Part shown: positions 1-64,000 of the stretch, in pieces | Layout: the number at the start of each line of letters is the position of its first letter | Position numbering within the stretch: position 1 is the first letter of the stretch | Sequence record: OZ035742.1 | DNA: 64,000 bases | From: Felixounavirus AN17P8 | Reading direction: 5' to 3' (one strand) | Notes under the pieces: generated by a model | What the model was told of the DNA's origin: nothing | What the model saw: the letters and a program-made list of their open reading frames with translations, nothing else | Databases searched by the model: none | Made by a program: the position numbers and the translations under genes

Positions 1-14
1 CTGAATAATTCTAT

Positions 15-1631
15 TTGCGGAGGTGCTTAATGGACTTAAATGCTGTTAAGCAGAAGCGAGTGGAAGATGTTAGGAAAGTCCTAGCTGGAGAGTTGGGGCT
101 TTCTGAAGAAGTAAAAGAAATTATCAAATCATTCGGTAAAGACTCCTCTAAATTCCTTCCAACTCAAATTCTGACTTTATTAAGATACACACCAGACCAA
201 GTTCGCCTTATCTTTAAATTGATGACTGATAAGAACTATGTAGCTCCTCAGCCGGGTTCTCAAGAGGTCTTTTTAAACACTAATGCTGACTTGGTTCTCT
301 ATGGTGGTGCTGCTGGTGCTGGTAAGACTGCTGCATTGTTAATGGACTCTTTAAGATTTATTGAAGACCCTAACTATAATGCTGTATATTTCCGTCGAAA
401 TACAACACAGCTACAAGGTGGTTTATGGCCTGCTGCAAAGAAACTATTTGGTAAGTTTGGTGGGATTCCTCACGAGCAGAAAATGACTATCACATTCCCT
501 TCTGGGGCAACTATCAAGTTTACCTACCTAGAACTTGAAAAGCACGCTGAAGGTCATCAGGGTATTGAATACTCAGCTATTTACTTTGACGAAGGTACAC
601 ACTTCTCTGCTTCACAGATTTCATACCTACAAACCCGTCTACGTTCTGGTGCTGAAGGCGATTCATACATGAAGATTTCCATGAACCCAGACAGAGACCA
701 CTTTATTTACGATTGGGTAGAGCCATTCTTAGATGAAGAAGGCTATCCAGACCCTGAAAAATGTGGTCGTATTCGTTGGTATGTAATGAACGATGGTGTG
801 ATGGTTTCTGATTGGGAGAGAGACAAGATTCTTGAAATGTTCCCTCTTGAGATTCCTCAAACATACACCTTTATCTCTGGTACGATTGATGATAACCCAA
901 TCCTTGACTTCTTAGAGCCTAAGTACCGTGGTAAGTTGGAAAACAACACTCCTGTAAACGTTGCAAGACTTCGTTTCGGTAACTGGAAGGCTCGTGCAGA
1001 AGGTTCAAACTATTGGCAAAGACAATGGTGTGAAATTGTTGATTCACTCCCAGAAGATGTATTTGATGTTAGAGCATGGGACTTAGCAGCAACTTTACCA
1101 TCTGAGATTAACCCTAATCCAGACTGGACAGCAGGTGTTAAGATGGGTAAATCTAAAAAAGACGGTTGCTATTATATCATTGATGTAGTAAGATTTAGAG
1201 ATAGACCCTCTGGAGTCGAAACACAAATTAATTTGACTGCTGAAAGTGACGGTAAGCGAACTGGTATTTTTATCCCTCAAGACCCAGGCGCTGCTGGTAA
1301 ATCCTACGCAACATCCCTCATCAGGAAACTTGCCGAGAAAGGTTATCGAGCAAGAGCCAAACCAACAAATAAAGATAAAGTTACCCGCTTTGCGGGATTT
1401 TCTGCTGCTTCTGAAGCTGGACTTGTAAAAGTCTTGAGAGGTAGTTGGAATGAAGCTTACTTTCAAGAACTTGAAGGCTTTTGTGGTGACGGCAAAACTA
1501 AAGATGACCAAGTGGATGCTACCAGTGATGCTTTCAACAGTCTTAACGAAGTTAAATTATTCAAGCCACCATCAATGGGTGCTCACACAGATTTAGTGAG
1601 AGGAAACCCATATGAGGGGCTTAGACGTTGA
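15..1631 (+). CDS. terminase large subunit
   Basis: 538 aa; Walker A-like LYGGAAGAGKT near N-terminus, acidic nuclease-like C-terminal half; sits directly upstream of portal gene; RBS ggaggtg before ATG. Confidence 0.75.
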   Translation: MRRCLMDLNAVKQKRVEDVRKVLAGELGLSEEVKEIIKSFGKDSSKFLPTQILTLLRYTPDQVRLIFKLMTDKNYVAPQPGSQEVFLNTNADLVLYGGAAGAGKTAALLMDSLRFIEDPNYNAVYFRRNTTQLQGGLWPAAKKLFGKFGGIPHEQKMTITFPSGATIKFTYLELEKHAEGHQGIEYSAIYFDEGTHFSASQISYLQTRLRSGAEGDSYMKISMNPDRDHFIYDWVEPFLDEEGYPDPEKCGRIRWYVMNDGVMVSDWERDKILEMFPLEIPQTYTFISGTIDDNPILDFLEPKYRGKLENNTPVNVARLRFGNWKARAEGSNYWQRQWCEIVDSLPEDVFDVRAWDLAATLPSEINPNPDWTAGVKMGKSKKDGCYYIIDVVRFRDRPSGVETQINLTAESDGKRTGIFIPQDPGAAGKSYATSLIRKLAEKGYRARAKPTNKDKVTRFAGFSAASEAGLVKVLRGSWNEAYFQELEGFCGDGKTKDDQVDATSDAFNSLNEVKLFKPPSMGAHTDLVRGNPYEGLRR

Positions 1632-1638
1632 TAGCTAG

Positions 1639-3114
1639 GTGAGAAGAATGGCAGATATTACAGAAACACAAGAAAGCTTACCACCATTTAGAATGGGTGA
1701 AGTAGGTTCTTTGGGTCTGAAGGTTAAGAATGGAAGAATCTATGAAGAACCTCGTCAGGCACTAAGGTTCCCTGAAAGTATTAAAACTTTCCAATTAATG
1801 ATGCGTGACCCTGCTGTAGCAGCATCTGTAAATATTATTAAGATGTTTGTCAGAAAAGTCAACTGGAGATTCGTACCTCCAAAGGGAAAAGAGCAAGACT
1901 CTAAAATGCTTGAAAGAGCAGACTTCTTTAATTCTTTAATGGATGACATGGAGCATGATTGGGCAGATTTTATTAATTCTGTAATGTCATTCTGCACTTA
2001 TGGGTTCTGTGTTAACGAGAAAGTTTATAAGAAGCGTCAGGGTAAGAAAGGGAAGTACCAATCAAAATTCGATGATGGTTTAATCGGATGGGCTAAATTG
2101 CCAATCAGAAACCAGTCAACGCTTGATAAGTGGTACTTTGACGAAGACTTTAGAAAAGTTACTGGTGTTAGACAGAATCTGAGAAATGTTTCACATATTG
2201 CTGGAGCAATTAATCTTGGAGAAAGACCACTGACAAGAAAACTTCCACGAGCTAAATTCATGCTGTTTAAGTATGATGATGAATATGGAAACCCAGAAGG
2301 TCGTTCACCATTACTTAATGCCTATGTACCGTGGAAGTATAAAGTTCAGATTGAAGAGTATGAAGCTGTTGGTGTTTCAAGAGACTTGGTTGGTATGCCA
2401 AAAATTGGTTTACCACCAGATTATCTGGATGAAAATGCAGAACCTGAAAAGAAAGCTTTCGTACAATATTGCAAAACTGTTGTTAATGATATGATTGCAA
2501 ATGACAGAGCAGGTTTAATCTGGCCTAGATATATCGACCCAGATACTAAAGAGGATATTTTTGAGTTCTCATTAGTTTCTAGACAGGGTGCTAAAGCATA
2601 CGATACAGGTTCTATTATTGACAGATATTCCAAGCAGATTATGATGGCATTTATGTCAGATGTTCTTGCTATGGGTCAGTCAAAATATGGTTCATTCTCT
2701 CTTGCAGATTCTAAGACAAGCTTACTAGCGATGTCGGTAGATATTCTGCTGAAGCAAATTAAGAACGTAATTAACCGTGATTTAGTTGCACAGACTTATG
2801 CTCTTAATATGTGGGATGATGAAGAACATGTACAAATCACATATGATGATATCGAAACTCCAGACCTTGAAGCAATTGGTTCTTATATTCAGAAGACTGT
2901 TGCAGTAGGTGCTTTGGAAGTTGACAAAGAGCTATCTAACAAGCTTAGAGAGCATATTGGTCTTCCTCCTGCTGATGAGTCTCAGCCAGTATCTGAAAAG
3001 CTTTCTCCAAATAGCCAAAGCCGCTCAGGAGATGGTTATAAGACCGCTGGAGAAGGTACTGCAAAGACACCTTCAGCAAAAGACCCAAGCACAGCAAATA
3101 AGGCAAATAAATAA
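1639..3114 (+). CDS. portal protein
   Basis: 491 aa ORF immediately downstream of terminase and upstream of protease/capsid genes; synteny and size typical of portal. Confidence 0.6.
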   Translation: MRRMADITETQESLPPFRMGEVGSLGLKVKNGRIYEEPRQALRFPESIKTFQLMMRDPAVAASVNIIKMFVRKVNWRFVPPKGKEQDSKMLERADFFNSLMDDMEHDWADFINSVMSFCTYGFCVNEKVYKKRQGKKGKYQSKFDDGLIGWAKLPIRNQSTLDKWYFDEDFRKVTGVRQNLRNVSHIAGAINLGERPLTRKLPRAKFMLFKYDDEYGNPEGRSPLLNAYVPWKYKVQIEEYEAVGVSRDLVGMPKIGLPPDYLDENAEPEKKAFVQYCKTVVNDMIANDRAGLIWPRYIDPDTKEDIFEFSLVSRQGAKAYDTGSIIDRYSKQIMMAFMSDVLAMGQSKYGSFSLADSKTSLLAMSVDILLKQIKNVINRDLVAQTYALNMWDDEEHVQITYDDIETPDLEAIGSYIQKTVAVGALEVDKELSNKLREHIGLPPADESQPVSEKLSPNSQSRSGDGYKTAGEGTAKTPSAKDPSTANKANK

Positions 3115-3614
3115 TGGCTGAAGTTATCTCTATTTCAAATGCTACACGAGTGCATTCGTATAGAGGTGTTCTTATCGTTACTGACAAATTATCTGCAGAG
3201 GCTGGCTCAAGGGTCAGCCTTTCAGGTTATGTAAGTGATGGTGGAACCTCTGACGTTTTCACTATTTGCAGGTTACTTGATGCACCAATGAGTGGAAAAC
3301 CGTTTATTTTAGGAAATTGTAGTGAAATTGTTAAAATTCCATTTGACAGTTCATGCCTTTTGGGTGTAAAGTTATATAACTGCGAGAATAAACGTATCAA
3401 TGTTAATAGCATTGAAGCCGCTTTCATTACCCTCGACACTGCATTTCAATCTCCAATGACAGTTAATAAAGAAACAAACAGACTTGAGTACATTTTTTCA
3501 CAAAATGATTACAAAGTACTTGTCAAAGGTAAAGTATATGATATGATTGTAAATGTGGTAGATGAATCTGGTAACCATTCAACAGTCCTTAAACAAAAAG
3601 TAAGGTTTAATTAA
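3114..3614 (+). CDS. hypothetical head-module protein
   Basis: 166 aa ORF, start overlaps portal stop (ATGA-type coupling); no recognisable motif. Confidence 0.4.
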   Translation: MAEVISISNATRVHSYRGVLIVTDKLSAEAGSRVSLSGYVSDGGTSDVFTICRLLDAPMSGKPFILGNCSEIVKIPFDSSCLLGVKLYNCENKRINVNSIEAAFITLDTAFQSPMTVNKETNRLEYIFSQNDYKVLVKGKVYDMIVNVVDESGNHSTVLKQKVRFN

Positions 3615-3946
3615 TGGGAACATTAACTATTGATGGTAAGAATAAAATCCTCGCCACGCTAACCCCAACGACTATTATTTTACACAATGTAGACCCAACG
3701 GCAGACCCTACAGCAAATAAGGTTACTCAGCCAGTGGCTATTTATTTTTCTGAACCGGATAATGGCTTAATTGCCTCAGAAGATACAGTTAATATTACTG
3801 TTCCAGCTTCTGCAACGGTCTCACACTATAGCTTGTGGGATGCTAACGATAAATGCGTGGCAACTGGTGCTCTTAGCAAACCTCAATTCTTTGCTGAAGA
3901 AGGTATCTATGTTATCTCTTCAGTCTCTGTAGATTTAAACAAATAG
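3614..3946 (+). CDS. hypothetical head-module protein
   Basis: 110 aa ORF translationally coupled to upstream ORF. Confidence 0.4.
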   Translation: MGTLTIDGKNKILATLTPTTIILHNVDPTADPTANKVTQPVAIYFSEPDNGLIASEDTVNITVPASATVSHYSLWDANDKCVATGALSKPQFFAEEGIYVISSVSVDLNK

Positions 3947-3957
3947 GGTGAGTAAAA

Positions 3958-5304
3958 ATGAGTTCGAATATCTTCAGACTTGCTGATAGATTATTCAACC
4001 AACCTTTACTAGCCACTGAATCATTAGCTCACTCAGCAGCAACTTATGTGAATAACAGATTGCTGGGTGATGTCCAAGCAGCAGTAAACTTTGATAAACC
4101 CAAAGGTGAAGCAAGAAGTCTTTTAAAAGTAAAAGATGACATTGCTATTATCCCTATTATGGGCGGTTTAACCCATCGTATGACATTCATTGATGCAATG
4201 TGTACAGGTGGTTTAAGCTCTTATGAAGGTTTGCGTAGAGGCTTTGACGAAGCTTTAGCAGATGAGTCGATTAAGACTATTGTTCTGCACATCGATTCTG
4301 GTGGTGGTGAAGCTTCAGGTTGCTTTGAATTAGCACGTCACATTATGGCTTCAAGAGGCCAAAAGAAAATTATTGCTTATGTAGATGAGTTCGCTTGTTC
4401 CGCTGCATACGCTCTTGCATCTTCTGCTGAAGAAATTATTGCATCACCAGATGCAGATGTTGGTTCTATTGGTGTAATTATGGTTCATCAGGAATTAACT
4501 AAAGCATTTGAAAAGAATGGCGTGACAATTAACGTCATCAAAGCTGGTGAGTTTAAAGGTATGGGTTCACCATTCCAAGCACTTTCAGAAGAAAGCAAAG
4601 AAAGACTTCAAAAGAGAATTAATGATACCTACGCAACCTTTACAGGTTTTGTAGCCGAATCTCGTAATCTCTCTGAAGAAGCTGTAAAGAATACTGAGGC
4701 GAATGTTTATTCTGCTCAGGAAGCTCTTGAACTTGGTTTAATTAACTCAATCATGTCTCAAGATGATTTCTTAAATTACTTACAAGGTTCTGAAGAGGCT
4801 CCTGTAAGTTTAAACGTTAACAATTCAGGTGAAGAAATGACTGAACAAGAAAAGCAAGAACTAGAAGCTTTGCGTCTTCAGGTTGCTCAAATGAAAGCTA
4901 AAGAACAGGAAGCTGCTTTGTCAGATTTGACTAATAAGATTTCTGCTTCTGCTGAAGCTTTTGGATTTGATGCAAAAGAAGCTGCAACGACTATTTTAGG
5001 TGCTGGTCTTGATAACCCTCTGAGCGTTCTGTTTATGAATGTTATGGAAGGTGCTAACCAGAAACTTAATGAAACTATCGCGTCCCATGCTTCTGCAATG
5101 GAAGAAAAAGAATCAGAAATCACCAAGCTGAAAGAAACTGCTGGTGCTGTTCTTGAACATTCCAACGCTATGGAAGAAGTGGGTAATGACGGCGAAGCTG
5201 ATTTGGTTGAAGAAGAAAAAGAACCAGCTAAGAATGCTTCCGAAGACACCGCTGAACAACGCAAACTGGCTCTCCAGAATGCTCTAAAATCTCTTATCAA
5301 ATAA
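3958..5304 (+). CDS. prohead protease (S49/ClpP family) fused to scaffold-like C-terminal domain
   Basis: 448 aa; IDSGGGEASG and EFACSAAYALA resemble S49/SppA-type serine protease motifs (lambda gpC-like); C-terminal third is Ala/Glu/Lys-rich coiled coil typical of scaffolding. Confidence 0.65.
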   Translation: MSSNIFRLADRLFNQPLLATESLAHSAATYVNNRLLGDVQAAVNFDKPKGEARSLLKVKDDIAIIPIMGGLTHRMTFIDAMCTGGLSSYEGLRRGFDEALADESIKTIVLHIDSGGGEASGCFELARHIMASRGQKKIIAYVDEFACSAAYALASSAEEIIASPDADVGSIGVIMVHQELTKAFEKNGVTINVIKAGEFKGMGSPFQALSEESKERLQKRINDTYATFTGFVAESRNLSEEAVKNTEANVYSAQEALELGLINSIMSQDDFLNYLQGSEEAPVSLNVNNSGEEMTEQEKQELEALRLQVAQMKAKEQEAALSDLTNKISASAEAFGFDAKEAATTILGAGLDNPLSVLFMNVMEGANQKLNETIASHASAMEEKESEITKLKETAGAVLEHSNAMEEVGNDGEADLVEEEKEPAKNASEDTAEQRKLALQNALKSLIK

Positions 5305-5315
5305 GGAACACAATA

Positions 5316-5693
5316 ATGGCATATCAAGGTTTTACTAAGTTAGGTAAAAGAGAACCTCTGAATGATATCATTCTTTGGGAACAGGTTACCCCAACAGGCC
5401 ACTCTCGTAAAGAGTACACTCCACAGGCATCTACAGAATATCGTGTAGGTGAAGTTCTGAAAGCAGATGGTACTAAGGTACAAGCTGGAGAAGAAGCACA
5501 AGCAGATTCTGTATGTATCGTTAATTTCTACGCAGACCTGCAACTGTCTTATCATGGTCAGTTGAAAGTAGTAGGTATCCACCGTGATGCAGAACTGAAA
5601 GACCTGCTAACTCTTGAATCAAGCGTTGATGCTACTGAAGTCAAGAAAGCTCTGGCTGCTAAAGGTATTGATTTCGTACCAACTGGCCTGTAA
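5316..5693 (+). CDS. head decoration protein (gpD-like)
   Basis: 125 aa ORF between protease and major capsid gene, the position and size of lambda gpD-type decoration proteins. Confidence 0.45.
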   Translation: MAYQGFTKLGKREPLNDIILWEQVTPTGHSRKEYTPQASTEYRVGEVLKADGTKVQAGEEAQADSVCIVNFYADLQLSYHGQLKVVGIHRDAELKDLLTLESSVDATEVKKALAAKGIDFVPTGL

Positions 5694-5726
5694 TAACAAT
5701 AATAAGACATTCTGGAGAATTTTACA

Positions 5727-6833
5727 ATGTTGACTAATTCTGAAAAAAGCAGATTTTTCCTTGCTGACCTGACTGGTGAAGTCCAGTCTATCCCAAATAC
5801 TTATGGGTATATTTCCAACTTAGGTCTGTTCCGTTCAGCACCAATCACCCAAACTACTTTCCTTATGGACTTGACTGATTGGGATGTTAGCTTGCTTGAT
5901 GCGGTAGACCGTGATAGCCGTAAAGCAGAGACTAGCGCACCTGAGCGTGTTCGTCAAATCAGCTTCCCAATGATGTACTTCAAAGAAGTTGAAAGCATTA
6001 CTCCTGATGAGATTCAGGGTGTACGTCAGCCAGGCACTGCAAACGAACTGACTACTGAAGCTGTAGTACGTGCTAAGAAGCTGATGAAGATTCGTACCAA
6101 GTTCGATATTACTCGTGAGTTCCTGTTTATGCAAGCTCTGAAGGGTAAAGTTGTTGACGCTCGTGGTACTCTGTACGCTGACCTGTACAAGCAGTTCGAC
6201 GTTGAGAAGAAGACTGTTTACTTCGACCTTGACAACCCTAATGCTGACATCGACGCTTCTATTGAAGAACTGCGTATGCACATGGAAGACGAAGCTAAGA
6301 CTGGCACTGTAATCAACGGTGAAGAAATTCACGTAGTTGTTGACCGTGTATTCTTCAGCAAACTGGTTAAGCATCCTAAGATTCGTGACGCTTATCTTGC
6401 ACAGCAGACTCCACTGGCTTGGCAACAGATTACTGGTTCTCTGAGAACTGGTGGTACTGACGGCGTTCAGGCTCATATGAACACCTTCTACTACGGTGGT
6501 GTTAAGTTTGTCCAGTACAACGGTAAGTTCAAAGACAAGCGTGGTAAGGTTCACACTCTGGTGAGCATTGATAGTGTAGCAGCAACTGTTGGTGTTGGTC
6601 ATGCCTTCCCTAACGTATCTATGCTGGGCGAAGCTAACAACATCTTCGAAGTGGCATATGGCCCATGTCCTAAGATGGGTTATGCAAATACACTTGGTCA
6701 GGAACTGTACGTATTCGAATACGAAAAAGACCGTGACGAAGGTATTGACTTCGAAGCTCACTCTTACATGCTGCCATACTGCACTCGTCCTCAGTTGCTG
6801 GTAGATGTTCGCGCTGACGCTAAAGGTGGCTAA
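5727..6833 (+). CDS. major capsid protein (lambda gpE-like)
   Basis: 368 aa; position after protease and decoration genes; strong RBS; highest codon regularity in module. Confidence 0.6.
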   Translation: MLTNSEKSRFFLADLTGEVQSIPNTYGYISNLGLFRSAPITQTTFLMDLTDWDVSLLDAVDRDSRKAETSAPERVRQISFPMMYFKEVESITPDEIQGVRQPGTANELTTEAVVRAKKLMKIRTKFDITREFLFMQALKGKVVDARGTLYADLYKQFDVEKKTVYFDLDNPNADIDASIEELRMHMEDEAKTGTVINGEEIHVVVDRVFFSKLVKHPKIRDAYLAQQTPLAWQQITGSLRTGGTDGVQAHMNTFYYGGVKFVQYNGKFKDKRGKVHTLVSIDSVAATVGVGHAFPNVSMLGEANNIFEVAYGPCPKMGYANTLGQELYVFEYEKDRDEGIDFEAHSYMLPYCTRPQLLVDVRADAKGG

Positions 6834-6853
6834 TAAACTTAGGAGGGTTATGA

Positions 6854-7303
6854 ATGTGTTATACAGGCGACCCAGCCAATAACCCTCTTGATAGAGTAAG
6901 AATCCTCTGCACAGACACTAATAATGATGAAATTCTTATTGAGCAGTCTGTGCTAGAGTGGTTCTATCTAGAATCTGGAAAGGATGAAAAGAAAGCAGCC
7001 ATCAAAGCTCTTAAATATTTACTCTTTCAAGTAGCCAAGATGGGAGATGAGAAGGTTGGTGGTGTTTATTTACGTAACTCTTCCAGATTCAAATCTCTGA
7101 AAGCTGTTTATGATGACCTTGTTAAAAGCTCTGTTTCAGGACTACCCTATGCAGGTGGTATTAATCAGTGTGATATTGACATGCGTCGTCAGAATCCTTG
7201 CTCTGTCAAGAAATACACAGAATATGGTGATGCTGCCAGATACGAAGGCAGAGATTACTGCAACCGTGTTAATGGCGTATTTATTATCGAGCGAGATGAA
7301 TAA
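6854..7303 (+). CDS. hypothetical head-tail joining protein
   Basis: 149 aa ORF in head-to-tail junction region. Confidence 0.35.
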   Translation: MCYTGDPANNPLDRVRILCTDTNNDEILIEQSVLEWFYLESGKDEKKAAIKALKYLLFQVAKMGDEKVGGVYLRNSSRFKSLKAVYDDLVKSSVSGLPYAGGINQCDIDMRRQNPCSVKKYTEYGDAARYEGRDYCNRVNGVFIIERDE

Positions 7304-7785
7304 TGGTTAAAAGGGTTATTCACCCCGCTAGAGCAAAATTAGTCGGGGCTATGAAGAACTTGCAAACGGCTAATGCTCAAGTTGGGTATTTTCAAGAACA
7401 AGGTCAACATAGCTCTGGTTTTTCTTATCCTGCTTTAATGTATTTACAAGAAGTTATTGGGGTTCCTTCAGCTTCTGGTAAAGTATATCGTAGGTTGTTT
7501 GAAATCACTATGATGCTAAACAAACAGACCTTGTTAGAGCAGACTAAGAAGAATCTATATAAGCAACTTAGCAGTCTCAACACAGACCCTTCAAATACCT
7601 TAGAAGCATTTGCAAAGAATGCTCAAAAGGCAATTAAAAGGGGCTTTGGTAATTCTGCTATCCTCCCTCCTAACGCACCTTCCACAGTCAAGAAAAAAGG
7701 CTTTAACGCACCTCTTGTTGAGACAGGTGACTTAAGAGATAACCTTGCTTATAAAATTTCTACTAAGAAGGGTATTAAGAAATGA
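7303..7785 (+). CDS. hypothetical head completion/neck protein
   Basis: 160 aa ORF, start overlaps upstream stop. Confidence 0.35.
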   Translation: MVKRVIHPARAKLVGAMKNLQTANAQVGYFQEQGQHSSGFSYPALMYLQEVIGVPSASGKVYRRLFEITMMLNKQTLLEQTKKNLYKQLSSLNTDPSNTLEAFAKNAQKAIKRGFGNSAILPPNAPSTVKKKGFNAPLVETGDLRDNLAYKISTKKGIKK

Positions 7786-8183
7786 GACTCTTAAACAGAC
7801 ACAGCTTTGTAGTAAAGCGTAAAGTCTCTGAAGACGGTTATTACAATGATGATGGTGATTGGGTAGCTTCACAAGATATTGTAGAGGTTAACTGTAAAGG
7901 TAATATCCAGCCATATATCAAAGGTTCTGTAAAGAATGGTACACAGATTGCTTTACCGGAAGGTATCAGGCTTACCGATACAAGAATCCTGTATACCACA
8001 TATAAACTTAGAACTTCAGATGATGTAGAGTGGAATGAGTCTGATATTGTTATGATTGATGGTCATGAGTATGAAGTATTTATGACTATGGATTGGTCAC
8101 AGCAATTAGCCCATACGTCCCATTATGAATATATCATTATTAGAAGGGATAAAATGAATGCAGTTAGAAACAGCAGAACTTGA
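7782..8183 (+). CDS. hypothetical neck protein
   Basis: 133 aa ORF, overlapping stop/start. Confidence 0.35.
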   Translation: MRLLNRHSFVVKRKVSEDGYYNDDGDWVASQDIVEVNCKGNIQPYIKGSVKNGTQIALPEGIRLTDTRILYTTYKLRTSDDVEWNESDIVMIDGHEYEVFMTMDWSQQLAHTSHYEYIIIRRDKMNAVRNSRT

Positions 8184-8757
8184 AAAAGGTCTAGTTAGAA
8201 CCTTAGTGGGTGTTATTGGTCACAGACTAGCTCGTGATAAAAATAATAGGCCAAACGTAATTAGAGCTTACCCTTCTGATAACTCAAATGACAAAGGTTT
8301 AAAACCTGACCAACCATTTATCACCGTATACTGTCAAGATGCTGCAACACCTTATGGTTGGGTTCTTGATAAGTTTGTTGAGGATGATGTAGTTTGTTAC
8401 AGAATTGCTTTTCAGATTCCTGTATTAATTACGGTGAATGGTAAAGGTGCTCACAGTATTATGCTTGAGCTTAAACAACGATTAGAGATGAGTTCAGTCA
8501 GAGATTTAATCCTTGAAGAGACAGGAGCTACAGTACTAGACACTGGAGCTATCCCGAATGACTATACTTATCTCAATACAGATTTCGAAAATTCTGCGCC
8601 TCTTGTTGTAACTCTTGTAAAAAACTCAGTCCTGAAGGATGAACGTGGAAGTATTATTGAGCGTGTCATTGTTGATGGTGAGTTGGTTTATGAAGAAGGA
8701 CAAGAGCCACCAGAATATACTATCCATCTAGATGTAGACTCCAAAGGGGTAAAATAA
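8158..8757 (+). CDS. hypothetical tail completion protein
   Basis: 199 aa ORF immediately upstream of putative sheath gene. Confidence 0.35.
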   Translation: MQLETAELEKGLVRTLVGVIGHRLARDKNNRPNVIRAYPSDNSNDKGLKPDQPFITVYCQDAATPYGWVLDKFVEDDVVCYRIAFQIPVLITVNGKGAHSIMLELKQRLEMSSVRDLILEETGATVLDTGAIPNDYTYLNTDFENSAPLVVTLVKNSVLKDERGSIIERVIVDGELVYEEGQEPPEYTIHLDVDSKGVK

Positions 8758-10110
8758 ATGTGGAATCCAATTGTTAATGTAGATATTACATTGAACACCG
8801 CAGGAACTACAAGAGAAGGTTTTGGTTTGCCACTATTCTTAGCTTCAACAGATAACTTTGAAGAAAGAGTGCGTGGTTACACTTCCTTAACTGAAGTTGC
8901 TGAAGATTTCGATGAGAATACTGCTGCATATAAGGCTGCTAAACAACTTTGGAGTCAGACTCCTAAAGTAACTCAGCTTTATATCGGTAGACGCGCTATG
9001 CAGTACACTGTATCAATTCCTGATGCCGTTACAGAAAGTACAGACTACTCAATTACTGTAGCTGCTGGCGGTGGAATTTCTCAACCATTCCAGTATACAG
9101 CACAAAGCTCAGATACTGCTGAGGTAGTTTTGCAACAGTTTAAAACACAGATTGAAGCTGACCCAACAATCAAAGATAAGGTTTCTGTGAACGTAACTGG
9201 TAGCAATGGTTCTGCCACAATGATTATTACCAAAGCTGGTGATAATGACTTTGTGAAAGTAACAACCACAGCACAGACTGTATATATTGCAAGTACAACT
9301 GCCGATACAGCATCAACTGCTCTGGCAGCTATCGAAGCTTATTCTACCGACTGGTATTTCATTGCAGCAGAAGACAGGACTCAACAGTTTGTCTTAGCAA
9401 TGGCTTCTGAGATTCAGGCTCGCAAGAAAATCTTCTTTACAGCTAACTCCGATGTAACAGCCCTGCAAGGTACAGAATTAGCCAGTGCAAATGATGTTCC
9501 AGCACAGCTTGCTAAGAATATGTACACTCGTACAGTTTGCTTGTGGCATCACGCAGCAGCAGAAGATTACCCAGAGATGGCATACATTGCTTATGGTGCT
9601 CCATATGATGCAGGTTCAATTGCTTGGGGTAATGCTCAGCTAACTGGTGTGGCAGCTTCTCTACAACCATCTAATCAGAGACCACTGACAAGTATTCAGA
9701 AGTCTGCTTTAGATGCACGTCACTGTAACTTTATTGACCTTGATGGTGGTGTTCCAGTGGTTCGTAGAGGGATTACTTCTGGTGGGGAATGGATTGATAT
9801 CGTCCGTGGTGTTGACTGGTTAGAATCAGACCTGAAAACTTCTCTGAGAGACTTGCTAATTAATCAGAAGGGTGGTAAGATTACTTATGATGATACTGGT
9901 ATTACCCGTATTCGTCAAGTCATTGAAACCTCTCTGCAAAGAGCAGTCAACAGAAACTTCCTGTCATCTTACACAGTTAATGTTCCTAAAGCCTCTCAAG
10001 TTGCTTTAGCAGACAAGAAAGCTCGTATCCTGAAAGACGTTACCTTCGCAGGTATCTTAGCAGGGGCTATCTTGGATGTTGACTTGAAAGGTACAGTGGC
10101 TTACGAATAA
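8758..10110 (+). CDS. tail sheath protein (putative)
   Basis: 450 aa ORF followed by a 148 aa ORF, a chaperone pair and tape measure: the canonical sheath-tube-chaperone-TMP order of contractile tails. Confidence 0.5.
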   Translation: MWNPIVNVDITLNTAGTTREGFGLPLFLASTDNFEERVRGYTSLTEVAEDFDENTAAYKAAKQLWSQTPKVTQLYIGRRAMQYTVSIPDAVTESTDYSITVAAGGGISQPFQYTAQSSDTAEVVLQQFKTQIEADPTIKDKVSVNVTGSNGSATMIITKAGDNDFVKVTTTAQTVYIASTTADTASTALAAIEAYSTDWYFIAAEDRTQQFVLAMASEIQARKKIFFTANSDVTALQGTELASANDVPAQLAKNMYTRTVCLWHHAAAEDYPEMAYIAYGAPYDAGSIAWGNAQLTGVAASLQPSNQRPLTSIQKSALDARHCNFIDLDGGVPVVRRGITSGGEWIDIVRGVDWLESDLKTSLRDLLINQKGGKITYDDTGITRIRQVIETSLQRAVNRNFLSSYTVNVPKASQVALADKKARILKDVTFAGILAGAILDVDLKGTVAYE

Positions 10111-10125
10111 TAGAGGTAAATTGGA

Positions 10126-10572
10126 ATGGCTATGTATCAGCAATATTCCCCTAAAGACGTTGTATGTAGCTGGAATGGTATTGCCATTGAAGGCTTTGCC
10201 CCAGACTCATTCTTGCGTCTACAGAGAACATCACCACTCGTGACACCAGTTGTTGGTGCAGGTGGTCAAGTTGCTCTGACACGAAATGCAGACAAGACAG
10301 GTACTATTGAGATTGAGCTAATGCAGACTTCTCTCTCTAACCAGATGCTTTCTGCAATTCAAGCTAAACAAGACAATATGGAACTTGAAGAAGATATCTC
10401 TTCTAACTTCGTAATCTACGACCCATCAGGCTCTGTTCTGGCAACTGGTATTAACGCTTGGTTGCAGGAGTTACCACAGATTGAACTTGGTCGTGACCAG
10501 AACTCTAAAACTTGGATTTTTGGTTGTGAGAAGTTAGACTACACTTCTACAATTCCAGCGTCAAGTGTTTAA
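10126..10572 (+). CDS. tail tube protein (putative)
   Basis: 148 aa ORF after sheath; followed by strong terminator. Confidence 0.5.
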   Translation: MAMYQQYSPKDVVCSWNGIAIEGFAPDSFLRLQRTSPLVTPVVGAGGQVALTRNADKTGTIEIELMQTSLSNQMLSAIQAKQDNMELEEDISSNFVIYDPSGSVLATGINAWLQELPQIELGRDQNSKTWIFGCEKLDYTSTIPASSV

Positions 10573-10583
10573 TAAATCCTATA

Positions 10584-10617
10584 AGGGGGAGACTTTAAAA
10601 GGTCTTCCCCTTTTTTG
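10584..10617 (+). terminator. rho-independent terminator
   Basis: GC-rich hairpin aagggggagac...gtcttcccc followed by TTTTTT. Confidence 0.6.
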
Positions 10618-10644
10618 TTTCTTTTAAAGTATTAAGGAATCACA

Positions 10645-11043
10645 ATGAAAACAGAATCTAGAATAATTAATGGTAAGAAAGTAAATATCGTTCTGCTTGG
10701 GGCAAGAGATGGTATTAAGATGTCTATGAAGTTGGGTAAAATTGTTGTTCCAACCTTTGCACAGATGCTATCAAGTCTGACTGACAAGGGTAAGAAGGAA
10801 GCTCCGATGGTTCCATTTAAAGAGCTTGTTGAAGCTTGTTTTGACAGAATTGAAGAAATTAACCTTGAAGAGATGGCTACCTTATTATTTCAAGGGGCAA
10901 CTGTTGACGACTTCCCACTTAATATTGATACGTACTTCCAAGCAAACTACGGTGAGTTTATTGATTACTTAGCATTTGCGCTGGAGGCAAACTTCGGAAG
11001 TTTTTTCGAAGCAAGCATTTTCAAAAGCCTAACTTCTCAGTAA
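10645..11043 (+). CDS. tail assembly chaperone (G-like)
   Basis: 132 aa ORF directly upstream of tape measure gene; contains slippery heptamer near 3' end. Confidence 0.5.
   Translation: MKTESRIINGKKVNIVLLGARDGIKMSMKLGKIVVPTFAQMLSSLTDKGKKEAPMVPFKELVEACFDRIEEINLEEMATLLFQGATVDDFPLNIDTYFQANYGEFIDYLAFALEANFGSFFEASIFKSLTSQ
11001..11007 (+). other. putative -1 programmed ribosomal frameshift slippery site (T TTT TTC)
   Basis: X_XXY_YYZ heptamer in frame of the 10645 ORF; the -1 frame is open from here through the ATG at 11046 and the whole 11046-11285 ORF. Confidence 0.45.
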
Positions 11044-11045
11044 AC

Positions 11046-11284
11046 ATGGGTAACACTCTACAGACACCACTAACTGATGCTGCTGTAGAGGCAACCTATG
11101 AAGAAGCAGACGAGATGAAATTTGTGCTTGCTATTTATGGTATGGAAGGGTGTAAAGAAACACTTGACCAACTCTTTGCTATGACATTCTCTGATTTATT
11201 ATCATTGAGACAATTTCTTGAGATTCAGAGGTCGTATAAAGAGGAAATTGCTTACAACGAACTTAGAAGAGCAGGAAAAATGTA

Positions 11285-11285
<1 letters not shown>
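11046..11285 (+). CDS. tail assembly chaperone frameshift-extension ORF (GT-like)
   Basis: 79 aa ORF in the -1 frame relative to upstream chaperone ORF, ending at the tape measure start. Confidence 0.45.
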
Positions 11286-19304
<8,019 letters not shown>

Positions 19305-19306
19305 TA

Positions 19307-20473
19307 ATGGCAGTAGGTGAAATTCAAATTAGTGCCTTGCCTCAAGCAGCCTTACCAATTGACCTTAGTGATATCCTCCATCTTAAGCAGGGTATTGAGG
19401 ATAAGAGATGCACTCTTGAGCAATTACTTGCTCCACACTCAAGCCTAAGAAATAACCCTCACGGTGTTACTAAAACACAAATTGGTTTAGATAACGTTAT
19501 CAATGCTCTTCAGTTAGTTGCTGCAAATAACTTATCAGATGTTACTAATGTCACTGAGGCAAGGGCAAATCTACAGATTATGTCTTCAGAAGAGGTTAAT
19601 AATCTTATTCAACAACATATTGATGATAAGAGCAACCCGCACAACACCACTAAGGCACAGGTTGGTTTGAGCAATGTCCAGAACTGGGTGACATCTAACC
19701 TTTATAATGAGGATGCAGATAAGTACGCTACAGCAAGAGCAGTAAATAACTTGTACAAGGCTGTTCAGGCTTCTTATCCAGTAGGTACTATCCATCTCTC
19801 TATGAATCCTGCAAACCCTTCTACATATTTAATTTGTGGAGGTACTTGGGAGTTAGTTTCAAAAGGAAGAGCACTTGTAGGTTATGATAGTGCTTCTAGG
19901 CCAGTTGGTAGTAACTTTGGCTCAAGTAGTGTTAGCTTATCTAGTAACAACCTACCATCACATAGCCATTCAATCTACCTAACTGGTGGTGGACATACTC
20001 ATGGTGCTGCTATTACTATCGATGGCTTTGATTACGGCAATAAGAGCACAAACAGCTTCGATTATGGAACAAAGACCACTAATAGTACTGGTGCTCACAC
20101 TCACTCAGTGAGCGGTTCAACAAATACCACAGGTAATCACACACATACTGTAGGTGGTCGTTACGGGGGTGACTCTATTGGTGGTAAACAACGTGTTCAG
20201 GTCTCAGGGACTGCTCAGGTTTCCAGTGTAGCCGGTGACCACTCACACACTGTTAGCGGTTCAACAAATACCACAGGTAATCACACACATACTGTTGCAA
20301 TTGGTGCTCACACACACACTGTTGCAATTGGTGCTCATACCCATAAAGGCACAGTAACTTTGCAGTCATCTGAGCATACTCACTCAGGTACTACAGGTAC
20401 TACAGGTGCTGGTCAAGCATTTAGCGTTGAACAACCATCCTTTGTGGTTTATGTATGGCAAAGAACCGCTTAA
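19307..20473 (+). CDS. tail fibre protein (short) with His-x-His repeat C-terminal domain
   Basis: 388 aa; C-terminus carries repeated (S/T)GxHTHxV and HSH motifs and ends ...VYVWQRTA, closely matching the C-terminus of the next gene. Confidence 0.7.
   Translation: MAVGEIQISALPQAALPIDLSDILHLKQGIEDKRCTLEQLLAPHSSLRNNPHGVTKTQIGLDNVINALQLVAANNLSDVTNVTEARANLQIMSSEEVNNLIQQHIDDKSNPHNTTKAQVGLSNVQNWVTSNLYNEDADKYATARAVNNLYKAVQASYPVGTIHLSMNPANPSTYLICGGTWELVSKGRALVGYDSASRPVGSNFGSSSVSLSSNNLPSHSHSIYLTGGGHTHGAAITIDGFDYGNKSTNSFDYGTKTTNSTGAHTHSVSGSTNTTGNHTHTVGGRYGGDSIGGKQRVQVSGTAQVSSVAGDHSHTVSGSTNTTGNHTHTVAIGAHTHTVAIGAHTHKGTVTLQSSEHTHSGTTGTTGAGQAFSVEQPSFVVYVWQRTA
20111..20295 (+). repeat. coding direct repeats within tail fibre gene
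   Basis: 41-nt exact direct repeat agcggttcaacaaataccacaggtaatcacacacatactgt at 20111-20151 and 20255-20295; tandem 27-nt unit at 20291-20344. Confidence 0.8.
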
Positions 20474-20522
20474 AAATTCTTTTACAGGGGGCTGTACAGC
20501 CCTCTTTCTAGAGGACAAAATA

Positions 20523-22871
20523 ATGGCAGATTATAAGTTGAGTGAATTAAACTCAATCGATACAATCCGTTCAGATGACCTTCTTCATGTCAGGGTTAAA
20601 AAGAGACCTGAAATGCTGGGTGATGAAGACCGTCGAATGACCTATCAAGATTTCTTAGCATCTTTTAAGCTTGAAAGATTTGTTCAGATTGCTGGTAGTA
20701 CTATGACTGGTGACTTAGGGATTGTTAAGTTACTTTATGGTGGTAAGGCAGTCTTTGACCCTACAGGCTCTTCTGAGATTACTATGGGGGATGTTTTAAA
20801 GACTTTTAAACTTAACGCAAATGGTCTTAAACTAACTATTGCAGATGCTTCGAGGTCAGCAACTGTTTATCACACTCTGAATAAACCAAGTCCTAATGAA
20901 CTTGGGATGAGAACTAATGAAGAGAATGATGCAAGATATGCAAAACTGGCTAACTCGAATACGTTTAAAGCCAGGCAAACTATTACATCGAATGGTGAGA
21001 TTTTAACGCTAGTCACCCCTGCGGAGGCGAGTTCAGCGTACTGTGCCCTTGTAGGTAGAGACGCGAGTAATGAAAAGAATTGGGCTATTGGGAACCTAAT
21101 TAGAGGCAGCTTTGATGTTCAAATCGAGAGTAGACAAGGTTCCATCCTCACTCTAGGTACAACTGTAACGATTAATAAGACCCTTGCTGTTGTTGGTCAG
21201 GTCAAACCTTCTGACTTCTCTAACTTAGATGCAAGATACTTTACTCAGACGGCAGCTAATCAGAGGTTTGCACAGTTAGCTGGTAATAACACATTTAGTG
21301 GTTCTAATACTTTCACTAATTTTGTTATTAAGAAGAATGCTAATGCTATTACTATTCAAAATGTAGATACAACTACGGCTTTGTATATCCAAGCAAGGAA
21401 ATCAGATGGAACTAATAAGTGGTACATTGGTAATGACGGTGATGAGAACATTGTAAACATCTATAACTATTTAGCAAAAACACAAATCTCACTAGGTAAC
21501 ACCATTACCATGAGTAAAACAGTCCAAATTGGTGGTCAAGTTCAACCTTCTGATTGGACTAACATTGACTCTAGATATATTCCGGCAGCAACATTAAGTA
21601 CGATTGCAAGAACTAATGCACAAAATACTTTTAATGGTGCGCAAACAGTTGTTAGTGATGGCGAAGGTTTAGTTATTAAAAACTCTACTCAGAATAGGCC
21701 ATTGTATATTCGTGGTAAGGACGCTGCCAATGTATCAAGATGGTGGTTAGGTGTTGGTGACCCAAATTCTACTGATGTAGCCTTAAACAACAGCTTCTCT
21801 GGCACTCAGTTAATTTTAGGTAACTCATCTGCAAGTATCAATAAGACATTAACCCTAGCAGGGCAGATTCAACCCTCAGATTTCTCTAACTTAGATGCTA
21901 GATATTTTACCCAATCAGCAGCTAATCAGAGATTTATGTATGCAGGCTCTACAGGAACAGCTAGTGAAGTAGGGGATAGCAAAGGGGTTGCTTGGAATGC
22001 TAAAACTGGTCTATATAATGTTATGAGGTCTAATGGAGGCTCAACACTACTTGTTTTTCAAATGTATCAAGGTTCAAGCTCTACTCCTTCTGCTCAATTG
22101 AGATTCGACTACCGGAATGGAGGATTTTGGTATAGGTCATCAAGGGACAGTTTTGGTTTTGAAGAGGACTTCACACAAATTTATACAGAAAAGTATAAAC
22201 CAACTCCTTCAGCTATCGGTGCATACACTAAAGCAGAAACTGACCAGAAGATTGCACAGGCAGTAAGTGACTCTACAGACCTTAACAAAATCTACCCTGT
22301 TGGTATTGTGACTTGGTTTAACAGTAACGTTAACCCTAATACCGCACTTCCTGGATTAACTTGGACGTACCTGAACAATGGTGTTGGTAGAACTATCAGG
22401 ATTGCAGCAGCGAATGGTTCAGATGTTGCTACAACTGGAGGTTCAGATTCTGTTACATTAGCAGTTGGAAACTTGCCTTCACACACTCATAGTTTCTCTG
22501 CGACAACCTCTAGCTTTGACTACGGTACTAAGACCACTAATACAACTGGTGCTCACACCCACTCAGTGAGTGGTTCTACTAACAACACCGGTGCTCATAC
22601 ACATACAGTTGGTGGTCGTTATGGTGGTGACTCTATCGGTGGTAAACAACGTGTTCAGGTATCTGGTACAGAACAGGTATCTAGCTCTGCTGGTGCTCAC
22701 GCTCACACTGTATCTGGTACTGCTGCCTCTAACGGAAACCATGCTCACACTGTTGGTATTGGTGCTCACAGTCATACAGTTAGTGGTAACACTGGTGGTA
22801 CAGGTTCTGGTTCAGCATTTAGTGTAATTAACCAGTTCTATAAGCTGATGGCTTGGGTAAGAACTGCTTAA
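20523..22871 (+). CDS. tail fibre protein (long) with His-x-His repeat C-terminal domain
   Basis: about 782 aa from ATG at 20523 (MADYKL..., preferred over the 20406 start that overlaps the upstream gene); three internal repeats around Q(V/I)(K/Q)PSD(F/W)(S/T)N(L/I)D(A/S)RY; C-terminal HxH domain homologous to 19307-20473. Confidence 0.7.
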   Translation: MADYKLSELNSIDTIRSDDLLHVRVKKRPEMLGDEDRRMTYQDFLASFKLERFVQIAGSTMTGDLGIVKLLYGGKAVFDPTGSSEITMGDVLKTFKLNANGLKLTIADASRSATVYHTLNKPSPNELGMRTNEENDARYAKLANSNTFKARQTITSNGEILTLVTPAEASSAYCALVGRDASNEKNWAIGNLIRGSFDVQIESRQGSILTLGTTVTINKTLAVVGQVKPSDFSNLDARYFTQTAANQRFAQLAGNNTFSGSNTFTNFVIKKNANAITIQNVDTTTALYIQARKSDGTNKWYIGNDGDENIVNIYNYLAKTQISLGNTITMSKTVQIGGQVQPSDWTNIDSRYIPAATLSTIARTNAQNTFNGAQTVVSDGEGLVIKNSTQNRPLYIRGKDAANVSRWWLGVGDPNSTDVALNNSFSGTQLILGNSSASINKTLTLAGQIQPSDFSNLDARYFTQSAANQRFMYAGSTGTASEVGDSKGVAWNAKTGLYNVMRSNGGSTLLVFQMYQGSSSTPSAQLRFDYRNGGFWYRSSRDSFGFEEDFTQIYTEKYKPTPSAIGAYTKAETDQKIAQAVSDSTDLNKIYPVGIVTWFNSNVNPNTALPGLTWTYLNNGVGRTIRIAAANGSDVATTGGSDSVTLAVGNLPSHTHSFSATTSSFDYGTKTTNTTGAHTHSVSGSTNNTGAHTHTVGGRYGGDSIGGKQRVQVSGTEQVSSSAGAHAHTVSGTAASNGNHAHTVGIGAHSHTVSGNTGGTGSGSAFSVINQFYKLMAWVRTA

Positions 22872-22950
22872 TCCCTTATTGACTGATTGTTAAGATGGTG
22901 TTAATATTCTTTATGGGTATTCTCACCATCTTGGCTGATGAGGTGATTAA

Positions 22951-23145
22951 ATGCCTACAATCCTAGCAATTCTTCTAAAAAATCTAGGTAGCTTCTTCTG
23001 GAAACTCATTTTATCCCTTCTGAGTGAATACATGATTGAGAAAGTGTTCTTTAAGCTTGCAAGATACCTTGCGAGTAAAACAGACACACCTATTGATGAT
23101 GAGTTCGTAGATAACTTAGAAAAAGCTTTTAAGGGGGAGAAATAA
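22951..23145 (+). CDS. small membrane protein (holin/antiholin candidate)
   Basis: 64 aa, single hydrophobic helix, charged C-terminus; RBS gaggtg. Confidence 0.3.
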   Translation: MPTILAILLKNLGSFFWKLILSLLSEYMIEKVFFKLARYLASKTDTPIDDEFVDNLEKAFKGEK

Positions 23146-23517
23146 ATGAAGTGGCTAGAGGAAGCTTTTAAAAATAATATTGGTGCAATTGTTGTTGGTA
23201 TTTTTAGTGTTATTGGGATGTATACCACGATGCAAGTTTCAAGTGGTAAGCAAGAAGTGTCTGTCACAACAAAATTACAGCAGCTAGATAATTATAGTAA
23301 ATCTAATTACTCAGCTATTCGTGATTTGCAGTCTGACATGAGATTGATTCAGCTAGGGATGGAGAACCAGAAAGTTCAGTTAGAGAATGTTAAGGGTGAA
23401 AACGCAAAACTTACCAAAACTCTTGATAAATTCTCTGACAGTGTAAATAATCTGGCTCAATCAGTATCAGCCTTGCAAGCTATTACTGAAAAGAACACAA
23501 AGAATACTGAAAAATAA
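23146..23517 (+). CDS. membrane-anchored coiled-coil protein (holin-like candidate)
   Basis: 123 aa; N-terminal TM helix IGAIVVGIFSVIGMY followed by coiled-coil; sits after tail fibres as holin t does in T4-like genomes. Confidence 0.3.
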   Translation: MKWLEEAFKNNIGAIVVGIFSVIGMYTTMQVSSGKQEVSVTTKLQQLDNYSKSNYSAIRDLQSDMRLIQLGMENQKVQLENVKGENAKLTKTLDKFSDSVNNLAQSVSALQAITEKNTKNTEK

Positions 23518-23519
23518 AA

Positions 23520-23552
23520 TTTTAAGGCTCCTTTTTACGGGAGCCTTTTTTG
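23520..23552. terminator. bidirectional rho-independent terminator
   Basis: hairpin aggctcc-tttttacg-ggagcct flanked by A-run upstream and T-run downstream, between convergent gene blocks. Confidence 0.65.
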
Positions 23553-23555
23553 TTT

Positions 23556-24455
23556 CTACTTACCTACTGACAAAGGTGCTTCAATCTTTCCTGCATGTTG
23601 GTAATTGTAAATGCCACCAATAAAATCACTTGCAGTGAGATGTTTTAAGTCACTTAAAGTGTTAAGTGGGATACCAATCTCAAAAGTTGGTGCATGGAAC
23701 TCTTCATTGTTCATCAGTTCATAAACCTGCTTCATATGATTCTGATAAATCTGAGTATCTCCAAAGACACCTATCAAGTACCGTGGAGTGTATCCAGTCA
23801 TCTTACAAAGAACTTCCAGAATAAAACCATAAGATGCAATATTAAACGGGAGTCCTAAAAAGGTGTCTACTGAACGCTGATACCATTGTAAGTCAACTTC
23901 ACCCTCGTTAGTGATATAAATCTGAAACAGAACATGACAAGGTGCTAAAGCCATCGAGTTGGATGCAATATCTGCTGCATTCCAAGCATTAACAAGCATG
24001 TAGCGGTCTGTAATATCACCCTTCATCTTCGTTACTAAGGTCTCTAACTGGTCTACAACACAACCATTATGACCTTCAAAGTTTCTCCACTGAACCCCGT
24101 AGATTCTCCCACCTGCGTCATCTAACCAGTCTTGTTCAGAAGAATAATTAGAGCTTAACCAGCGTTTAAAATCATCTGACCAGATAGTCCAGCGTTCTCC
24201 ATCATTTTCATCCCAAGTGCGGTAACGGAGTTCACCCAGTTTATTCTCACCATTCAGGAACCATAAAGCTTCCCCAATAACTTGCCGTGTAAACACCTGT
24301 TTAGATGTTAAGAGCGGGAAACCAGTTCGCATATCAAAACGAAACTGAGGTGGAGCAAAAGCAGAGATAACATCTCCAGTTCGTGTAGTACGTAGTTCAC
24401 CAACGGATAAAACATGGTTCAGTATATTTTTGTAACTCGAATCTGCTTGTGACAT
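23556..24455 (-). CDS. thyA: thymidylate synthase
   Basis: 299 aa; active-site ALAPCHVLFQIY and YQRSVDTFLGLPFNIASY match ThyA family motifs; Asn retained in PFNIASY (dUMP-type); adjacent DHFR. Confidence 0.75.
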   Translation of the reverse strand: MSQADSSYKNILNHVLSVGELRTTRTGDVISAFAPPQFRFDMRTGFPLLTSKQVFTRQVIGEALWFLNGENKLGELRYRTWDENDGERWTIWSDDFKRWLSSNYSSEQDWLDDAGGRIYGVQWRNFEGHNGCVVDQLETLVTKMKGDITDRYMLVNAWNAADIASNSMALAPCHVLFQIYITNEGEVDLQWYQRSVDTFLGLPFNIASYGFILEVLCKMTGYTPRYLIGVFGDTQIYQNHMKQVYELMNNEEFHAPTFEIGIPLNTLSDLKHLTASDFIGGIYNYQHAGKIEAPLSVGK

Positions 24456-24456
24456 A

Positions 24457-25002
24457 TCAAAAGTGTCCTTTTACTTGTGGAACATAAATTTCAAAAGTTG
24501 CTTTACCATCCTCTGATGGTTTTGACTGTACCTTTGTAAATACACGGTTATCATACAGCTTCTCAAAGAAGTTTTCAAAAGGTAAATGCACAGTGACCTC
24601 TTCAGTAACTTTATGGAAAACAGTATGGAACACTACATCAGCATACGGTAAAGCATCGACAAGGACACCTGCGCCACCAATTACAAAGACATCTTCATCA
24701 ATAGAGCTATCAAGATACTTCAAAAATGCTCCAAATGACTCTTTACTGGCTTTAGCATACATTACATCATCTTTGCCAAAGTCTATGCCTAAGTATGGTA
24801 CAGAATTTGTTAAGACGAGGTTTGCACGTTCTGGTAAAGGCTTACACCCCAGAGTCTTGAAAGTCTCATTCCCCATCACTACTAAGTTATTTTTAGTTAG
24901 TCTCTTAAACTCTTGCATATCCTGTTTGTGTCGAGGCCACGGCATACCAGTTGGAGTACCAAACTCCCCATTTTCACCACTTGCAAAGATTAACTTAATC
25001 AT
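24457..25002 (-). CDS. frd: dihydrofolate reductase
   Basis: 181 aa; MIKL...MPW...VVMGNETFKTLG...LPERANLVLT...VIGGAGV...ALPYAD resembles bacterial and T4 DHFR. Confidence 0.8.
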   Translation of the reverse strand: MIKLIFASGENGEFGTPTGMPWPRHKQDMQEFKRLTKNNLVVMGNETFKTLGCKPLPERANLVLTNSVPYLGIDFGKDDVMYAKASKESFGAFLKYLDSSIDEDVFVIGGAGVLVDALPYADVVFHTVFHKVTEEVTVHLPFENFFEKLYDNRVFTKVQSKPSEDGKATFEIYVPQVKGHF

Positions 25003-25259
25003 TTTGTAAATCCTTTCTTAATGAACCAGTTGATAACATTCTTCACAGCTTTATTGCTATGGTAGATTAAGTGCGGTGTGGGTTGGTATGAACCATAAGC
25101 CCAGAATGATAGCTGCTCACCACAACCAACACATGTCGTACTCTCTTCAGATATATGACCATTAACAATCATATGAACTTCACCTTGTAAATCTGTACAC
25201 CCACAATGTGGACATCGGATAGGTGTTCCATCAGACTCATAGCAGTGTTCAATTTTCAT
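24999..25259 (-). CDS. small zinc-ribbon protein (hypothetical)
   Basis: 86 aa with CPHCGC...CVGCG cysteine pairs. Confidence 0.35.
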   Translation of the reverse strand: MKIEHCYESDGTPIRCPHCGCTDLQGEVHMIVNGHISEESTTCVGCGEQLSFWAYGSYQPTPHLIYHSNKAVKNVINWFIKKGFTK

Positions 25260-25775
25260 TTACTTAACCTCAAAAACTGGCTCAAGAACCAATATAAAGT
25301 CTACACAGTCATCTTCTTCATCCAGAATACCATCAAAGTTCTTAGGAACGAAGTCGAAGAGGCTCATAACAAAACAGTCAGAAGTGACCCTGATAGTTCC
25401 TCCCATGTTCTCTACAGTTAACACTGTACGACTTTCTTTTACCTCCCTCAGAAGATTACTCACAAAGTCATCTAAGAAGTACTTCATTAGTGACTTGAAA
25501 CCTTTAGGGTAATTTGTACCAGAGTATGTTTCAATCTGAGGCACAAGCTTAACATTTATACTAGTCTTTGTTAAGAATGTGCTAGAGAACATGCTATCAG
25601 GTAACTTACAAACAGTCTTTTCAGTACCTTCATGTTCAATCTCAACAAAACCAGCTTCGTCGCCACATGTGACTATTTTAAAAGATGCTTCATTCTCATG
25701 CTGCGAAGCCATAAACTTTTTAAGCATCACTTTAAGGAAATCTGCATGAGCATCTTGTAAGTAGATATCAATCAT
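25260..25775 (-). CDS. hypothetical protein
   Basis: 171 aa ORF tightly packed in minus-strand operon. Confidence 0.35.
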   Translation of the reverse strand: MIDIYLQDAHADFLKVMLKKFMASQHENEASFKIVTCGDEAGFVEIEHEGTEKTVCKLPDSMFSSTFLTKTSINVKLVPQIETYSGTNYPKGFKSLMKYFLDDFVSNLLREVKESRTVLTVENMGGTIRVTSDCFVMSLFDFVPKNFDGILDEEDDCVDFILVLEPVFEVK

Positions 25776-25788
25776 AGTTAATCACCTA

Positions 25789-26148
25789 TTATGGGAACAG
25801 ACACTTGATGTCATCGTTTTTAAAAACAAAACTTGTGTAGTTATAACCGTCAACATCCAGCCAAACAGCCTGAACATCTACACCATCAAGATTCTGGTAA
25901 AGCTCTTTGATGAAGTGGTCTTTTACAATCTGACTGCTAGTTGTTTCCAGCTTAATGTTCGAGATTGCTGAACCTACAGCCATATAACCCATGACACGTT
26001 TCTTTTCAGTATGCTTAATCTTACCATCTTTGTAAGACATAATGAGATTGGAAAGAATCTTTACACCATAATACTTTTCAAGGTGAGTAGGTACACCATA
26101 AAAGCCTAATGCGAAGTTTTCAGAGTGGATAATGTTTTCACGTTTCAT
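25789..26148 (-). CDS. hypothetical protein
   Basis: 119 aa ORF. Confidence 0.35.
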   Translation of the reverse strand: MKRENIIHSENFALGFYGVPTHLEKYYGVKILSNLIMSYKDGKIKHTEKKRVMGYMAVGSAISNIKLETTSSQIVKDHFIKELYQNLDGVDVQAVWLDVDGYNYTSFVFKNDDIKCLFP

Positions 26149-26149
26149 A

Positions 26150-26479
26150 TTAGTCTGCCAACCTTAAATTGAAATTAACACCAAATTTTTCACATACTTC
26201 CAACATATACTCAAGGGAGACATTACCAGTGAGGTGGATTATGTTGGATACACGAGCCTGAGAGATACCACAAATTTTAGCAACTTGCTCTTGAGAAAGA
26301 CCTCTGGATTTAATCTCTCTCTTAAAACGATGTGCAACGAAGTCTCTCATTTCGTCTACATCCATTGGACAAATATAACTCTCCATTTCAGCCTCTCTAT
26401 CAGCCTCCCAATCATCTTGTGGAGCATAAGGGTCAAAAACTTCATTCATCTTTCTTCTTCCGTTTGCGTGAAGTGTCAA
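26150..26479 (-). CDS. putative HTH DNA-binding protein
   Basis: 109 aa; C-terminal segment LSQEQVAKICGISQARVSNIIHL resembles an XRE-type helix-turn-helix. Confidence 0.4.
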   Translation of the reverse strand: MTLHANGRRKMNEVFDPYAPQDDWEADREAEMESYICPMDVDEMRDFVAHRFKREIKSRGLSQEQVAKICGISQARVSNIIHLTGNVSLEYMLEVCEKFGVNFNLRLAD

Positions 26480-26654
26480 TTAATGAATCTATGTTTGTAG
26501 CCCTAACCTTTTCACGTTCATCGTTAAGATAATCATCAAGAGCCTTTTCAATCTGTGAATCATCTTGACAGATAACTGTAAAGACTGTAAAGCCGTCTGT
26601 ATCGTCAATTATCTTACCATAACCGCTTCTGGGATGTAACTTTTTAAGAGCCAT
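26442..26654 (-). CDS. hypothetical protein
   Basis: 70 aa ORF overlapping downstream gene start. Confidence 0.3.
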   Translation of the reverse strand: MALKKLHPRSGYGKIIDDTDGFTVFTVICQDDSQIEKALDDYLNDEREKVRATNIDSLIDTSRKRKKKDE

Positions 26655-26655
26655 A

Positions 26656-27039
26656 TCAAATACCTGTGCAGCTTCTGTTTTCTAAGAAATACTCCACACC
26701 ATACATAGCTTTTTGCATCAAATCTTCTTTAAACTGGATACGATGGTTGAGCATAGCCTGTACATCAATATCATCATGGTGCTTTTCTTTAATATTTGCA
26801 GATTGCAGGAAATACTCTGCAAGAACACGATATTGATAGTCAGTTACCTTATCAGTCATCTCTGTTAAAGACTCTTCAGAGATTGGTTTAAGTAGCTCAC
26901 CATTCGCTAGAGCAACACCTTTAACAATCTGGCAAGTGTCTTCTGGAACACCTGATAAATCCACATTTGGAAGTTCTGTTGCACTGACTGGTAAATTCAT
27001 TGCCATAACCATTGCAGCAGCTAATAAAATCTTTTTCAT
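26656..27039 (-). CDS. secreted/periplasmic protein (hypothetical)
   Basis: 127 aa with N-terminal signal peptide MKKILLAAAMVMAMNLPVSA. Confidence 0.4.
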   Translation of the reverse strand: MKKILLAAAMVMAMNLPVSATELPNVDLSGVPEDTCQIVKGVALANGELLKPISEESLTEMTDKVTDYQYRVLAEYFLQSANIKEKHHDDIDVQAMLNHRIQFKEDLMQKAMYGVEYFLENRSCTGI

Positions 27040-27259
27040 AATGACCTCAAAGTTATATTAAATTTTGTATTACATTGAGTATAAAAATAAGCTATAACAC
27101 CTGACTTGTCAACAGATTTTATAGCTTATTTGGCAGATTTTTTATAAGGCTACTGCCATCCTTCCATACCAAACCTCACCTGACCTCGCCTAACCCTACC
27201 TTACTCCACCATACAGCACCTTATTAAAACACCCTGTTTAAAGACCTTTTAAAAAGGTA

Positions 27260-27390
27260 AGTCTCATTTTAATGTAGCTGAGACTAACTACCCATACCTC
27301 ACCCTACCAGACCCTACCAGACCAGACCTTACCCTACCAGACCCTACCGAACATCACTTAAAAACCCTCTTAGAAGACTCTTAAGTGATG
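27260..27390. repeat. composite structured non-coding element, copy A
   Basis: hairpin 1 (agtctc / loop attttaatgtagct / gagact), conserved box aactacccatacctcacc, C+A-rich tract with 10-11 nt periodic ccctaccagac units, hairpin 2 (catcacttaa / 19-nt loop / ttaagtgatg). Confidence 0.7.
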
Positions 27391-27391
27391 T

Positions 27392-27535
27392 AATCGAATT
27401 TTAATGTAGCTCCGATTAACTACCCATACCTCACCTCACCCAACCATACCATGCCTTGCCAGACCGCACCTTACCTCATTAAAAGACCCTCTTAAAAGAC
27501 CTTTTAAAAAGGAGCCTCCGAAGAGGCTACCTAGT
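27392..27535. repeat. composite structured non-coding element, copy B
   Basis: hairpin 1 with altered but still pairing stem (aatcg / same loop / cgatt), identical box aactacccatacctcacc, C+A-rich tract, 3' end replaced by terminator hairpin. Confidence 0.65.
27501..27530 (-). terminator. rho-independent terminator (minus strand)
   Basis: on minus strand: hairpin agcctc-ttcg-gaggct followed by TTTTT, immediately downstream of the 27540 stop. Confidence 0.55.
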
Positions 27536-27539
27536 CAAC

Positions 27540-27980
27540 TTAGAAAGGTTTTCTACGTTGCTTGTTAATGTTAGCTTTCATAGCAGCTAAATGGTTTTGC
27601 TGTTCAATCAGTCGTGAACGTTCTTGATGACTAAGCGCCATAGTGTTCACATTCTCAATTGCTTGAGTGGCTTGCTTTAAAGCTCGACCAATCTTACCAG
27701 ACATTTTGCGTTTTGCAATAGTTGCTTGATGCTTAGGTTCAACCACACGATAACCAACACCCATTGAAGCAACCAGATAAATCTTCTCTTCTTTAAGAAG
27801 CTTTTCAATAAACTTCTCAAGTCGGTTTAGACGTGTAAGTGCATAAGCCTTCATTTCATCTTCGTACTTAACAATGTCACCTTGATAAGTTGGCTTCACA
27901 ATACCTAAGAAGGTGTCCATCTCGGAATGTGATACAGTGTCGCCGTAACTAAACTTTGCTGCTAATGCTTTTGTATTCAT
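27540..27980 (-). CDS. hypothetical protein
   Basis: 146 aa ORF; basic C-terminus. Confidence 0.4.
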   Translation of the reverse strand: MNTKALAAKFSYGDTVSHSEMDTFLGIVKPTYQGDIVKYEDEMKAYALTRLNRLEKFIEKLLKEEKIYLVASMGVGYRVVEPKHQATIAKRKMSGKIGRALKQATQAIENVNTMALSHQERSRLIEQQNHLAAMKANINKQRRKPF

Positions 27981-27982
27981 AA

Positions 27983-28588
<606 letters not shown>

Positions 28589-28646
28589 TTAGTTGATTGT
28601 TAAGTTGTTTGTAAAGAACCCTCAACAGAAGACTCTTTAGAAACTT

Positions 28647-28783
28647 GGTAGATTTTTAACGTGGCTACTACCATCCACCCATACCTCACCTAACAACACC
28701 TAACAACACAAAACTACACCCCACACCACCGCACCACACCAAACATCACTTAAAAACCTTCTTAGAAGACTCTTAAGTGATGC
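28647..28783. repeat. composite structured non-coding element, copy C
   Basis: hairpin 1 with third stem variant (ggtag / loop atttttaacgtggcta / ctacc), box cccatacctcacc, nearly G-free C+A tract, hairpin 2 almost identical to copy A (one substitution). Confidence 0.65.
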
Positions 28784-28847
28784 TGGTGAGTACCCGTTGG
28801 TTTATGCTGCTCAGTATACTCACCAAATTTTCTATGTCAACAACTTT

Positions 28848-29987
28848 TTATTCGTAGTCTCGAATAACTAACCCGACAGGGAACTGTAAAGACCCCTTAC
28901 GAGTCATCTTCTGGAACTGAACCGTTAAAGGCTTCCCGATAAACTCTTCAGGATGCTCAGCAAGATACTGTTTCTTCTCATGAGTAGTCTTCCATGAGAC
29001 ATCTACAAAGACGTTAGGGAGGGTCTCTACAACGAACTTGCCATGACCACGCTTATCAGTCTTTACACCAGTCACTTTAAACTCTTCAGTGTGCATCTTC
29101 TTGTGTTTAATCAAGAAGTATGAACGGTGACAACACTCATAGAAGGAGTCTTCAGAGATTGAACGGTACATTGCACCTTCAAACTTAGCTTCAACCCACT
29201 TATCATGAGCTTCATCAAACTCTTCCCAAGAATTTACACGACGAGATTTAACAGGAACAACTCTACAGCCGTCTCTAAAGTCATTCAATGGTGAAGTCTC
29301 AATAATATCTCTACGCTCAGGCCACGTCTTAGTACTGTCACAGATATCGTACCAGTAAAACTTGAGTAGGTGTCGGTCAGGATTGTCTTCATTTTTAATC
29401 ATGGAGACAATATCTTCTAAGTCCTGCCCATGAGCATAAATCTCACCATCAAATTCATCAACATCTTTGTGGAGCCTTAACATTGCCATAATGTCAGGTA
29501 TTAGCTCAGTAGGAATTTTATAAACAGTATTCTCACGAGAGTATGCTGTAAATACACTACCGATGCTCAAGTGTCTTGAAATTCTACAACGGACACCATC
29601 AAGTTTTGGTTGAGCATCAGCAGGGAACTTCAGGTACTTCGCATGACTAACCTTTGCAGCATCATGAGCAAGCTGTACACCTACCTTCTCAGTATTCTGT
29701 GCAGACTCTTTTGTGTAAGCATAACCTTTACGGTCAACTTGCTTTTTATACTTAGCAGCAACTTCAAAGAGAGCTTGCTGTTCAGCGTTACGCTCATTCT
29801 TTTTACCGATGTTTTTAGGTTCTGCTGTATACTCTTCAAACATCATCTTGCCATTTTCTTTACCATAGGTTGTAATAACTTTGTCACCTACAGCAACGCA
29901 TGACCAGACGTTGAAAGAGCCATCTTTATTTTGTTTGTATAGGATTGTCATTTTATTCCTCTGAGTGATACCAAGTGTTGCAAGCAT
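28848..29987 (-). CDS. ATP-dependent DNA ligase
   Basis: 379 aa; KxDG adenylation motif PKLDGVRC; size and context similar to T7/T4-type ligases. Confidence 0.6.
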   Translation of the reverse strand: MLATLGITQRNKMTILYKQNKDGSFNVWSCVAVGDKVITTYGKENGKMMFEEYTAEPKNIGKKNERNAEQQALFEVAAKYKKQVDRKGYAYTKESAQNTEKVGVQLAHDAAKVSHAKYLKFPADAQPKLDGVRCRISRHLSIGSVFTAYSRENTVYKIPTELIPDIMAMLRLHKDVDEFDGEIYAHGQDLEDIVSMIKNEDNPDRHLLKFYWYDICDSTKTWPERRDIIETSPLNDFRDGCRVVPVKSRRVNSWEEFDEAHDKWVEAKFEGAMYRSISEDSFYECCHRSYFLIKHKKMHTEEFKVTGVKTDKRGHGKFVVETLPNVFVDVSWKTTHEKKQYLAEHPEEFIGKPLTVQFQKMTRKGSLQFPVGLVIRDYE

Positions 29988-30144
29988 TACATGCGTAAAG
30001 CTCTAAGTCATTTTTATCCGGTTTATGAAAACAGTTTGCTCCGCAGTGGCAACGAAATGGCTTTCCACCAACTGTCAGGACGAAGGACTGAATCTTTCCA
30101 TCAGGAGTTCGTACAGCATTTTTATGCTTATCTTCTTTGTTCAT
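29953..30144 (-). CDS. small zinc-ribbon protein (hypothetical)
   Basis: 63 aa with CHCGANC...CNACN cysteine pairs. Confidence 0.3.
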   Translation of the reverse strand: MNKEDKHKNAVRTPDGKIQSFVLTVGGKPFRCHCGANCFHKPDKNDLELYACNACNTWYHSEE

Positions 30145-30347
30145 TTCCTCTTGCCACCAATTTCTACGTCAATAACTTGAACATCACCAGCAACATCAAA
30201 CTTATGAATGATGCTTTCCACAGTGTAAGTCCAATCCTCAATGCGAACCAACTCACCTTCTCGTGGGACGATTGGATTACGTTGAGCTACCGTTGTAGTG
30301 GAGTGAACAACATCATAACGATAGATATAGTTTACTAATACTTCCAT
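30141..30347 (-). CDS. hypothetical protein
   Basis: 68 aa from internal ATG (MEVLVNY...) with GAGG RBS; chosen over the 30446 start that would overlap the upstream lipoprotein gene by 89 nt. Confidence 0.3.
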   Translation of the reverse strand: MEVLVNYIYRYDVVHSTTTVAQRNPIVPREGELVRIEDWTYTVESIIHKFDVAGDVQVIDVEIGGKRK

Positions 30348-30357
30348 CGTGAAAACC

Positions 30358-30615
30358 TCACTCAATAACCGTAGTATGTGATTGACCATTTTTGCCATAG
30401 CTATAAGATGTTGTTGTTTGAGAGTTTGGGCATCTGACAACAACAATATCTCTGCTTATAGCATCACCATTGAGTTTGTAGATTTTGCAGTCTTGCATCT
30501 CTGGAGGGAGGCTGTAAGAAGCATCTTTGTTTTCATAAGATGGGTTGCAGCCAGCCAGAAAAATTACTCCAAGTGCAACCATTGCTTTCACGCAACTCTT
30601 AACCTTATTGTTCAC
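30358..30615 (-). CDS. putative lipoprotein
   Basis: 85 aa; signal peptide with lipobox LAGC (MVALGVIFLAGCNPS). Confidence 0.4.
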   Translation of the reverse strand: MNNKVKSCVKAMVALGVIFLAGCNPSYENKDASYSLPPEMQDCKIYKLNGDAISRDIVVVRCPNSQTTTSYSYGKNGQSHTTVIE

Positions 30616-30747
30616 GATAGTCTACCTCTCTGTATGTTTTTAAATAGTGAGTGATGAGTTCTGGTAATTCACTACGTTTAACGTTTGAACGAAGAAGTGT
30701 CCAGTCAAAACCTTTACCAACCCTTCCCCAGAGACTGTACATTTTCT

Positions 30748-30981
30748 TCATAGCAACTCCAGAATATCAATACGTTCGCCTTTGAGTACTCCAGTACGGT
30801 CTTTTGCAATCTTACCGTCAACGATAAGGATGTGTGTAGACCTTAAAGCATCGTTGTTAAAGGTTTTTACGAACTTGCTAGGCATGACTACAATGGACAT
30901 CTCCTGAATTAACTCTGGAGTGTAGCAGTTATCATGAAGTTGCTGAATAACGTCTGCAAGTGTCATTTTTGGTGTCTCCAA
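30748..30981 (-). CDS. hypothetical protein
   Basis: 77 aa ORF. Confidence 0.3.
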   Translation of the reverse strand: METPKMTLADVIQQLHDNCYTPELIQEMSIVVMPSKFVKTFNNDALRSTHILIVDGKIAKDRTGVLKGERIDILELL

Positions 30982-31172
30982 TACTCAATATCAATAAGTT
31001 CTTGTGCAATACTTTTCAGATTACCTTTCAAGAAAACCTTCTCAGAACCTGAAAGAGATGAATTGTCAATTAACCTGCTCATCCTCTCAAACAACTTCTG
31101 TTTACGGTTCTTGATAGTTTCCTTTGAAGCACCTTTCATCATCGCTGCATGGGTTCTTCCACGGTGGCTCAT
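30963..31172 (-). CDS. hypothetical protein
   Basis: 69 aa ORF, basic. Confidence 0.3.
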   Translation of the reverse strand: MSHRGRTHAAMMKGASKETIKNRKQKLFERMSRLIDNSSLSGSEKVFLKGNLKSIAQELIDIEYWRHQK

Positions 31173-31223
31173 AATCCCTCCTATATAAGATATTGTATAA
31201 GGTACTCTTCCATGAGCACCTTG

Positions 31224-31757
31224 TCAAGATAGTTTTGCAAACTCTCCGTGGAGTTTAATAGCAGCTTCACAGTAAGCTTTATGGGCTTCTTCTGGTGTGT
31301 CATGGTAACCTAAAAACATCTTCTTACCTTTATAACTTATCTGTGCGACCCACTTACCAGACTTCTTTTTAAGACTTACACCCTTGTACCCAGATTTATT
31401 GGTGACTGGTTTACCTTTATTCCAAGCACTTTGAAAATCATCTGCTTCCCTTAAGTTTACAATCCTGTTGTCAAGCGAGTCTCCGTTGATATGGTCAATG
31501 ATACCTTTTGGCATCTTGCCATACACGTAAAGCCATGCGAGTCTGTGTGCTTTATGTGCTTTCTTGTCAAAATAGATACTAATCTGTTTATGACCACTTG
31601 AATCAGTCTGGATATTACCTGCCACCTTTCCTGCATAATTACTGTTAAAAACACTAACAGCTCTTGATTTACCTTCTCTACGAAGCCAAGTAAAGACCCC
31701 TGTTTCGGGGTCATAGTGCAGCAGCTCCTTTAAACGTTTTTGTAAAATTAAATCCAT
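31224..31757 (-). CDS. HNH homing endonuclease with AP2-like DNA-binding domain
   Basis: 177 aa; IIDHINGDSLDNRIVNLREAD (HNH_3-type) and C-terminal YKGVS...GKWVAQISY...HGEFA; paralogous to 53909-54400. Confidence 0.6.
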   Translation of the reverse strand: MDLILQKRLKELLHYDPETGVFTWLRREGKSRAVSVFNSNYAGKVAGNIQTDSSGHKQISIYFDKKAHKAHRLAWLYVYGKMPKGIIDHINGDSLDNRIVNLREADDFQSAWNKGKPVTNKSGYKGVSLKKKSGKWVAQISYKGKKMFLGYHDTPEEAHKAYCEAAIKLHGEFAKLS

Positions 31758-31760
31758 TAA

Positions 31761-34490
31761 TCAATGTACCTCATACCAGCTCTTACCAACCTTTGCTGTA
31801 CCAGTTACAAGTGTTTCTTTCCTCAAACCTAAGTTTTTTGAAGCTTGTCCATACATCCAGTCAGCAATTGCTTTCATATCATGTGTCATACCCTCTGGAC
31901 ATTCCCAACTATTTTCATCGTGATATGCCAGAAGTAACCTTGCTCCGATAGCTGGTTTTCGAGCATTCAGTTTTGTCAGGCCATCTTCACAGGCTTTTCT
32001 TGCTGCTAGGTTGATGGCCTCATTCTGAATCTGTGCTTCCGAACTCATCAGGAGGTAGTTCAGTAGTTTATGTGGAGATTTGCACCATATCCATGCTCCA
32101 GCGACCCTGATATAACCACCTTTAGCAATTGAAGAATTCTTCCCAAAAACCTCTTCCAGAGCCTTTTTAGACGCCTTAAAATCGGCTTCTAAGCTATCAA
32201 GTAACTTCTTAATCTTTGGCAGACGCATATAGTAAGTTTGTTTAGTCAATGCACCTTCTTCCGTAGATGATGCCTTGATAGTTTTTGCAAACTTCTCGTC
32301 TCCGGCTCCAAATAACAGGGCGTAGATGCCATTTTTGCTCTTCTTACGGCCTTTTGTAATCTCGTGAAGAAGTTCCTCATCCTGTGTCTCCCTACAACGA
32401 ACAATATCTTCTTCCTTGTTCAGACCAAAGTAAATACTGTTCAGTGTATGCGCATCAGTCCCTGTGTAGACTTCATAGAGGTCGTTCTCAGCATCATAAC
32501 GAAGATACTTGTCAGTTTCTGGATTAAGATACTTATCGAGATGCTTGCAATAGTATCTGCCATCCTCTTGCTTAGTGAACTCTACTGACTCTTTACCCTC
32601 AGTTACTGCTTTAGTGAAGTCTTCATCACCCATAAAGTTACAAAGGAGAACTAGCTGGGCTGAGTTCATATCAACGGAGACTACGTTGGTTCCTTCCTCG
32701 CAAATCCACACCTCCCTCATAGGCGCTCCATAGACAGCAGCACCAGATGGTACGTTTACAATACCATATTGTGTCATACGTCCAGTTGAAGTACCAAACA
32801 CCATTGCACCAGCACTAAGGCGACCATCAGGACGAATCTGGTTCAACCAACCTTTTTCATCATCTTTTGAGTTCTCAATAGTTCTGCGTCGGTGCATTAA
32901 AGTATAGTACTTAGCAATCTTCTGTCCAAGCTCACCTTCAATCGTATCATAAGATGATTCAGTAAGTTTTGGTGAAGTACGGATTAAGCAAGGCTCAAGC
33001 AAATCTGTGTATTTCTTCACAGACCAGTTATGCTCAATGTACTGTACACCTTCATGTTCAACATAACTCAAACCACATCGTTCCACCATTTCCTGCCACT
33101 TAGGATGTTTTGTAATCATCTTTTTATTGTCTTTGAAACGACAAACTTTGACAGGGCGACCGTCTGAGTCTTTCTTGTAGTTCCAGTCATCTGGAATCCA
33201 ACCAACTGATTTCAAGTAGTCTTTAACAACTGCTACCTGAGTCATACGAGAAACTTCGAACTCAATTGGTGTATATGGTGCATCAATCAAACCTGTGTAG
33301 CGACTTGACTCAAGTTCAAAGTGGTTAACAACGTGACTGTTATAGTACTTCACAGTTTTGACTGTTTTTACTGGCTTCCAGTCTTTGCATTTCTTACCAA
33401 TCTTTGCGTTCAACTCATTGCAAATTGCACGAGCATCCTTCATTGCTACAAAACCTTCCTTGTACTCTTCACCAGTTACAGTGTTGGTTGGTGTATAGCA
33501 ATTTCTCTTTTCAATGTTAAAAATCTTTGTAGTTGGCTTACCAAATGGTTTGATTTCGTATGTCTGCATCTCGCCATTACGTACCTGCTGACGATACTTT
33601 GTCTTAGGGTACTTGGTAATTCTTTTCAGTCCATCTGCATGACCAAATGTTTCAACATACTCATTCCAAGCTTTTGCAAACTCTTCTCCAGTGACTTTAC
33701 CTTTGGTCTTAATAGTTGGAGGCAGATGTGGTTCAACCTCTGAAGCAAGCTCATTAGTCAACTTGTCAAGTTCCTTTACATGGAACTCCATAAGCCCCTT
33801 ATCAGCTTTCCAACCATTGATAGCTTGTTGACTCATCCAGAAAGATGTTTCTTTAGCTCGCATGTAGGTTTCATAAGTGTCTATGCCACACTTCTTAAGC
33901 TTGAGATACTCATTATCAAGTGCCCGTTTAGTTTTGGCGTTAATACGGATATCTTCTACAACACGAGTGAAGATTTCTGCATTCCACACACCCCAATGCT
34001 CAATCTCTGGCTTACGAACACCAACACGAGCACCCCAAGCAGCCAAGCCATGAGCACCTTTATAACCCTTTGGAGTTGGTCTATCCATCCACTGAACACG
34101 AGACTGGATAAGAGAGTCCTGAAAGAAATTACTCCACGGTTTACACTTTGGATTATCAAAGTTCCATAAATCAGGTGCAATGTGATTGAAAACCCACCAG
34201 TCATAACCGAGACCATTATGGATGCAAAGACGTTTTGCCTTTAACGCAAATTCAACACCTTCACGTAAACCACCCTTGATGTACTTAGTGTACTTGTGAC
34301 CGAGGATAGGCTCATCTGTAAAGACCCATACAGGTGGCTCTTCATCGTCAGATTTATAGTCTGCGAAAGCCATTACGTGAACTTTAGTGAACTCAAGGAG
34401 TAAACCATCAGTTTCTGTATCACCAACCAAATGTAAGTTTTTAAAATCTACGTTTTCCATTTTTACTCCCTCTAAAATCATTAACCCCAT
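31761..34490 (-). CDS. DNA polymerase, family A, with 3'-5' exonuclease domain
   Basis: 909 aa; exo motif GDTETDG; family A motif A VSVDMNSAQLVLL, motif B KNGIYALLFGAG, motif C LLAYHDENSWE. Confidence 0.85.
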   Translation of the reverse strand: MGLMILEGVKMENVDFKNLHLVGDTETDGLLLEFTKVHVMAFADYKSDDEEPPVWVFTDEPILGHKYTKYIKGGLREGVEFALKAKRLCIHNGLGYDWWVFNHIAPDLWNFDNPKCKPWSNFFQDSLIQSRVQWMDRPTPKGYKGAHGLAAWGARVGVRKPEIEHWGVWNAEIFTRVVEDIRINAKTKRALDNEYLKLKKCGIDTYETYMRAKETSFWMSQQAINGWKADKGLMEFHVKELDKLTNELASEVEPHLPPTIKTKGKVTGEEFAKAWNEYVETFGHADGLKRITKYPKTKYRQQVRNGEMQTYEIKPFGKPTTKIFNIEKRNCYTPTNTVTGEEYKEGFVAMKDARAICNELNAKIGKKCKDWKPVKTVKTVKYYNSHVVNHFELESSRYTGLIDAPYTPIEFEVSRMTQVAVVKDYLKSVGWIPDDWNYKKDSDGRPVKVCRFKDNKKMITKHPKWQEMVERCGLSYVEHEGVQYIEHNWSVKKYTDLLEPCLIRTSPKLTESSYDTIEGELGQKIAKYYTLMHRRRTIENSKDDEKGWLNQIRPDGRLSAGAMVFGTSTGRMTQYGIVNVPSGAAVYGAPMREVWICEEGTNVVSVDMNSAQLVLLCNFMGDEDFTKAVTEGKESVEFTKQEDGRYYCKHLDKYLNPETDKYLRYDAENDLYEVYTGTDAHTLNSIYFGLNKEEDIVRCRETQDEELLHEITKGRKKSKNGIYALLFGAGDEKFAKTIKASSTEEGALTKQTYYMRLPKIKKLLDSLEADFKASKKALEEVFGKNSSIAKGGYIRVAGAWIWCKSPHKLLNYLLMSSEAQIQNEAINLAARKACEDGLTKLNARKPAIGARLLLAYHDENSWECPEGMTHDMKAIADWMYGQASKNLGLRKETLVTGTAKVGKSWYEVH

Positions 34491-34717
34491 ACATTACTGC
34501 AAAAAATTATAAAAAGCAAGTTGACAATGCACTTGACAAGGTGTTAATCTTTGCGAAGTGGGTTTTTACTTAAAAGGTTACTTAACAGTTTAGCTATACA
34601 GATACTTTAAAACTCTTAAAAGATTATTTAATAGCTTTTAAAAAGCTTTAAAGTATAACGTATAGAATACGTTAAGATAAAAGATTAAAACTTAATAGTT
34701 ACTTAAAAGAGGCTTAC
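34491..34717. promoter_or_regulatory. divergent AT-rich promoter/operator region
   Basis: 227 bp between divergent polymerase and early plus-strand genes; two TTGACA boxes (34521, 34533), TATAAT on minus strand (34506-34511), perfect palindromes aagcttttaaaaagctt and taacgtatagaatacgtta. Confidence 0.45.
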
Positions 34718-35140
34718 ATGCAGAAAATGTTTGTTCACCCAGACATAGCTGACTTTGTTAGAGCTTTGCAGAAGTTGGAAGAACTTGACATTGCTGCTCA
34801 ACGGGAATATGCTCACCATCACAGGAGAATGGTTGATATACAACATGAAATAGAGTTATCTGAAAACTATGAAGATGACTTAAAATGTTCTGTATTTGAG
34901 CATATGAAAGATGTTGCTACAGCGAGACGTAAAGCTAAAGACACAGTTGCTTTACTAGATTCTCTTAAAAAGAGGTTGCAAAGTGGTACAGACCTGTGTA
35001 ATCTAGCGTCACTGATTAACGATGTTGAAACTTCTTGGGATAGGCACTATTATCCACGTTCTGAAAAGACACTTGACTTTTCTTCATCCGAAAACTTAAA
35101 ATGTTCTAGAAAGAAACTTAACAAACTGAGAGAGAAATAA
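34718..35140 (+). CDS. hypothetical early protein
   Basis: 140 aa ORF, first gene after divergent promoter region. Confidence 0.35.
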   Translation: MQKMFVHPDIADFVRALQKLEELDIAAQREYAHHHRRMVDIQHEIELSENYEDDLKCSVFEHMKDVATARRKAKDTVALLDSLKKRLQSGTDLCNLASLINDVETSWDRHYYPRSEKTLDFSSSENLKCSRKKLNKLREK

Positions 35141-35141
35141 T

Positions 35142-35942
35142 ATGAATATCGATGTAGAAAAGATGCTTGAAGAAAAAGGTATTGACGAAGCATTTTTAAT
35201 CAATGCCGTAGAAAGCATGGCTATGATTCTTCGTGGGAACAACTACACAGAACAGTTTATGCCTGCAAGCTATAATCTGCCTGAAGACAAGTCTGATAAC
35301 GGTGCTTTTGCAGAACAGGTTAACATGATGTTGACAGACACTACACTTGCTCTGGCATCTATTGCGGTTGGTGTTGATGCACTTGCTGAGTTCATTTTTT
35401 ATGAAATGCAAAAGAATGACTATATCAGGATGTCAGACGAAGATAAGGAACTGTTGCTGACTAAGGACACTGATTTCATTATTGATACGCTTATCTCATC
35501 AACAAGTGCTGTTATGGCTGCTCTTGAGAAGCGTATGGAAGAGAAACTTTCACGATATGAAAAACTTGATTGGGGTGTAGAAGAACTAAACCAACGAATC
35601 AAGGAGATTATCCAGCAAACTAAAGAGTCTTTGGAAGAAGCTGTTGAAAATGACTCTGTAGCTGATATAGAACCACTTCAGGTGAAAGTTGCACTGATGA
35701 TTCCAGCTATCTCTACGATGATGAATATCGTTGCACTAATCCAACTTTCACAGATGATGGGTATGAGTATTGAGTTCATTGAGGAGATGACTGGTGGTGT
35801 TAGTATGCAAACAATCAATGATGTTTTGGTGAATATTGGTGCTTCAATCATTGAAGAGAAACTACGCATTAACTTCGGTGATGATTTTGTGAAGCAAATC
35901 TCAGCTATGGCTGAAAAAGAGTCTGCTGAGCAACTGCACTAA
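35142..35942 (+). CDS. acidic hypothetical protein
   Basis: 266 aa, strongly Asp/Glu-rich. Confidence 0.4.
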   Translation: MNIDVEKMLEEKGIDEAFLINAVESMAMILRGNNYTEQFMPASYNLPEDKSDNGAFAEQVNMMLTDTTLALASIAVGVDALAEFIFYEMQKNDYIRMSDEDKELLLTKDTDFIIDTLISSTSAVMAALEKRMEEKLSRYEKLDWGVEELNQRIKEIIQQTKESLEEAVENDSVADIEPLQVKVALMIPAISTMMNIVALIQLSQMMGMSIEFIEEMTGGVSMQTINDVLVNIGASIIEEKLRINFGDDFVKQISAMAEKESAEQLH

Positions 35943-35959
35943 GTCTTTATAAGTCTTAC

Positions 35960-35985
35960 AGGCCCCCTTAGTTGGGGGCTTTTTA
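35960..35985 (+). terminator. rho-independent terminator
   Basis: hairpin gccccc-ttagtt-gggggc followed by TTTTT. Confidence 0.6.
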
Positions 35986-36003
35986 GTAATTAATGGGGAT
36001 AAA

Positions 36004-36747
36004 ATGAGTAATATTATCGCATTTACTGGAAAGGCACGTTCTGGAAAAGACACCTCATGTTCTATTGTGAAGAACATCTTAGAGGATGAGTACGGCTACA
36101 ATGTTGCAGTAATGGCCTATGCAGACAACCTTAAGCTATCTGCATCAAGGATATTTGACCTGACTTGGAATGACCTGTATGGTGAAACTAAAGAGACTCC
36201 ACAGGTTTTTGACTTATCATATCCTGGACTAATGTTCAAAGTTACCGAAGCTATGGAGTTCACCTTCAAAGGCGAACGTTACCATATGGATTTTAAGCTT
36301 ATGTCAGAGTTAACCGGACGATTAATCATGGAGCTTAAGAAGGTTGCTAAACCGACTCTATTAACACGTCTGGGATTTAGCAAGAAGTATAAATTTTCAT
36401 CAAGACAAATTCAACAGATTTGGGGCACTGAAGTTATCCGTAAAGTTATGGGTGACAAGTTCTGGGCTAAAGACCTCGAAAAACGAATGGTAAATTTCTT
36501 TGATGTTTGCTCACTTAGAAATCAAGAAGGTGTTGTTTTAATCAGTGATTTAAGATTTGACTCTGAAGCTGAGTGGCTGAGTAGATTTGCACACCAAACT
36601 ATTGAAGTAAAAAGAGACAATGTGGACAAAGTTTCATCACATGTTTCAGAAAATGGCATTTCTACAAAATATGAGCGTGACATTATTCATAATAATGGTA
36701 CTCTTGCAGACCTTGAGAGCAAACTAAGAGCTATCCTGAAGATTTAA
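36004..36747 (+). CDS. deoxynucleoside monophosphate kinase (T4 gp1-like)
   Basis: 247 aa; N-terminal P-loop IIAFTGKARSGKDT closely resembles T4 dNMP kinase start. Confidence 0.55.
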   Translation: MSNIIAFTGKARSGKDTSCSIVKNILEDEYGYNVAVMAYADNLKLSASRIFDLTWNDLYGETKETPQVFDLSYPGLMFKVTEAMEFTFKGERYHMDFKLMSELTGRLIMELKKVAKPTLLTRLGFSKKYKFSSRQIQQIWGTEVIRKVMGDKFWAKDLEKRMVNFFDVCSLRNQEGVVLISDLRFDSEAEWLSRFAHQTIEVKRDNVDKVSSHVSENGISTKYERDIIHNNGTLADLESKLRAILKI

Positions 36748-36755
36748 AAGAGAGA

Positions 36756-36956
36756 ATGAAGATGAGAGTAAAAGATAATTTTAAAGTTATTGACCACCGT
36801 TTAGTGGAACTCTCATCTCTTTCCAATGAGGTAATGATTGAACGTCTTAAGAGAGTTGAATCACGAAGGAAAGAGATTGCAGATGAAATTCATGAACTGG
36901 ACAAGATTGAAAATGGATTGAAGGCAGAACTACAACGAAGAGGTGCTAATGTCTAA
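36756..36956 (+). CDS. small coiled-coil protein (hypothetical)
   Basis: 66 aa ORF. Confidence 0.3.
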   Translation: MKMRVKDNFKVIDHRLVELSSLSNEVMIERLKRVESRRKEIADEIHELDKIENGLKAELQRRGANV

Positions 36957-38934
36957 AGGTCGTAAATTGAAAGAGGCTGGTCAGTTTATTGGTCATTGTG
37001 CATGTCCACGTTGTGGTTCATCAGATGCTGGTTCAATCTATCATCATGACGATGATTCTTATTCGATGACTTGCTTTAGTTGTAACAAAGGTTTCCCAGA
37101 GTGGGATTTTGATAAAGGACAAATCGTGAGCACTTATTCTACTGGTTCAGACAATAAAAACCGTACTTTCCGTGGAATGGATTTAGACGATGTAAAAGAA
37201 AACCTAGAAGCAATGGACTTGAAAGACAGGAAGATTCCTGCAAAAGTCCTTGAACGCTTAGGTATAAAGGTTGACATTGACAGTGATGGTGAAATTGATG
37301 CGCATTTCTATCCAACTTACAAACGTAATGAAGATGGCAAGCTAGAGCACGTTGGTTACCGTGTACGTCATCGTTACCCAGAAGACCATCCAAAAGAACA
37401 CCTACGAGGTAAGCTAAAAGACTTTTCAGGTGGTGTTGGAGACATTAAAGGTGAACTGGCAATGTTCGGTTCATGGATTGCTCCAGAAGGTGGTAACCGT
37501 CTATTCATCTGGGAAGGTGAGATGGAATGTGCAACAGCAATCTATATGACTTCTCTTGCGATTAAGGACAAGTCTCGTCGTAAGAATTACTGTCACGTAT
37601 CTGTTCCATCAGGTGCAAACATTAAGTCTATCAAAGACAACTATCAGTACATTACATCATTTGATGAAATTTACTTGTGCTTTGATAATGATGAAGCTGG
37701 TGCTAAAGCTACTAAAGAGGCTGCTGGTATCCTCCCTATCGAGAAGGTTCGTTTATTCCAGTATCCAGAAGGTGTAAAAGACCTTAACGAATGGTGGACA
37801 AAGTTCTATAAAGAGAAAGATACAGTTCTGGAAGGATTTAAGCAGCGTATCTACAATGCACCTCGTTACTGTCCTGCTGGTATCAAGAACTTCGCAGATG
37901 GTTTTGAGGCAATGAAGAATCGTGGTCAGATTCCATTGATTCCTTTCCCAGAATCTTTCGGAGATTTGAACAGACTGACTTATGGTGGTTATGGTCTAGG
38001 TGAGATTACAACTCTGGCAGCACCATCTTCAGTGGGTAAATCAGCATACACTCGTGAAATGATTTACACAGCTTGGAAAGATACCGATTACAATATTGGT
38101 GTAATTCCTGTAGAAGATACCTATGAAGAGTTGATGGAGATGCTCTGTGCAATCCACCTAAGCAAGCAGATTTCTGAGATTCCTTATGACGAACGTGATT
38201 GGGATGAATTGAAGGAAGCACACGCAGAACTATCTAAAGGTCGTCGTATCCACATCGTAGACCATCAAGGGGCAATTGACCAAGATAACTTGCTGGAGTT
38301 TGTTGACTATCTTGTTAATAGTTTAGACTGTAAGATTATTATTCTTGACCCTATTACGTTGGCTCTGTCACGTTCAGATACGGATGAAGAGGAAGTTTTG
38401 TCTGAGCTATTGCGTCGTTGCAAACGCTACCAGTATGCACAGGTAAACGTCTGTCACGTTCGTAAAAGTGCAGGTGGTCAGAAGGCTAACTCCGAAGGTG
38501 GAGATATCTCTGAAGAGGATATTAAAGGTTCTGGTGCGTATTTCCAGATTTCTATGAACAACATCCTGTTAATGCGTAACAAAGTTGACCCAGACCCTGT
38601 TAAGAAAAACTTGACAAAAATCAAGCTAACTAAATGTCGTCGTCACGGTAAGTCAACGGGTATTGCTGGTCATACTTGGTACAATCCAGATACAGGACGC
38701 CTCATCAAAGCATCTGGTTGCGGAGTTGACATTGATGGTGCAGCAGAAAATATTCGCCAACAGTTTGGTATTGGTGAAGCTGAAGACCATTACGATGACT
38801 CTTTGCCACATTATGAGGATGAAGTGTTTGACCGTGAGACTGGTGAAGTCTATACTGAAGAGCAGCGCCAAAGCTCAACGATTCCACCTGTATTAAGTGA
38901 GGATGCAGATGACTGCCCATTCGAAACTGAGTGA
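36943..38934 (+). CDS. bifunctional DNA primase-helicase (T7 gp4-like)
   Basis: 663 aa; N-terminal Cys4 zinc ribbon CPRCGSSD...CFSCNKGF, TOPRIM EGEMECA, DnaB-type Walker A AAPSSVGKSAYT and Walker B IIILDP. Confidence 0.85.
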   Translation: MLMSKGRKLKEAGQFIGHCACPRCGSSDAGSIYHHDDDSYSMTCFSCNKGFPEWDFDKGQIVSTYSTGSDNKNRTFRGMDLDDVKENLEAMDLKDRKIPAKVLERLGIKVDIDSDGEIDAHFYPTYKRNEDGKLEHVGYRVRHRYPEDHPKEHLRGKLKDFSGGVGDIKGELAMFGSWIAPEGGNRLFIWEGEMECATAIYMTSLAIKDKSRRKNYCHVSVPSGANIKSIKDNYQYITSFDEIYLCFDNDEAGAKATKEAAGILPIEKVRLFQYPEGVKDLNEWWTKFYKEKDTVLEGFKQRIYNAPRYCPAGIKNFADGFEAMKNRGQIPLIPFPESFGDLNRLTYGGYGLGEITTLAAPSSVGKSAYTREMIYTAWKDTDYNIGVIPVEDTYEELMEMLCAIHLSKQISEIPYDERDWDELKEAHAELSKGRRIHIVDHQGAIDQDNLLEFVDYLVNSLDCKIIILDPITLALSRSDTDEEEVLSELLRRCKRYQYAQVNVCHVRKSAGGQKANSEGGDISEEDIKGSGAYFQISMNNILLMRNKVDPDPVKKNLTKIKLTKCRRHGKSTGIAGHTWYNPDTGRLIKASGCGVDIDGAAENIRQQFGIGEAEDHYDDSLPHYEDEVFDRETGEVYTEEQRQSSTIPPVLSEDADDCPFETE

Positions 38935-39190
38935 TAGTTATAAAAGAGAGGGGTTCACACCCTTCTTTGAAGAAAAAAGTTTAAATAAATTTCAGGAAGA
39001 GTGTTTGACAAAGATTGATAGGTTCTATAGAATGCTCCTTATGAAATGCGATGGGGAAGTTGAGATAAAAGAAGATTTCCACCAAAGCATGATTACAGTC
39101 ATCATTGCGCTGCCTCAGCATAATATTAGCTGGCTGTTTATAATTAAAGAAAATGTGTTTGAATATCAAGTATATCGGAGAATATCATGA
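38897..39190 (+). CDS. hypothetical protein
   Basis: 97 aa ORF overlapping primase-helicase stop. Confidence 0.3.
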   Translation: MRMQMTAHSKLSDSYKREGFTPFFEEKSLNKFQEECLTKIDRFYRMLLMKCDGEVEIKEDFHQSMITVIIALPQHNISWLFIIKENVFEYQVYRRIS

Positions 39191-39343
39191 AACACTCTAA
39201 AGCATTTGAAAAAGTTTTTGGGGATTCCTTAAAAGCCACTGCTGGAAAACCAGCAAAATACTATGAAGAGAAACGTGTAAGAACTGGAAAAACTGCACGT
39301 AAAGCAGCTTCTAAAGATAAGCACAACTTCCAGTAATTAGTAT

Positions 39344-39372
39344 TTGACAATAGAGTATCAACAAATTAGAAT
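39344..39372 (+). promoter_or_regulatory. sigma70-like promoter (TTGACA-17-TAGAAT)
   Basis: -35 TTGACA at 39344-39349, 17-nt spacer, -10 TAGAAT at 39367-39372, about 37 nt upstream of SSB-like gene. Confidence 0.55.
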
Positions 39373-39408
39373 TGGTACTCTTCATAAATTGAGATAGAGG
39401 TTTAAATA

Positions 39409-40266
39409 ATGTCTAAAGTTGTTAAAATGAAAGCTCCGGTAGAGAAGTACAACGGTACTGAACGTCAAACTCTGCGTTACCTGCTGAAAGACGTCTGGTT
39501 TTATTACCTGAACACTTCACCACGTCCGGGGAAAGGTAAGTCTATTGATAAAAAATTCCCAGGAAAAGATTGTAACTACAGCGTATCAATTCTGGCAGAG
39601 GATGGTAACAAACTGTTTAAAGAGTTTACTAAGTCTAAGAAAAATCCAGAAGGCTGGGATAAAGTTACTACTGAAGCAGTTGATGCAGATGACTTCGAAG
39701 AGAAGTTTGGTTGTAAACCACCTTTTGAAGCAGATACTTACTACATCTTGAAAGTAAGTCGTGCAGCAGCTTATAAAGATGGTGCTGTATGGACAGCTAA
39801 ACAGTCATTCCCTGTAATGCTGATTGAAGAAGTAAATGGTAAGCGTGTAGCTGTTAAGCAGCCGATGAAGAAAATCAAAGCTCAAGCATCTGATAAACAT
39901 GAAGATGACAAGAACTATGACGTAATTCATCCAGATATCGCAGTTGGTAACGGTTCTTTTGGTAGTGTGATTCTTTCTACTCACTTCTACACTTTTGAGA
40001 ACAATGTTCTGACAAAACCTATTCAGGAACAGTTTATCATTGATACTCTTGTACCTTACACTGGTGGCAACGGTGCTAACGGTGAGCCTGAACTGGATGA
40101 AGATGAACTGGCTATGCTTGGTCTTGATGGTGTTGAAGATAACGGTGAAATCACTGAAGAAGACGCAACAGACCATAAATCTTCGAATGCTTCTGATGAT
40201 GGTGATGATGAAGATTTGCCAGACCCAGATGACGAAGAAGATGAAGACTTCGATACAGAAGACTAA
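39409..40266 (+). CDS. single-stranded DNA-binding protein (gp2.5-like, putative)
   Basis: 285 aa; very acidic C-terminal tail ...DDEDLPDPDDEEDEDFDTED typical of phage SSBs; sits in T7-like replication module. Confidence 0.5.
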   Translation: MSKVVKMKAPVEKYNGTERQTLRYLLKDVWFYYLNTSPRPGKGKSIDKKFPGKDCNYSVSILAEDGNKLFKEFTKSKKNPEGWDKVTTEAVDADDFEEKFGCKPPFEADTYYILKVSRAAAYKDGAVWTAKQSFPVMLIEEVNGKRVAVKQPMKKIKAQASDKHEDDKNYDVIHPDIAVGNGSFGSVILSTHFYTFENNVLTKPIQEQFIIDTLVPYTGGNGANGEPELDEDELAMLGLDGVEDNGEITEEDATDHKSSNASDDGDDEDLPDPDDEEDEDFDTED

Positions 40267-40283
40267 TCTCTAAAAGTTACTTT

Positions 40284-40313
40284 AAAGCCCTGTACTTAGT
40301 ATGGGGCTTTTTC
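40284..40313 (+). terminator. rho-independent terminator
   Basis: hairpin aaagccc...gggcttt followed by T-run. Confidence 0.55.
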
Positions 40314-40328
40314 ATATGGAGAGCCATA

Positions 40329-41369
40329 ATGGAGAAGTACACATTAACAAAACTTCCCGATTCAGTTACACATGTTTTTATTGACTCTGACAGCATTGCC
40401 TATAAAGGTGCTTGTGTAGTTGAGAAAGCAAAATATAAATATGTCAATAAACTCACAGCAGAAGAATCTGATTCGTTTGATAATGCAAAAGATGCTGCAA
40501 GATGGTTAGCAGACCAGAGAATCCTTGTGGAAGAGCTTGGTCTGACATTTGATGAAGATGAATGGGAAAGACAGACTTGGAAAGAAGCTAAGAGTGAAAA
40601 AGAAGCTATCATGGCTACTCAACAGGTGCTTCAGGAATGGCTTAAGGTTGTTGGTAAAGAAAGAACTTGGGTAGGTTATTTAACAGAGAAAGGTGTGCAT
40701 AAACATAAAGACGTTAAAGGTCTTGAGCACCAATATCAAGGCAACCGTAAAGATGCTGTCACACCAACACACCTAGTTGCTTGTCGTGAGTATCTTCTGT
40801 CAAGACCAGAGTTCAAACTCTTAAAGGGTGGCTTCGAAGCTGATTCAATCGTAATTGCTAAAGCTGAAAAGATGGGTAAGAAAGCCGCTCTTATGAGTAT
40901 TGACAAAGACCTTCGACAAGCTGAAGGGACTTATTGTATTGATATGACTTATGAAAAATCACCACTAATTTTTATTGCTGACAATAATGTTGGTGATATC
41001 TGGGATTGTCCTATCAAATCAAAACCAAAAGCTGCAAAAACAGTTGGTGTAGGTTTTAAATTCTTGTGTTATCAGGCTGTTGCTGGAGATAATGCAGACA
41101 ACTACTTCGGCCTTAAGGGTGCTGGTAAAGTAGCTGTGATGAATGCTTTAGATGGTAAAGAGACCTATAAAGAGTGTCTTGACGCTATCTATGAACTCTA
41201 TGCTAAAAAAGACTCTTATACCTATGTGTCATGGGATGGACAGACTGTTACAAAGACACCGTTAGAGTTAATGGAACAGCATTTCTGGATAGCATATCAA
41301 GAGAGAAATCCAAAAGATAATTTCTCTTTCAAGAAATATAATTGGGAGCCGTGTATGAATGAAGATTAA
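40329..41369 (+). CDS. 5'-3' exonuclease / flap endonuclease (RNase H-like, putative)
   Basis: 346 aa; N-terminal VFIDSDSIAYKGA resembles the FEN/5'-3' exonuclease acidic motif; position in replication module. Confidence 0.45.
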   Translation: MEKYTLTKLPDSVTHVFIDSDSIAYKGACVVEKAKYKYVNKLTAEESDSFDNAKDAARWLADQRILVEELGLTFDEDEWERQTWKEAKSEKEAIMATQQVLQEWLKVVGKERTWVGYLTEKGVHKHKDVKGLEHQYQGNRKDAVTPTHLVACREYLLSRPEFKLLKGGFEADSIVIAKAEKMGKKAALMSIDKDLRQAEGTYCIDMTYEKSPLIFIADNNVGDIWDCPIKSKPKAAKTVGVGFKFLCYQAVAGDNADNYFGLKGAGKVAVMNALDGKETYKECLDAIYELYAKKDSYTYVSWDGQTVTKTPLELMEQHFWIAYQERNPKDNFSFKKYNWEPCMNED

Positions 41370-41856
41370 AGGATTTGGCAATTGTCCCACCTATGGTCAT
41401 TGGGTATCTTTATGTGGGGAAGTTGACCCCACTAAACATTTTGGCTTTGTCTATTTAGTACACTGTAAGAAGACTGGACAATATTATATCGGAAAGAAAC
41501 AGCTTAACAGTGTGACCAAAAGAAAAGTTGCTGGGAAGACTCGGAAGAAGGTAGTCACTAAGGAAAGTGATTGGATGACTTACGAGACTTCTTCTGAGTA
41601 TATTAAAAAAGATATTGAGAGCTTTGGAAAAGAATTTTTTGACTTTTACATTATCCAAACCTACTACACAAAAGGTGGCCTAGTTTATGGTGAAGCAAAC
41701 CTTCAACATAAGTTCGATGTAATGACAAAAAGGATTGACTCGAAGCTCAGACTCTTCTACAATGCCAATATTGCAGCAATTAAGTTTATTACTAAAGAAA
41801 CTTATGAAGATGCTGAAAAAAGAATCCATAAGGTAATGAAAGTAAATTGTGCTTGA
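41359..41856 (+). CDS. putative GIY-YIG domain nuclease
   Basis: 165 aa; FVYLVHCKKTGQYYIGKK has GIY-(10)-YIG-like spacing followed by Arg/Glu residues; weak. Confidence 0.3.
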   Translation: MKIKGFGNCPTYGHWVSLCGEVDPTKHFGFVYLVHCKKTGQYYIGKKQLNSVTKRKVAGKTRKKVVTKESDWMTYETSSEYIKKDIESFGKEFFDFYIIQTYYTKGGLVYGEANLQHKFDVMTKRIDSKLRLFYNANIAAIKFITKETYEDAEKRIHKVMKVNCA

Positions 41857-41862
41857 TAACTA

Positions 41863-42126
41863 TTGAGAGAGAATAAAATGTTTAACAAAAGTAAAGCTGT
41901 AAGTCATGTAGCAAAAGTTGACAGCAAGATTGAAGAACTTGAGCGCATTCTTGCAAATGCTAAAGAGTCAATCATTAAAGAAGTTGAAGCTGTTGAATCT
42001 CAAATGCAGCACCTGATGCTTAAACGTCAAGAGCTACGTGAGCACCTAGAATATATTGAAACACGAGAGCTAAAGGTTAACAAATATTTTAAGGAGTCCG
42101 AATGTTTAACTCAAGAGAATCAGTAA
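41863..42126 (+). CDS. small coiled-coil protein (hypothetical)
   Basis: 87 aa ORF. Confidence 0.3.
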   Translation: MRENKMFNKSKAVSHVAKVDSKIEELERILANAKESIIKEVEAVESQMQHLMLKRQELREHLEYIETRELKVNKYFKESECLTQENQ

Positions 42127-42857
42127 AAAACTGGAACCTTCGTTGTGGGAACACTCAAAAGCAACCTTACAGCAATGAGTATTGGGAATCTTTAAAATCT
42201 CAATCTCTGTGTATGCTTGAAGAAGCAAAAGAGCTTGTAAAAGCAATTGAAGAGAAAGACCCCATTGAGACACTGGATGCTCAGGCAGATTTGCAATATG
42301 TTCTTGACGGATTGATTTATCTGTCACAACATGACCATAACGGCGCTATGAAAGCTGTTTGCCATAATAATGACCTGAAGTACACAGATGACTATGAAGA
42401 AGCTTTAAAACGTCTTGCAGACATTGAAAAGCGTACTGGTCAAGAGTGTATTATCAGAATGTCAGTAGTTGATGGTAAAGAGTGGTATGCGATTGTTCGT
42501 GCAGCAGATGGGAAGATTATGAAGCAATCAAATATCCCTAAAGTACAGCTTGGTGAATACATTGTAGAACTTGAAAGCCAAGAACTTTTTGTGGTAGTAT
42601 CTGAGACATGCGTTATCTGCAAAGGTATTGTAGGTAGCTTAAAGGATTTGGGTGTAGATGGTTTTGTAGAAGTTAATCCAATTACCTCTAAAGCAGATAA
42701 AGACTTCTGTAAAGAGAATGGACTATGGATTGCAGATATTGTCTACTATGATGGTGAGCAGTTCCATGTAACCTCATACCCGAAACTGAATTATGATGCT
42801 AATAACCTGAAGTGCTGGTTAAAAGGGGTTGGTTATAATGGATTCACAGAACATTAA
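42102..42857 (+). CDS. hypothetical protein with possible MazG-like NTP pyrophosphohydrolase N-terminal domain
   Basis: 251 aa; helical, Glu/Asp-rich EEAKELVKAIEE...ETLDAQADLQYVLDGL resembles the MazG-type EExxE/D pattern; C-terminal 130 aa unassigned. Confidence 0.3.
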   Translation: MFNSRESVKNWNLRCGNTQKQPYSNEYWESLKSQSLCMLEEAKELVKAIEEKDPIETLDAQADLQYVLDGLIYLSQHDHNGAMKAVCHNNDLKYTDDYEEALKRLADIEKRTGQECIIRMSVVDGKEWYAIVRAADGKIMKQSNIPKVQLGEYIVELESQELFVVVSETCVICKGIVGSLKDLGVDGFVEVNPITSKADKDFCKENGLWIADIVYYDGEQFHVTSYPKLNYDANNLKCWLKGVGYNGFTEH

Positions 42858-43161
42858 TAAAGAGGGTGTGGCTCAGAAGAGCCACTTCTCAAACTACAAT
42901 ATTTCTATGACGGTGTTTATGAATGACCCGTTACTAGAAAAATATGGTGAGACTCCAGATACACTTCTGGACAATGAACAAGTTTTAAAAGCAGTCCTGT
43001 ACAAATACGGGATTGATATTGAGAAAGAATATTCCTTTGAAATCTGCCAACACAGGAACACTTTCGGTAAAGTTGTGATGGCTCCACTCTTTATGGGTGT
43101 AGAAAGAACTGACTATGGTTGGTTGTATCTAAAAAGAAACTTGGAGAAATACCGTGTCTAA
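42829..43161 (+). CDS. hypothetical protein
   Basis: 110 aa ORF. Confidence 0.3.
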   Translation: MVIMDSQNINKEGVAQKSHFSNYNISMTVFMNDPLLEKYGETPDTLLDNEQVLKAVLYKYGIDIEKEYSFEICQHRNTFGKVVMAPLFMGVERTDYGWLYLKRNLEKYRV

Positions 43162-43489
43162 AGCAAAAAAGCTATCTTATGATGACATCATCTCAGGTGC
43201 TAAGTTAGGTGTTGACAGTATCGGACAAGATATCAAGCACGGAGACACAGTTATGTACTGTGATGACCGAAGAGGTAGAAGTGCAATCTTGTTTGGAAGA
43301 ATTGTTTGCAAGATGAGAGGTAATTACGTTGTTGCAGACATGGATGTGAACGTTACACAAAAACTTGAAACAATTATAGATACTAGCGCACAATCATGGT
43401 TCCTAAATTGTATGCACACCTCGTCAGTCACAAAAGTAAGTGATAAGTTTTACGATATGTGGCAGAATGAGCAAATTTTCAAGATTTAA
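43154..43489 (+). CDS. hypothetical protein
   Basis: 111 aa ORF. Confidence 0.3.
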   Translation: MSKAKKLSYDDIISGAKLGVDSIGQDIKHGDTVMYCDDRRGRSAILFGRIVCKMRGNYVVADMDVNVTQKLETIIDTSAQSWFLNCMHTSSVTKVSDKFYDMWQNEQIFKI

Positions 43490-43494
43490 ACTAT

Positions 43495-43518
43495 GGAGCC
43501 TCTTTGGAGGCTCTTTTC
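43495..43518 (+). terminator. rho-independent terminator
   Basis: hairpin gagcctc-tttg-gaggctc followed by TTTT. Confidence 0.55.
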
Positions 43519-43535
43519 ATCTGTAGGATTCAAAA

Positions 43536-45770
43536 ATGATTAAGACAATTAAAAAATCAAACGGTACAGTAGTAAGCTTTGACCCAGAAAGACTGAACAA
43601 GTGGGCATCATGGGCAGATAAGCGTGGAATTATCTGGTCAGAAGTCACTATGGAAGCCATGAAACGTGTCTATGAAGGATGCACTACAAAAGAGATGCAC
43701 CAAGCCATGATTGATGTTTGTGTTGATAAACAAACTCAAGAGTACTCAGACATGGCTGGACGGCTACTTTTGGGTATTATCTACAAAGAAGCCTTTGGAG
43801 GCTTTACTAAGGTTCCTACGCTGGTTACATTCGTTAAAAATATGGAGAGAGCAGGACTTTGGGAGAAGATGGATTATTCACAGGAAGAGCTTGAATACCT
43901 GCAAGGTTACATCGTACACTCAAAAGATATCTCTTACGGCTATGCAGTATTGAAACAGTTCAGAGACAAGTATGGTATCCGTGATATTAAAACTGGAAGA
44001 CTTTTTGAGTCACCACAATTTATGTTTATGGGTATGGCTATGAAAGCCTTTGAGAAGCAACCAAAGCACCGTAGACTGCAAGATGTTATCAAGCTGTACA
44101 CTTACCTATCTGACCTGAAGATTAACGCTCCTACGCCTTATTTAAACGGTTTAAGAGCAACTAAATCAGGCTATGCGTCATGCTGTTTGATTAAGGCAAA
44201 TGATACTGCTGAATCACTTGGTATTGCTGCAAAGGTTGCTTATGATATGACTACAAAGCAAGCTGGTATTGGGATGCTGATGGAGACTCGCACTATTGGT
44301 GATGGTATCCGTCAAAATACTATTGAGCACATGGGTAAGCTACCTTATTACAAGCTTGTACGTTCATCTGTAGAGGCAAATAAACAGAAGAGTCGTGGTG
44401 GTTCAGCTAATAACTTCTACACTGCTCTAGACCCGCAGATTGAAGATTTACTGCGTTTGAAGCACCCTACAACGGTTCCTTCTAAACGTATTAATGAGAT
44501 GGACTACTCATTCGGCACAAACGATTATTTCTGGCAGTGTGTTCAGTATGATACAGATTGGTTGCTATTCTCTTACAAAGATGCACCAAAACTCTATGAC
44601 ATGTTCTACACAGCATCTGCTGATGAGTTTGCTATGGCAGTTGGTCATGCAGTACATTCAGGTGTTAAGCACAGACGGGTAAAAGCTCGTGAAATTGCTA
44701 AGCTGTTTATTCAACAGCGTTATGCTACAGGCCGTGTGTATCCATTCTTCACTAACAATGCAAACACACATACACCATTTAAAGAACCATTGAAGATGTC
44801 AAATCTTTGTATGGAAATTGTGTTGCCAGTGTATGGTTTTGAGAAAGAGACAGACCTTTACAGAGACGATGCTGTGAAAGAGGATGGTGAGGTAGCTCTT
44901 TGCTTCCTAGCTAGTTTGGTTGCAGGGAGAATTTCAGAAGATGAATACGCTGACGTTGCTTATTATGCTCTTGCAATGGTTGACTCCGTTATTGACCTTA
45001 TGGATTATCCGTATCCGTCGATGCGTAACCATGTTCAGAAGCGTCGTTCTGTTGGGATTGGCCTTACAAATGTGGCTCATTACCTTGCGAAGAACTACGT
45101 GAACTACTCTTCACGAGCAGGTAAAACGAAACTTCATGAACTTGCAGAGATGCACTCTTACTATCTGCATGAAGCCTCTCTGAGACTTGCTAAAGAGCGT
45201 GGTGTTCCAGAGTACATGAAGTTTACTAAGTATCCTGAAGGCTGGGTTCCTCCAAAGACAGCCAACAAGAAGATTGATGAAAAGCATGATGCAAAACTAC
45301 GATATGATTGGGATGACTTAGCACAACGTATCAAAGAAAATGGTGGAATCCGAAACTCTGTATTAGAAGCTTACATGCCTAATGAGAGTTCTTCACTGGC
45401 AACTAATACGACAAATGGCCTGTACCCAATTCGTGACTTTATTTTAACTAAAAAGTCTGCAACTGGTAACGTGTTGTTTATTGTTCCAGATTATGAAGAG
45501 TTGAAGTATGTATATGAAATTGCTTGGGGTATTGACACCTTTGACCTGATTGATTGTTATGCAATTGTTCAAAAGTTCACTGGTCAAGCTATCTCTTCAG
45601 ATTTCTATGTTGACTACGCAAAAGCTAAGAAGGTATCATTGGCTCAAGCTTTGAAGTACATGATTTATGCCAACTCGGTAGGTATGAAAACCATGTACTA
45701 CCTTAACAGTCGCATTGGTGTAGGTAAATCTGCACTGCAAGATGCTTATTGCGAGGGCTGCGGTGTTTAG
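43536..45770 (+). CDS. nrdA: ribonucleotide reductase class Ia alpha subunit
   Basis: 744 aa; N-terminal ATP-cone-like region, catalytic core, C-terminal CEGCGV cysteine pair; followed by beta subunit gene. Confidence 0.85.
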   Translation: MIKTIKKSNGTVVSFDPERLNKWASWADKRGIIWSEVTMEAMKRVYEGCTTKEMHQAMIDVCVDKQTQEYSDMAGRLLLGIIYKEAFGGFTKVPTLVTFVKNMERAGLWEKMDYSQEELEYLQGYIVHSKDISYGYAVLKQFRDKYGIRDIKTGRLFESPQFMFMGMAMKAFEKQPKHRRLQDVIKLYTYLSDLKINAPTPYLNGLRATKSGYASCCLIKANDTAESLGIAAKVAYDMTTKQAGIGMLMETRTIGDGIRQNTIEHMGKLPYYKLVRSSVEANKQKSRGGSANNFYTALDPQIEDLLRLKHPTTVPSKRINEMDYSFGTNDYFWQCVQYDTDWLLFSYKDAPKLYDMFYTASADEFAMAVGHAVHSGVKHRRVKAREIAKLFIQQRYATGRVYPFFTNNANTHTPFKEPLKMSNLCMEIVLPVYGFEKETDLYRDDAVKEDGEVALCFLASLVAGRISEDEYADVAYYALAMVDSVIDLMDYPYPSMRNHVQKRRSVGIGLTNVAHYLAKNYVNYSSRAGKTKLHELAEMHSYYLHEASLRLAKERGVPEYMKFTKYPEGWVPPKTANKKIDEKHDAKLRYDWDDLAQRIKENGGIRNSVLEAYMPNESSSLATNTTNGLYPIRDFILTKKSATGNVLFIVPDYEELKYVYEIAWGIDTFDLIDCYAIVQKFTGQAISSDFYVDYAKAKKVSLAQALKYMIYANSVGMKTMYYLNSRIGVGKSALQDAYCEGCGV

Positions 45771-45825
45771 TTTTAACAACTATGAGGGTCGTAAAAGACC
45801 CTCTAAAAATAACTTTGGAGAGAGT

Positions 45826-46083
45826 ATGAAGGACTTAATAGCAAATCATGAGTGGCCAATTTATCTGCTCTACAAACCTCGGAAAACGTTGTACTATGTA
45901 AGTAGCACAGATATGATGATAAAACAAAATGATGACTCATGGGTCGATGGTGTGTCATACATCTCTACAGCAGATGGTAAAATCTATGCAAGACCATATG
46001 AAATGTTCAATGAAGAAAATTGGGAAGTTCTAGACCGAAAACAAGCCTTAGAAATGATAAAGAAAGGAGAAATCACACTATGA
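45826..46083 (+). CDS. hypothetical protein
   Basis: 85 aa from ATG at 45826 with ggagagag RBS, just after a stem-loop; start refined from track ORF 45742. Confidence 0.3.
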   Translation: MKDLIANHEWPIYLLYKPRKTLYYVSSTDMMIKQNDDSWVDGVSYISTADGKIYARPYEMFNEENWEVLDRKQALEMIKKGEITL

Positions 46084-47153
46084 TTAACCAACACCCAATC
46101 TTTTTAGGTGGTGAGAGAAAGACATTTGACTCACTTAATAAACACTACCCAAAAATCTTTGAGCTATATAAACAACAAAAAGCGCAAGACTGGTCAGAAG
46201 ATGAGTTTCCTTTTGAACAATCACGTCTTGATTTTGAGAGTGTGCCAGCATCAATGTCAGGTGTAATGCTTGAGATTCTTAAGTGGCAGTGGGAAGCAGA
46301 TACCCAAGTTGCTAAGAGCTTGGCATTCGCCTTTGCACCATTCATCTCTGATGACATCTATGCAACTGCAATTATGAAGCAGTCTGAGATTGAAAACCTA
46401 CATGCTCTTACTTACTCAGAGATTGTAAGGCAATGTATTAAAAACCCTGAAACAATCTTAGATGAGATTAACCAGAATGTTGCTGTACAAGACCGATTAA
46501 AAACTGTGAATCGTGTTCTTGAAGAATTACTGGATGAAGGTATAAACTATCGCCTGAGTTATGTCCGTGATTCACTTCTGGACAAAGACCATTTACACTT
46601 CCATAAAGTGATTCTGAAAGGGCTGTTTGCAGTGACTGCACTTGAAGGTATATCTTTTATGGCATCCTTTGCATGTACTTTTGCACTTGATGCTCAAGAT
46701 AAATTTCAGGGTATTGCTCAAGCTGTACAGAAAATTATGCTTGACGAAATCCTTCACACTAAAATTGATATTGAAGTTTTAAAAGAAACTTTAAGAGATG
46801 ATGAGTGGCAGAAAGCTTTTCAACAAATTCTTCCAGAGATTAAAGTAATCTTAGATGAAGTAGTTGAAAGTGAAGAGAGATGGTCGTATTATATCTTCTC
46901 CGAAGGACGTGCTGTAGTTGGCTTAAATACAAAGCTTCTTCATGAGTGGGTTTACTATAATGCTGCCCCACTGTATGATATGTTTGGCATTCCCAGAGAT
47001 TTTGTAGCTCCTAAAGAACCACCTTTGAAGTATATGATTAAGAAGATGGAAATTGATAAAGAGCAGAATGCTAATCAGGAGCAACAGAACGGTGCGTACC
47101 TGTTGAATACTGTTGTAGATGATTTGAATAGTGGATTTTTAGAGGTTCCTTAA
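46080..47153 (+). CDS. nrdB: ribonucleotide reductase class Ia beta subunit
   Basis: about 357 aa from ATG at 46080 (MINQHPIFLGG...); helical ferritin-like protein after nrdA. Confidence 0.8.
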   Translation: MINQHPIFLGGERKTFDSLNKHYPKIFELYKQQKAQDWSEDEFPFEQSRLDFESVPASMSGVMLEILKWQWEADTQVAKSLAFAFAPFISDDIYATAIMKQSEIENLHALTYSEIVRQCIKNPETILDEINQNVAVQDRLKTVNRVLEELLDEGINYRLSYVRDSLLDKDHLHFHKVILKGLFAVTALEGISFMASFACTFALDAQDKFQGIAQAVQKIMLDEILHTKIDIEVLKETLRDDEWQKAFQQILPEIKVILDEVVESEERWSYYIFSEGRAVVGLNTKLLHEWVYYNAAPLYDMFGIPRDFVAPKEPPLKYMIKKMEIDKEQNANQEQQNGAYLLNTVVDDLNSGFLEVP

Positions 47154-47395
47154 TGACTTATGTAATTTACTCCAAAACTGGATGCCCTCAGTGCGAGACC
47201 GCAAAGAATTTTGCAAAAGCTCTTGGTATTGACCATGTTGTGAGAATGTTAGGGCAGGATTATGAGCTATCAGAACTAATGGATATTGCACAGATGCCAG
47301 TTCGTCAGATGCCATTCATCATGAAAACTGATGGACAAAACCTAAAACCTGTTGGGACGCTACAGAATTTTATGGCAGAGGTGAATAATGCTTAA
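47153..47395 (+). CDS. glutaredoxin-like protein (NrdH/NrdC-type redoxin)
   Basis: 80 aa; CPQC active-site motif near N-terminus; immediately downstream of nrdB. Confidence 0.6.
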   Translation: MTYVIYSKTGCPQCETAKNFAKALGIDHVVRMLGQDYELSELMDIAQMPVRQMPFIMKTDGQNLKPVGTLQNFMAEVNNA

Positions 47396-47594
47396 ACGCC
47401 TTTGGGAAGGTTTGGTTGTTGATGCACCAGCTATTGTGATTGGTATGCTTATTGTTAACCTATTTACTGACTTTGAACAAGGTTCGTTGTTTGGAGCCAT
47501 GTTACTATGGGTTATCTTTGAAATATTAGAGATACAGTTAGGTATCACTGAAAAACTAAGAGAACTCTTTTCGAAGTTTTCTAAAAAGATTTAA
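47388..47594 (+). CDS. small membrane protein (hypothetical)
   Basis: 68 aa, two hydrophobic segments. Confidence 0.3.
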   Translation: MLKRLWEGLVVDAPAIVIGMLIVNLFTDFEQGSLFGAMLLWVIFEILEIQLGITEKLRELFSKFSKKI

Positions 47595-47601
47595 AATGAA
47601 A

Positions 47602-47624
47602 GGGTCTCTTCGGAGGCCTTTTTA
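47602..47624 (+). terminator. rho-independent terminator
   Basis: hairpin ggtctc-ttcg-gaggcc (one G-U pair) followed by TTTTT. Confidence 0.55.
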
Positions 47625-47642
47625 GCATGTAAAGGGGCAATA

Positions 47643-49787
47643 ATGAACAAAGTACAAATTATTAAAAAGAATGGCTCACTTGAAGAACCTGATATCAAAA
47701 AAGTTTTAGCAGCCGTCACAAAGTCGGCTAATAGGGTTGGTTATAAAGAGCTTCCACCAGATGTTACTCAAGCTCTTGAGTCAGCATTTATGAGGATTCT
47801 GGTAAAGTCCACTAAGCAGAATAATTTGCTAATTTCTGTAAATGATATTCACAGTATTGTTGAGGGTGCTTTGGCAGAAGTCAATCACGAGATTTATGAG
47901 TCTTACTCAACATATAGAAATTACCGTAAAGAAGTTGCTCAAAATTGGGATGAACTCTACCAGAAGACCAAAGATACACTCTTCTTAGGTGACCGAGAAA
48001 ACGCTAATTTTGACAGCAGTTTAATTTCTACAAAAGGTTCAATTATTCGTGGTTATCTGACTAAAGAAATCTTTAAACAGTACCATTTAACACCAGAGGA
48101 ACTTGAAGCCATTGAAAAAGGGTTTATCTATATCCATGATTTAAGAGACCTAATTTTTGGTGGTATCAACTGTTGCCTGTTTGACATTGGTAAAGTCCTG
48201 AAAGGTGGCTTTGAAATGTCTGGCATCGAATATTGTGAACCAAAGTCTGTGCTGTCGGCCTTACAGGTTATTGGTGACGTAGTTCTTTCAGCAACTGCAC
48301 AGCAATTTGGTGGCTTTACTTTAGCAGAGATTGATAAGGTACTTGTGCCGTATGCTAAGAAGTCTCTACGCTATCATGCTGAGAAAGCAGCATCTTATGG
48401 TATTCCTAAAGAACATTACCACAATTATGTCATGGAGCAGCTACAGATTGAACTGACTCAAGGTTTCCAGTCACTTGAAATGAAACTAAACACTGTACCT
48501 TGTAGCCGTGGGGATTTTGCATTCACAACTTTGACATTCGGGTTACTTGACTCAGATATGTCCAATGAAGATAACCGACTGCAATATATGATTGCAAGTA
48601 CTCTCCTAGATGTTCGTATGAATGGACAAGGTAAGAGCAAGAAGCCTGTTGTATTTCCTAAACTGGTTTATATTTATGACCAGAAGAGACATGATGAGAA
48701 TATCTGTCAAGGCCACCTGTACAGTAAAGCTGTTGAGTGTTGCTCTAAAGCTATGTATCCAGATTTCTTAAGTGTGTCTGGACATGGTGCTGTAGCAGAG
48801 GCTTTTGAGCGTTCTGGTAAGGTAATTTCCCCGATGGGTTGCAGAGCTTTCTTATCTCCATATTTTAACGAGAATGGGGAAGAGTTCTACGTTGGTCGTG
48901 CTAACATTGGTGCTGTATCTTTGAACTTGCCAATGATTTACCAGTATTCTAAAGAGAATGGCTTAGATTTCTGGAAAGAGCTTGATAAGTACCTAGAAAT
49001 GATTCGCAGCTTCCACAAGAAACGTTACGAAATGATTGCTAATATGCCAGCAAGTTCTAATCCTCTTGCATTCACACAAGGTGGTCTGTACAAAGGGAAT
49101 AAGAAACCTACCGACAAGGTTGGCTGGGGTATCGTGAAGTCCTTCACAGCTTCTTTTGGGGTTACTGCGCTTGATGAGCTATCTGTTCTTGCTGAAGGTA
49201 AACGACTTCATGAAGTTGGAAGCTGTAGTTTTGCATATGATGTTCTAGAATATATCAACATGAAGACTGAAGAGTTTAAAAATGAAGACGGCTTCTTATA
49301 TGCAGTCTATGGCACTCCAGCAGAATCACTTTGTGGAACTCAGCTAAAACAGTTCAGAGATATGTTTGGCGTTATCAAAGGCGTTTCTGACAAGGAATAC
49401 TTTACAAATAGTTTCCATATGAATGTTGCAGCAGACATCACACCATTTGAGAAGCAGGACTTAGAAGAACCTTTCTTTCATATCTGTAGAGGCGGAAGAA
49501 TCCAGTATGTAAGAGTAGCTAACCCAGAAAACTTATCAGCACTTAAGAGTTGTATTACAAGAGGGATGTTGAAGGGTTTTTATCAGGGGCTTAACTTTGA
49601 CTTAGCAATCTGTGAACATTGTGGTAACAGACCAAAGGCTGATGTTGAAGAATGTGAGGTTTGCCATTCACATGACATCTCTGTGATTAACAGGGTGTGT
49701 GGGTATCTTGGATGGACTAAGATTAAAGGTGAATCCCGAATGAACGATGCAAAAATCGCTGAGATTCGTGACAGGATTTCTATGTAA
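47643..49787 (+). CDS. nrdD: anaerobic ribonucleoside-triphosphate reductase
   Basis: 714 aa; C-terminal zinc site CEHCGN...CEVCHS and glycyl-radical motif RVCGYLG. Confidence 0.85.
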   Translation: MNKVQIIKKNGSLEEPDIKKVLAAVTKSANRVGYKELPPDVTQALESAFMRILVKSTKQNNLLISVNDIHSIVEGALAEVNHEIYESYSTYRNYRKEVAQNWDELYQKTKDTLFLGDRENANFDSSLISTKGSIIRGYLTKEIFKQYHLTPEELEAIEKGFIYIHDLRDLIFGGINCCLFDIGKVLKGGFEMSGIEYCEPKSVLSALQVIGDVVLSATAQQFGGFTLAEIDKVLVPYAKKSLRYHAEKAASYGIPKEHYHNYVMEQLQIELTQGFQSLEMKLNTVPCSRGDFAFTTLTFGLLDSDMSNEDNRLQYMIASTLLDVRMNGQGKSKKPVVFPKLVYIYDQKRHDENICQGHLYSKAVECCSKAMYPDFLSVSGHGAVAEAFERSGKVISPMGCRAFLSPYFNENGEEFYVGRANIGAVSLNLPMIYQYSKENGLDFWKELDKYLEMIRSFHKKRYEMIANMPASSNPLAFTQGGLYKGNKKPTDKVGWGIVKSFTASFGVTALDELSVLAEGKRLHEVGSCSFAYDVLEYINMKTEEFKNEDGFLYAVYGTPAESLCGTQLKQFRDMFGVIKGVSDKEYFTNSFHMNVAADITPFEKQDLEEPFFHICRGGRIQYVRVANPENLSALKSCITRGMLKGFYQGLNFDLAICEHCGNRPKADVEECEVCHSHDISVINRVCGYLGWTKIKGESRMNDAKIAEIRDRISM

Positions 49788-49794
49788 AACTTGA

Positions 49795-49837
49795 CAAGGT
49801 GGTGTGGGTGTTGATAGGCTTACATCACCTTTTTTTA
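49795..49837 (+). terminator. putative terminator after nrdD
   Basis: inverted repeat aaggtg...cacctt followed by TTTTTTT; large loop, so weaker call. Confidence 0.35.
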
Positions 49838-49942
49838 TTGGGTGTTAGATATGGCAGAGAATATTATTGGGTTGTTCATAGGTTCTGTCTTACTAGGGTT
49901 CTTTTTAGGACTCTCTTATTGTGAATTGAGAGATAAGTTAAA

Positions 49943-50143
49943 ATGTTTAAAATATCAAAAACGTTGATACCCATACTCCGCATACTAGCCTTCTTCTTTG
50001 GGGTTAGTGTTATGGTATGGGGTTTTTCTGACCCACAATGGGGTTTCTCATATCATGGTCAGATGGATTTATGGTCATGCTTCAAACCATTTTTAGGTTT
50101 AGTTATAGCATTCAGTGCATTACCAGCTAAGGTGAAATTATGA
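49943..50143 (+). CDS. small membrane protein (hypothetical)
   Basis: 66 aa, two hydrophobic helices. Confidence 0.3.
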   Translation: MFKISKTLIPILRILAFFFGVSVMVWGFSDPQWGFSYHGQMDLWSCFKPFLGLVIAFSALPAKVKL

Positions 50144-50535
50144 TTAAGTTGAACCAAAAACAGTTAGAGTGGATTAAAGATTACGCCTCAGAGTGTGGCT
50201 CTTGCGAAAAGAATCACGTAAGATACTCAACATTCCATACGGTATTTACATTGTACATCAGTGATAACGTTCTAAGTGATTCCGTAGAAGATGGTATAGC
50301 ATTACCTAATGAATTGCTTGACAAATTAGCTGTAGTCACTGGAACTTGGTCTGAAGAAGATGGTCATGAATTATCTGATGATGTTGTCTTCTACACCCTT
50401 GAAAACATCATGAATCCAGAGTACATTATGCTAATGACTTGCGCGCAAGACTGTGTTCCATTACAAAACTTTATTAAAGAGCACTGTGAAGAGTTTATTA
50501 CTAAACAGGTTCCTTGTCAGGTGGTATTTGAATGA
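50140..50535 (+). CDS. hypothetical protein
   Basis: 131 aa ORF, overlapping start/stop. Confidence 0.35.
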   Translation: MIKLNQKQLEWIKDYASECGSCEKNHVRYSTFHTVFTLYISDNVLSDSVEDGIALPNELLDKLAVVTGTWSEEDGHELSDDVVFYTLENIMNPEYIMLMTCAQDCVPLQNFIKEHCEEFITKQVPCQVVFE

Positions 50536-50831
50536 GCAAAACAATTCGAAGAAAAGGTTTAAAGAACGTTCATGGACTTTATGAGTGGAGAAATGAGGTA
50601 CGTAACAGAGAAAATGCTTCAGAGGTCTACTACCACTCTGATATGATATCTAGAAAAGGTGGCTCTTACGACTTCACAAGCCAGCCTTGTAGAGAGATTA
50701 AGAAGGCTACTAAACGTCTTACAAGAACACAAATAAGGCAGCTTTCTAAGACATCCTTCTTAGATGAAGACTTTGACATTGATAGTAAGTCCCCAAAGAA
50801 AGCTGCTAAGAACACTTATATGTATTGGTGA
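50532..50831 (+). CDS. hypothetical protein
   Basis: 99 aa ORF. Confidence 0.35.
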   Translation: MSKTIRRKGLKNVHGLYEWRNEVRNRENASEVYYHSDMISRKGGSYDFTSQPCREIKKATKRLTRTQIRQLSKTSFLDEDFDIDSKSPKKAAKNTYMYW

Positions 50832-50840
50832 GGTAACTAG

Positions 50841-51326
50841 ATGAATTACATGGAGATTAGACCATTTGATACAGCTAATGGTGAAGGGGTTCGTGTAAGC
50901 CTCTTCGTAGCTGGTTGTAAGCATCACTGTGAAGGCTGCTTTAACAGGGAGTCTTGGAAGTTTAATGCTGGTAAAGAGTTTACTTATGCAAACCTTTACG
51001 GCATCATTAAGTTAATGGATGATGAGGCCATCAGTGGGCTGTCAATACTTGGTGGGGAGCCTCTGGATGATAGAAACATTCAAGAGGTCACCAACATATG
51101 CAAGCGTATTAAAACTGTTTATCCAGAAAAGTCTATATGGCTTTGGACAGGTTTTCAACTGCACGAAAAAATCCACTTAGATGTGATGAAATATGTTGAC
51201 GTGGTGATTGATGGTAAGTATGATTCATCTAAACCAACAGTTAAACCATATCGTGGTTCTGATAACCAAAACCTCTGGAGAAAAGAGTATGGGTGGCAAG
51301 GCGATTGCCAATGGCGAGCAGAATGA
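50841..51326 (+). CDS. nrdG: anaerobic ribonucleotide reductase activating protein (radical SAM)
   Basis: 161 aa; GCKHHCEGC matches CxxxCxxC radical-SAM cluster motif; paired with nrdD. Confidence 0.75.
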   Translation: MNYMEIRPFDTANGEGVRVSLFVAGCKHHCEGCFNRESWKFNAGKEFTYANLYGIIKLMDDEAISGLSILGGEPLDDRNIQEVTNICKRIKTVYPEKSIWLWTGFQLHEKIHLDVMKYVDVVIDGKYDSSKPTVKPYRGSDNQNLWRKEYGWQGDCQWRAE

Positions 51327-51564
51327 TTATTCTGGTAAGTGGACTTATGACATCAACAAGTTAGATGCCTGGATGATTTATACGAGAGAAAAATTTGGTA
51401 CACATTCATTATGTGCTCTTGCAACTATGGTGAAGAACGTTACCTTTGAAATTCATGAATCAGATAAGTTTGGAGACTTCTACAGGATTCAAAACATCAG
51501 AGAAGGTATAACTCCAATCGGTATCACTGAAGAAGAACTTCATAAGTTCTGTATTAAACTTTAA
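51289..51564 (+). CDS. hypothetical protein
   Basis: about 91 aa from internal ATG at 51289; the track ORF starts inside nrdG so true start is uncertain. Confidence 0.25.
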   Translation: MGGKAIANGEQNDYSGKWTYDINKLDAWMIYTREKFGTHSLCALATMVKNVTFEIHESDKFGDFYRIQNIREGITPIGITEEELHKFCIKL

Positions 51565-51845
51565 TGAGAGAGACTAAAATGGGAATTTTAGGTAATATTA
51601 AAGCTGGCTTTTTGAAGGCACTGGCAAAAGCAGCAGCAATCATTTCTATGACTGGGGAGCAGGTTGGTGTAGATGCTTCAGCAATTGCACAGGTTCTTGC
51701 AAGCCAAATTGAACAGCAGCCTTACATCCACGTTGGACGTGGTAAAGGTGGTAAAAAACAAGCACATCGACCAACTGGTGCAGCAGCAATTAAACGTGCA
51801 GCTAAGAAAGCTCGTAACCGTAAACGTAATAAGAAGGCTAAATAA
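51564..51845 (+). CDS. hypothetical protein with basic C-terminal tail
   Basis: 93 aa; Lys/Arg-rich C-terminus. Confidence 0.35.
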   Translation: MRETKMGILGNIKAGFLKALAKAAAIISMTGEQVGVDASAIAQVLASQIEQQPYIHVGRGKGGKKQAHRPTGAAAIKRAAKKARNRKRNKKAK

Positions 51846-51847
51846 TC

Positions 51848-52168
51848 ATGAGCAAAGTTTATAACACTCGCAAATTACAGATTTTCGTACTGTGTCAGTT
51901 TATGGCTAAAGAATACAATTTCTACTATTGTGGCACAGGTTTCATTAGCGACGATGATGGCTCATACCTCCCATTTAAAGAAGCTGTGAAGCTCTTCAAT
52001 GAAGAGGAAAGCTCTAAGAAAGATATTGAAAAGGTTAAGCTAACCTACAGCAAGAAAGATAAGAAGATAATCTGCCTAGATAACTTTGTAAAAGTTACTG
52101 GAGAAGCAAAAGAGTTTATGGATGAGAGTGAGATTTCATTCACAAGCATCTTGAAAGTGGCTCAGTAA
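51848..52168 (+). CDS. hypothetical protein
   Basis: 106 aa ORF. Confidence 0.35.
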   Translation: MSKVYNTRKLQIFVLCQFMAKEYNFYYCGTGFISDDDGSYLPFKEAVKLFNEEESSKKDIEKVKLTYSKKDKKIICLDNFVKVTGEAKEFMDESEISFTSILKVAQ

Positions 52169-52181
52169 ACAGATACTATAA

Positions 52182-52210
52182 GGGAACTGTAAAGGTTCCC
52201 TTTTTATTTT
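52182..52210 (+). terminator. rho-independent terminator
   Basis: hairpin gggaac-tgtaaag-gttccc followed by TTTTT. Confidence 0.6.
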
Positions 52211-52220
52211 TGGAGATAAA

Positions 52221-52736
52221 ATGTATCTGTCAAACCTGAAACGTTCGGCTGCAATGTCAGTTCTAAGACTCAGCTTTGAGGAACGTCAAGAGTTCATTGA
52301 CTCCCACCAATACGACCCTTCTAACTCGAATCACATGGTTCTTTGGAATCGTGATAACTTCCGTGAAAGAGCACTTGTCCGTTATTACCCACACTACACA
52401 ATAGATAACCTGTATGAATGGTGTGTTGTGAAGAACACTATTGCAACACTGAACAATCTTTGCAGGTATACAGGTAAGCAAGCATTTACATTAGGCCACC
52501 ACAAACCTGTTACAAAGGGTGGTGAGCATCACTGCGCAAACTGGTTTATCCAGACTAAACTTGATAACCAGAAGCAAGGGGATAACCTTCTAAGCACACC
52601 TAAGATGACCTATGAAGAGCAAGAGAAATATGTCAAAAATAATATGCCAGATGTGCTTGACAACAACTATACAGATTTGGCAATATCTCTCCTGTTGAAG
52701 TTCGAGACAGTTTATAGGGCAACTTACAATGGCTAA
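52221..52736 (+). CDS. hypothetical protein (possible HNH-type nuclease)
   Basis: 171 aa; GHHKPVTKGGEHHCANW...N..Q loosely resembles an HNH motif. Confidence 0.3.
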   Translation: MYLSNLKRSAAMSVLRLSFEERQEFIDSHQYDPSNSNHMVLWNRDNFRERALVRYYPHYTIDNLYEWCVVKNTIATLNNLCRYTGKQAFTLGHHKPVTKGGEHHCANWFIQTKLDNQKQGDNLLSTPKMTYEEQEKYVKNNMPDVLDNNYTDLAISLLLKFETVYRATYNG

Positions 52737-53007
52737 AGAGAAGTGGGAGATTTTACCATTAGTCAGTGAAGGCGGTAATGGTTGTGAAATGTACATGATA
52801 CGTGGTCATGTTCCAGAACCAATTGCACTTGAGATGGTAAACAACTTTACAGATGGCTCTTACAAAGACTTAGGGGAGCCAACTATAAAGCAGCAATGGG
52901 TAAAGCCTGTACCAGACAGCACAGGTAACTGTAGTGTACTTTATCACGTTGTAGACCCTGTAAAATGCAAATCTGCAATGGCAGTAACAAATGTAACTTT
53001 TGATTGA
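52729..53007 (+). CDS. hypothetical protein
   Basis: 92 aa ORF. Confidence 0.3.
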   Translation: MAKEKWEILPLVSEGGNGCEMYMIRGHVPEPIALEMVNNFTDGSYKDLGEPTIKQQWVKPVPDSTGNCSVLYHVVDPVKCKSAMAVTNVTFD

Positions 53008-53900
53008 GAGAGAAAACTATGAAAACATCTATCCGTGTTACAGTTCATTCACCAACTAAAGGGACTCATGAAGAAGAGTTTAACATCGTCCAATTTCCTT
53101 CTGGTGAGATTGGTGGACATTTTTCACCAGAGTTTGTTGACTTTACTGCTTATGCTGCATCATCCATCAACAACGTGATTATGATTGTAAAGGGTTATGA
53201 CAAAGACACATTATTTGCTGTGGCACTTGCTAAAGAGGCAATTGATGATTTAGTACCTCATAAGTTTGCTATGAAGACTGCTATCTTTTACTATTTGCCA
53301 AATGCACGTTACGACCGTCACATGTTTAAAGGTGATGCAGCAGCTTTGAAAGTGTTTGCACAACAGGTTAATGCAATGGGTTTTGATGCAGTCTGTGCAG
53401 TTGACCCTCACAGTTGCGTTCCAGATAACCTGTTTAACTGCTTCCAGAGTATTCCTCAAAAGGAGATTGCAGTTCACTATGCAAATGACCCTCTGATTGA
53501 TTACTTAGTAGCCCCAGATGCAGGTGCAGCTAAGAAGATTGCAGAGACTGCTAAAGAGGTGGATAAACCATATATCACAATGTCTAAAGTGCGTAACCTT
53601 AAGACTGGTGAGATTACGGGTATGCGAATCCTTGATGATGTTGATTTGACAGATAAAACCGTCATGATTCTGGATGATATCTGTGATGGTGGTCGAACCT
53701 TCGTAGAAGCAGCAAAACATCTTCGTGAAGCAGGTGCAAAACGTGTGGAACTTTATGTAACACATGGTATCTTCTCTAAAGATGTTGAAAACCTTCTTGA
53801 CAATGGTATTGACCATATCTACACTACAAACTCTTTAGGGGAAGCTAAAGACCGTGGATTAGCACATTATGCCCAAGTTACTGTAGCAAACCTTGATTAG
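53004..53900 (+). CDS. ribose-phosphate pyrophosphokinase-like (PRPP synthetase family; candidate ADP-ribose pyrophosphate synthetase)
   Basis: 298 aa; PRTase motif VMILDDICDGGRTFVEAAKHLREAGAKRVELYVTHGIFS aligns with E. coli Prs CVLVDDMIDTGGTL...GAKRVFAYATHPIFS. Confidence 0.75.
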   Translation: MREKTMKTSIRVTVHSPTKGTHEEEFNIVQFPSGEIGGHFSPEFVDFTAYAASSINNVIMIVKGYDKDTLFAVALAKEAIDDLVPHKFAMKTAIFYYLPNARYDRHMFKGDAAALKVFAQQVNAMGFDAVCAVDPHSCVPDNLFNCFQSIPQKEIAVHYANDPLIDYLVAPDAGAAKKIAETAKEVDKPYITMSKVRNLKTGEITGMRILDDVDLTDKTVMILDDICDGGRTFVEAAKHLREAGAKRVELYVTHGIFSKDVENLLDNGIDHIYTTNSLGEAKDRGLAHYAQVTVANLD

Positions 53901-53908
53901 GTAATAGT

Positions 53909-54400
53909 GTGAATAAGGGTTATTTTGAAAAATACCTAATATATGAACCAGATACAGGTTTATTAATTTGGAGAGTAACCCTTTGCAGTACCGCTATTGC
54001 TGGTAATGTGGCTGGCACAAGGTCTAAGAAGGGTTATATCCAAGTCCAGATAAATAAGAAGAGGTACTATGCACATAATATTGCATGGATTATGTCTGGA
54101 GGTGAGATACCAAGTGGATATGAGGTAGACCACATAGACCTTGATAAAGCTAATAATAAGTTGGAGAATTTAAGACTTAGCACAAAGTCACAAAATCAGA
54201 GAAATAGGGGTATACACAAGAATAATAAAACTGGTGTGAAGGGTGTAAGTTTTTGTAAACAAACAGGTCTTTACAAAGCAAGAGTCATGCTTTACTATAA
54301 AGAATACTTTTGTGGAAGATTTAAAACGGTAGAAGAAGCAAAAGAAGCTGTAATTAAAAAGCGAATAGAACTTCATGGTGAGTTTGCAAGACATAACTAA
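53909..54400 (+). CDS. HNH homing endonuclease with AP2-like domain
   Basis: 163 aa; YEVDHIDLDKANNKLENLRLSTKSQN and GVKGVSF...HGEFA; paralogous to 31224-31757; inserted between Prs-like and NAMPT-like genes. Confidence 0.6.
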   Translation: MNKGYFEKYLIYEPDTGLLIWRVTLCSTAIAGNVAGTRSKKGYIQVQINKKRYYAHNIAWIMSGGEIPSGYEVDHIDLDKANNKLENLRLSTKSQNQRNRGIHKNNKTGVKGVSFCKQTGLYKARVMLYYKEYFCGRFKTVEEAKEAVIKKRIELHGEFARHN

Positions 54401-54414
54401 GAGAGAGATAAAAT

Positions 54415-56196
54415 ATGAGTAAGTCACTTTACGCAGTACCAGCAGGTCTTAATGCAGATGCTTACAAGGCATCACATATATATCAGTATCCAGATGCTAC
54501 GCAATATCTTATGTTGAACCTAACACCACGTAGCGACAAATGGTTTAACAGTCCTTTAGCAATTGATGGTGTAGTGGCTTTTGGTATTCAACGTTTTGTT
54601 AAAGATTACTTGATAGACCACTGGAACGCCACTTTCTTTGAACGTGATAAAAAAGAAGCAATTGACGAAATCTTAGAAGTTATGAATGGTGTTCTGGGTA
54701 AAGATGCTATCGGTCGAGAGCATTGGGAAGCACTTCACGACTTAGGCTATCTACCAGTTGAAGTGTACGCTGTAGAAGAAGGTACAGTTGTTCCTATGCG
54801 TGTCCCAATGATTGTCTTCCAGAACACTGTTTCAGGTTTCCATTGGGTAGCAGGTTATCTGGAAGACGCTTTCTCTGCTGAGATTTGGAAGGCTTGCACC
54901 ATTGCAACTATTGCATTGCACTACAAACGTATCTGTAAGAAGTGGGCTGACCTCACTTGCGACAACGACTTGCATTTACCTTATCAGTGCCATGACTTTG
55001 CTATGCGTGGTATGTCCGGCTTTACTGATGACGCATTCAACGCTGTAGGACACTTAACCAGCTTTAAAGGGACTGATAGCTTCCCTGCTGTATACACGGC
55101 TAAACGTATCTATGGGCAGACCTATCCAATCTCTGATATTGGAAGCTCTGTACCAGCCACTGAACACTCTGTAATGTGTGCAAACATTGCTTGGGAAGGT
55201 GGTAACGAGTTGGTTGAAGAAGAAAGACGATTTAAAGGTGAGTTGCAAACCTTCCGTCGTTTCTTAACAGAAACTTACCCAACTGGTATTGCAAGTATTG
55301 TTTCAGATACTTATAACTTCTGGAGAACTGTGTCAGAAATCTTACCAGCACTTCGTAAAGAAATTATGGAACGTGACGGTAAGCTGGTAATTCGCCCTGA
55401 CTCTGGAGACCCTGTACACATTGTCACAGGTTATAAAGCAATCCACTTAGAGTGTGCTAAGAAGGCTTATTATGAGCACCTAAGCAAGCTGGAAGCTAGT
55501 GACACAATGTTGAATGCTGTTCTGAACATGAAGCTTGAAAACATCAACTATGGTATTGCTGGATGGCTACTGTCAGAAGGCTACGAAATGGTTGTTGACA
55601 GAGAAGACTTTGAAGTTGCTGATACAGTGATGTTGAAAAATGCTTATATGGTCGGTTCTGCAAACGTTGTAACACGTCCTGTAGCTGAAATTGATGGAGC
55701 TATTAAGACACTGTACAACATCTTTGGGGGAACTATTAACTCTAAAGGGTTTAAGGTACTGGATGAACATATCGGCCTTATCTATGGTGACTCTATCACG
55801 CTGGAACGTGCAAACGAAATCCTGAAGCGTCTGTATGAAATGGGTTTTGCAAGCTCTAACGTAGTGTTTGGTGTAGGCTCTTACACTTACCAGTACATGA
55901 CTCGTGACACCTTTGCATTTGCTGTCAAAGCAACTCTTGCAAGCATTGGTGGTAAAGAGATTATGCTTGCAAAAGACCCTAAAACAGATAGTGGTGTTAA
56001 GAAGTCTGCCTTTGGTGGTGTAGCACCTATGTGGGACGGTGATAAGCTGAAAGCTGTAGATGGATATGGATTCCAGAGTTTTGCAGATGTACTTGACCAC
56101 CCAGCCTGTGCTTTACGTTTAGTCTTTAGTGACTCTGAGCAGTTCGGTTACACGACTCTTGGTGATATTCGAAATAATATTGACAAGCAGCTTTAA
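54415..56196 (+). CDS. nicotinamide phosphoribosyltransferase-like (NAMPT family; candidate nicotinamide ADP-ribose transferase)
   Basis: 593 aa; DAYKASHIYQYP, HDFAMRGMSG, SFKGTDS, VSDTYN, IRPDSGDP, IYGDSI align with conserved NAMPT motifs (DSYKVTHYKQYP, HDFGYRG, NFKGTDT, VSDSYD, IRPDSGNP, IQGDGV). Confidence 0.8.
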   Translation: MSKSLYAVPAGLNADAYKASHIYQYPDATQYLMLNLTPRSDKWFNSPLAIDGVVAFGIQRFVKDYLIDHWNATFFERDKKEAIDEILEVMNGVLGKDAIGREHWEALHDLGYLPVEVYAVEEGTVVPMRVPMIVFQNTVSGFHWVAGYLEDAFSAEIWKACTIATIALHYKRICKKWADLTCDNDLHLPYQCHDFAMRGMSGFTDDAFNAVGHLTSFKGTDSFPAVYTAKRIYGQTYPISDIGSSVPATEHSVMCANIAWEGGNELVEEERRFKGELQTFRRFLTETYPTGIASIVSDTYNFWRTVSEILPALRKEIMERDGKLVIRPDSGDPVHIVTGYKAIHLECAKKAYYEHLSKLEASDTMLNAVLNMKLENINYGIAGWLLSEGYEMVVDREDFEVADTVMLKNAYMVGSANVVTRPVAEIDGAIKTLYNIFGGTINSKGFKVLDEHIGLIYGDSITLERANEILKRLYEMGFASSNVVFGVGSYTYQYMTRDTFAFAVKATLASIGGKEIMLAKDPKTDSGVKKSAFGGVAPMWDGDKLKAVDGYGFQSFADVLDHPACALRLVFSDSEQFGYTTLGDIRNNIDKQL

Positions 56197-56210
56197 AAGT
56201 ATATGATAAG

Positions 56211-56233
56211 AGGCTCCTACGGGAGCCTTTTTA
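56211..56233 (+). terminator. rho-independent terminator
   Basis: hairpin aggctcc-tacg-ggagcct followed by TTTTT. Confidence 0.6.
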
Positions 56234-56249
56234 ATTTCTGGAGAAAGAC

Positions 56250-56585
56250 ATGAAAATCAAAGAGATGAATATTAACGTTGTCTTGGAAGAACGCTGGGAA
56301 AACATTAAGAAACCTGAAGATGGTAAAAAGTTTCTTAACAAAATTTTAGTAGCGGCTAAAGAAGAACTGACGGGTAAGGTTGCAGCAGCAATCACAATAA
56401 AGGTTTGTGTAAAAGGTCTTCCACAACATCACCAATTTGCACTTGACGAGTTTAAAGAAAGCTTCTACAATCCAAACAAACAGATGCTTGAAAGTAACTT
56501 TGCAGTATCTACAAGTATCGTCCATGACAGAAGCTTTATCCTTTACAAAAACATGAGAGGTGAGTCATGCAAGCATATTGGATAG
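56250..56585 (+). CDS. hypothetical protein
   Basis: 111 aa ORF. Confidence 0.35.
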   Translation: MKIKEMNINVVLEERWENIKKPEDGKKFLNKILVAAKEELTGKVAAAITIKVCVKGLPQHHQFALDEFKESFYNPNKQMLESNFAVSTSIVHDRSFILYKNMRGESCKHIG

Positions 56586-56743
56586 AAATTTTACTGTCAC
56601 TTGGTAGTGTAGCAGTATTTGTTTACCTTCTTTGCAAGTACTATGCAGAGCACAAGAAGTGTGACTACTGTAACGGAGAAGGGTACACAAGAGCAGGCTG
56701 TTGCCCTATGTGTGGTGGTTCTGGTAAAATGTTTAATAAGTAA
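56567..56743 (+). CDS. small membrane-anchored zinc-ribbon protein (hypothetical)
   Basis: 58 aa ORF below the track cutoff; hydrophobic N-terminal helix then CDYCNGEG...CPMCGGSG. Confidence 0.25.
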   Translation: MQAYWIEILLSLGSVAVFVYLLCKYYAEHKKCDYCNGEGYTRAGCCPMCGGSGKMFNK

Positions 56744-56771
56744 TTTAACAGTAAACTAAGAGGAAAGTATT

Positions 56772-59138
56772 ATGCGCATGGTAAACGACCACGCAGAAGT
56801 GATTAAGAGTTCAACTTCTTTGGAGACATCTCAAGCACAGATTACAATGACACCTGAAATGTTTAGCCTTCTGAGTTCTGGTGTATACACGTTTAAAGAG
56901 CGAGCAGTGATTCGTGAACTGTCATGTAACGCAGTAGATGCTCAGAAAGAAGCTGGAAAAGAAAACATCCCATTCCATGTGCATTTACCTACTCGATTTG
57001 AGCCTTACTTTGAAGTCCGTGACTTTGGAACTGGTTTAACCCACGACAAAGTAATGAGTTTGTATCTGAACTACGGGGCTTCTACGAAGAATGACTCTAA
57101 TGATTACATTGGTGCAATGGGTATCGGCTCAAAATCCCCATTTGCAATTGCTCAGTCATTCACAGTATCTAGCTATGTTGATGGTGTTGTTAATAAGTAC
57201 TCTGTTTACCTTGAGAATGGTATCCCTCAAGTGACTAAGCTTACTACTAACCCAACAAATGAACCTAATGGCTTAGCTGTACGTGTGGCAGTTGCTGACC
57301 ACCGTATTTCAAAGTTCTTTGAAGAGGCTGGTCACGTATATTCATACTTTGCTGTAAAACCAGAAAGTAACATTGTATATGATGACGTGTTAGCAGATAT
57401 GAACGTCATTGCTCGTGAAGAAGGTGTTTATGACGCTATGATTCATAAGCAAAGCTGGCGTTCTAGTGGTAACAGGACAGAGTTTAATGTGGTGATGGGT
57501 AATATTGCCTATCCAGTGAACATGGAAGCATTACTTGGTGATGATTTCTTCAAAGTCTTGCCAGAGTTTTTCCGTAGGAGCGTAGACCTTGTAAACATCT
57601 ACATGCCTATTGGTTCAGTTGCTATAGCAGCTTCTCGTGAAGCATTGCAGATGAATGATACGACAAAAAATGTTATCATTGAGGCAACTAAAAAGATAAC
57701 TGAAGCAATTACAAAGGATGTTATCAAGAAAGTTAATAGTCAACCTACACTCATGGATGCTGCACAGGCTTATGCTGAGTTACGTTTGAACTCACGAGAA
57801 ATGTTTAATGCTGTGTGTCCAAAGCTAGAGTGGGGAGGTGTTAAGCTTGATTCTCTGGAAGAAGAATTGCTAAACATTCGTCGTGGGATTATCTACGCAG
57901 AAGACGGCTCAGTCATTTATGAACGTGACGGTAAAGGCAATATTAAGGTTGATAGGAACGGAAACAACATCCCTAAAGTAGATTATCTTTATAACCCAGT
58001 TGCTTATGTCAAGTTCAACTCTTTAGAGAGTAAGGTTCGTGCAACAGCACTTTCCTACACTCAAGAGGCAAGTATGTTCAATATCTTTGGTGCAATGCGT
58101 AAGAGCCAAATTGAACAGTTTTTGTTCGTGATTAATGACCGCCGCAATAAAAACGGTACTGAGAAGACTGTAGGCCGCAATCAGATTCTGCGTGGTGCAT
58201 GTCGAGACTATGCCAGTGAGTCAAGTCTGTTTCACAGATACAATGGTATTGTGTTTGTATTCTCGACTGAAAAAGAGTTAGATGATTTAATCAATCTACA
58301 CAAACTTGATAAAAGCTTGTTAAAGATTGTGAAAATGTCTGATAAGGAACACCATTACCAGCGCAAAGAAGCTGTAAGAGGTGTTGTAAAACTCTGGAAA
58401 GCAGTTCCAGCAGAATCTGTAGCTTCATACACAGAGGTGTCAGAAGACTTAGACACAATTGAAGAGCCTCAGCTTTACATTAAGGCAGTAGGTGACACAG
58501 TTGATGGCAAATGCTTTTGCTCATCTCCAGAAGATGTAGCTAAGTCAGTTGCTAATGTTATAGGGAAGACAGTCTATGTTTTCCGAAAAGCAAATTGGAA
58601 AAAGATACCAGAAGACTGGATTGAAGTAGATGAGAAGCTCTTGAACGACAGCTTAACTGATGTTCACTGGATTAATCATAACAGGTATATGACACGCATC
58701 TACATGAATGGTGTTCTTGACCTTACAAGCAGTTGGATTATTGCCAGAAACTTTACATTCAATAACAGGAAGATTTCTCGTGGTTATTGCTACTCACGAG
58801 ATACTAGCAAAACTATCTTCCTAGAAGGTAACGAAGAGGCTGTAGAGGCAATTTTCGGTAAAATCCAGTATGTTGCTGCACCGTTTGCATACACTTACAC
58901 TATTAGTGTGTTGAAGACTTTGAAAGAATGTCTTGACAATGATACAAAGCTTTACAAGAAAATTAAGAAAGCTGGCGACCGCATGGTTATTAAGTTGGCA
59001 AACTACCTTTCAAAAAGAAAACAAGAAAACTTCTTGCTTTCCCATTTAGATTGGAATAAAGTGTCACCTATTGAAGTGAGTAAGTTTTTGGGCTTTAATG
59101 TGAAATGTGTTCCAGAAGGTACAACAGTTTACGATTAA
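56772..59138 (+). CDS. rIIA: rIIA-like protein with N-terminal GHKL (HATPase_c) ATPase domain
   Basis: 788 aa; GHKL motifs ELSCNAVDA (N box), VRDFGTGL (G1), GAMGIGSKS (G2); followed by rIIB-like gene. Confidence 0.6.
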   Translation: MRMVNDHAEVIKSSTSLETSQAQITMTPEMFSLLSSGVYTFKERAVIRELSCNAVDAQKEAGKENIPFHVHLPTRFEPYFEVRDFGTGLTHDKVMSLYLNYGASTKNDSNDYIGAMGIGSKSPFAIAQSFTVSSYVDGVVNKYSVYLENGIPQVTKLTTNPTNEPNGLAVRVAVADHRISKFFEEAGHVYSYFAVKPESNIVYDDVLADMNVIAREEGVYDAMIHKQSWRSSGNRTEFNVVMGNIAYPVNMEALLGDDFFKVLPEFFRRSVDLVNIYMPIGSVAIAASREALQMNDTTKNVIIEATKKITEAITKDVIKKVNSQPTLMDAAQAYAELRLNSREMFNAVCPKLEWGGVKLDSLEEELLNIRRGIIYAEDGSVIYERDGKGNIKVDRNGNNIPKVDYLYNPVAYVKFNSLESKVRATALSYTQEASMFNIFGAMRKSQIEQFLFVINDRRNKNGTEKTVGRNQILRGACRDYASESSLFHRYNGIVFVFSTEKELDDLINLHKLDKSLLKIVKMSDKEHHYQRKEAVRGVVKLWKAVPAESVASYTEVSEDLDTIEEPQLYIKAVGDTVDGKCFCSSPEDVAKSVANVIGKTVYVFRKANWKKIPEDWIEVDEKLLNDSLTDVHWINHNRYMTRIYMNGVLDLTSSWIIARNFTFNNRKISRGYCYSRDTSKTIFLEGNEEAVEAIFGKIQYVAAPFAYTYTISVLKTLKECLDNDTKLYKKIKKAGDRMVIKLANYLSKRKQENFLLSHLDWNKVSPIEVSKFLGFNVKCVPEGTTVYD

Positions 59139-59142
59139 GTGC

Positions 59143-59172
59143 TTGACAAGGGGCTTCAAAGCCCCTTAGAAT
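59143..59172 (+). promoter_or_regulatory. sigma70-like promoter (TTGACA-18-TAGAAT) with hairpin in spacer
   Basis: -35 TTGACA 59143-59148, -10 TAGAAT 59167-59172; spacer forms palindrome aaggggct-tcaa-agcccctt; about 45 nt upstream of rIIB-like gene. Confidence 0.5.
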
Positions 59173-59216
59173 AGCCTCACAAAATGAGTTATTAACTAAC
59201 AAGAGAGAGTAATAAG

Positions 59217-60326
59217 ATGACTACTAAAACTAAAGCACAGATTGACGCAGAAATTTACAAACTGGTTAAAGAGGGTAAGCTGACTAAAACAGCTATTGCA
59301 CAGAAATTTAACACCTCAACACGTTCAGTTGGTCGTGCTGTAGAGCGTCATGAAGCAACCTTAAAAGGTAAGAAAAAGGTAGCTTCTAAACCAGCTACGA
59401 AGACTTTGAAGCAAGTTGCTAAATCAGTTAAAAAGAAAGCTGGAAAACCAGTTGAAAATGTTGTTAAAGAGACTGTACAAAAGGCTCCGGTAAATAAACT
59501 ACACGAAGCTATGCAGAATGGTAACCAGATTGAGTATATGATTACTGGCGATTCTATTATCATGACTTTTGGTGCAGATTCTGAAATCGTTGAATCTACC
59601 CATCCGAACTACAAAGAAATCGTAATGGCTGTTGTATCCGGTGAGTATAAGAAAGCTTTCGAACTGATGAACATTCGTAAGTCTATCGAAAACTTCACTC
59701 AGGGTGCTATCACCATCAAAGGTGACAAGTTATTCTATGGTGCTGTTGAGATGCGTTCTACTCTGGTTGACCGTATTCTTCACATGATGAAGACTGGAGA
59801 TAAGGGTTTTGAACGCCTTGTGATGTTCTTCGAAAAACTGATGGAAAACCCATCTAAAGATTCTGTAGAACAACTTTGGGGATTCGTATCTCACCTTGAT
59901 GTTGAAATTGATGAAGAAGGCTACATCATTGGTTGGAAGAAAGTCTCTACTCGTGAAGGCAAGCTGGTTGACTCCCACACCTACAGAGTTCCTAATGATT
60001 TGGGTAACATTGTAGAAATGCCACGTTGGATGGTTGATAATAACCGTAACGTGACTTGCTCTCAAGGTCTTCACGTTGGTGCTTGGGATTACGTTCGTTG
60101 CTTCTCAGGCGACACAATCCTGAAGGTTCGTGTCCATCCACGAGACGTTGTATCCGTACCAACTGATTACAACGATATGAAGATGCGCTCGTCTCGTTAT
60201 GAAGTTGCAGCAATCGTTGATAATCAACGTAAAGTGCTGAAAGCATGGGATGGCAAGACTGAAGCTTTACATGTCATCGTCGGTACTGCTGGAGAACTTA
60301 TCTCCCAACGTAAACGTGAAATCTAA
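59217..60326 (+). CDS. rIIB: rIIB-like protein
   Basis: 369 aa; adjacency to rIIA-like gene; segments RSTLVDRIL, VEMPRWMVDNNRNVTCSQGLHV, VRVHPRDVVSVPTDYNDMKMR resemble T4 rIIB as recalled from memory. Confidence 0.5.
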   Translation: MTTKTKAQIDAEIYKLVKEGKLTKTAIAQKFNTSTRSVGRAVERHEATLKGKKKVASKPATKTLKQVAKSVKKKAGKPVENVVKETVQKAPVNKLHEAMQNGNQIEYMITGDSIIMTFGADSEIVESTHPNYKEIVMAVVSGEYKKAFELMNIRKSIENFTQGAITIKGDKLFYGAVEMRSTLVDRILHMMKTGDKGFERLVMFFEKLMENPSKDSVEQLWGFVSHLDVEIDEEGYIIGWKKVSTREGKLVDSHTYRVPNDLGNIVEMPRWMVDNNRNVTCSQGLHVGAWDYVRCFSGDTILKVRVHPRDVVSVPTDYNDMKMRSSRYEVAAIVDNQRKVLKAWDGKTEALHVIVGTAGELISQRKREI

Positions 60327-60343
60327 TAAGTAATTTCTTAAAA

Positions 60344-60367
60344 GGCTGCTTCGGCGGCCTTTTTTAT
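60344..60367 (+). terminator. rho-independent terminator
   Basis: hairpin ggctgc-ttcg-gcggcc followed by TTTTTT. Confidence 0.6.
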
Positions 60368-60426
60368 TTGTATTTTGTGCAGAGTGCTGTATAATTGTTG
60401 TCACGATAAACTAAACAGGAGAACCA

Positions 60427-60975
60427 ATGAAGAAATTGATTCTAGGTTTGTGCTTAATGTTTACAGCACACTTATCTTATGCAGTTGACTGCCCAGAGCT
60501 ATCAATTAGCCAAAAAGTAAACATGTTAAAAGCTTACCAGTATGGTGAGAATAACATGGGTAAAGGTTGGGGTATCACTCTAGCTGCTATAGCCTTACAA
60601 GAGTCAGAGTTAGGTCTAAAGGTAGAGAATAAAAAGACCCATGACTATGGTATTTTCCAGAATCACTTGAAGACTGTTGTAAAGCGTAACAAAATCAGTC
60701 CTAATGTGGCTAAAAAGAAACTCTTAAAAGACTTTGACTATGCTGCGAAGGAAACGCACAAAGAACTTGAGTTTTGGACAAAGGTACATGGTCAGCCAAA
60801 GTCAAAGAAGACTTTACAAAAAGTTTTAGCGTCATATAATGCTGGGTATTCGTACAGAATCCCTAAAGCTAAGAAATATTCTCAAGATGTTTATAACAAT
60901 ATGAAAGTAATTGCTCAATGTGAATTTGCAACAAACATTTCTAAGGTAAACCATGAAAAAATTAAGAAAGTCTGA
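60427..60975 (+). CDS. lytic transglycosylase-like endolysin with signal peptide
   Basis: 182 aa; signal peptide MKKLILGLCLMFTAHLSYA; SLT-like catalytic region AIALQESELG and SYNAGYSY; perfect TATAAT 30 nt upstream. Confidence 0.55.
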   Translation: MKKLILGLCLMFTAHLSYAVDCPELSISQKVNMLKAYQYGENNMGKGWGITLAAIALQESELGLKVENKKTHDYGIFQNHLKTVVKRNKISPNVAKKKLLKDFDYAAKETHKELEFWTKVHGQPKSKKTLQKVLASYNAGYSYRIPKAKKYSQDVYNNMKVIAQCEFATNISKVNHEKIKKV

Positions 60976-61648
60976 TGTAGTATTGTGCCATGCTTATGAC
61001 TTACATCCTCATGAGTTAGGTCTTGATTCCTGTGTATGGACTCCAGAACAGTGCAGGGATTTTGAAGACACCGCAAGAGAAGTTGTATGTTCACTTGAAG
61101 AGTTCCACACATCAGAACCAATTGTGAACGTTGTGGACAAAGAGACTGGACAATCCATAGGTGTAAGACGTGATAGTTTAGTCATAGTTAATAAAGACCT
61201 TATAGAAAAAGGGAATCTCATCTTAGCAGATATTGATGGTGTTCTTACAAATTTTAATCACGAAGATTGTTCAACGGAATTGACTGATGGTTCATTTTCA
61301 CAGTACACTAATCTTCTTGATTCTGTAAGAGCAAAACCAACGTATGTTTTCAATATCATTGATGCAATTGCTAATCATGCTGCCGTTGGACTCTTGACAG
61401 CGAGAGGTGAATCTCAGAGAATACCCACTGAGATGTTTTTAAGGCATAACACGGAGCATGACTACATGCTTTTTATGCGTGGTTTTGGGACTAACTCTAT
61501 AAGTGCAGAAAGTTTGAAAGTGAGGATGATTCAGTCTTGCATTCTGCCTTACTTTAATATAGTATGTTTTATAGAAGACACAGAGAAGAATGTGCAGAAG
61601 GTGAACAGAATCCTTCCACACATCAAAACCATGTTAGTTAAACATTGA
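60953..61648 (+). CDS. HAD-superfamily hydrolase-like protein (putative nucleotidase/phosphatase)
   Basis: 231 aa; ILADIDGVLTN matches HAD motif I (DxDG); start may be further downstream. Confidence 0.35.
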   Translation: MKKLRKSDVVLCHAYDLHPHELGLDSCVWTPEQCRDFEDTAREVVCSLEEFHTSEPIVNVVDKETGQSIGVRRDSLVIVNKDLIEKGNLILADIDGVLTNFNHEDCSTELTDGSFSQYTNLLDSVRAKPTYVFNIIDAIANHAAVGLLTARGESQRIPTEMFLRHNTEHDYMLFMRGFGTNSISAESLKVRMIQSCILPYFNIVCFIEDTEKNVQKVNRILPHIKTMLVKH

Positions 61649-61658
61649 GAGAAAACTT

Positions 61659-62123
61659 ATGAACAATATCATTACGGTAGCACTGGACGTTACGGCAAAC
61701 AAATCTGAAGTAGTTCGTAACATTATCAAGAGCAACTTTGAGGGTAAAATCTTCCGTGCTGTCAATGTAAAAGCAGACGGTAACATTCGGGAGTATCGTG
61801 CCCTTTTGAATGTTAAGAAACACGTCAAAGGTGCTGGTTCAACGACTGCACACAAAGAAAACCTGATGACCATCTATGATATGGGGATGGCTTCAGAATT
61901 AGGTGCTGAAGGTATCGTTAAAGAAGGTGCTCCGTATCGCTCTTTCAATCTGGAAACTGCTCTCATGCTTTCCTTTACAAGTGGTTCTAAAACAACTACT
62001 TATCTCTTTACTGATGCTGCAACGGTATCTGCTATCAAGGATAGCACTGTCAAAGCTGGGGTAGCTGCTGCTGCAAAAGCTTCTTCGATGGCTGCAAATG
62101 TCCTTGCTAAAGTCCTCGGTTAA
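61659..62123 (+). CDS. hypothetical protein
   Basis: 154 aa ORF, Ala-rich C-terminus; followed by terminator. Confidence 0.35.
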   Translation: MNNIITVALDVTANKSEVVRNIIKSNFEGKIFRAVNVKADGNIREYRALLNVKKHVKGAGSTTAHKENLMTIYDMGMASELGAEGIVKEGAPYRSFNLETALMLSFTSGSKTTTYLFTDAATVSAIKDSTVKAGVAAAAKASSMAANVLAKVLG

Positions 62124-62134
62124 GGTTAAGATAC

Positions 62135-62157
62135 AGGCTCCTTCGGGAGCCTTTTTC
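62135..62157 (+). terminator. rho-independent terminator
   Basis: hairpin ggctcc-ttcg-ggagcc followed by TTTTT. Confidence 0.65.
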
Positions 62158-62175
62158 ATTTCAGGAGATTGTTAA

Positions 62176-62523
62176 ATGACATTTAAAGAGTTCTGTCAAG
62201 CTACTTTCATAATTGTTTTCTTAGTTGGTGCAGGTGTCTGGGGAGGATACTCTTACAGAGACTATCAAGTTGCTGAAACTGAGCTAAACAATCAAAAGCT
62301 CATAAGTGTTGCTAAAGATGCTTATCAGGAAGGATTAGTCACACTGAGCACCAATTACAAGAATGATTTGAAAGATGTGCTTGCTAAGAATAAGCATACA
62401 AAAGAGGTACTAACATATGAAAAAACTAAGCCAGAGTTTTATAATGTTTGTGTTACTGATAACTATGTCAGGGTGTTCAACGAACAAAGTGAACAGTACA
62501 TTCAAAAACTCCCAAGTAAGTGA
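62176..62523 (+). CDS. i-spanin (Rz-like) candidate
   Basis: 115 aa; N-terminal TM helix FIIVFLVGAGVWGG then charged coiled-coil domain; 3' end overlaps lipoprotein ORF in another frame. Confidence 0.4.
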   Translation: MTFKEFCQATFIIVFLVGAGVWGGYSYRDYQVAETELNNQKLISVAKDAYQEGLVTLSTNYKNDLKDVLAKNKHTKEVLTYEKTKPEFYNVCVTDNYVRVFNEQSEQYIQKLPSK

Positions 62524-62686
62524 GAGTGATAAGTACACTCAAGAAGAATCACGGTATATCATCAAAGGTAACACAGGCGGTGATGTAGCAGCAGCCCTTG
62601 AGTTCTATCGTGATGGATTTTACCAGTGTACACTCAAAGCTAATAACCTTATTGACATGATTTTATTAGGGAATAAGCAGCAATGA
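62417..62686 (+). CDS. o-spanin (Rz1-like outer membrane lipoprotein) candidate
   Basis: 89 aa; signal peptide ending in lipobox-like ITMSGC; starts inside the 3' end of the i-spanin candidate in a different frame. Confidence 0.4.
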   Translation: MKKLSQSFIMFVLLITMSGCSTNKVNSTFKNSQVSESDKYTQEESRYIIKGNTGGDVAAALEFYRDGFYQCTLKANNLIDMILLGNKQQ

Positions 62687-62952
62687 CAGAGAATCAAGAT
62701 ACTTTCTATGTAGAGGGCTACTTACTGTTACCACGACCAAAAGAAACTTATATGCGAATTGATTTCTCACCAACCATCATGGATAATGTGATGTGCCATA
62801 TCTTTATGCAAGGTGTCACAGCACAACTTAAGCATGTTGGCAAAGAGTGCAAAATAAAGGTTGACACTCATCCAGAAATCAAAGAAAATCACTACACATG
62901 GTTCTTACCAGACTCTAAAGAAATCTTAGCAGTTCTTAAAACGAGGAAATGA
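62683..62952 (+). CDS. hypothetical protein
   Basis: 89 aa ORF. Confidence 0.3.
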   Translation: MTENQDTFYVEGYLLLPRPKETYMRIDFSPTIMDNVMCHIFMQGVTAQLKHVGKECKIKVDTHPEIKENHYTWFLPDSKEILAVLKTRK

Positions 62953-63263
62953 TTATGCAATTCCAGCCAACAAATCGTGGATTTTCTTATGCAGAATTTA
63001 AAGATGCTAAAGGGGAAATTTGTACTTTACAAGAGAGTTCATCATACGAACCATGTATCTGGTTAGGTGCTAAAGAGGTCTCTGTTCAGTACCTAGACAA
63101 TGGCTGGAAAACACTTGATATCCCAGCATTAGTTGGTAAAGATTTTGTAGGTAATCAAAGAATGAAGCTCAATCAAGAACAGGTAAAAGAGTTGTTGCCG
63201 TACCTCCAATACTTTGCTGAAAATGGTGAATTACCAACAGAGGAACTTACAAATGCAGATTAA
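62949..63263 (+). CDS. hypothetical protein
   Basis: 104 aa ORF. Confidence 0.3.
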   Translation: MIMQFQPTNRGFSYAEFKDAKGEICTLQESSSYEPCIWLGAKEVSVQYLDNGWKTLDIPALVGKDFVGNQRMKLNQEQVKELLPYLQYFAENGELPTEELTNAD

Positions 63264-63579
63264 TGGAAGAGACTTTGTAGCCGTTTACTACGAGAAAGGT
63301 AAAGAGGTTGGTGTAGCACAAGTAACTTATGGCAATGGTAAGTGGCTATATGGAACAATCGCAGTAGTAGGAACAAGAAGTGATACAAAAACTTTTAAAG
63401 ATTGTGTTGACCTTCTTGAAGAATCCATCCAGAATCATTGGTGTCTGATATGGATGACTGATAACGAAGTGATGGAGCGTTTCAAAAAGATTGATATCAA
63501 CATTGACAGTATTGAGCATGTTGATTTATATGAGCTAACTGAGAAGGTAAACTATGAAAGTAATACTAGCCAGAGATAA
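63214..63579 (+). CDS. hypothetical protein
   Basis: 121 aa ORF. Confidence 0.3.
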   Translation: MLKMVNYQQRNLQMQINGRDFVAVYYEKGKEVGVAQVTYGNGKWLYGTIAVVGTRSDTKTFKDCVDLLEESIQNHWCLIWMTDNEVMERFKKIDINIDSIEHVDLYELTEKVNYESNTSQR

Positions 63580-63781
63580 AAAGACACGAAAACTTATCAG
63601 GTCAGCAGTGTTCATTGGACGAAATGAGGTCATCCCATTTACAGCAAATGATGTGATAGCTTACAGGAAGAACTTAGTATTCACTGACTGCTTACGTGGC
63701 TTCATCTCTGAACCATTGGAAGACTTTAAAAGTCGTTGTGGTAAAGGTATCATCATTCAAGAGGCAATTATTCATGGCTGA
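63554..63781 (+). CDS. hypothetical protein
   Basis: 75 aa ORF. Confidence 0.3.
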   Translation: MKVILARDKKTRKLIRSAVFIGRNEVIPFTANDVIAYRKNLVFTDCLRGFISEPLEDFKSRCGKGIIIQEAIIHG

Positions 63782-63974
63782 CTTCTGTAAAGACTGTTCT
63801 ATCGAAATGTTCGGACGTGATACAGGTGACTTAAAAGGTCTTATCACTGAAGAGGACTTTAAATATGGCTATGCAATGCCAGTAATCTGTGAAGGTTGTG
63901 GGTGCATCTGGGTAGACCACGAAGGGCAGCGTGTAAAACCTTCAGAAGATAAAGAATCTTGGGAGAGATGTTAA
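63774..63974 (+). CDS. small zinc-ribbon protein (hypothetical)
   Basis: 66 aa from ATG at 63774 (MADFCKDCS...) with GAGG RBS; CKDC...CEGCGC cysteine pairs; avoids overlap implied by the 63696 start. Confidence 0.3.
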   Translation: MADFCKDCSIEMFGRDTGDLKGLITEEDFKYGYAMPVICEGCGCIWVDHEGQRVKPSEDKESWERC

Positions 63975-64000
63975 ATGGGTATTGTAAAAATCATCAATGG

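Follow-up and report, generated by a model that had tools for sequence, protein, structure and literature searches.

A probable divergent early promoter region with a conserved AT-rich leader between the DNA polymerase gene and the ORF97 operon of a Felix O1-like phage

The gap between the polymerase gene and the ORF97 operon

The window analyzed here is a stretch of 64,000 nucleotides (64 kb) of Felixounavirus AN17P8 (OZ035742.1), that is, of a Felix O1-like myovirus. In this window, the DNA polymerase gene on the minus strand and the plus-strand operon of ORF97, a dNMP kinase and a primase-helicase diverge from an intergenic gap (Table 1), the GC content of which is 27%, as compared with 39% across the window. 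The initial annotation had given the gap a size of 227 bp, because the longest ORF of the polymerase (ATG at 34490) was taken as the gene start. However, the annotated polymerase homologues all begin at the position equivalent to 34460, and the gap actually extends over 257 bp (34461–34717). The proposal that two early operons are controlled divergently from it is backed by the genome paper on Felix O1 (PMC3185647): divergent promoters were assumed there between genes 96 and 97, and transcripts of ORFs 96, 101 and 105, which represent both arms, were detected by RT-PCR by 5 min. Among the motifs listed initially, both TTGACA boxes, the minus-strand TATAAT and palindrome 2 are present as quoted, while the string given for palindrome 1 was wrong.

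Table 1 Features in and around the gap, and the HTH_3 gene, in window coordinates
Feature	Coordinates	Strand	Basis or remark
Cro/CI-type HTH_3 gene, 99 aa	26153..26449	−	ATG as used by homologues
Polymerase start codon (34460..34458) and RBS GAGGGAG (34472..34466)	34458..34472	−	Sequence; homologue starts
Intergenic gap, DNA polymerase gene (−) to ORF97 operon (+)	34461..34717	.	257 bp, 27% GC
Candidate Ppol −10, TAATGT	34491..34496	−	Alignments; predicted
TATAAT noted initially, within the candidate Ppol 17-nt spacer	34506..34511 (plus strand ATTATA)	−	Not conserved beyond Felixounavirus
Candidate Ppol −35, TTGCTT	34514..34519	−	Invariant in Felixounavirus, Suspvirus and Mooglevirus
P97 −35, first TTGACA	34521..34526	+	Same relative place as the single CTTGACA in Yersinia, Erwinia and Pectobacterium relatives
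Downstream (second) TTGACA, within the P97 spacer	34533..34538	+	No −10 partner; part of twin cassette GTTGACAATGCACTTGACAAGGT (34520–34542)
P97 extended −10, TGT + TAATCT (hexamer 34545–34550)	34542..34550	+	Alignments
Invariant initial transcribed block TTGCGAAGTGGGTTTTTA	34551..34568	+	Alignments; predicted P97 start ~34556–34558
~12 degenerate quasi-palindromic units, 11-bp period	34569..34709	+	CTTAAAAG, CTTAACAG, CTATACAG, TTTAATAG, CTTTAAAG and similar
Palindrome 1, AGCTTTT-A-AAAAGCT, 15 nt (7-bp arms, 1-nt centre)	34633..34647	.	
Palindrome 2, TAACGTAT-AGA-ATACGTTA, conserved dyad	34656..34674	.	Compensatory changes
ORF97 RBS AAGAGG (34707–34712) and ATG (34718–34720)	34707..34720	+	Sequence

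The motifs by themselves are not beyond chance, and the signal lies in the conservation. A consensus scan of the region 34300–34900 found two promoter-like sites, as compared with 2.0 ± 1.5 in shuffled sequences, and neither of them uses the boxes noted initially. When the gap was shuffled with its dinucleotides preserved, perfect palindromes with arms of at least 7 bp occurred in 29% of the shuffles and those with arms of at least 8 bp in 10%. The identity of the gap to Suspvirus and Mooglevirus is 81–85%, the same as for the polymerase coding sequence; this comparison gave 68–77% for ORF97 and 54–60% for ORF98. A scan of IMG/VR for intermediate lineages provided only the known clades and one divergent Suspvirus-like contig.

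Candidate promoters on the two strands

The plus-strand promoter, referred to as P97, would consist of the first TTGACA, an 18-nt spacer ending in TGT, and the hexamer TAATCT, with transcription predicted to start near 34557. The −35 hexamer matches the consensus at 6/6 positions and is unchanged in every relative compared; the Ounavirinae comparison thus bears out the first of the two boxes noted initially as a conserved −35 element. In Felixounavirus, Suspvirus and Mooglevirus the promoter has the form TTGACA-18-TA(A/G)TCT (the −10 of Mooglevirus being TGG + TAGTCT), and elements of the same type were found in the relatives from Yersinia (TTGACA-17-TAATGT), Erwinia (TTGACA-18-TACATT) and Pectobacterium (TTGACA-17-TAGGCT). 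These four lineages, otherwise unalignable, all retain a perfect −35 with TAnnnT at a fixed distance, and TGn precedes the −10 hexamer in the three genera, in Yersinia (TGG TAATGT) and in Pectobacterium (TGC TAGGCT). P97 possesses two sequence characteristics of sigma-70 promoters, namely, a −35 near TTGACA and TAnnnT at 16–18 nt. Its −10 agrees with TATAAT at only 3/6 positions, and therefore a standard consensus scan skips it. The BPROM table published for UAB_Phi87 has no entry within the gap, and no transcriptome paper or mapped 5′ ends were found in the literature on Felix O1-like phages.

The second TTGACA, located 12 bp downstream of the first, is also conserved. It was rejected as a −35, since AAGTGG and AGTGGG occupy the −10 positions 17 and 18 nt downstream; likewise, no partner is present at the paralogue P41. 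The 22-mer of the twin cassette occurs three times in the window at ≤3 mismatches, as compared with 0.16 occurrences expected, and additional twin cassettes were found in Felix O1 (11269) and phiEa104 (16494), the former with a paralogous block, CGAGGGGGTTTATCT, downstream. P97 is one of a family of paralogous promoter cassettes with a doubled TTGACA, in which the second copy would provide an additional contact site for the polymerase or a regulator.

The Felix O1 promoter P41, TTGACA-N15-TATAGG at 21515–21541 (Whichard et al. 2010, PMC3185647), shares several features with P97: it lies at a divergent junction, carries a twin cassette (GTTGACAA(A/T)GCACTTGACAAGGT) identical at 21/22 positions, and is followed by ACTTAAAAGGTT and then by a leader of like units. 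The two differ in the −10: P41 has TAGGCT after a 17-nt spacer and no TGn, whereas P97 has TGT + TAATCT at 18 nt. Furthermore, the P97 leader is longer and more AT-rich than that of P41 and contains a dyad. P41-homologous sequence was stated to be absent from the 96–97 gap of Felix O1 (PMC3185647); contrary to this statement, such sequence does occur there.

On the minus strand, judging from the alignments, TTGCTT-17-TAATGT is most likely the polymerase promoter (Ppol), which would start transcription at ~34485 and provide a leader of ~25 nt. In the relatives, its −10 reads TAAGGT, TAGTGT or TAGGGT, so the variation is limited to the three middle positions and T1, A2 and T6 are invariant. The spacer is constant at 17 nt despite being the least conserved sequence of the gap (6–10 of 20 columns invariant), and a similar minus-strand arrangement, TTGTGT-17-TAGACT, was found in Yersinia phage P778. 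The matches to the consensus are weak (3/6 for the −35 and 3/6 for the −10), and an alternative site exists: TTTAAA-18-AATAAT (34652..34623), which was called by the consensus scan on the minus strand and could be a polymerase promoter facing P97. The TATAAT noted initially, although present in the Ppol spacer, was rejected as the polymerase −10: it has no −35 at 16–18 nt, and the sister genera carry TGAAAC or TGAAGA instead. The A-rich tract AAAAAATTATAAAAAG would be the spacer of Ppol and may double as upstream A/T-rich DNA for P97.

This arrangement resembles divergent sigma-70 promoters in general. The −35 hexamers are on opposite strands, here back-to-back with 1 bp between them, both arms are early, and the upstream A/T tract of each promoter lies within the spacer of the other. 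Unlike them, it has in one spacer an additional invariant hexamer that resembles a −35, and neither core promoter is overlapped by an operator.

The leader array and its palindromes

P97 would transcribe a leader of ~160 nt that consists of ~12 phased units of the CTTWAMAG type and one conserved dyad. No ORFs of at least 20 codons exist within it, and its last unit overlaps the ORF97 RBS. Strict matches to the unit were found 7 times in 160 bp, as compared with 0.18 in the shuffled sequences, which never had more than 3, and this cluster is the sole one within the 64 kb. A position-weight scan for the unit gave 17 matches in the array (10 forward and 7 reverse) and 6 in the next-best region. 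The period of the array is 11.0 bp: its CT peak was reached by none of the shuffles and its AG peak by 0.2% of them. This phase is limited to the CT/AG borders of the units; phased A-tract curvature was rejected, since the periodicity of AAA has its peak at 7.75 bp instead of 10–11 bp. The 150 bp of the array are the most AT-rich and the least stable duplex of the window. The whole leader is under selection as tight as that on the polymerase coding sequence. It may serve to modulate early expression, as DNA that is bound by a protein or melts easily, and might in addition be a start point of replication.

Palindrome 1 was first quoted as aagcttttaaaaagctt, a string that is absent from the window. 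The true sequence is tAGCTTTTAAAAAGCTt, and therefore the perfect palindrome has a length of 15 nt. It runs from the end of TTTAATAG through the whole unit CTTTTAAAAAG into the start of CTTTAAAG. It was thus rejected as a stand-alone operator, being two abutting units of the phased array. Among the relatives, changes occur in only one of its arms, and palindrome 1-like sites are present at 27244 and 27499, in another repeat-rich gap.

Palindrome 2, TAACGTATAGAATACGTTA, occurs exactly as quoted, with 8-bp arms and a 3-nt centre, and a −10-like hexamer, TAGAAT (34663–34668), is found at its centre. In the alignments it behaves like a selected dyad: two arm pairs are altered on both sides (A:T to T:A and C:G to T:A), and none of the seven inner pairs is broken among the relatives. 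The 64 kb contain just one other perfect palindrome with arms of at least 8 bp, and no further copy of palindrome 2 was found there with up to 3 mismatches.

Function of the region

The gap is probably a compact bidirectional early promoter region that is read by the unmodified host sigma-70 RNA polymerase. With reasonable rather than high confidence, we consider the best reading to be one in which two early sigma-70 promoters stand back-to-back and an AT-rich leader under constraint follows. A middle promoter of the T4 MotA type, for which a MotA box (TGCTTtA) would be expected 11–13 nt upstream of a −10, was rejected: there is one look-alike, AGCTTTA-12-TAGAAT at 34644, and no recurring class, the remaining six MotA-box matches all being on the minus strand and none being linked to a promoter. 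Neither MotA nor AsiA was reported for Felix O1 (PMC3185647). The invariance of the second TTGACA and the conservation of the leader over its full length exceed the needs of a plain promoter and leader, and therefore the function is partly unexplained by this reading.

It is possible, although we consider it doubtful, that the region is, perhaps besides its promoter role, a transcription-activated replication origin of the T7/T4 type. Transcription by the host polymerase from P97 into the unstable array would generate an R-loop or an opened duplex, at which the T7-like primase-helicase and the polymerase would start bidirectional replication. No other 150-bp duplex in the 64 kb is as unstable as the array (dG −162, as compared with a mean of −193 and an s.d. 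of 6.4; next window −173). It is an easily unwound AT-rich segment (34559–34710) directly downstream of a promoter with a conserved strong −35 and an extended −10. It also lies between the polymerase operon and the primase-helicase/exonuclease operon, at a turn of the cumulative GC skew, but the switch of gene orientation accounts for this turn equally well. In T4, a host-polymerase promoter at oriF (uvsY) and oriG is followed by a DNA unwinding element and an R-loop primer, and these origins rely on MotA-dependent middle promoters. The present region resembles them in that a promoter for the host RNA polymerase reads into an easily melted segment, and differs from them in that the window has no MotA-box promoter class.

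The comparison with T7 is closer in some respects. When the same stability metric was applied to T7, the four least stable windows were phiOL/A1, phi6.5, phi1.1B and phiOR, and three of these four are published primary or secondary origins (PMC8373140); each T7 origin requires a promoter (PMC8373140). The metric thus selects origins in T7 and this gap here, and replication genes are located on both flanks in either case. An AT-rich cluster has been described for the T7 origin, and the primary-origin leader after phi1.1A/phi1.1B is the densest window of T7 for CTTAAG/CTTTAAG-type units. Tandem promoter elements, an unstable AT-rich leader of this kind and a small first gene are common to the primary origin and the present region. 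However, T7 origins need promoters of the T7 RNA polymerase, whereas the promoter here is of the host sigma-70 type and the second TTGACA is an incomplete promoter. The comparison also covers the secondary origins phiOR and phi6.5. No RNA polymerase of its own is reported for the phage (PMC3185647), and therefore the analogy with T7 is partial. The CCTAAAG repeats of the T7 left end, although alike in form and period, were rejected as the same motif, because they gave no score with the Ounavirinae unit matrix.

Other observations weigh against an origin. A cassette followed by an array also exists at the 40/41 junction, and the same units fill a 1.6-kb gap in Felix O1; the anatomy is therefore not unique in the genome. 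DnaA and IHF sites are absent from the gap, and no initiator is recognizable: the AlphaFold model of ORF97 (pLDDT 71), a helical hairpin, matched nothing in the PDB at E ≤ 0.001, and ORF98 lacks an informative domain. With no Pfam domain in either, ORF97 and ORF98 were rejected as an initiator or regulator. An iteron-type origin, as in lambda or plasmids, was also rejected, since the units are 8-mers at an 11-bp period in place of three or more direct repeats of ~17–22 bp, DnaA/IHF sites are absent and there is no initiator signature in the adjacent ORF97 and ORF98. To our knowledge, no replication origin has been defined for this subfamily, and no replication mapping for Felix O1-like phages was found in the literature. 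Tentatively, the twin −35 promoter and the unstable array might be the Felix O1-like origin, or one of a few, fired by host transcription as at T7 phi1.1A/B or T4 oriF; the dyad and the second TTGACA might then let a phage protein couple early shut-off to replication.

It is unlikely that the palindromes are operators at which a phage Cro/CI-type HTH protein or a host factor brings about an early-to-late switch. The HTH_3 domain of the phage protein is confirmed (E = 6e-10), and its gene is the only candidate phage regulator recognized. This gene was found in 258 phage records, from Felixounavirus, Suspvirus and Mooglevirus, the same three genera in which palindrome 2 and the twin cassette occur at the locus. 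Records of Erwinia, Yersinia and Pectobacterium were absent from its matches, as was palindrome 2 from four upstream regions of phages of these hosts. This co-occurrence, however, is one clade-level event. The 19-bp dyad, the rarity of which in the 64 kb was noted above, survives two double substitutions, and its 8+3+8 geometry fits an HTH dimer; with a phage-encoded HTH_3 protein, it is in these points like the Cro/CI-type operators of temperate phages. It differs from them in being single, even at 3 mismatches, and in being located off the −35 and −10 elements, and the phage is virulent. Palindrome 2 lies ~170 bp upstream of Ppol and, counted from the P97 start, at approximately +100 to +118; it therefore overlaps no core promoter element, and multiple cooperative sites were not found either. 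In addition, there is no co-variation between site and recognition helix: Mooglevirus has ATGTAT in place of ACGTAT as the half-site, and yet its helix is still ISQ(A/S)RVSNI. Palindrome 1, with its one-arm variation, is a by-product of the unit array, and 10% of the shuffles of this low-complexity DNA carry an 8-bp-arm palindrome. As for host factors, no DnaA, IHF or CRP site was found in the gap, and there is one weak Fis-like match.

It is improbable that the conserved leader acts as RNA, that is, as a binding platform or structure that controls how the mRNA of the ORF97 operon is translated or processed, or how stable it is. The leader would be transcribed if P97 is correct, the hairpin of palindrome 2 has two compensatory pairs, and the fold of the whole leader gives z = −2.06; moreover, the final unit of the array overlaps the ORF97 RBS, and T7 leaders have similar CTTTAAG contexts beside RBSs. 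However, the consensus fold has a covariation term of just −0.09 kcal/mol, changes on both sides are confined to the palindrome 2 helix, and this hairpin is weak (−3.5 to −5.8 kcal/mol). A search of Rfam with 34300–34900 gave no match at E ≤ 1, and the unit-like words occur on both strands. A structured RNA or riboswitch was rejected on the Rfam result, the near absence of covariation and the weak hairpin, and a Rho-dependent attenuator (rut) because the leader is not C-rich (C 10%, G 14%). As a separate observation, a C>G pattern was confined to the convergent gaps of Felix O1 and phiEa104.

That the palindromes and boxes lack a function of their own, having arisen by chance in AT-rich spacer DNA of low complexity, fits the chance-level motif scan and the frequent palindromes in the shuffles, but this explanation is disfavoured and very improbable, given a non-coding identity on a par with the polymerase coding sequence and above that of ORF97 and ORF98, an architecture retained in lineages past alignability, the compensatory changes in palindrome 2, and a unit cluster that is unique in the window while the shuffles top out at 3 matches.

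Felix O1 is a classic phage for Salmonella typing and biocontrol. In two genome papers on Felix O1-type phages (one being PMC3185647), transcription start and timing were given as unknown and no promoter was found in the gap. The plain promoter reading, if true, would be a useful annotation and no surprise. The present analysis provides predicted start sites and −35/−10 elements for both early replication operons and a recurring twin −35 promoter cassette. It also provides one dyad as a candidate target of the only recognizable regulator of the phage and a candidate origin for a T7-like replisome that would work without a phage RNA polymerase.

Conservation of the ORF96-ORF97 gap

Felix O1, wV8 and UAB_Phi87 are among some 215 Felixounavirus genomes that match the 2.4 kb around the gap at 97-98% identity. 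In Felix O1, the counterpart of the gap separates ORF96 (minus-strand DNA polymerase) from ORF97. The polymerase side carries the ligase, HTH regulator, frd and td genes, and the ORF97 side carries ORF98 and the dNMP kinase, primase/helicase, exonuclease and nrdAB genes. The initial annotation had taken the left boundary (34491) from the longest ORF; all annotated homologues use a polymerase start at 34460, with a GAGGGAG ribosome-binding site, and the gap is thus 257 bp long. ORF98 comes second in the early replication operon and has no Pfam domain, and its database label "minor tail protein" (PHROG 4251 and many GenBank records) looks like a propagated annotation.

By motif statistics alone, nothing in the gap (27% GC vs 39% in the window) stands out. 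The consensus scan called two promoter-like sites against 2.0 expected, neither of which uses the boxes of the initial annotation, and shuffles of this low-complexity DNA contained palindromes with 7-bp arms in 29% and with 8-bp arms in 10%. The signal comes from conservation instead: relative to Suspvirus and Mooglevirus, the gap retains 81-85% identity and the polymerase coding sequence 83-84%, while ORF97 (68-77%; protein, 62-76%) and ORF98 (54-60%) both fall below the gap at the DNA level. Conservation is lowest at 34480-34519, and 13-16 columns per 20 are invariant across 34520-34700. The gap is real as a conserved control region. Its assignment to an Rfam family was not borne out, and neither were a conserved RNA fold, a MotA-type promoter class, a rut site, DnaA, IHF or CRP sites, or phased A-tract curvature. 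The ORF97 model, a helical hairpin, matched no structure significantly, ORF98 lacks any informative domain, and neither gene indicates an initiator or regulator role.

Positions of the features in and beyond the gap (window coordinates unless Felix O1 is named)
Feature	Position	Strand	Sequence	Remark
First TTGACA (-35 of P97)	34521	plus	TTGACA	
P97 -10	34545-50	plus	TAATCT	18 nt from first TTGACA; TGT directly before
Second TTGACA	34533	plus	TTGACA	invariant
Candidate Ppol -35	34519..14	minus	TTGCTT	invariant
Candidate Ppol -10	34496..91	minus	TA(A/G)(T/G)GT	conserved
TATAAT	34511..34506	minus	TATAAT	no -35
Alternative to Ppol	34652..34623	minus	TTTAAA-18-AATAAT	
Palindrome 1	34633-34647		AGCTTTT-A-AAAAGCT	15 nt
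Palindrome 2	34656-34674		TAACGTATAGAATACGTTA	19 nt
Site inside ORF97	34785-34813		TTGACA-17-TATGCT	10/12 positions
ORF98	35142-35942			
HTH_3 protein	26153-26449			99 aa
Candidate promoter with hairpin spacer	59143-59172		TTGACA-18-TAGAAT	9-bp arms (AAGGGGCTTCAAAGCCCCTT)
Candidate promoter	49790-49845	plus		overlaps a stem, then a T-run
Candidate promoter	31228	minus		
Third twin TTGACA cassette	Felix O1 11269		TTGACAATACCCCTTGACATTGG-TAACTT, then CGAGGGGGTTTATCTAAAAGGG	upstream of ORF22

Probable back-to-back early promoters

At its core, the control region most likely has two sigma-70 early promoters placed back to back. Both TTGACA boxes and the minus-strand TATAAT of the initial annotation are present, but only the first TTGACA keeps its role: the second has no usable -10 (the hexamer at 17 nt is AAGTGG), and in place of the TATAAT, Suspvirus has TGAAAC and Mooglevirus TGAAGA.

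For P97, the candidate promoter toward ORF97, we compared Yersinia phage P778, Erwinia phages phiEa104 and vEam_W_25 and Pectobacterium phage Arno162, whose ORF97 proteins are only 43-50% identical and whose DNA is too diverged to align. In all four, a single CTTGACA, with TAnnnT (TAATGT, TACATT or TAGGCT) 17-18 nt after it, lies upstream of the ORF97 homologue, 13-16 nt ahead of the first repeat unit. By its position, the first TTGACA of the gap is the homologue of their -35. The preceding TGT makes the P97 -10 an extended one, as in Mooglevirus (TGG TAGTCT), Yersinia (TGG TAATGT) and Pectobacterium (TGC TAGGCT), and transcription should start near 34557. The site inside ORF97 is partly retained in the sister genera and could be an internal promoter, with coding constraint confounding its conservation.

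For Ppol, the candidate promoter toward the polymerase gene, the relatives keep the TTGCTT, a spacer constant in length (17) but free in sequence, and the TA(A/G)(T/G)GT, which is the pattern that a promoter would leave. The Ppol -35 lies 1 bp from that of P97 on the opposite strand, and a comparable back-to-back layout is readable in Yersinia P778. Ppol is a weak consensus match, and the minus-strand TTTAAA-18-AATAAT, the only consensus-scan call inside the gap, stands as an alternative to it. In Felix O1, RT-PCR found transcripts of ORFs 96, 101 and 105 within 5 min (PMC3185647), which fits the use of unmodified host polymerase in both directions.

Leader array and palindromes

Starting at 34569, the DNA up to the ribosome-binding site is a succession of about 12 units, degenerate and quasi-palindromic (including CTTAAAAG, CTTAACAG, CTATACAG, TTTAATAG, CTTTTAAAAAG and CTTTAAAG). 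Strict unit matches number 7 in 160 bp vs 0.18 in shuffles (maximum 3), and never exceed 3 elsewhere in the window. The unit borders have a period of 11.0 bp, the CT peak being reached by no shuffle and the AG peak by 0.2%; arrays of this kind also occur in the distant relatives, where the period is 11-13.75 bp. The leader contains no ORF of at least 20 codons. Similar units also fill the leader of P41, a published Felix O1 promoter, and a 1.6-kb non-coding convergent gap of Felix O1, and they occur in non-coding gaps of phiEa104.

Two kinds of long gaps may be mentioned here. One is the 1.4-1.6 kb of non-coding DNA between convergent operons (Felix O1 12306-13927; phiEa104 16472-17900), which is filled with same-kind units and switches composition midway, which would make the transcripts entering from either side C-rich and G-poor; that of phiEa104 begins with a twin TTGACA promoter directed into it. 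Possible roles of these gaps are Rho termination, a non-coding RNA or a function in replication. Another is the pair of minus-strand early-operon gaps at 27040-27540 and 28586-28847, with decamer repeats that are G-rich on the minus strand (plus-strand TRF units ACCCTACCAG x4.8 and CACCTAACAA x7.1), nested in larger repeated modules, each of which has CTTTTAAG-type units and a minus-strand TTGACA promoter (27112, 28840) at its flanks.

The initial annotation regarded the two palindromes as operator-like, with the HTH protein or a host factor as possible ligands. Palindrome 1 had been misquoted; the DNA reads tAGCTTTTAAAAAGCTt, and the perfect palindrome is 15 nt long. It covers CTTTTAAAAAG together with the last bases of TTTAATAG and the first of CTTTAAAG, and varies on one arm only, which speaks against an operator. 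Only for palindrome 2 does the operator idea hold, and weakly: its arms are TAACGTAT/ATACGTTA in Felixounavirus, TTACGTAT/ATACGTAA in a Suspvirus-like contig and TATGTAT/ATACATA in Mooglevirus, such that two positions are altered on both arms with complementarity kept and none of the seven inner pairs is disrupted. This compensatory evidence is modest because only two evolutionary events are involved. The predicted P97 start is about 100 nt upstream of palindrome 2, which is centered on the -10-like hexamer TAGAAT, would be a weak RNA hairpin (-3.5 to -5.8 kcal/mol) and has no further copy within the window. The hairpin at 59143-59172 is the sole other perfect palindrome with arms of at least 8 bp in the 64 kb.

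The HTH protein is of the Cro/CI type. Its most likely start codon is the ATG at 26449, the one annotated in finno, Moogle, Sf17 and EcSzw_1, whereas the longest-ORF start of the initial annotation, 26479, probably lies too far upstream. The hits to this protein are 258 phage records from Felixounavirus, Suspvirus and Mooglevirus, the genera whose gap has both the twin cassette and palindrome 2; none of these hits is an Erwinia, Yersinia or Pectobacterium record. This co-occurrence fits the operator idea, but is a single clade-level coincidence, and the recognition helix is constant where the half-site of palindrome 2 differs.

Twin cassette and origin-like anatomy

A plain promoter pair leaves the invariant second TTGACA, the phased, strongly constrained and unstable array and the dyad unexplained, which gives room to a T7/T4-style origin or nucleoprotein switch, a reading that we consider rather unlikely. 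No other 150 bp in the 64 kb is as AT-rich or as unstable as the array (dG -162 vs -193 +/- 6.4), which lies directly 3′ of P97, with the polymerase operon on one side and the primase-helicase operon on the other. As a control with the same nearest-neighbour metric, the four least stable 100-bp windows of T7 (positions 383, 5905, 18558 and 39250) were phiOL/A1, phi6.5, phi1.1B and phiOR; three of them are published origins, phi1.1A/B being primary and phiOR and phi6.5 secondary, and every T7 origin requires a promoter (PMC8373140). The leader of the T7 primary origin likewise consists of CTTAAG/CTTTAAG-type units, and is the densest such window in T7. The likeness is real in anatomy, which does not in itself demonstrate function; the GC-skew turn at the gap is confounded with gene orientation, and the promoter-plus-array anatomy is not unique within the Felix O1 genome.

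The second TTGACA belongs to a twin cassette, GTTGACAA(T/A)GCACTTGACAAGGT, whose 12-mer CTTGACAAGGTG doubles as the -35 of the candidate promoters at 49790 and 31228. Looser copies exist at Felix O1 11269, absent from the promoter list of the genome paper (PMC3185647), and at phiEa104 16494. P41 lies at Felix O1's other divergent junction and has the cassette with identity at 21 of 22 positions. The Felix O1 paper stated that the 96-97 gap has no homologous sequence (PMC3185647), a statement that can now be corrected.

Follow-up and report, generated by a model that had tools for sequence, protein, structure and literature searches.

The window (the whole 64,000-nucleotide stretch of record OZ035742.1 that was analysed) comes from a Felixounavirus and shares 97% DNA identity with Salmonella phage Si3. 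Between two intrinsic terminators it carries three open reading frames on the + strand: adps (53019..53900), encoding a Prs-family protein of 293 aa from an ATG start; a free-standing gene for an HNH_3 + AP2 homing endonuclease (53909..54400; 163 aa, GTG start); and namat (54415..56196), encoding a NAMPT-family protein of 593 aa. The distance from adps to namat is 514 bp, with the endonuclease gene as the single ORF between them and gaps of 8 and 14 nt on either side of it. The terminator at 52180..52210 (+ strand; a 9-bp stem, AAGGGAAC...GTTCCCTT, followed by a T-run) marks the 5' edge of the block. The unit is closed 12 nt past the namat stop codon by a second terminator on the same strand (56208..56236), whose 10-bp stem includes GGCTCC-TACG-GGAGCC and is followed by TTTTT (dG -16.6 kcal/mol, z -3.3). 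This agrees with the preliminary description, which had placed both genes in one unit ending near 56211. No convincing terminator was found inside the unit: two weak hairpin matches lack a proper T-run, and their number is that expected from shuffled sequence.

Both adps and namat have their own GAGAGAG ribosome-binding site. That of adps (53006..53012, +) is read directly 6 nt 5' of the ATG, and that of namat, GAGAGAGA (54401..54408, +), was likewise read directly from the sequence. The pair occupies the slot between NrdG and rIIA, as it does in phage Bas63 (JohannRWettstein), a member of the same genus. The block also contains two small co-directional ORFs (52221..53007, +), of 171 aa (phrog_3500, with a weak HNH-like motif) and 92 aa (phrog_4726), which are kept in Bas63 as genes 77-78. 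Neither gave a significant Pfam match, even at E<=5, and no Macro or RyR domain was detected at that threshold in these two ORFs or in the downstream ORF. They are regarded as context only, and membership of the pathway discussed below is not assigned to them.

The Prs-like protein matches Pribosyltran and Pribosyl_synth in Pfam (E 3e-11 and 3e-10) and phrog_619 in PHROGs (E 1e-97), while PADLOC returned only generic PRTase-domain echoes (ShosT, PsyrT). It carries a flexible loop, KVRNLKTGE (53586-53612, +), and a PRPP-type loop, VMILDDICDGGRTF (53661-53702, +), the latter being the PRTase motif by which the family had been recognised beforehand. The gene positions given earlier were correct except for the start of this gene, which is the ATG at 53019 following GAGAGAG, in agreement with the Bas63 and Si3 annotations, and not the TTG at 53004; the length is therefore 293 aa and not 298. 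The protein has the same length as Bas63 gp79 and is 80% identical to it (233/293). In residues 181-240 the two are 100% identical, although their genes differ there by 16 synonymous changes, whereas the N-terminal ~180 aa diverge substantially (57-80% identity by block) and belong to a different, older allele class than that of Bas63. The allele found here is the commoner class among sequenced relatives, with 154 records at >=90% identity.

The protein falls below every NCBIfam Prs equivalog cut-off (best NF002095, 105 bits against a cut-off of 296) and passes only the broad subfamily TIGR01251 (125 against 113). Its identity to E. coli Prs is 26% in a MAFFT alignment and 30% over 195 aa in a BLASTP local alignment. 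Pairwise BLAST gave 69 bits to the Adps of Bacillus phage FADO and 65.5 bits to E. coli Prs, and cannot place the protein nearer to either because the scores are equal at such distance. Its probable membership of the phage-specific Adps clade, apart from housekeeping Prs, therefore rests on the identity with Bas63, whose Adps is one of the defining queries of that clade, and not on an independent phylogeny built here.

The product of namat matches NAPRTase in Pfam (E 3e-35) and phrog_448 (E 1e-201), and PADLOC gave nothing for it. All the motif strings by which it had been assigned to the NAMPT family were found, with HDFAMRG at aa 193-199, FKGTDS at aa 217-222 and IRPDSGDP at aa 326-333. It is 98% identical to Bas63 gp80 (580/593) and of the same length, and the two genes differ by 62 synonymous and 13 non-synonymous codon changes. 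The top sequence match in the PDB is 9W5W/9W5X, the crystal structures of the Namat of SPbetaL1 (PMC12774641), which scores 434 bits, whereas human NAMPT scores about 142 and Nampts 142-180. The AlphaFold2 model (pLDDT 93.2) has 9W5X as its top fold match (TM 0.95, E 6.5e-54). His251 (55165..55167, +) aligns with the histidine that is catalytic and phosphorylated in NAMPT and Namat. Together with D15, Y17, F195, R198, D221, A248, R327, D329, G458 and D459 it falls in invariant columns of a 46-sequence alignment, and these residues were mapped to the core of SPbetaL1 Namat (D13, Y15, F189, R192, D215, A242, the catalytic His, R306, D308 and G360-D361).

The structure of Namat and its specificity determinants were published in early 2026 (PMC12774641). 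In the selectivity-clamp loop (SCL) the third residue is Arg, Lys or Tyr, and where it is Lys or Tyr the residue after it stacks on the adenine; the selectivity-clamp helix (SCH) reads GS-X-phi-X-phi-X-phi-TRD with aromatic X (PMC12774641). In the window the loop is S40-D41-K42-W43 (54532..54543, +), with the same residues in Bas63. Lys is at its third position and is followed by the aromatic W43, which is the predicted adenine-stacking residue. The helix signature is GSYTYQYMTRD (G488-D498; 55876..55908, +) and fits the published motif; its third phi residue is Met, as in Bas63, Asn or Val being commoner.

Taken together, these data identify the locus, with a probability of about 0.93, as the Felixounavirus copy of NAD+ reconstitution pathway 1 (NARP1). 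The identification is supported by orthology, motifs, fold, synteny and the absence of an NMNAT. NARP1 was found and genetically tested in Bas63, as genes bas63_0079 and bas63_0080 (Osterman et al., bioRxiv 10.1101/2024.02.11.579819). Bas63 deprived of genes 79-80 forms about 20-fold fewer plaques on SIR2-HerA hosts, and ADPR-pyrophosphate (ADPR-PP) is present in infected cells and accumulates only with the operon (10.1101/2024.02.11.579819). The Bas63 Adps did not purify, and the enzymology was done with SPbetaL1 (10.1101/2024.02.11.579819); the in vitro work covers the SPbetaL1, DyoEdafos and P. foliorum homologues only, the evidence for Bas63 being that of in vivo metabolites. A Namat homologue is found in the immediate vicinity of 97% of Adps-clade genes. 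The present locus lies in a Felix O1-like phage that closely matches Bas63 and shares with it the genus, the slot and identical clamp and catalytic residues, and no NMNAT was found in the window or in the Bas63 genome. It differs in the endonuclease gene between the two genes, in the allele class of the Adps N-terminus and in lacking the extra small gene (0081) that follows the terminator in Bas63. By analogy we infer that this allele pair would act like the Bas63 NARP1.

The resemblance to SPbetaL1, which is biochemically characterised, and to FADO lies in the two-gene logic, the Namat catalytic core and the fold (TM 0.95), and in the same SCH signature (GSFTYQYNTRD in those phages). However, Namat identity to them is only about 38-46%, their SCL has Arg40 directly in place of Lys followed by an aromatic residue, and the Adps of FADO shares only about 30% identity with the protein studied here.

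On this model an NAD+-depleting defence (SIR2-HerA, Thoeris, DSR1/2, SEFIR or similar) would cut NAD+ to ADP-ribose and nicotinamide during infection. Adps would then move pyrophosphate from ATP to ADP-ribose, giving ADPR-PP, and Namat would couple this to nicotinamide to give NAD+ directly, without an NMN intermediate or an NMN adenylyltransferase. For this Namat would use the NAMPT catalytic core and an adenine-stacking clamp formed by the K42/W43 loop and by Y490/Y494 of the helix, and both genes would be read from the single terminator-bounded unit. The two-enzyme ADPR-PP pathway proposed in the preliminary description is thus borne out by the identity with Bas63, the synteny, the clamp signature and the lack of an NMNAT.

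Classical salvage, in which PRPP from the Prs-like enzyme is turned into NMN by the NAMPT-like enzyme and NAD+ is completed by way of host NadR or PncC, is the strongest competitor and is nevertheless very improbable. In all ~258 related records the genes are named as a ribose-phosphate pyrophosphokinase and a nicotinamide phosphoribosyltransferase. At 470 bits the NAMPT-like protein scores above the cut-off of the NCBIfam equivalog NF006629 (405), and Namat, when ADPR-PP is not present, keeps about half of the PRPP-to-NMN activity of human Nampt in vitro. The locus also resembles housekeeping Prs and Nampt/NadV (E. coli Prs; human, Xanthomonas and H. ducreyi Nampt) in superfamily and fold, in the PRPP-type loop of Adps and in the catalytic His and ribose-binding Arg/Asp of Namat. 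Against this, the counter-defence of Bas63, whose Namat is 98% identical, persists in a pncC nadR double-deletion host (10.1101/2024.02.11.579819), and its ADPR-PP appears only with the operon. Moreover, no PRPP-type product is obtained from SPbetaL1 Adps, the Adps studied here misses all the Prs equivalog cut-offs, and the clamp signature is present in Namat, whereas the aromatic clamp residues are missing from housekeeping NAMPT.

That no NMNAT is visible in the window, as had been noted, was upheld: the motifs GxFxPxHxGH and ISSTxxR and the Nudix box are absent from all its frames. The NadR and NadD proteins of E. coli and the Nmnat of a T5-like phage were compared by tblastn (positive control E 2e-57) with the window and the complete Si3 and Bas63 genomes; this gave nothing better than E 1.3, about 22 kb of the phage's own genome lying outside the window. 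There is no NMNAT annotation in the complete Si3 and Bas63 records. Si3 gp061 (window 41359-41856), named "NAD synthetase" in RefSeq and with an N-terminal TYGH that resembles a nucleotidyltransferase motif, was considered as a hidden NAD enzyme or NMNAT and rejected: it is a SegE-type GIY-YIG domain (Pfam E 9.5e-28) with no NCBIfam match, and its PHROG name is misleading. NARP2 of Vibrio phage KVP40 (the Nampt NadV and the bifunctional Nmnat NatV) counters the same defences by restoring NAD+, likewise with an enzyme of the NAMPT family, but it needs PRPP and an Nmnat and has no Adps, whereas the present locus has Adps and the search for an Nmnat homologue gave none. The two pathways are reported never to co-occur, the published work having found no phage with both. 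Aeromonas phage Assk was tried as a source of a NARP2 Nmnat and discarded, as it has its own Prs-like/NAMPT-like pair with no Nmnat nearby.

The preliminary description was right that the NAMPT-like protein is about 100 aa longer than usual (593 aa against about 491 aa in the short form), but its argument from this length to an altered substrate pocket does not hold. The extra residues are not a marker of specificity because the validated Namats of SPbetaL1 and FADO, with 491 and 498 aa, lack both insertions, and the published determinants (SCL and SCH) fall outside them. The minor insertion relative to short-form Namat and NAMPT (aa 259-273; 55189..55233, +) varies in length among long-form phage homologues. 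The major one (aa 340-427; 55432..55695, +) is a small autonomous alpha/beta domain of ~88 residues which accounts for most of the extra length, is confidently folded in the model and begins about 10 residues past the strand carrying the ribose-binding Arg327/Asp329. Both insertions are shared with Bas63. The larger domain occurs in Ounavirinae-like and several other Gram-negative phage lineages, and no relative of it was detectable by structure or sequence. It is conceivable, though rather unlikely, that it adds a function missing from the characterised short-form enzymes. Candidate roles are allosteric regulation, docking of Adps to channel the labile ADPR-PP, or protection against an inhibitor from the host.

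The pathway itself is already known, having been published in 2024 from the same genus, and the locus offers nothing new in that respect. Searching the literature for NARP1 in Felixounavirus returned no paper. The value of the identification lies in annotation, as ~258 GenBank records still carry names whose implied chemistry has been overturned in the literature. Phage therapy and biocontrol make use of Felixounaviruses, and knowledge of their NAD+ counter-defence can therefore help to predict their host range where strains carry SIR2, Thoeris or DSR systems.

The gene between adps and namat had been correctly described as a homing endonuclease standing alone there. Its product matches HNH_3 over the full domain (E 3.7e-19) and AP2 (E 5e-4) in Pfam, as well as phrog_99 (E 2e-67) and homing-endonuclease families in PHROGs and PADLOC. 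It is a 492-bp insert in what in Bas63 is a 45-bp spacer, occurs at this site in 61 of the ~258 related records, varies in presence among otherwise near-identical phages and encodes a protein with a 37%-identical paralogue elsewhere in the window. Its domains and its polymorphic distribution mark it as a probable selfish homing endonuclease, with homing as its predicted activity, and not as a pathway enzyme. It would have landed in the intergenic spacer with both neighbouring reading frames left unbroken.

Such an insertion might have uncoupled or silenced namat and left a decaying remnant of NARP1, given that a foreign gene with a weak GTG start separates the two genes and that the phage tested, Bas63, does not have it. 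This is even less probable than classical salvage: both genes are full length with their own ribosome-binding sites and short gaps, 61 sequenced phages retain this arrangement, the differences in namat from Bas63 are nearly all synonymous, and the unit has no convincing internal terminator. That the middle gene is instead an accessory enzyme feeding ADPR, in an extended three-gene NARP1 like the NARP1-AP (Macro-domain phosphatase) or RyDEP operons, is effectively refuted by the domain assignment: published NARP1 operons do bear accessory genes between or beside adps and namat, but this protein has a full-length HNH_3 domain and AP2, without any Macro or RyR match, and its paralogue and patchy presence point the same way.

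As to the intact NARP1 pair, the insertion might change the stoichiometry or timing of Namat expression. It is also a possibility that the endonuclease drives gene conversion and so shuffles adps alleles between co-infecting Felixounaviruses; such shuffling would explain the sharp mosaic boundary that sits at the adps start codon.

On the plus strand, positions 53004-56196 hold three closely spaced ORFs encoding a Prs-like protein, a 163-aa protein and a NAMPT-like protein, and from the profile matches the family assignment of all three is unambiguous. The Prs-like ORF (293 aa), with start ATG 53019 and end 53900, matches Pfam Pribosyltran and Pribosyl_synth as well as phrog_619 (E 1e-97). The 163-aa ORF (53909-54400, +) contains a full HNH_3 domain (E 3.7e-19) and a weak AP2 match, and the 593-aa NAMPT-like ORF (54415-56196, +) matches NAPRTase, NAMPT_N and phrog_448 (E 1e-201). 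Each of the motif strings quoted in the preliminary description is present in the window. The Prs-like gene described there is real, but the TTG at 53004 is not its start: this codon overlaps the stop codon of the preceding gene, and the true start is ATG 53019, as annotated in relatives, with a GAGAGAG Shine-Dalgarno sequence 6 nt 5' of it. The NAMPT-like gene has a ribosome-binding site of the same kind, GAGAGAGA. The terminator reported after this gene was recovered as a strong intrinsic one (56208-56236, dG -16.6 kcal/mol, z -3.3) and a second intrinsic terminator is found upstream at 52180-52210, so that the three genes and two small upstream ORFs form one terminator-bounded block. The arrangement proposed earlier, in which the pair shares one unit with a homing endonuclease between its members, agrees with the three plus-strand ORFs lying inside this block.

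The reading of the pair as an ADPR-pyrophosphate (ADPR-PP) synthetase and a nicotinamide-ADPR-transferase is supported and corresponds to NARP1, the two-enzyme phage pathway in which Adps makes ADPR-PP from ADPR and Namat joins it to nicotinamide to give NAD+, on the grounds of orthology to phage Bas63, synteny and the Namat signature. NARP1 has already been described in this very lineage. Its discovery system is genes 79-80 of BASEL phage Bas63 (JohannRWettstein), the deletion of which led to about 20-fold fewer plaques on SIR2-HerA hosts and to a deeper NAD+ drop during infection; the appearance of ADPR-pyrophosphate required both the operon and the defence system, and the counter-defence effect persisted in hosts lacking pncC and nadR (Osterman et al., bioRxiv 10.1101/2024.02.11.579819). 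The Bas63 record MZ501086 is a Felixounavirus and its genes 79 and 80 occupy the same syntenic slot as the window pair. In direct comparison, Bas63 gp80 and the window NAMPT-like protein are of equal length and identical at 580 of 593 residues, and gp80 is also among the top matches of the protein search with the latter. Bas63 gp79 and the window Prs-like protein share 233 of 293 residues.

A structural study of 2026 distinguishes Namat from Nampt by a selectivity-clamp helix, whose signature is GS-X-phi-X-phi-X-phi-TRD with X aromatic, and by a clamp loop that provides a stacking residue (PMC12774641). The window protein carries the helix signature as GSYTYQYMTRD (aa 488-498) and the loop as S-D-K-W (aa 40-43), the latter being the same as in Bas63. 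Its catalytic core is complete (D15, Y17, F195, R198, D221, A248, H251, R327, D329 and G458-D459) and these residues are invariant in an alignment of 46 sequences. A search of all PDB sequences returned the Namat crystal structures 9W5W/9W5X as the best matches with 434 bits, against 170-180 bits for bacterial Nampts and about 142 bits for mammalian NAMPT. The AlphaFold2 model of the protein (pLDDT 93.2, pTM 0.91) superposed best on 9W5X (target-normalised TM 0.95, E 6.5e-54), with H. ducreyi NadV and mammalian NAMPT ranking behind it.

The protein is, as had been stated, about 100 aa longer than canonical NAMPT, but the altered substrate pocket with which this length was said to be consistent is not supported, since the extra residues lie outside the clamp loop and helix and short Namats have been validated. 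Compared with the crystallised 491-aa Namat, the window protein has two insertions, one short (aa 259-273) and the other long (aa ~340-427), neither of which coincides with the loop or the helix, and both are missing in the validated short-form Namats SPbetaL1 and FADO. Whether long or short, every one of the 46 aligned homologues has the Namat-type helix motif, and therefore length is not a marker of ADPR-PP specificity. As modelled, the long insertion (aa 340-427, nt 55432-55695) is a real, autonomous alpha/beta domain, with pLDDT 93-96 within the full model and, when predicted alone, pLDDT 91.5 and pTM 0.81; DSSP assigns it about four strands and five helices. It is present in long-form phage Namats but missing from the characterised short-form enzymes. 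No convincing relative was found in BFVD (by structure) or Pfam, and a text search for 'insertion' in the NAR structural paper gave no matches, the domain not being mentioned there. It starts about 10 residues past the strand bearing the ribose-binding R327/D329, so it may be close to the pocket.

The window Adps-like protein falls below every NCBIfam Prs equivalog cut-off (e.g. 105 vs 296 bits) and above the cut-off of the broad subfamily model only. Its identity to E. coli Prs is 26% in a MAFFT alignment and 30% over 195 aa in a local BLASTP alignment. Pairwise BLAST gave 69 bits to the validated Adps of Bacillus phage FADO vs 65.5 to Prs and, at this evolutionary distance, does not by its scores bring the protein nearer to the former; its membership of the Adps clade is therefore based on its being 80% identical to Bas63 Adps. 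As an observation only, the flexible-loop motif K.R[ND]..TGE is present in three of the four aligned phage proteins (window, Bas63 and FADO), the fourth, from Aeromonas phage Assk, having a close variant; Prs lacks the motif in the same alignment. A regular-expression check of five sequences likewise found it in the window, Bas63 and FADO proteins and not in a Klebsiella Prs-like protein or E. coli Prs.

A NARP2 route would need an Nmnat. The absence of an NMN adenylyltransferase from the window, noted in the preliminary description, was borne out: the nucleotidyltransferase motifs GxFxPxHxGH and ISSTxxR and the Nudix box are absent from all window reading frames of 60 aa or more, and tblastn with E. 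coli NadR and NadD and a T5-like phage Nmnat gave a best E of 1.3 (positive control, E 2e-57) across the window and the complete genomes of Bas63 and Salmonella phage Si3, some 22 kb of the phage's own genome lying beyond the window. Nor is an Nmnat annotated in the complete Si3 and Bas63 records. An ORF at 41359-41856 (+, 165 aa) was considered as an NAD enzyme, since its syntenic counterpart in Si3, gp061, bears the RefSeq label "NAD synthetase" via phrog_447 and its own product starts with ...PTYGH; it was rejected as it encodes a GIY-YIG endonuclease-like domain of SegE type (Pfam PF19835, E 9.5e-28). The phrog_447 name appears, from this domain match, to be a propagated mis-annotation, which could mislead NAD-pathway reconstructions. 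Two genes 3' of this ORF, with an 87-aa ORF (41863-42126) between, there is a MazG-like nucleotide pyrophosphohydrolase gene (42102-42857, +; phrog_2144, E 8e-102; Pfam PRA-PH), a further nucleotide-pool gene of the same phage.

Some NARP1 operons include accessory enzymes, either a Macro-domain phosphatase (Adpp) or a RyR-domain glycosidase (RyDEP), according to recent preprints. The domain content of the middle gene (HNH_3 and AP2) rejects both identities for it, and a domain search found neither enzyme in the adjacent small ORFs. Bas63 has instead a 45-bp spacer at this position; the gene occurs at this same site in 61 records and the remaining relatives are without it. It is best read, from its domains and distribution, as a selfish homing endonuclease that has left both flanking genes intact. 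A paralogue lies at 31233-31721 (-; 37% identity, E 8e-27); the stretch around it corresponds by synteny to the interval from DNA ligase to DNA polymerase in Si3 and Bas63, both of which likewise have a homing endonuclease gene there (gp073 and bas63_0046, respectively).

The window and Bas63 DNA are 97-100% identical as far as the adps start codon, exactly where a sharp boundary occurs: identity is 58-67% over the first ~350 nt (53019-53370) and rises again toward the 3' end of the gene. The first ~100 nt of namat (54415-54520) are also divergent (73-77%). The divergent part of adps is rich in changes of both kinds, synonymous and non-synonymous, which suggests an old allele brought in by recombination. 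Adps residues 181-240 are identical to Bas63 despite 16 synonymous changes, a pattern of purifying selection acting strongly on the catalytic half. Felixounaviruses carry two classes of adps allele, that of the window being the commoner (154 records at least 90% identical) and the Bas63 type a minority.

Similar pairs were also observed elsewhere. In Klebsiella michiganensis (GCA_023685665.1, 2211-5491) a chromosomal, non-prophage locus holds an NrtR-type regulator gene (Nudix and WHD_NrtR) divergent from a Prs-like gene, which is followed by a NAMPT-like gene. The Prs-like protein (289 aa) has 48% identity to the window Adps and scores 164 bits to it vs 89 bits to E. coli Prs; the NAMPT-like protein is short-form (496 aa) and its aligned close homologues P0069, P0088 and P0106 carry the Namat helix motif. 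Similar proteins of 496 aa are also found in Cronobacter, Kosakonia and Phytobacter. The NrtR family responds to ADPR, and the locus appears to be a NARP1-like pair of bacteria that is controlled by an ADP-ribose-responsive regulator. In the T4-like phage Assk (17410-21512) the pair is not adjacent: five small ORFs lie between the NAMPT-like gene and the Prs-like gene, whose product (265 aa) is 36% identical to the window Adps.

At the DNA level the region shares 97% identity with Si3, and it matched 258 records, nearly all Felix O1-like phages of Escherichia, Salmonella, Shigella and Citrobacter; the surroundings (NrdG, rIIA, many homing endonucleases, GC 39%) are consistent with Felixounavirus. 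Inside the terminator-bounded block, and co-directional with it, a 171-aa ORF (52221-52736, +; phrog_3500, function unknown) has an HNH-like motif GHHKPVTKGGEHHCANW...N and a weak phrog_2214 match and is conserved as Bas63 gene 77; a connection of this ORF to NAD metabolism was looked for and none was found. The best sigma-70-like match of the region (56180-56207, +; TTGACA-16-TATGAT, 11/12) overlaps the final namat codons and stops 1 base short of the terminator hairpin; it may act as a promoter for the gene that follows (56250) or have arisen by chance. An additional 345-nt gene, bas63_0081 (18309-18653 of the comparison locus L005), separates the namat terminator of Bas63 from the shared gene that comes after it; its counterpart is missing in the window (~56245) and in Si3, and this position directly after the NARP1 unit is therefore an indel hotspot.

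What the first reader, a model, noticed from the sequence alone, without database searches (positions are those of the whole stretch)
53909..54400. Homing endonuclease inserted between the two NAD+ pathway genes
The HNH-AP2 gene sits 8 bp after the Prs-like stop and 14 bp before the NAMPT-like start, splitting what is presumably a functional pair. This suggests a recent mobile insertion that could mobilise the neighbouring counter-defence genes by co-conversion.
Basis: inference. Interest (0 to 1): 0.45.

Follow-up and report, generated by a model that had tools for sequence, protein, structure and literature searches.

The report
Mobile endonuclease gene inside phage NAD-repair operon
A small selfish nuclease gene really does sit between the two NAD+-rebuilding genes of this Felix O1-like phage; comparison with relatives suggests it moves between phages and carries the first ~64 bases of the downstream gene with it, an ordinary kind of element.

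Summary
ORF 53909..54400 (+, 163 aa, GTG start) lies 8 bp after the Prs-like (adps) stop and 14 bp before the NAMPT-like (namat) ATG. It is an HNH_3 nuclease domain fused to an AP2 DNA-binding domain.

The window is a Felixounavirus. Of 251 GenBank phage records with this locus, 61 (24%) carry the gene. The rest, including Bas63, the phage in which NARP1 was shown experimentally, have a 45-bp spacer with a conserved hairpin that the gene replaces.

The gene's history disagrees with its flanks:
- Felixounavirus versus Moogle/phiSUSP1: dS 0.2-0.46 for the gene against 0.85-1.3 for the flanks.
- The window's allele is about 10-fold younger than its flanks.
- The Felix O1 allele is older than its flanks.

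In Moogle and phiSUSP1, 13 of 13 informative sites from 54414 to 54478 are donor-type. Sequence then reverts to resident type, and there is no tract on the adps side.

So this is a free-standing homing endonuclease gene, with comparative evidence of mobility but no biochemistry. The site association is ancient (Arno162), not just a recent insertion. Only about 64 bp of namat hitch-hikes, not the counter-defence genes. It is a known kind of element, already annotated, and of modest interest.

The parts
52180..52202 (+). Terminator-like hairpin marking the upstream end of the transcription unit that holds the 171-aa ORF, the 92-aa ORF, adps, the HEG and namat.
   Evidence: Consensus scan only: 9-pair stem followed by a T run.
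53019..53900 (+). adps (Prs-like ADP-ribose pyrophosphokinase of NARP1), 293 aa from the ATG that relatives annotate. The ORF could also start at TTG 53004. The stop is TAG in every close HEG-carrying genome and TGA or TAA in HEG-less genomes.
   Evidence: Pribosyltran/Pribosyl_synth, phrog_619. 79.6% aa identity to Bas63 gp79. Stop-codon states.
53901..53908 (+). 8-bp gap between adps and the HEG. A weak Shine-Dalgarno-like AGG(T) overlaps the adps stop (53899-53902). This is the left edge of the HEG-specific DNA.
   Evidence: HEG-less genomes diverge from HEG-carrying ones immediately after ...CTTGATT.
53909..54400 (+). Free-standing homing endonuclease gene, 163 aa, GTG start. Intact reading frame with the invariant residues D74, H75, N87, R89 and N99.
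   Evidence: dN/dS about 0.1-0.17 between allele groups.
54065..54202 (+). HNH_3 (beta-beta-alpha-metal) nuclease core, aa 53-98.
   Evidence: Pfam HNH_3 68.5 bits. The model matches I-HmuI 1u3e.
54230..54379 (+). AP2-type DNA-binding domain, aa 108-157 (three strands plus a helix).
   Evidence: Pfam AP2 at 20.6 bits, below the cut-off. Homologues carry PF00847. Foldseek matches to 7wq5, 7et5 and 1gcc at rmsd 1.3-1.7 A, probability 1.0.
54401..54414 (+). 14-bp gap holding the namat ribosome-binding region GAGAGAGA, which both alleles share. Position 54414 (-1 of the ATG) is T in all 12 close HEG-carrying loci and G (once A) in all HEG-less loci.
54415..54478 (+). HEG-linked co-conversion tract, the first 64 bp of namat. 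In Moogle and phiSUSP1 all 13 informative sites from 54414 to 54478 are Felixounavirus-HEG+ type, and sites from 54480 on are resident type. It includes codon 2 AGT (Ser) against ACT (Thr), which tracks HEG presence among close relatives. This is the inferred location of the target or immunity determinants.
54415..56196 (+). namat (NAMPT-like nicotinamide ADP-ribose transferase of NARP1), 593 aa.
   Evidence: 97.8% aa identity to Bas63 gp80. 9W5W/9W5X SpbetaL1 Namat at E 5e-129.
56208..56231 (+). Terminator-like hairpin closing the unit after namat.
   Evidence: Consensus scan: 10-pair stem followed by TTTT.

Best explanation
ORF 53909..54400 is a free-standing homing endonuclease gene (HEG) of the HNH_3/I-HmuI-like plus AP2 class. 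It resides in the adps-namat intergenic site of Ounavirinae phages.

Proposed mechanism:
1. During mixed infection, the enzyme uses its AP2 domain to recognise the HEG-less allele of the adps-namat junction.
2. Its HNH domain nicks or cuts at or near the start of namat. The most likely region is the spacer plus the first ~20 codons.
3. The break is repaired from the HEG-carrying genome. This copies in the HEG together with the first ~64 bp of namat.
4. The HEG-carrying allele is protected because the 31-bp hairpin segment is gone and the -1 and codon-2 positions are changed.

Shown by comparison:
- domain architecture and intact catalytic residues;
- presence/absence polymorphism at one exact site;
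- replacement of a conserved hairpin;
- HEG phylogeny incongruent with the flanks, both within the genus and between genera;
- a sharply bounded, one-sided co-conversion tract;
- purifying selection on the protein.

Inferred, not shown: that the protein cleaves, where it cleaves, what confers immunity, and that this window's own GTG-start copy is still active.

The element is old at this site and cycles between occupied (about 24% of sequenced relatives) and empty states. It leaves adps and namat in one transcription unit.
For: Anatomy:
- ORF position and spacing.
- HNH_3 at 68.5 bits and phrog_99 at 1.7e-67.
- 159 homologues, many carrying HNH_3 plus AP2.
- Invariant D74, H75, N87, R89 and N99 are all present.
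- AlphaFold2 model pLDDT 91.6, matching I-HmuI and AP2/ERF folds.

Polymorphism:
- The HEG DNA is full length in 61 phage records, while 251 records carry the locus.
- HEG-less records span about 932 bp instead of 1401 bp.
- Empty sites in REP10, Bas63 and 23 other loci have a 45-bp spacer with a conserved GGGGC-loop-GCCCC hairpin.

Incongruence:
- Felixounavirus versus Moogle/phiSUSP1: HEG dS 0.20-0.46 against adps 0.85-1.3 and namat 1.06-1.25.
- Third-position differences, Felix O1 versus phiSUSP1: 23/163 against 290/692, p=3e-12.
- Window versus VpaE1: 1/163 against 86/693, p=1.5e-7.
- Window versus Felix O1, in the opposite direction: 34/163 against 58/693, p=1.7e-5.
- HEG carriers are scattered on the adps tree, but all cluster on the first 105 bp of namat.

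Co-conversion:
- 13 of 13 donor-type sites from 54414 to 54478 in both Moogle and phiSUSP1, resident type from 54480 on and on the whole adps side.
- The -1 T and codon-2 AGT track HEG presence in 12 carrying and 29 HEG-less loci.

Selection and site fidelity:
- dN/dS about 0.1-0.17 between allele groups, with no truncated copies among good assemblies.
- The same site is occupied in Arno162, L035 and L037.

Literature:
- HNH-AP2 is a recognised HEG class and AP2 domains favour GC-rich DNA (PMC10448857, citing Magnani 2004).
- Felix O1 is reported to carry six HEG-like genes (PMC8300805).
Against: - There is no biochemical or genetic test of cleavage or biased inheritance for this protein or any close relative.
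- There is no co-conversion at all on the adps side: resident-type sites run to 3 bp before the stop. This is unusual for double-strand-break repair across 78%-identical DNA. It may mean later recombination trimmed the tract, or that the mechanism is nick-initiated and one-sided.
- No decayed copies were found, which a purely selfish gain-decay-loss cycle would predict. This leaves room for a benefit to the phage.
- In the L035 and Arno162 lineages, HEG divergence tracks flank divergence, so much of its history is vertical.
- The window's own copy has a GTG start and shares four lineage-specific amino-acid changes with ESCO50, with almost no synonymous change (dN 0.016 against dS 0.010 versus VpaE1/Si3). 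It could be attenuated.
- L035 carries a HEG with codon-2 ACT, and Bas63 and L038 lack the HEG but have codon-6 TAC. The proposed immunity positions are therefore not universal.
- A hairpin almost identical to the empty-site one exists at 59150 in this HEG-carrying genome, so the hairpin alone cannot be the whole target.
Confidence: 0.8

Rival explanations
1. The gene is retained because it benefits the phage, either instead of or in addition to selfish homing. Possible benefits: excluding related co-infecting phages, cutting host or competitor DNA, attenuating a DNA-break-sensing defence, promoting amplification or allele exchange of the NARP1 genes, or changing adps:namat expression by removing the intercistronic hairpin.
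For: - Purifying selection (dN/dS 0.1-0.17).
- Every carrier has an intact ORF.
- Long-term persistence at the same site down to 45-50% aa flank identity.
- The HEG replaces a hairpin that is conserved in all 23+ HEG-less loci across the genera, so the operon's architecture differs between the alleles.
- Recent papers report that phage HEGs amplify anti-defence loci (SegB, PMC13096335) or attenuate GAPS4 immunity (bioRxiv 10.1101/2025.09.07.674715).
Against: - Three quarters of relatives do without it, including Bas63, whose HEG-less operon is fully active against SIR2-HerA (bioRxiv 10.1101/2024.02.11.579819).
- Nothing here links the HEG to NARP1 output.
- No tandem amplification of the region is seen in any locus examined.
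- The incongruence and the co-conversion tract are explained by homing alone.
Confidence: 0.15
2. There is no active homing. The gene was present in an ancestor of Ounavirinae, is inherited vertically and by ordinary homologous recombination between co-infecting phages, and has been deleted repeatedly. Empty sites are the derived state.
For: - The HEG is at the same site in very distant lineages with roughly matching divergence (L035: 77/78/75% aa; Arno162: 45/56/50% aa).
- Felixounaviruses are highly mosaic anyway. For example, the two adps allele classes share a boundary near 53470 that is unrelated to the HEG.
Against: - HEG synonymous divergence between genera is 3-5 times lower than in both flanks, and about 10 times lower within allele group A.
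- The transferred segment has the HEG at one end and a sharp boundary 64 bp into namat in two phages of different genera.
- The empty site is not a scar. It holds a conserved, structured 45-bp spacer shared by both genus groups.
- General recombination would not keep the -1 and codon-2 variants in complete linkage with the HEG.
Confidence: 0.08
3. In this particular window the gene is a decaying, poorly expressed or inactive copy, even if the family is active.
For: - The GTG start is unique among 62 sequences.
- The branch leading to the window and ESCO50 has four amino-acid replacements (V73, N82, H104, Y131) and almost no synonymous change.
Against: - The ORF is full length, and all invariant and near-invariant residues are intact.
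- GTG is a legitimate bacterial start codon, and an AGG(T) lies 7 nt upstream.
- None of the four changes hits a conserved column.
Confidence: 0.12

Closest known systems
I-HmuI / I-HmuII / I-BasI / I-TwoI (HNH_3-type phage homing endonucleases; structure 1U3E)
   Same: The same HNH_3 catalytic core with a D-H...N...N arrangement. The predicted N-terminal ~105 aa superpose on I-HmuI (Foldseek E 5.8e-4). It is a small, monomer-sized, phage-encoded protein. From memory: these enzymes nick one strand.
   Different: Those enzymes are encoded inside group I introns and use NUMOD/helix-turn-helix modules for DNA binding. This one is free-standing between two genes and uses an AP2 domain. Sequence identity is only about 25%, and there was no phmmer hit to any PDB chain.
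HNH-AP2 homing endonuclease family (Magnani et al. 2004; 'IPA-HNH' HEGs of ICP1 in Barth et al. 2023, PMC10448857)
   Same: N-terminal HNH plus C-terminal AP2 architecture in a phage. It is free-standing and lies at a boundary of genetic exchange between related phages, as PMC10448857 describes for ICP1.
   Different: The ICP1 IPA-HNH domains are too divergent for the Pfam HNH_3 profile, whereas this one is a canonical HNH_3 hit. None of this subfamily has a mapped cleavage site.
T4 free-standing HEGs with distant cleavage sites and marker exclusion (SegG, SegB, MobE; PMC2988022, PMC2790892, PMC2330249)
   Same: An intergenic HEG whose spread drags in neighbouring sequence. The obligatorily co-converted stretch lies between the HEG and the presumed cut site in the adjacent conserved gene. 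The HEG-carrying allele differs by a few substitutions there.
   Different: Seg proteins are GIY-YIG enzymes. MobE is an HNH enzyme but lacks an AP2 domain. The T4 cases are shown by crosses and cleavage mapping, whereas here there are only comparative footprints. The tract here is short (64 bp) and strictly one-sided.
NARP1 operon of Bas63 / SpbetaL1 (Osterman et al., bioRxiv 10.1101/2024.02.11.579819)
   Same: The flanking genes are orthologues of Bas63 gp79 (Adps, 79.6% aa) and gp80 (Namat, 97.8% aa), in the same order and the same genomic neighbourhood.
   Different: The characterised operon is the HEG-less allele, with a 45-bp hairpin spacer. The window has the HEG-occupied allele without the hairpin. 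The NARP1 papers searched do not mention a homing or HNH gene in the operon.

Membership tests
HNH_3 / His-Me finger endonucleases (I-HmuI-like) | Profile match above the curated threshold | tested here: met
   Pfam PF13392 at 68.5 bits against a cut-off of 24.8, aa 53-98. phrog_99 'HNH endonuclease' at 1.7e-67.
HNH_3 / His-Me finger endonucleases (I-HmuI-like) | Catalytic Asp-His and metal-binding or structural Asn residues conserved | tested here: met
   In a 54-sequence alignment D74, H75, N87, R89 and N99 are invariant, N83 and N96 are nearly invariant, and all are present in the window protein.
HNH_3 / His-Me finger endonucleases (I-HmuI-like) | Beta-beta-alpha-metal fold | tested here: met
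   On a predicted model only: pLDDT 91.6. Best PDB match is I-HmuI 1u3e, E 5.8e-4, probability 1.0, 105 columns.
HNH_3 / His-Me finger endonucleases (I-HmuI-like) | Divalent-metal-dependent DNA nicking or cleavage | not testable with these tools
   Needs purified protein and substrate.
AP2 DNA-binding domain | Profile match above the curated threshold | tested here: not met
   PF00847 at 20.6 bits against a cut-off of 33.3 (E 5.4e-4) for the window protein. Many homologues, and the in-window paralogue at 31224..31757, do pass.
AP2 DNA-binding domain | Three-stranded sheet packed on a helix, superposable on solved AP2/ERF domains | tested here: met
   Model strands 113-116, 121-128 and 131-138 plus helix 141-159. 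Foldseek matches to 7wq5, 7et5, 1gcc and 5wx9 at probability 0.99-1.0, rmsd 1.3-1.7 A over 53-55 columns.
Free-standing homing endonuclease gene | Own ORF in an intergenic position, not within an intron or intein | tested here: met
   It lies between the adps stop and the namat ribosome-binding site, and both flanking ORFs are intact.
Free-standing homing endonuclease gene | Presence/absence polymorphism at one precise site among close relatives | tested here: met
   61 of 251 GenBank records carry it. The junctions are identical in all carriers, and the empty site is conserved.
Free-standing homing endonuclease gene | Gene history incongruent with flanking genes (horizontal spread) | tested here: met
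   dS and third-position tests, significant in both directions. Trees.
Free-standing homing endonuclease gene | Co-conversion of flanking markers with the gene | tested here: met
   13 of 13 donor-type sites from 54414 to 54478 in Moogle and phiSUSP1, then resident type. There is none on the left side.
Free-standing homing endonuclease gene | Site-specific cleavage of the endonuclease-free allele and resistance of the occupied allele | not testable with these tools
   Only candidate determinants were identified: hairpin loss, -1 T/G, and codon 2 AGT/ACT.
Free-standing homing endonuclease gene | Biased (super-Mendelian) inheritance in mixed infection | not testable with these tools
   Requires phage crosses.
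NARP1 (Adps + Namat) for the flanking genes | Orthology to experimentally characterised Adps and Namat, as a neighbouring pair | tested here: met
   Bas63 gp79 79.6% aa and gp80 97.8% aa. Namat matches 9W5W at 5e-129 against about 1e-41 for Nampt. Enzyme activities were not tested here.

The most novel reading that the evidence does not exclude
The endonuclease is more than a passenger. By breaking DNA at the start of namat in co-infecting relatives, it would act as a driver of allele exchange, or SegB-like segmental amplification, of the NARP1 counter-defence operon. Its replacement of the conserved adps-namat hairpin would also re-tune the ratio of the two enzymes. HEG-occupied and empty operons would then be functionally different alleles, maintained by selection from NAD+-depleting defences.
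Probability: 0.1. Interest if true: 0.6.

Novelty: new member of a known kind. Interest (0 to 1): 0.3.

Why it matters
The main value is as a clean natural example. The same selfish gene occupies the same 45-bp gap inside a now well-studied anti-defence operon (NARP1) in about a quarter of sequenced Felix O1-like phages. Two features are unusually clear:
- a cross-genus transfer whose hitch-hiking tract can be read to within 2 bp;
- two allelic operon architectures, hairpin or endonuclease.

It also has practical consequences:
- The region 53.9-54.5 kb should be masked in Ounavirinae phylogenies.
- NARP1 'two-gene operon' detectors should allow an intervening gene.
- Bas63 (empty site) paired with a carrier such as VpaE1 or Felix O1 is a ready system to test homing, target-site immunity, and whether homing endonucleases affect counter-defence genes.

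It does not change what is known about homing endonucleases or about NARP1.

Tried and rejected
- Sequence search of the HEG against PDB chains found nothing, and NCBIfam has no family for it. The fold search was needed instead.
These were useful as independent confirmation but too few for population statistics.
- Magnani et al. 2004 is not held. Its claim that AP2 prefers G/C-rich DNA is cited through PMC10448857.
- Idea: the GGGGC...GCCCC hairpin of the empty site is the AP2 recognition element. This was weakened because an almost identical hairpin sits at 59150 in this HEG-carrying genome.
- Idea: the HEG has its own promoter at 53797-53825 (TTGACA-17-TACACT). Rejected as HEG-specific, because the same hexamers are present in every HEG-less genome inside adps.
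- Idea: the deep mosaic boundary in adps near 53470 is a long co-conversion tract of the HEG. Rejected, because the same boundary occurs in HEG-less phages and both adps classes occur with and without the HEG.
- Codon 6 (TAC/TAT) as a strictly HEG-linked marker. Rejected, because L038 and Bas63 lack the HEG yet have TAC.
- Base composition: the HEG is 34.8% GC against 40-42% in the flanks and 39.3% in the window. This is only mildly deviant and was not used as evidence.
- Minus-strand ORFs inside the HEG (53963..54133, 54188..54427) have no support and were ignored.

Full report
**1. What is there.**
The window is a Felix O1-like myovirus (Felixounavirus). The 3.6 kb around the finding is 93-97% identical to Si3, VSe11, Mushroom, ESCO50, VpaE1 and about 250 other records.

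ORF 53909..54400 (+, 163 aa) exists as described. It starts with GTG, 8 bp after the TAG stop of the Prs-like gene (53898-53900). It ends 14 bp before the ATG of the NAMPT-like gene at 54415.

Domain evidence for the protein:
- Pfam gives HNH_3 at 68.5 bits (cut-off 24.8) for aa 53-98.
- Pfam gives AP2 at 20.6 bits (cut-off 33.3) for aa 108-157, which is sub-threshold.
- PHROGs gives phrog_99 'HNH endonuclease' at 1.7e-67.
- Of 159 database homologues, many carry both PF13392 and PF00847.
- In a 54-sequence alignment D74, H75, N87, R89 and N99 are invariant, and all are present here.
- An AlphaFold2 model (pLDDT 91.6) matches the HNH homing endonuclease I-HmuI over the N-terminal ~105 residues (1u3e, E 5.8e-4).
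- The same model matches plant AP2/ERF domains over the C-terminal ~55 residues (rmsd 1.3-1.7 A, probability 1.0).

The 'HNH-AP2' label is therefore right, although the AP2 half rests on fold and family context rather than on the Pfam score.

**2. The neighbours are NARP1.**
The flanking genes are orthologues of Bas63 gp79 and gp80, the pair shown to rebuild NAD+ from ADPR and nicotinamide (bioRxiv 10.1101/2024.02.11.579819).
- Namat is 97.8% aa identical and Adps 79.6% aa identical to the Bas63 proteins.
- The Namat-like protein hits the solved SpbetaL1 Namat (9W5W/9W5X) at 5e-129, against about 1e-41 for ordinary Nampt.
- Consensus scans place terminator-like hairpins at 52180-52202 and 56208-56231. 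The 171-aa ORF, the 92-aa ORF, adps, the endonuclease gene and namat therefore form one unit.

**3. Presence/absence.**
The endonuclease DNA is found full length in 61 phage records at 89-99.8% identity, while 251 records carry the locus. That is about 24% occupancy.

In the others the two NARP1 genes are adjacent; a 1401-bp query spans only about 932 bp there. REP10, Bas63 and 23 further HEG-less loci from IMG/VR and metagenomes have a 45-bp spacer. It holds a conserved hairpin, GGGGC-loop-GCCCC followed by (A/C)TTT. The hairpin folds at -14.3 kcal/mol with z -2.3, its loop varies and its stem is kept, and it is present in both genus groups.

The occupied allele lacks this hairpin. About 31 bp are replaced by about 500 bp, directly after the adps stop and directly before the shared GAGAGAGA ribosome-binding stretch of namat. 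So it is a replacement rather than a simple insertion, and the experimentally studied Bas63 operon is the empty allele.

**4. Is it mobile?**
Three comparisons say yes.

(a) Between genera. Citrobacter phage Moogle and Escherichia phage phiSUSP1 carry the gene at the same site, while their closest relatives (L024, L025, L028-L030) do not.
- Against Felixounavirus carriers the endonuclease gene is 87-91% identical, whereas adps and namat are 76-78% identical.
- dS is 0.20-0.46 for the endonuclease gene, against 0.85-1.3 (adps) and 1.06-1.25 (namat).
- Third-position differences, Felix O1 versus phiSUSP1, are 23/163 against 290/692, p=3e-12.

(b) Within the genus there are two allele groups.
- Group A comprises the window, ESCO50, Si3, VpaE1 and L003. 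Group B comprises Felix O1, L004 and ASO1A.
- Group A alleles are far younger than their flanks: window versus VpaE1, 1/163 against 86/693 third-position differences, p=1.5e-7.
- A-versus-B divergence is larger than that of the flanks: window versus Felix O1, 34/163 against 58/693, p=1.7e-5.

(c) Carriers are scattered on the adps tree. They cluster together, across genera, on the first 105 bp of namat.

**5. The co-conversion footprint.**
I used sites where Felixounavirus carriers and the HEG-less relatives of Moogle and phiSUSP1 differ.
- Both Moogle and phiSUSP1 are resident-type throughout adps, up to 53897.
- They are donor-type at 13 of 13 consecutive sites from 54414 to 54478.
- They are resident-type again from 54480 on.

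The unit that moved is therefore 53901-54478: the endonuclease gene, the spacer and the first 64 bp of namat. It carries the amino-acid differences with it (…YKASHIYQ… against …YKSGH(V/F)YQ…).

Among 12 carrying and 29 HEG-less close loci, the base before the ATG (T against G/A) and codon 2 (AGT against ACT) track the gene perfectly. Codon 6 does not.

About 40 GenBank records (REP10, EC6, garuso and others) lack the gene but have the carrier-type sequence from about 54440 on. They are either the ancestral background, products of loss by recombination, or resistant empty sites.

**6. How old.**
The same gene lineage sits in the same gap in three more distant lineages:
- the metagenomic lineage L035, with adps/HEG/namat at 77/78/75% aa;
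- L037, at 62/58/47% aa;
- Pectobacterium phage Arno162, at 45/56/50% aa.

There its divergence tracks the flanks. The association is therefore ancient and largely vertical at depth, with episodic horizontal spread on top.

All carriers have an intact 163-164-aa ORF, and dN/dS between allele groups is 0.1-0.17. The only shortened copy (P0004, 109 aa) comes from a 55,248-bp NCBI contig. Draft GenBank records such as GE_vB_NS7, of that same length, differ from their re-sequenced GEC_ counterparts, which align full length. I therefore read P0004 as a sequencing artefact.

**7. Mechanism proposed.**
By analogy with I-HmuI-type enzymes and with T4 free-standing endonucleases (SegG, SegB, MobE; PMC2988022, PMC2790892, PMC2330249), I propose four steps:
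1. The AP2 domain binds the HEG-less junction.
2. The HNH domain nicks or cuts in the spacer or the first ~20 codons of namat.
3. Repair from a co-infecting carrier copies in the gene together with the obligatory stretch up to the break.
4. The occupied allele is immune through loss of the hairpin segment and/or the -1 and codon-2 changes.

All four steps are inference. The one-sided tract, with nothing on the adps side, fits a break to the right of the gene. It is not explained in detail.

**8.
The gene is mobile and polymorphic, and a co-conversion tract exists. However:
- it is not simply recent;
- it does not disrupt the pair;
- the only traceable event moved 64 bp of namat, not the counter-defence genes.

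The deep mosaic boundary in adps near 53470 is unrelated to the endonuclease.

**9. Comparison and novelty.**
HNH-AP2 endonucleases are a recognised homing family (Magnani 2004, via PMC10448857). Felix O1 is reported to have six homing-endonuclease-like genes (PMC8300805). This ORF is already annotated 'HNH homing endonuclease' in dozens of records.

I found no paper noting a homing gene inside NARP1. Recent work links homing endonucleases to anti-defence loci (PMC13096335; bioRxiv 10.1101/2025.09.07.674715), which gives the locus some topical value.

Overall this is a new, uncharacterised member of a known kind, a tidy example, and of modest interest (0.3).

Noticed in passing
window 31224..31757 (-): A second free-standing HNH_3+AP2 endonuclease gene (177 aa). 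Both Pfam domains are above threshold, and phmmer gives 2.8e-26 to the 53909 gene. It lies immediately downstream of the DNA polymerase gene (31761..34490, -). It is also polymorphic: only 41 of 256 related records cover at least 80% of window 30700-32300.
   Followed up: partly
window 53019..53470 (5' half of adps): Felixounaviruses carry two deeply divergent allele classes of the Adps N-terminal half, about 45-88% nt identity in 60-bp windows. The shared boundary is near 53470, and both classes occur with and without the endonuclease. The experimentally tested Bas63 Adps is the other class from the window's (79.6% aa overall).
   Followed up: partly
window 53909..53911: The endonuclease start codon is GTG only in this window; all 61 GenBank relatives have ATG. 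The window/ESCO50 branch also has four amino-acid changes (V73, N82, H104, Y131) with almost no synonymous change, giving dN/dS above 1 on very few sites.
   Followed up: partly
L001:3399-3446, L048:13629-13673 and all other HEG-less loci (no counterpart in the window): A conserved intercistronic hairpin (GGGGC-loop-GCCCC followed by a short T run) lies between adps and namat in every endonuclease-free phage of both genus groups. It could be an attenuator, terminator or mRNA-processing element that sets the adps:namat ratio. It is lost in carriers.
   Followed up: partly
window 59150..59165: GGGGCTTCAAAGCCCC, just after rIIA (56772..59138), is nearly the same hairpin sequence as the empty-site spacer between adps and namat.
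   Followed up: no
L033:818-2544 (Escherichia phage ESCO50): The window's closest relative at the endonuclease (99.8%) carries four extra small ORFs (131-154 aa, no significant Pfam hit) between the 92-aa ORF and adps. They are absent from the window. This is another variable slot next to the NARP1 genes.
   Followed up: partly
window 52221..52736 (+): A 171-aa ORF (phrog_3500, function unknown), conserved upstream of adps in the relatives whose annotation I inspected (REP10, Felix O1, ESCO50, ASO1A, Bas63, L035). It has a weak match to an HNH-endonuclease PHROG (phrog_2214, 6.8e-6, aa 58-123) and no Pfam hit.
   Followed up: no
L048:6631-9517 (Bas63 nrdD): In Bas63 the anaerobic ribonucleotide reductase gene is annotated as split by an intron that carries another putative homing endonuclease (bas63_0068). 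I did not check whether the window's nrdD is split in the same way.
   Followed up: no

Follow-up and report, generated by a model that had tools for sequence, protein, structure and literature searches.

The two genes studied here, rIIA and rIIB, form the rII module of Felixounavirus AN17P8, a Felix O1-like myovirus, and the short interval between them carries a near-consensus sigma-70 promoter with a hairpin in its spacer. The comparative analysis suggests that this hairpin is most likely an RNA structure on transcripts coming from rIIA, serving as an attenuator or as a protector of their 3' end, because of its conservation across lineages, its sense-only G·U pairs, its position and the lack of a T-run after it. 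Neither rIIA nor rIIB is new, as annotation exists for both throughout the genus, and relatives annotated with the pair include Felix O1, wV8, UAB_Phi87, SUSP1 and Bas63. The hairpin between rIIA and rIIB appears to be previously undescribed. The outcome is a pair of ordinary genes with a modestly new regulatory variant.

Gene organization

The stretch of DNA analysed, 64,000 nt in length and referred to as the window, is part of a Felixounavirus (Felix O1-like) genome. The open reading frame list gave both genes at exactly the positions reported in an earlier note on this DNA. rIIB followed rIIA directly, in the same orientation and after a gap of 78 nt (59139-59216), and the rIIA-then-rIIB order was also found in SUSP1, Barry and metagenomic relatives. 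In phage Barry, the closest annotated relative, the rIIA start is placed two codons further in, equivalent to the ATG at 56778 here. The terminator following rIIB corresponds to t2 in the Felix O1 list (PMC3185647 Table 2) and is also annotated in phage Barry. Downstream of it another promoter-like site was observed, with a perfect TATAAT. The features of the region were as follows.

56772..59138, + strand: rIIA gene, 788 aa (ORF, PHROG 612)
56850..57371, + strand: GHKL (Bergerat-fold) ATPase domain of rIIA (alignment, profile, fold match)
56916-56939, + strand: GHKL motif I of rIIA, E49-x3-N53-x2-D56
57021-57035, + strand: GHKL motif II of rIIA, D84-x-G86-x-G88
57111-57128, + strand: GHKL motif III of rIIA, G114-x2-G117-x-G119
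59143..59148, + strand: -35 hexamer TTGACA, 4 nt 3' of the rIIA stop codon
59148..59167, + strand: perfect 9+9 palindrome AAGGGGCTT-CA-AAGCCCCTT (sequence, RNA fold, conservation)
59167..59172, + strand: -10 hexamer TAGAAT, after an 18-nt spacer
59202..59209, + strand: purine-rich ribosome-binding stretch AGAGAGAG, 5' of the rIIB ATG
59217..60326, + strand: rIIB gene, 369 aa (ORF, PHROG 609, PF26926 in close cluster representatives)
59232..59363, + strand: three-helix HTH domain at the N-terminus of rIIB, residues 6-49 (AlphaFold, fold matches, Pfam homologues)
59364..59501, + strand: Lys/Ala-rich basic linker of rIIB, residues ~50-95 (AlphaFold, alignment)
60340..60369, + strand: canonical intrinsic terminator 3' of rIIB (10-bp stem, UUCG loop, T-run)

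The rIIA and rIIB proteins

The 788-aa protein matched PHROG 612 (RIIA) with an E value of 8.7e-189, residues 1-771 aligning to profile positions 1-717 of 725, and was 99% identical to the RIIA of Escherichia phage Barry. The earlier note had recognized the N, G1 and G2 boxes of a GHKL ATPase in this protein, and these were confirmed by alignment, profile, Pfam matches of homologues and fold. All nine GHKL motif residues were invariant in an alignment of 26 rIIA sequences with identity down to 23%. When the profile of this alignment was compared with the PDB, the N-domains of TRAP1, Hsp90 and HtpG were found with the GHKL motifs in register (E 2e-5). Pfam HATPase_c_3 was matched by 16 of the 26 rIIA homologues, and the AlphaFold model matched Hsp90-family chains in Foldseek with an E value of 7.6e-14. 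The homologue alignments were required, as the rIIA sequence alone gave nothing above threshold against Pfam; likewise a PDB sequence search with the single rIIA and rIIB proteins returned nothing useful. Using tblastn against T4-type phages, only residues ~24-317 of rIIA were alignable, while the C-terminal 60% gave no alignment to T4-type rIIA and was lineage-specific. The missing alignment does not exclude membership in the rIIA family, because it agrees with the description of the rIIA C-terminal domain as highly variable (PMC7824862). Judged from these comparisons, rIIA combines a GHKL ATPase of the Hsp90-like type with a C-terminal part particular to its lineage.

The 369-aa protein matched PHROG 609 (RIIB) with an E value of 2e-88, and its residues 12-334 aligned to T4-type rIIB with 36% identity over 88% of the length (E 6e-54). 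Cluster representatives 87-95% identical to rIIB carry the domain PF26926 (Phage_T4_rIIB), an assignment precomputed on those representatives and not a score of the 369-aa protein. The profile searches assigned the 788-aa protein to the rIIA family and the 369-aa protein to the rIIB family, and neither to any other, in line with the identities first proposed for them. A basic, HTH-like N-terminus had also been described for rIIB, and an HTH domain (residues 6-49) followed by a basic linker was indeed found. The AlphaFold model showed helices at residues 6-19, 24-30 and 35-49 with a pLDDT of ~95, and this segment resembled the DNA-binding domains of DeoR, RcsB and DosR in Foldseek (probability 0.9-0.99). 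Pfam HTH_28 and HTH_23 were detected in 11-12 of 33 rIIB homologues, and the rIIB sequence alone gave weak HTH matches only, including HTH_Tnp_ISL3. Residues 53-90, with a pLDDT <50, were predicted to be disordered, and the linker formed a gapped block whose length differed among the aligned homologues. With whole rIIB as the query, Foldseek matched nothing significantly in the C-terminal domain. rIIB combines an HTH with a conserved rIIB domain at its C-terminus.

Protection against abortive infection in relatives

The role in abortive infection, proposed earlier with reference to T4, has since been shown by experiment in two relatives. Knock-down of RIIA or RIIB in SUSP1 resulted in lower plating on lambda RexAB cells (PMC11879866). 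The SUSP1 proteins were 62% (RIIA) and 82% (RIIB) identical to those of AN17P8, and SUSP1 shares the gene order and the junction element. In Felixounavirus Bas63, deletion of either rII gene (g85 or g84) lowered plating 10^4-10^5-fold on a qatABCD host (bioRxiv 10.1101/2024.10.10.617714). By analogy with these phages, rIIA and rIIB of AN17P8 would jointly shield the infection from abortive-infection systems of the host or of prophages.

The promoter between the genes

The TTGACA-18-TAGAAT promoter previously noted between rIIA and rIIB was present and statistically unexpected. TTGACA-N16-18-TAGAAT occurred 3 times in the window compared to 0.07 expected, and the other two occurrences, at 39005 and 39344, were intergenic promoters with the identical hexamer pair. 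Every Felix-like locus, as well as four more distant lineages, had TTGAC(A/T) as the -35 box, and the hexamers were invariant where the flanking intergenic sequence drifts. In distant lineages TTGACA was retained with a spacer of 17 nt. In Erwinia phiEa21-4-like phages a hairpin was retained and the -35 box was not recognisable. The ribosome-binding stretch was kept as AGAGAGAG/AAGAGAGA in relatives. The same promoter was predicted by BPROM in UAB_Phi87 in 2016 (PMC4837284 Table S1), and semi-quantitative RT-PCR in Felix O1 showed a peak at 10 min for ORF2 (rIIB) and at 25 min for ORF1 (rIIA) (PMC3185647 Table 3). No mapped transcript ends and no description of promoter stem-loops in Felix O1-like phages were found in the literature searched.

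Since the promoter is near-consensus and conserved and the RT-PCR peaks differ, expression of rIIB independent of rIIA is plausible. We infer that the promoter is used and that the hairpin has a function, with transcription probably starting at ~59179, 3' of the hairpin. The earlier proposal of independent, possibly regulated, rIIB expression is therefore plausible as far as expression of its own is concerned, whereas the comparative data given below suggest that the hairpin is not a regulator of the promoter. It is very unlikely that the promoter is unused and that transcription from upstream covers rIIA and rIIB together, the hairpin stabilising or punctuating one long mRNA. The start is a predicted one, the 18-nt spacer is one base above the optimum, and its GC-rich stem might hinder the promoter. 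However, the constancy of both hexamers, the recurrence of the pair at two other intergenic sites, the 17-nt spacer after TTGACA in distant lineages and the different RT-PCR timing of the two genes all argue against silence of the promoter.

Structure of the junction hairpin

The hairpin that the earlier note had placed in the promoter spacer proved to be real, as a perfect 9+9 palindrome whose first base is a -35 box base and whose last base is a -10 box base. The 20-mer was expected 0.01 times in the window, all other promoter-like spacers in the window had stems of 5 bp or less, and a chance origin of palindrome and promoter is unlikely. As RNA, the realistic hairpin consists of GGGGCU/AGCCCC with flanking A-U pairs and a 4-nt loop, with a folding energy of about -12 to -15 kcal/mol. 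For the scans a compact-stem definition was used instead of an RNALfold version, which was too permissive (733 'hairpins', with real cases lost); a looser scan of the window for -35-plus-hairpin sites gave 97 matches, mostly loose, that were sorted by eye. An Rfam search of positions 56000-61000 gave sub-threshold chance matches only, none of them at the hairpin.

No T-run was found 3' of the hairpin (UUAGAAUAG; tail TTAGAATA), and it was absent from the intrinsic-terminator scan that detected its neighbours. The true terminators at 56208, 60340 and 62135 have at least 5 T after the stem. A canonical intrinsic terminator was ruled out for lack of a T-run, and so was a terminator on the opposite strand, where the T-run is missing too. 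Because of this, termination at the hairpin, if any, would be non-canonical or weak.

Conservation and strand bias of the hairpin

Across 29 loci the stem was invariant and the loop variable (UCAA, UUGA, GCAA, GAAA), and the stem was unchanged over lineages in which rIIA is only 62% identical. A G-to-A change weakening the stem was seen at two loci (L011 and L029). No covariation was detected at the rII hairpin among Felixounavirus, Suspvirus and close relatives, in which the stem never varies. Where rIIB identity was 44-65%, the lineages had a hairpin unrelated in sequence at the same site relative to the TTGACA -35 box, with the -10 box after the hairpin or in its loop. Altogether a hairpin was found in about 12 diverged lineages, differing in sequence and lying within the spacer or surrounding the -10 box, and a T-run after it was never seen in these lineages. 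Since unrelated hairpins fill the same site in distant lineages, the comparison argues for selection on the hairpin structure and not for inertia.

Of the 12 junction lineages, 10 had a sense strand that folded better than its antisense counterpart and the remaining two were tied, when the two palindromic loop variants of the AN17P8 type were counted separately. The difference was up to 14 kcal/mol and was due to G·U pairs. This strand bias bears on whether the palindrome is instead a duplex operator, to which a dimeric protein (the rIIB HTH or another phage regulator) binds to shut the promoter off. A perfect 9+9 dyad exactly between the -35 and -10 boxes would suit an operator, as would the confident HTH in rIIB, a protein that one review lists with phage transcription factors (PMC7824862). 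Nevertheless an operator is improbable, given that the inverted-repeat sequence differs across lineages although the rIIB HTH is conserved, and that the imperfections are nearly all sense-strand G·T, a pattern not to be expected of a duplex operator. Moreover, SUSP1-like phages have a dyad of only 6+6 symmetric bases with an asymmetric GAAA loop, and three lineages have repeat arms of 11-15 nt placed on either side of the -10 box.

A multi-copy promoter/stem-loop cassette

The 5' half of the junction element, TAA(A)GTG(C/T)-TT(G/T)ACA-(A/G)GGGGCTT, was also found in a multi-copy cassette, the homology between the two resting on ~25 common bases. The three relatives examined (DaR-2019a, Barry and SUSP1) had 6-7 cassette copies per genome, and the overall range was 4-10, with up to 10 in IMG/VR contigs. 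The 46 cassette stretches found in IMG/VR were all on Felix-like contigs. Cassettes flank small ORFs just outside the 64,000-nt window. Their proposed pairs form in 98% of cases, with one compensatory G-C to U-A change. In DaR-2019a one ORF (L133 2926-3438) lies between two cassette copies, where Barry has a single copy instead; a tandem pair of copies was also present in Barry. At the rII junction no indel was seen between close relatives, and the exact junction element was syntenic and present in one copy per genome. By these sequence criteria the junction element, present once per genome at a conserved position, is related to the multi-copy cassette family, which apparently has been undescribed before.

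Promoter-early stem-loop (PeSL) cassettes are known from T4-like phages (Arbiol 2010, PMC2839356; Comeau 2014, PMC4122927). We tentatively suggest that Ounavirinae may possess PeSL-type mobile cassettes of their own, in which a sigma-70 promoter enclosed by a sense-strand RNA hairpin would both shield each small early gene from transcription entering from upstream and drive it, with recombination between the copies shuffling these genes, and that the rII junction may be a fixed, domesticated copy setting the rIIA:rIIB ratio. If true, insulators with overlapping promoter and hairpin would have originated separately from the T4-like phages, or would reach far outside them. The cassette family could also explain gene gain and loss in the variable early region of Felix O1-like phages, which are widely used in Salmonella typing and biocontrol, and the junction offers a candidate self-insulated expression cassette for engineering them.

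A cassette origin would also fit a hairpin that is merely a decayed remnant with no regulatory role, kept as promoter spacer or recombination site. The match of the 5' half to the cassette and the indel bounded by cassettes are consistent with decay, and so is the fact that near-identical relatives carry the loop in either of two states, each the inverse of the other, which shows this palindrome to be prone to DNA-level events. But a spacer normally drifts, yet the stem is invariant at 62% rIIA identity, and distant lineages have unrelated hairpins at the same site, so a remnant is unlikely.

Proposed mechanism

We consider it probable that the rII module contains a composite promoter/RNA-hairpin element of PeSL-like origin that attenuates or protects rIIA-derived transcripts. 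The near-consensus sigma-70 promoter would provide early transcription of rIIB on its own, as suggested by its sequence and the Felix O1 RT-PCR timing. Because transcripts of the junction promoter would begin downstream of the hairpin, only rIIA-derived transcripts would carry it. On these the RNA hairpin may attenuate read-through or make a protective 3' end, and with either effect the dosage and timing of rIIB would no longer be tied to rIIA. The junction would thus be a compact means of uncoupling two adjacent genes, which is of modest interest.

RNase III sites separate the early gene messages of T7, and the junction hairpin might similarly be a processing site at which RNase III, or another endonuclease, separates the rIIA and rIIB messages. 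Processing would account for the sense-strand specificity and the absence of a T-run, and the long imperfect helices of 15-25 bp in the cassettes and in the junctions of some lineages are nearer to RNase III substrates. The AN17P8 hairpin, however, is just 6-9 bp long. This is too short for typical RNase III recognition. In addition, the one tested PeSL stem-loop cut lacZ expression 3' of a strong promoter to an extent similar to the strong rrnB T1 terminator, and the authors read this drop in the reporter as termination (PMC2839356). A processing site is accordingly improbable for AN17P8, and attenuation or 3' end protection is preferred.

Comparison with known systems

As in T4, rIIA and rIIB are adjacent in this order and rIIA has a GHKL N-domain; the rIIB proteins likewise have an N-terminal HTH and the PF26926 domain in common. 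rIIA aligned to its T4 counterpart over the first 300-odd residues only. AN17P8 is a member of the Ounavirinae, with genomes of 86-90 kb, and is not T4-like. T4-type junctions have a small hairpin at the rIIA end without an embedded TTGACA promoter. In T4, too, rIIB is served by its own promoters; the T4 transcription review contained nothing on rIIB promoters.

The intrinsic terminators of the same genome resemble the junction hairpin in having a GC-rich stem of about -15 to -17 kcal/mol directly after a stop codon, but they possess the T-run that it lacks.

In PeSL the stem-loop, which has G-T pairs in its stem, either occupies the interval separating the two promoter boxes (-35 and -10) or extends over the -10 box (PMC2839356). 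The same arrangement was found here: a sigma-70-type promoter, a GC-rich stem-loop with G-T pairs in the spacer or over the -10 box, and then an SD and an ATG. Like PeSL, the Felix-type cassettes are multi-copy, lie beside small ORFs of unknown function and bound an indel. Unlike PeSL, the rII junction element is single-copy and situated between two conserved genes, and it has no clear AT-rich upstream element, the -35 box being only 4 nt past the rIIA stop so that the bases upstream are coding. The junction element also belongs to another phage subfamily and has no sequence in common with PeSL, and the likeness is one of sequence design, with promoter activity, terminator activity and mini-circles being putative in Felix O1-like phages. 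With these differences, the junction resembles cassettes of promoter and stem-loop known up to now from T4-like phages alone.

Identity and domains of the gene pair

The earlier note had described the genes at 56772-60326 as an rIIA/rIIB-like pair separated by a promoter with a hairpin in its spacer. Both open reading frames were present at these coordinates, and the junction between them read exactly as claimed, with TTGACA, an 18-nt spacer and TAGAAT. The region comprises:

56772-59138 (+), rIIA, 788 aa
59139-59216, rIIA-rIIB junction
59143-59148, TTGACA
59148-59167, palindrome/hairpin
59167-59172, TAGAAT; inferred start at about 59179
59217-60326 (+), rIIB, 369 aa

The 4-kb rII region matched 276 phage records, 210 of them with nearly full cover at 90-99% identity. 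The matching records were Felix O1-type phages of Salmonella, Escherichia, Shigella and Citrobacter, and most name the genes rIIA and rIIB. The nearest relative was Escherichia phage Barry (99% identity in rIIA). The identity of the pair was established by PHROG profiles, which matched the 788-aa protein to rIIA over its full length (E 9e-189) and the 369-aa protein to rIIB (E 2e-88), and by Pfam PF26926 (Phage_T4_rIIB), found on close cluster representatives of the latter. Against the T4-type proteins, 88% of the length of rIIB was aligned, and the alignment of rIIA was limited to the first 300-odd residues. The latter agrees with the published account of rIIA, in which a GHKL domain is joined to a C-terminal part that varies greatly (PMC7824862).

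The proposed GHKL ATPase signature at the N-terminus of rIIA was borne out. All three Bergerat-fold boxes were directly readable in the protein, and all nine key residues were invariant in an alignment of 26 homologues with identity down to 23%. The profile of this alignment matched the ATPase domains of TRAP1, Hsp90 and HtpG in solved structures (E 2e-5, boxes aligned). Pfam HATPase_c_3 was matched by 16 of the 26 homologues, and a search for it with the window protein alone gave no match. The AlphaFold model of rIIA (mean pLDDT 83) matched Hsp90-family chains (E 7.6e-14). Foldseek alignments of the model (56772-59138) to Hsp90, HtpG, TRAP1 and GRP94 ran over 570-760 columns, with low TM-scores (0.16-0.30) that point to differing domain orientations; judging from the model, the likeness to the Hsp90 family may not stop at the ATPase domain but also take in a region resembling a middle domain.

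The HTH-like start attributed to rIIB was likewise upheld: residues 6-49 were modelled as a confident three-helix bundle that superposes on the DNA-binding domains of DeoR, RcsB and DosR, and an HTH was recognised at the N-terminus of about one third of the homologues. It is followed by a Lys/Ala-rich disordered linker and a conserved C-terminal domain, for which no solved relative was found.

The rIIA/rIIB pair is already known, and its function has been tested in relatives. SUSP1 (Ounavirinae) has the gene order and junction element of the window, with identities of 62% for rIIA and 82% for rIIB. Its plating on lambda RexAB cells requires both rIIA and rIIB (PMC11879866). In Felixounavirus Bas63, deletion of either gene lowered plating on a qatABCD host 10^4-10^5-fold, an effect reversed by complementation (bioRxiv 10.1101/2024.10.10.617714). 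The plating after loss of the pair that the earlier note had proposed has thus essentially been carried out in these two relatives.

A predicted promoter with an embedded hairpin at the junction

The palindrome AAGGGGCTT-CA-AAGCCCCTT fills the promoter spacer and has one base in common with each hexamer. A chance match is unlikely for this combination of TTGACA-18-TAGAAT and palindrome. The hexamer pair occurred three times in the window compared to 0.07 expected, the other two occurrences being intergenic at 39005 and 39344, and no stem comparable to that of the junction was found at other promoter-like sites within the window. In 29 related loci the junction hexamers were invariant, and the sequence 3' of the -10 box drifted.

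The junction promoter was previously predicted: BPROM placed it in UAB_Phi87 in 2016 (Table S1: 27,984, TTGACA / CCTTAGAAT), an entry that does not mention the hairpin. Neither the Felix O1 terminator table nor the Barry annotation carries any mark between rIIA and rIIB. In Felix O1, RT-PCR peaks were reported at 10 min for ORF2 (rIIB) and at 25 min for ORF1 (rIIA), consistent with separate control of the two genes. This timing and the conservation of the hexamers make it unlikely that the junction promoter is unused.

The stem GGGGCT/AGCCCC was unchanged among close and moderately distant relatives, while its loop varied (UCAA, UUGA, GCAA, GAAA). Most of the lineages with rIIB identity of 44-65% had TTGACA directly 3' of the rIIA stop together with a stable hairpin of unrelated sequence. 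Three of these loci (L125, L126 and L127) had a 17-nt spacer and a stem of 11-15 bp whose loop contained the -10 hexamer; the hairpin overlapped the -10 box in L030 and L032. Erwinia phage-like loci kept a GNRA-loop hairpin without a clear -35 box. The invariance of the stem, and the substitution of other hairpins at the same place, would be difficult to explain if the hairpin were a remnant without function.

The sense strand folded more stably than its complement in 10 of 12 junction lineages and equally in the other two, the two palindromic loop variants of the window being scored as separate lineages. The difference reached 14 kcal/mol, owing to the G·U pairs that make up the imperfections. 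The perfect dyad of the window makes a duplex operator for the HTH of rIIB itself attractive, but this is contradicted by the repeats of other lineages, which are strand-biased and not conserved in sequence. No T-run followed the stem in any lineage compared, which points away from a canonical terminator; a T-run was present at all ordinary terminators of the genome. Stem conservation, strand bias and the lack of a T-run together point to a structure formed by the sense-strand RNA. The hairpin within the promoter is a genuine and conserved element of the sense strand.

RNA made from the embedded promoter would begin past the hairpin or within its 3' arm, so that only RNA arriving from rIIA would form it. 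As the most economical reading we infer an attenuator or 3' end protector that serves transcripts from upstream and is superimposed on a promoter for re-initiation. RNase III might process the long helices found in distant lineages and in the cassettes described below, but is unlikely to process the 6-9 bp stem of the window.

The palindrome centre (59157-59158) was CA in the window and 9 loci and TG in 13 (among L001-L029, loci from relatives), the two versions of the 20-mer being exact reverse complements. The pairs L001/L003 and L002/L004 differed at the centre in otherwise identical flanks. From the sequences, the loop of the hairpin seems to have been inverted repeatedly, e.g. by template switching.

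Eight loci of T4-like phages (L035, L041, L042, L044, L045, L068, L086 and L088) carried a short GC-rich hairpin, either at the rIIA end or between rIIA and rIIB, and in some of them its loop includes the stop codon of rIIA; an embedded TTGACA promoter was found in none of the eight.

Other promoter/hairpin overlaps and neighbouring genes

Further features observed in the window were:

38945-38968, hairpin with a G·U pair, preceding the promoter at 39005-39033
39005-39033 and 39344-39372, perfect TTGACA-17-TAGAAT promoters, DNA-replication gene region
49791-49835 (+), hairpin with T-run; -10-like TAGGCT in loop, spacer 18
31227-31190 (-), hairpin without T-run; an HNH endonuclease gene has its TGA stop within TTGACA, 22-nt spacer to TATACA
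27538-27505 (-), hairpin with T-run
52151-52202, promoter-like TTGAAA-17-TACTAT
56180-56231, promoter-like TTGACA-16-TATGAT
53909-54400, HNH homing-endonuclease gene inserted between PRPP synthetase and NAMPT
31224-31757 (-), HNH homing-endonuclease gene inserted downstream of DNA polymerase (like the preceding one, set among metabolic and replication genes)
60427-61648 and 62176-62686, 3' of rIIB: SLT-like protein with signal peptide, PseT-type polynucleotide kinase/phosphatase, and two overlapping genes annotated in SUSP1 as Rz-like spanin and o-spanin

Each of the hairpins at 49791, 31227 and 27538 directly abuts a -35-like hexamer, the arrangement being TTGAC(A/T)-AGG...CCT. TTGACAAGG occurred four times compared to 0.78 expected, and a perfect TTGACA abutting a compact hairpin at fixed offset was observed three times compared to about 0.02-0.05 by chance, a rough estimate from 52 compact hairpins. 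The promoter-like sites at 52151-52202 and 56180-56231, which stop exactly one base short of a canonical terminator hairpin, are another register of promoter/terminator overlap; as placed, their transcripts would begin in the 5' arm and would not be stopped by that terminator.

A repeated cassette in Felix-type phages and comparison with PeSLs

Past the right end of the window, close relatives carry small ORFs in series with gaps of about 85 nt (DaR-2019a 64000-76000, L133; SUSP1 66-73 kb, L132; Barry 8-14 kb, L134). The gaps contain a repeated cassette, TAAAGTGC-TTTACA-NGGGGCTTA-(loop)-TAAGCCCC-AGATAAAGAGCTTTAC...CCTAAACTGGAG...ATG, also written TTTACA-NGGGGCTTA...TAAGCCCC-AGATAAAG, which flanks the ORFs and holds a -10 in its loop (e.g. 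TAAAGT or TAAGAT) at spacer 17. Six copies were found in DaR-2019a, six in Barry and seven in SUSP1. In IMG/VR, 46 cassette stretches were detected, all on Felix-like contigs; the number of copies per stretch went up to 10. In the proposed three-tier helix 98% of cells pair, compared with 30-58% when the partners are slid, and one compensatory change from G-C to U-A was present in two copies.

The rII element shares the 5' half of the cassette, TAA(A)GTG(C/T)-TT(G/T)ACA-(A/G)GGGGCTT, and the junction hairpin belongs to, or derives from, this family. The Felix-type family appears to be undescribed: no description was found in the searchable literature, outside which the wV8 and phiEa21-4 papers lie, so priority is uncertain.

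Another intergenic motif, (A)TCAACGGGGAGGG...CCTTCCCC(A)CTAA, was likewise repeated in the same regions of these relatives. Within the window, 20481-20510, 5' of the tail-fibre gene, reads TTTACA-GGGGGCTG-TA-CAGCCC, with TTTACAGGGGGCT common to the dispersed cassette; Felix O1 lists the corresponding site as terminator t76.

The junction architecture matches the promoter-early stem-loop (PeSL) cassettes of T4-like phages. By definition, a PeSL is present in multiple copies, which flank small unknown ORFs and bring about indels. Unlike them, the element at the rII junction is single-copy: it was counted once per genome across 27 IMG/VR contigs, and once in the window. Where DaR-2019a has one ORF between two cassettes, Barry has a single cassette instead; Barry also has a tandem cassette pair. 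Such a cassette-bounded indel is the defining signature of PeSL-mediated shuffling. One PeSL stem-loop placed 3' of a strong promoter cut lacZ expression to an extent similar to that of the strong rrnB T1 terminator (PMC2839356; PMC4122927). By analogy, the junction hairpin may work like a PeSL.
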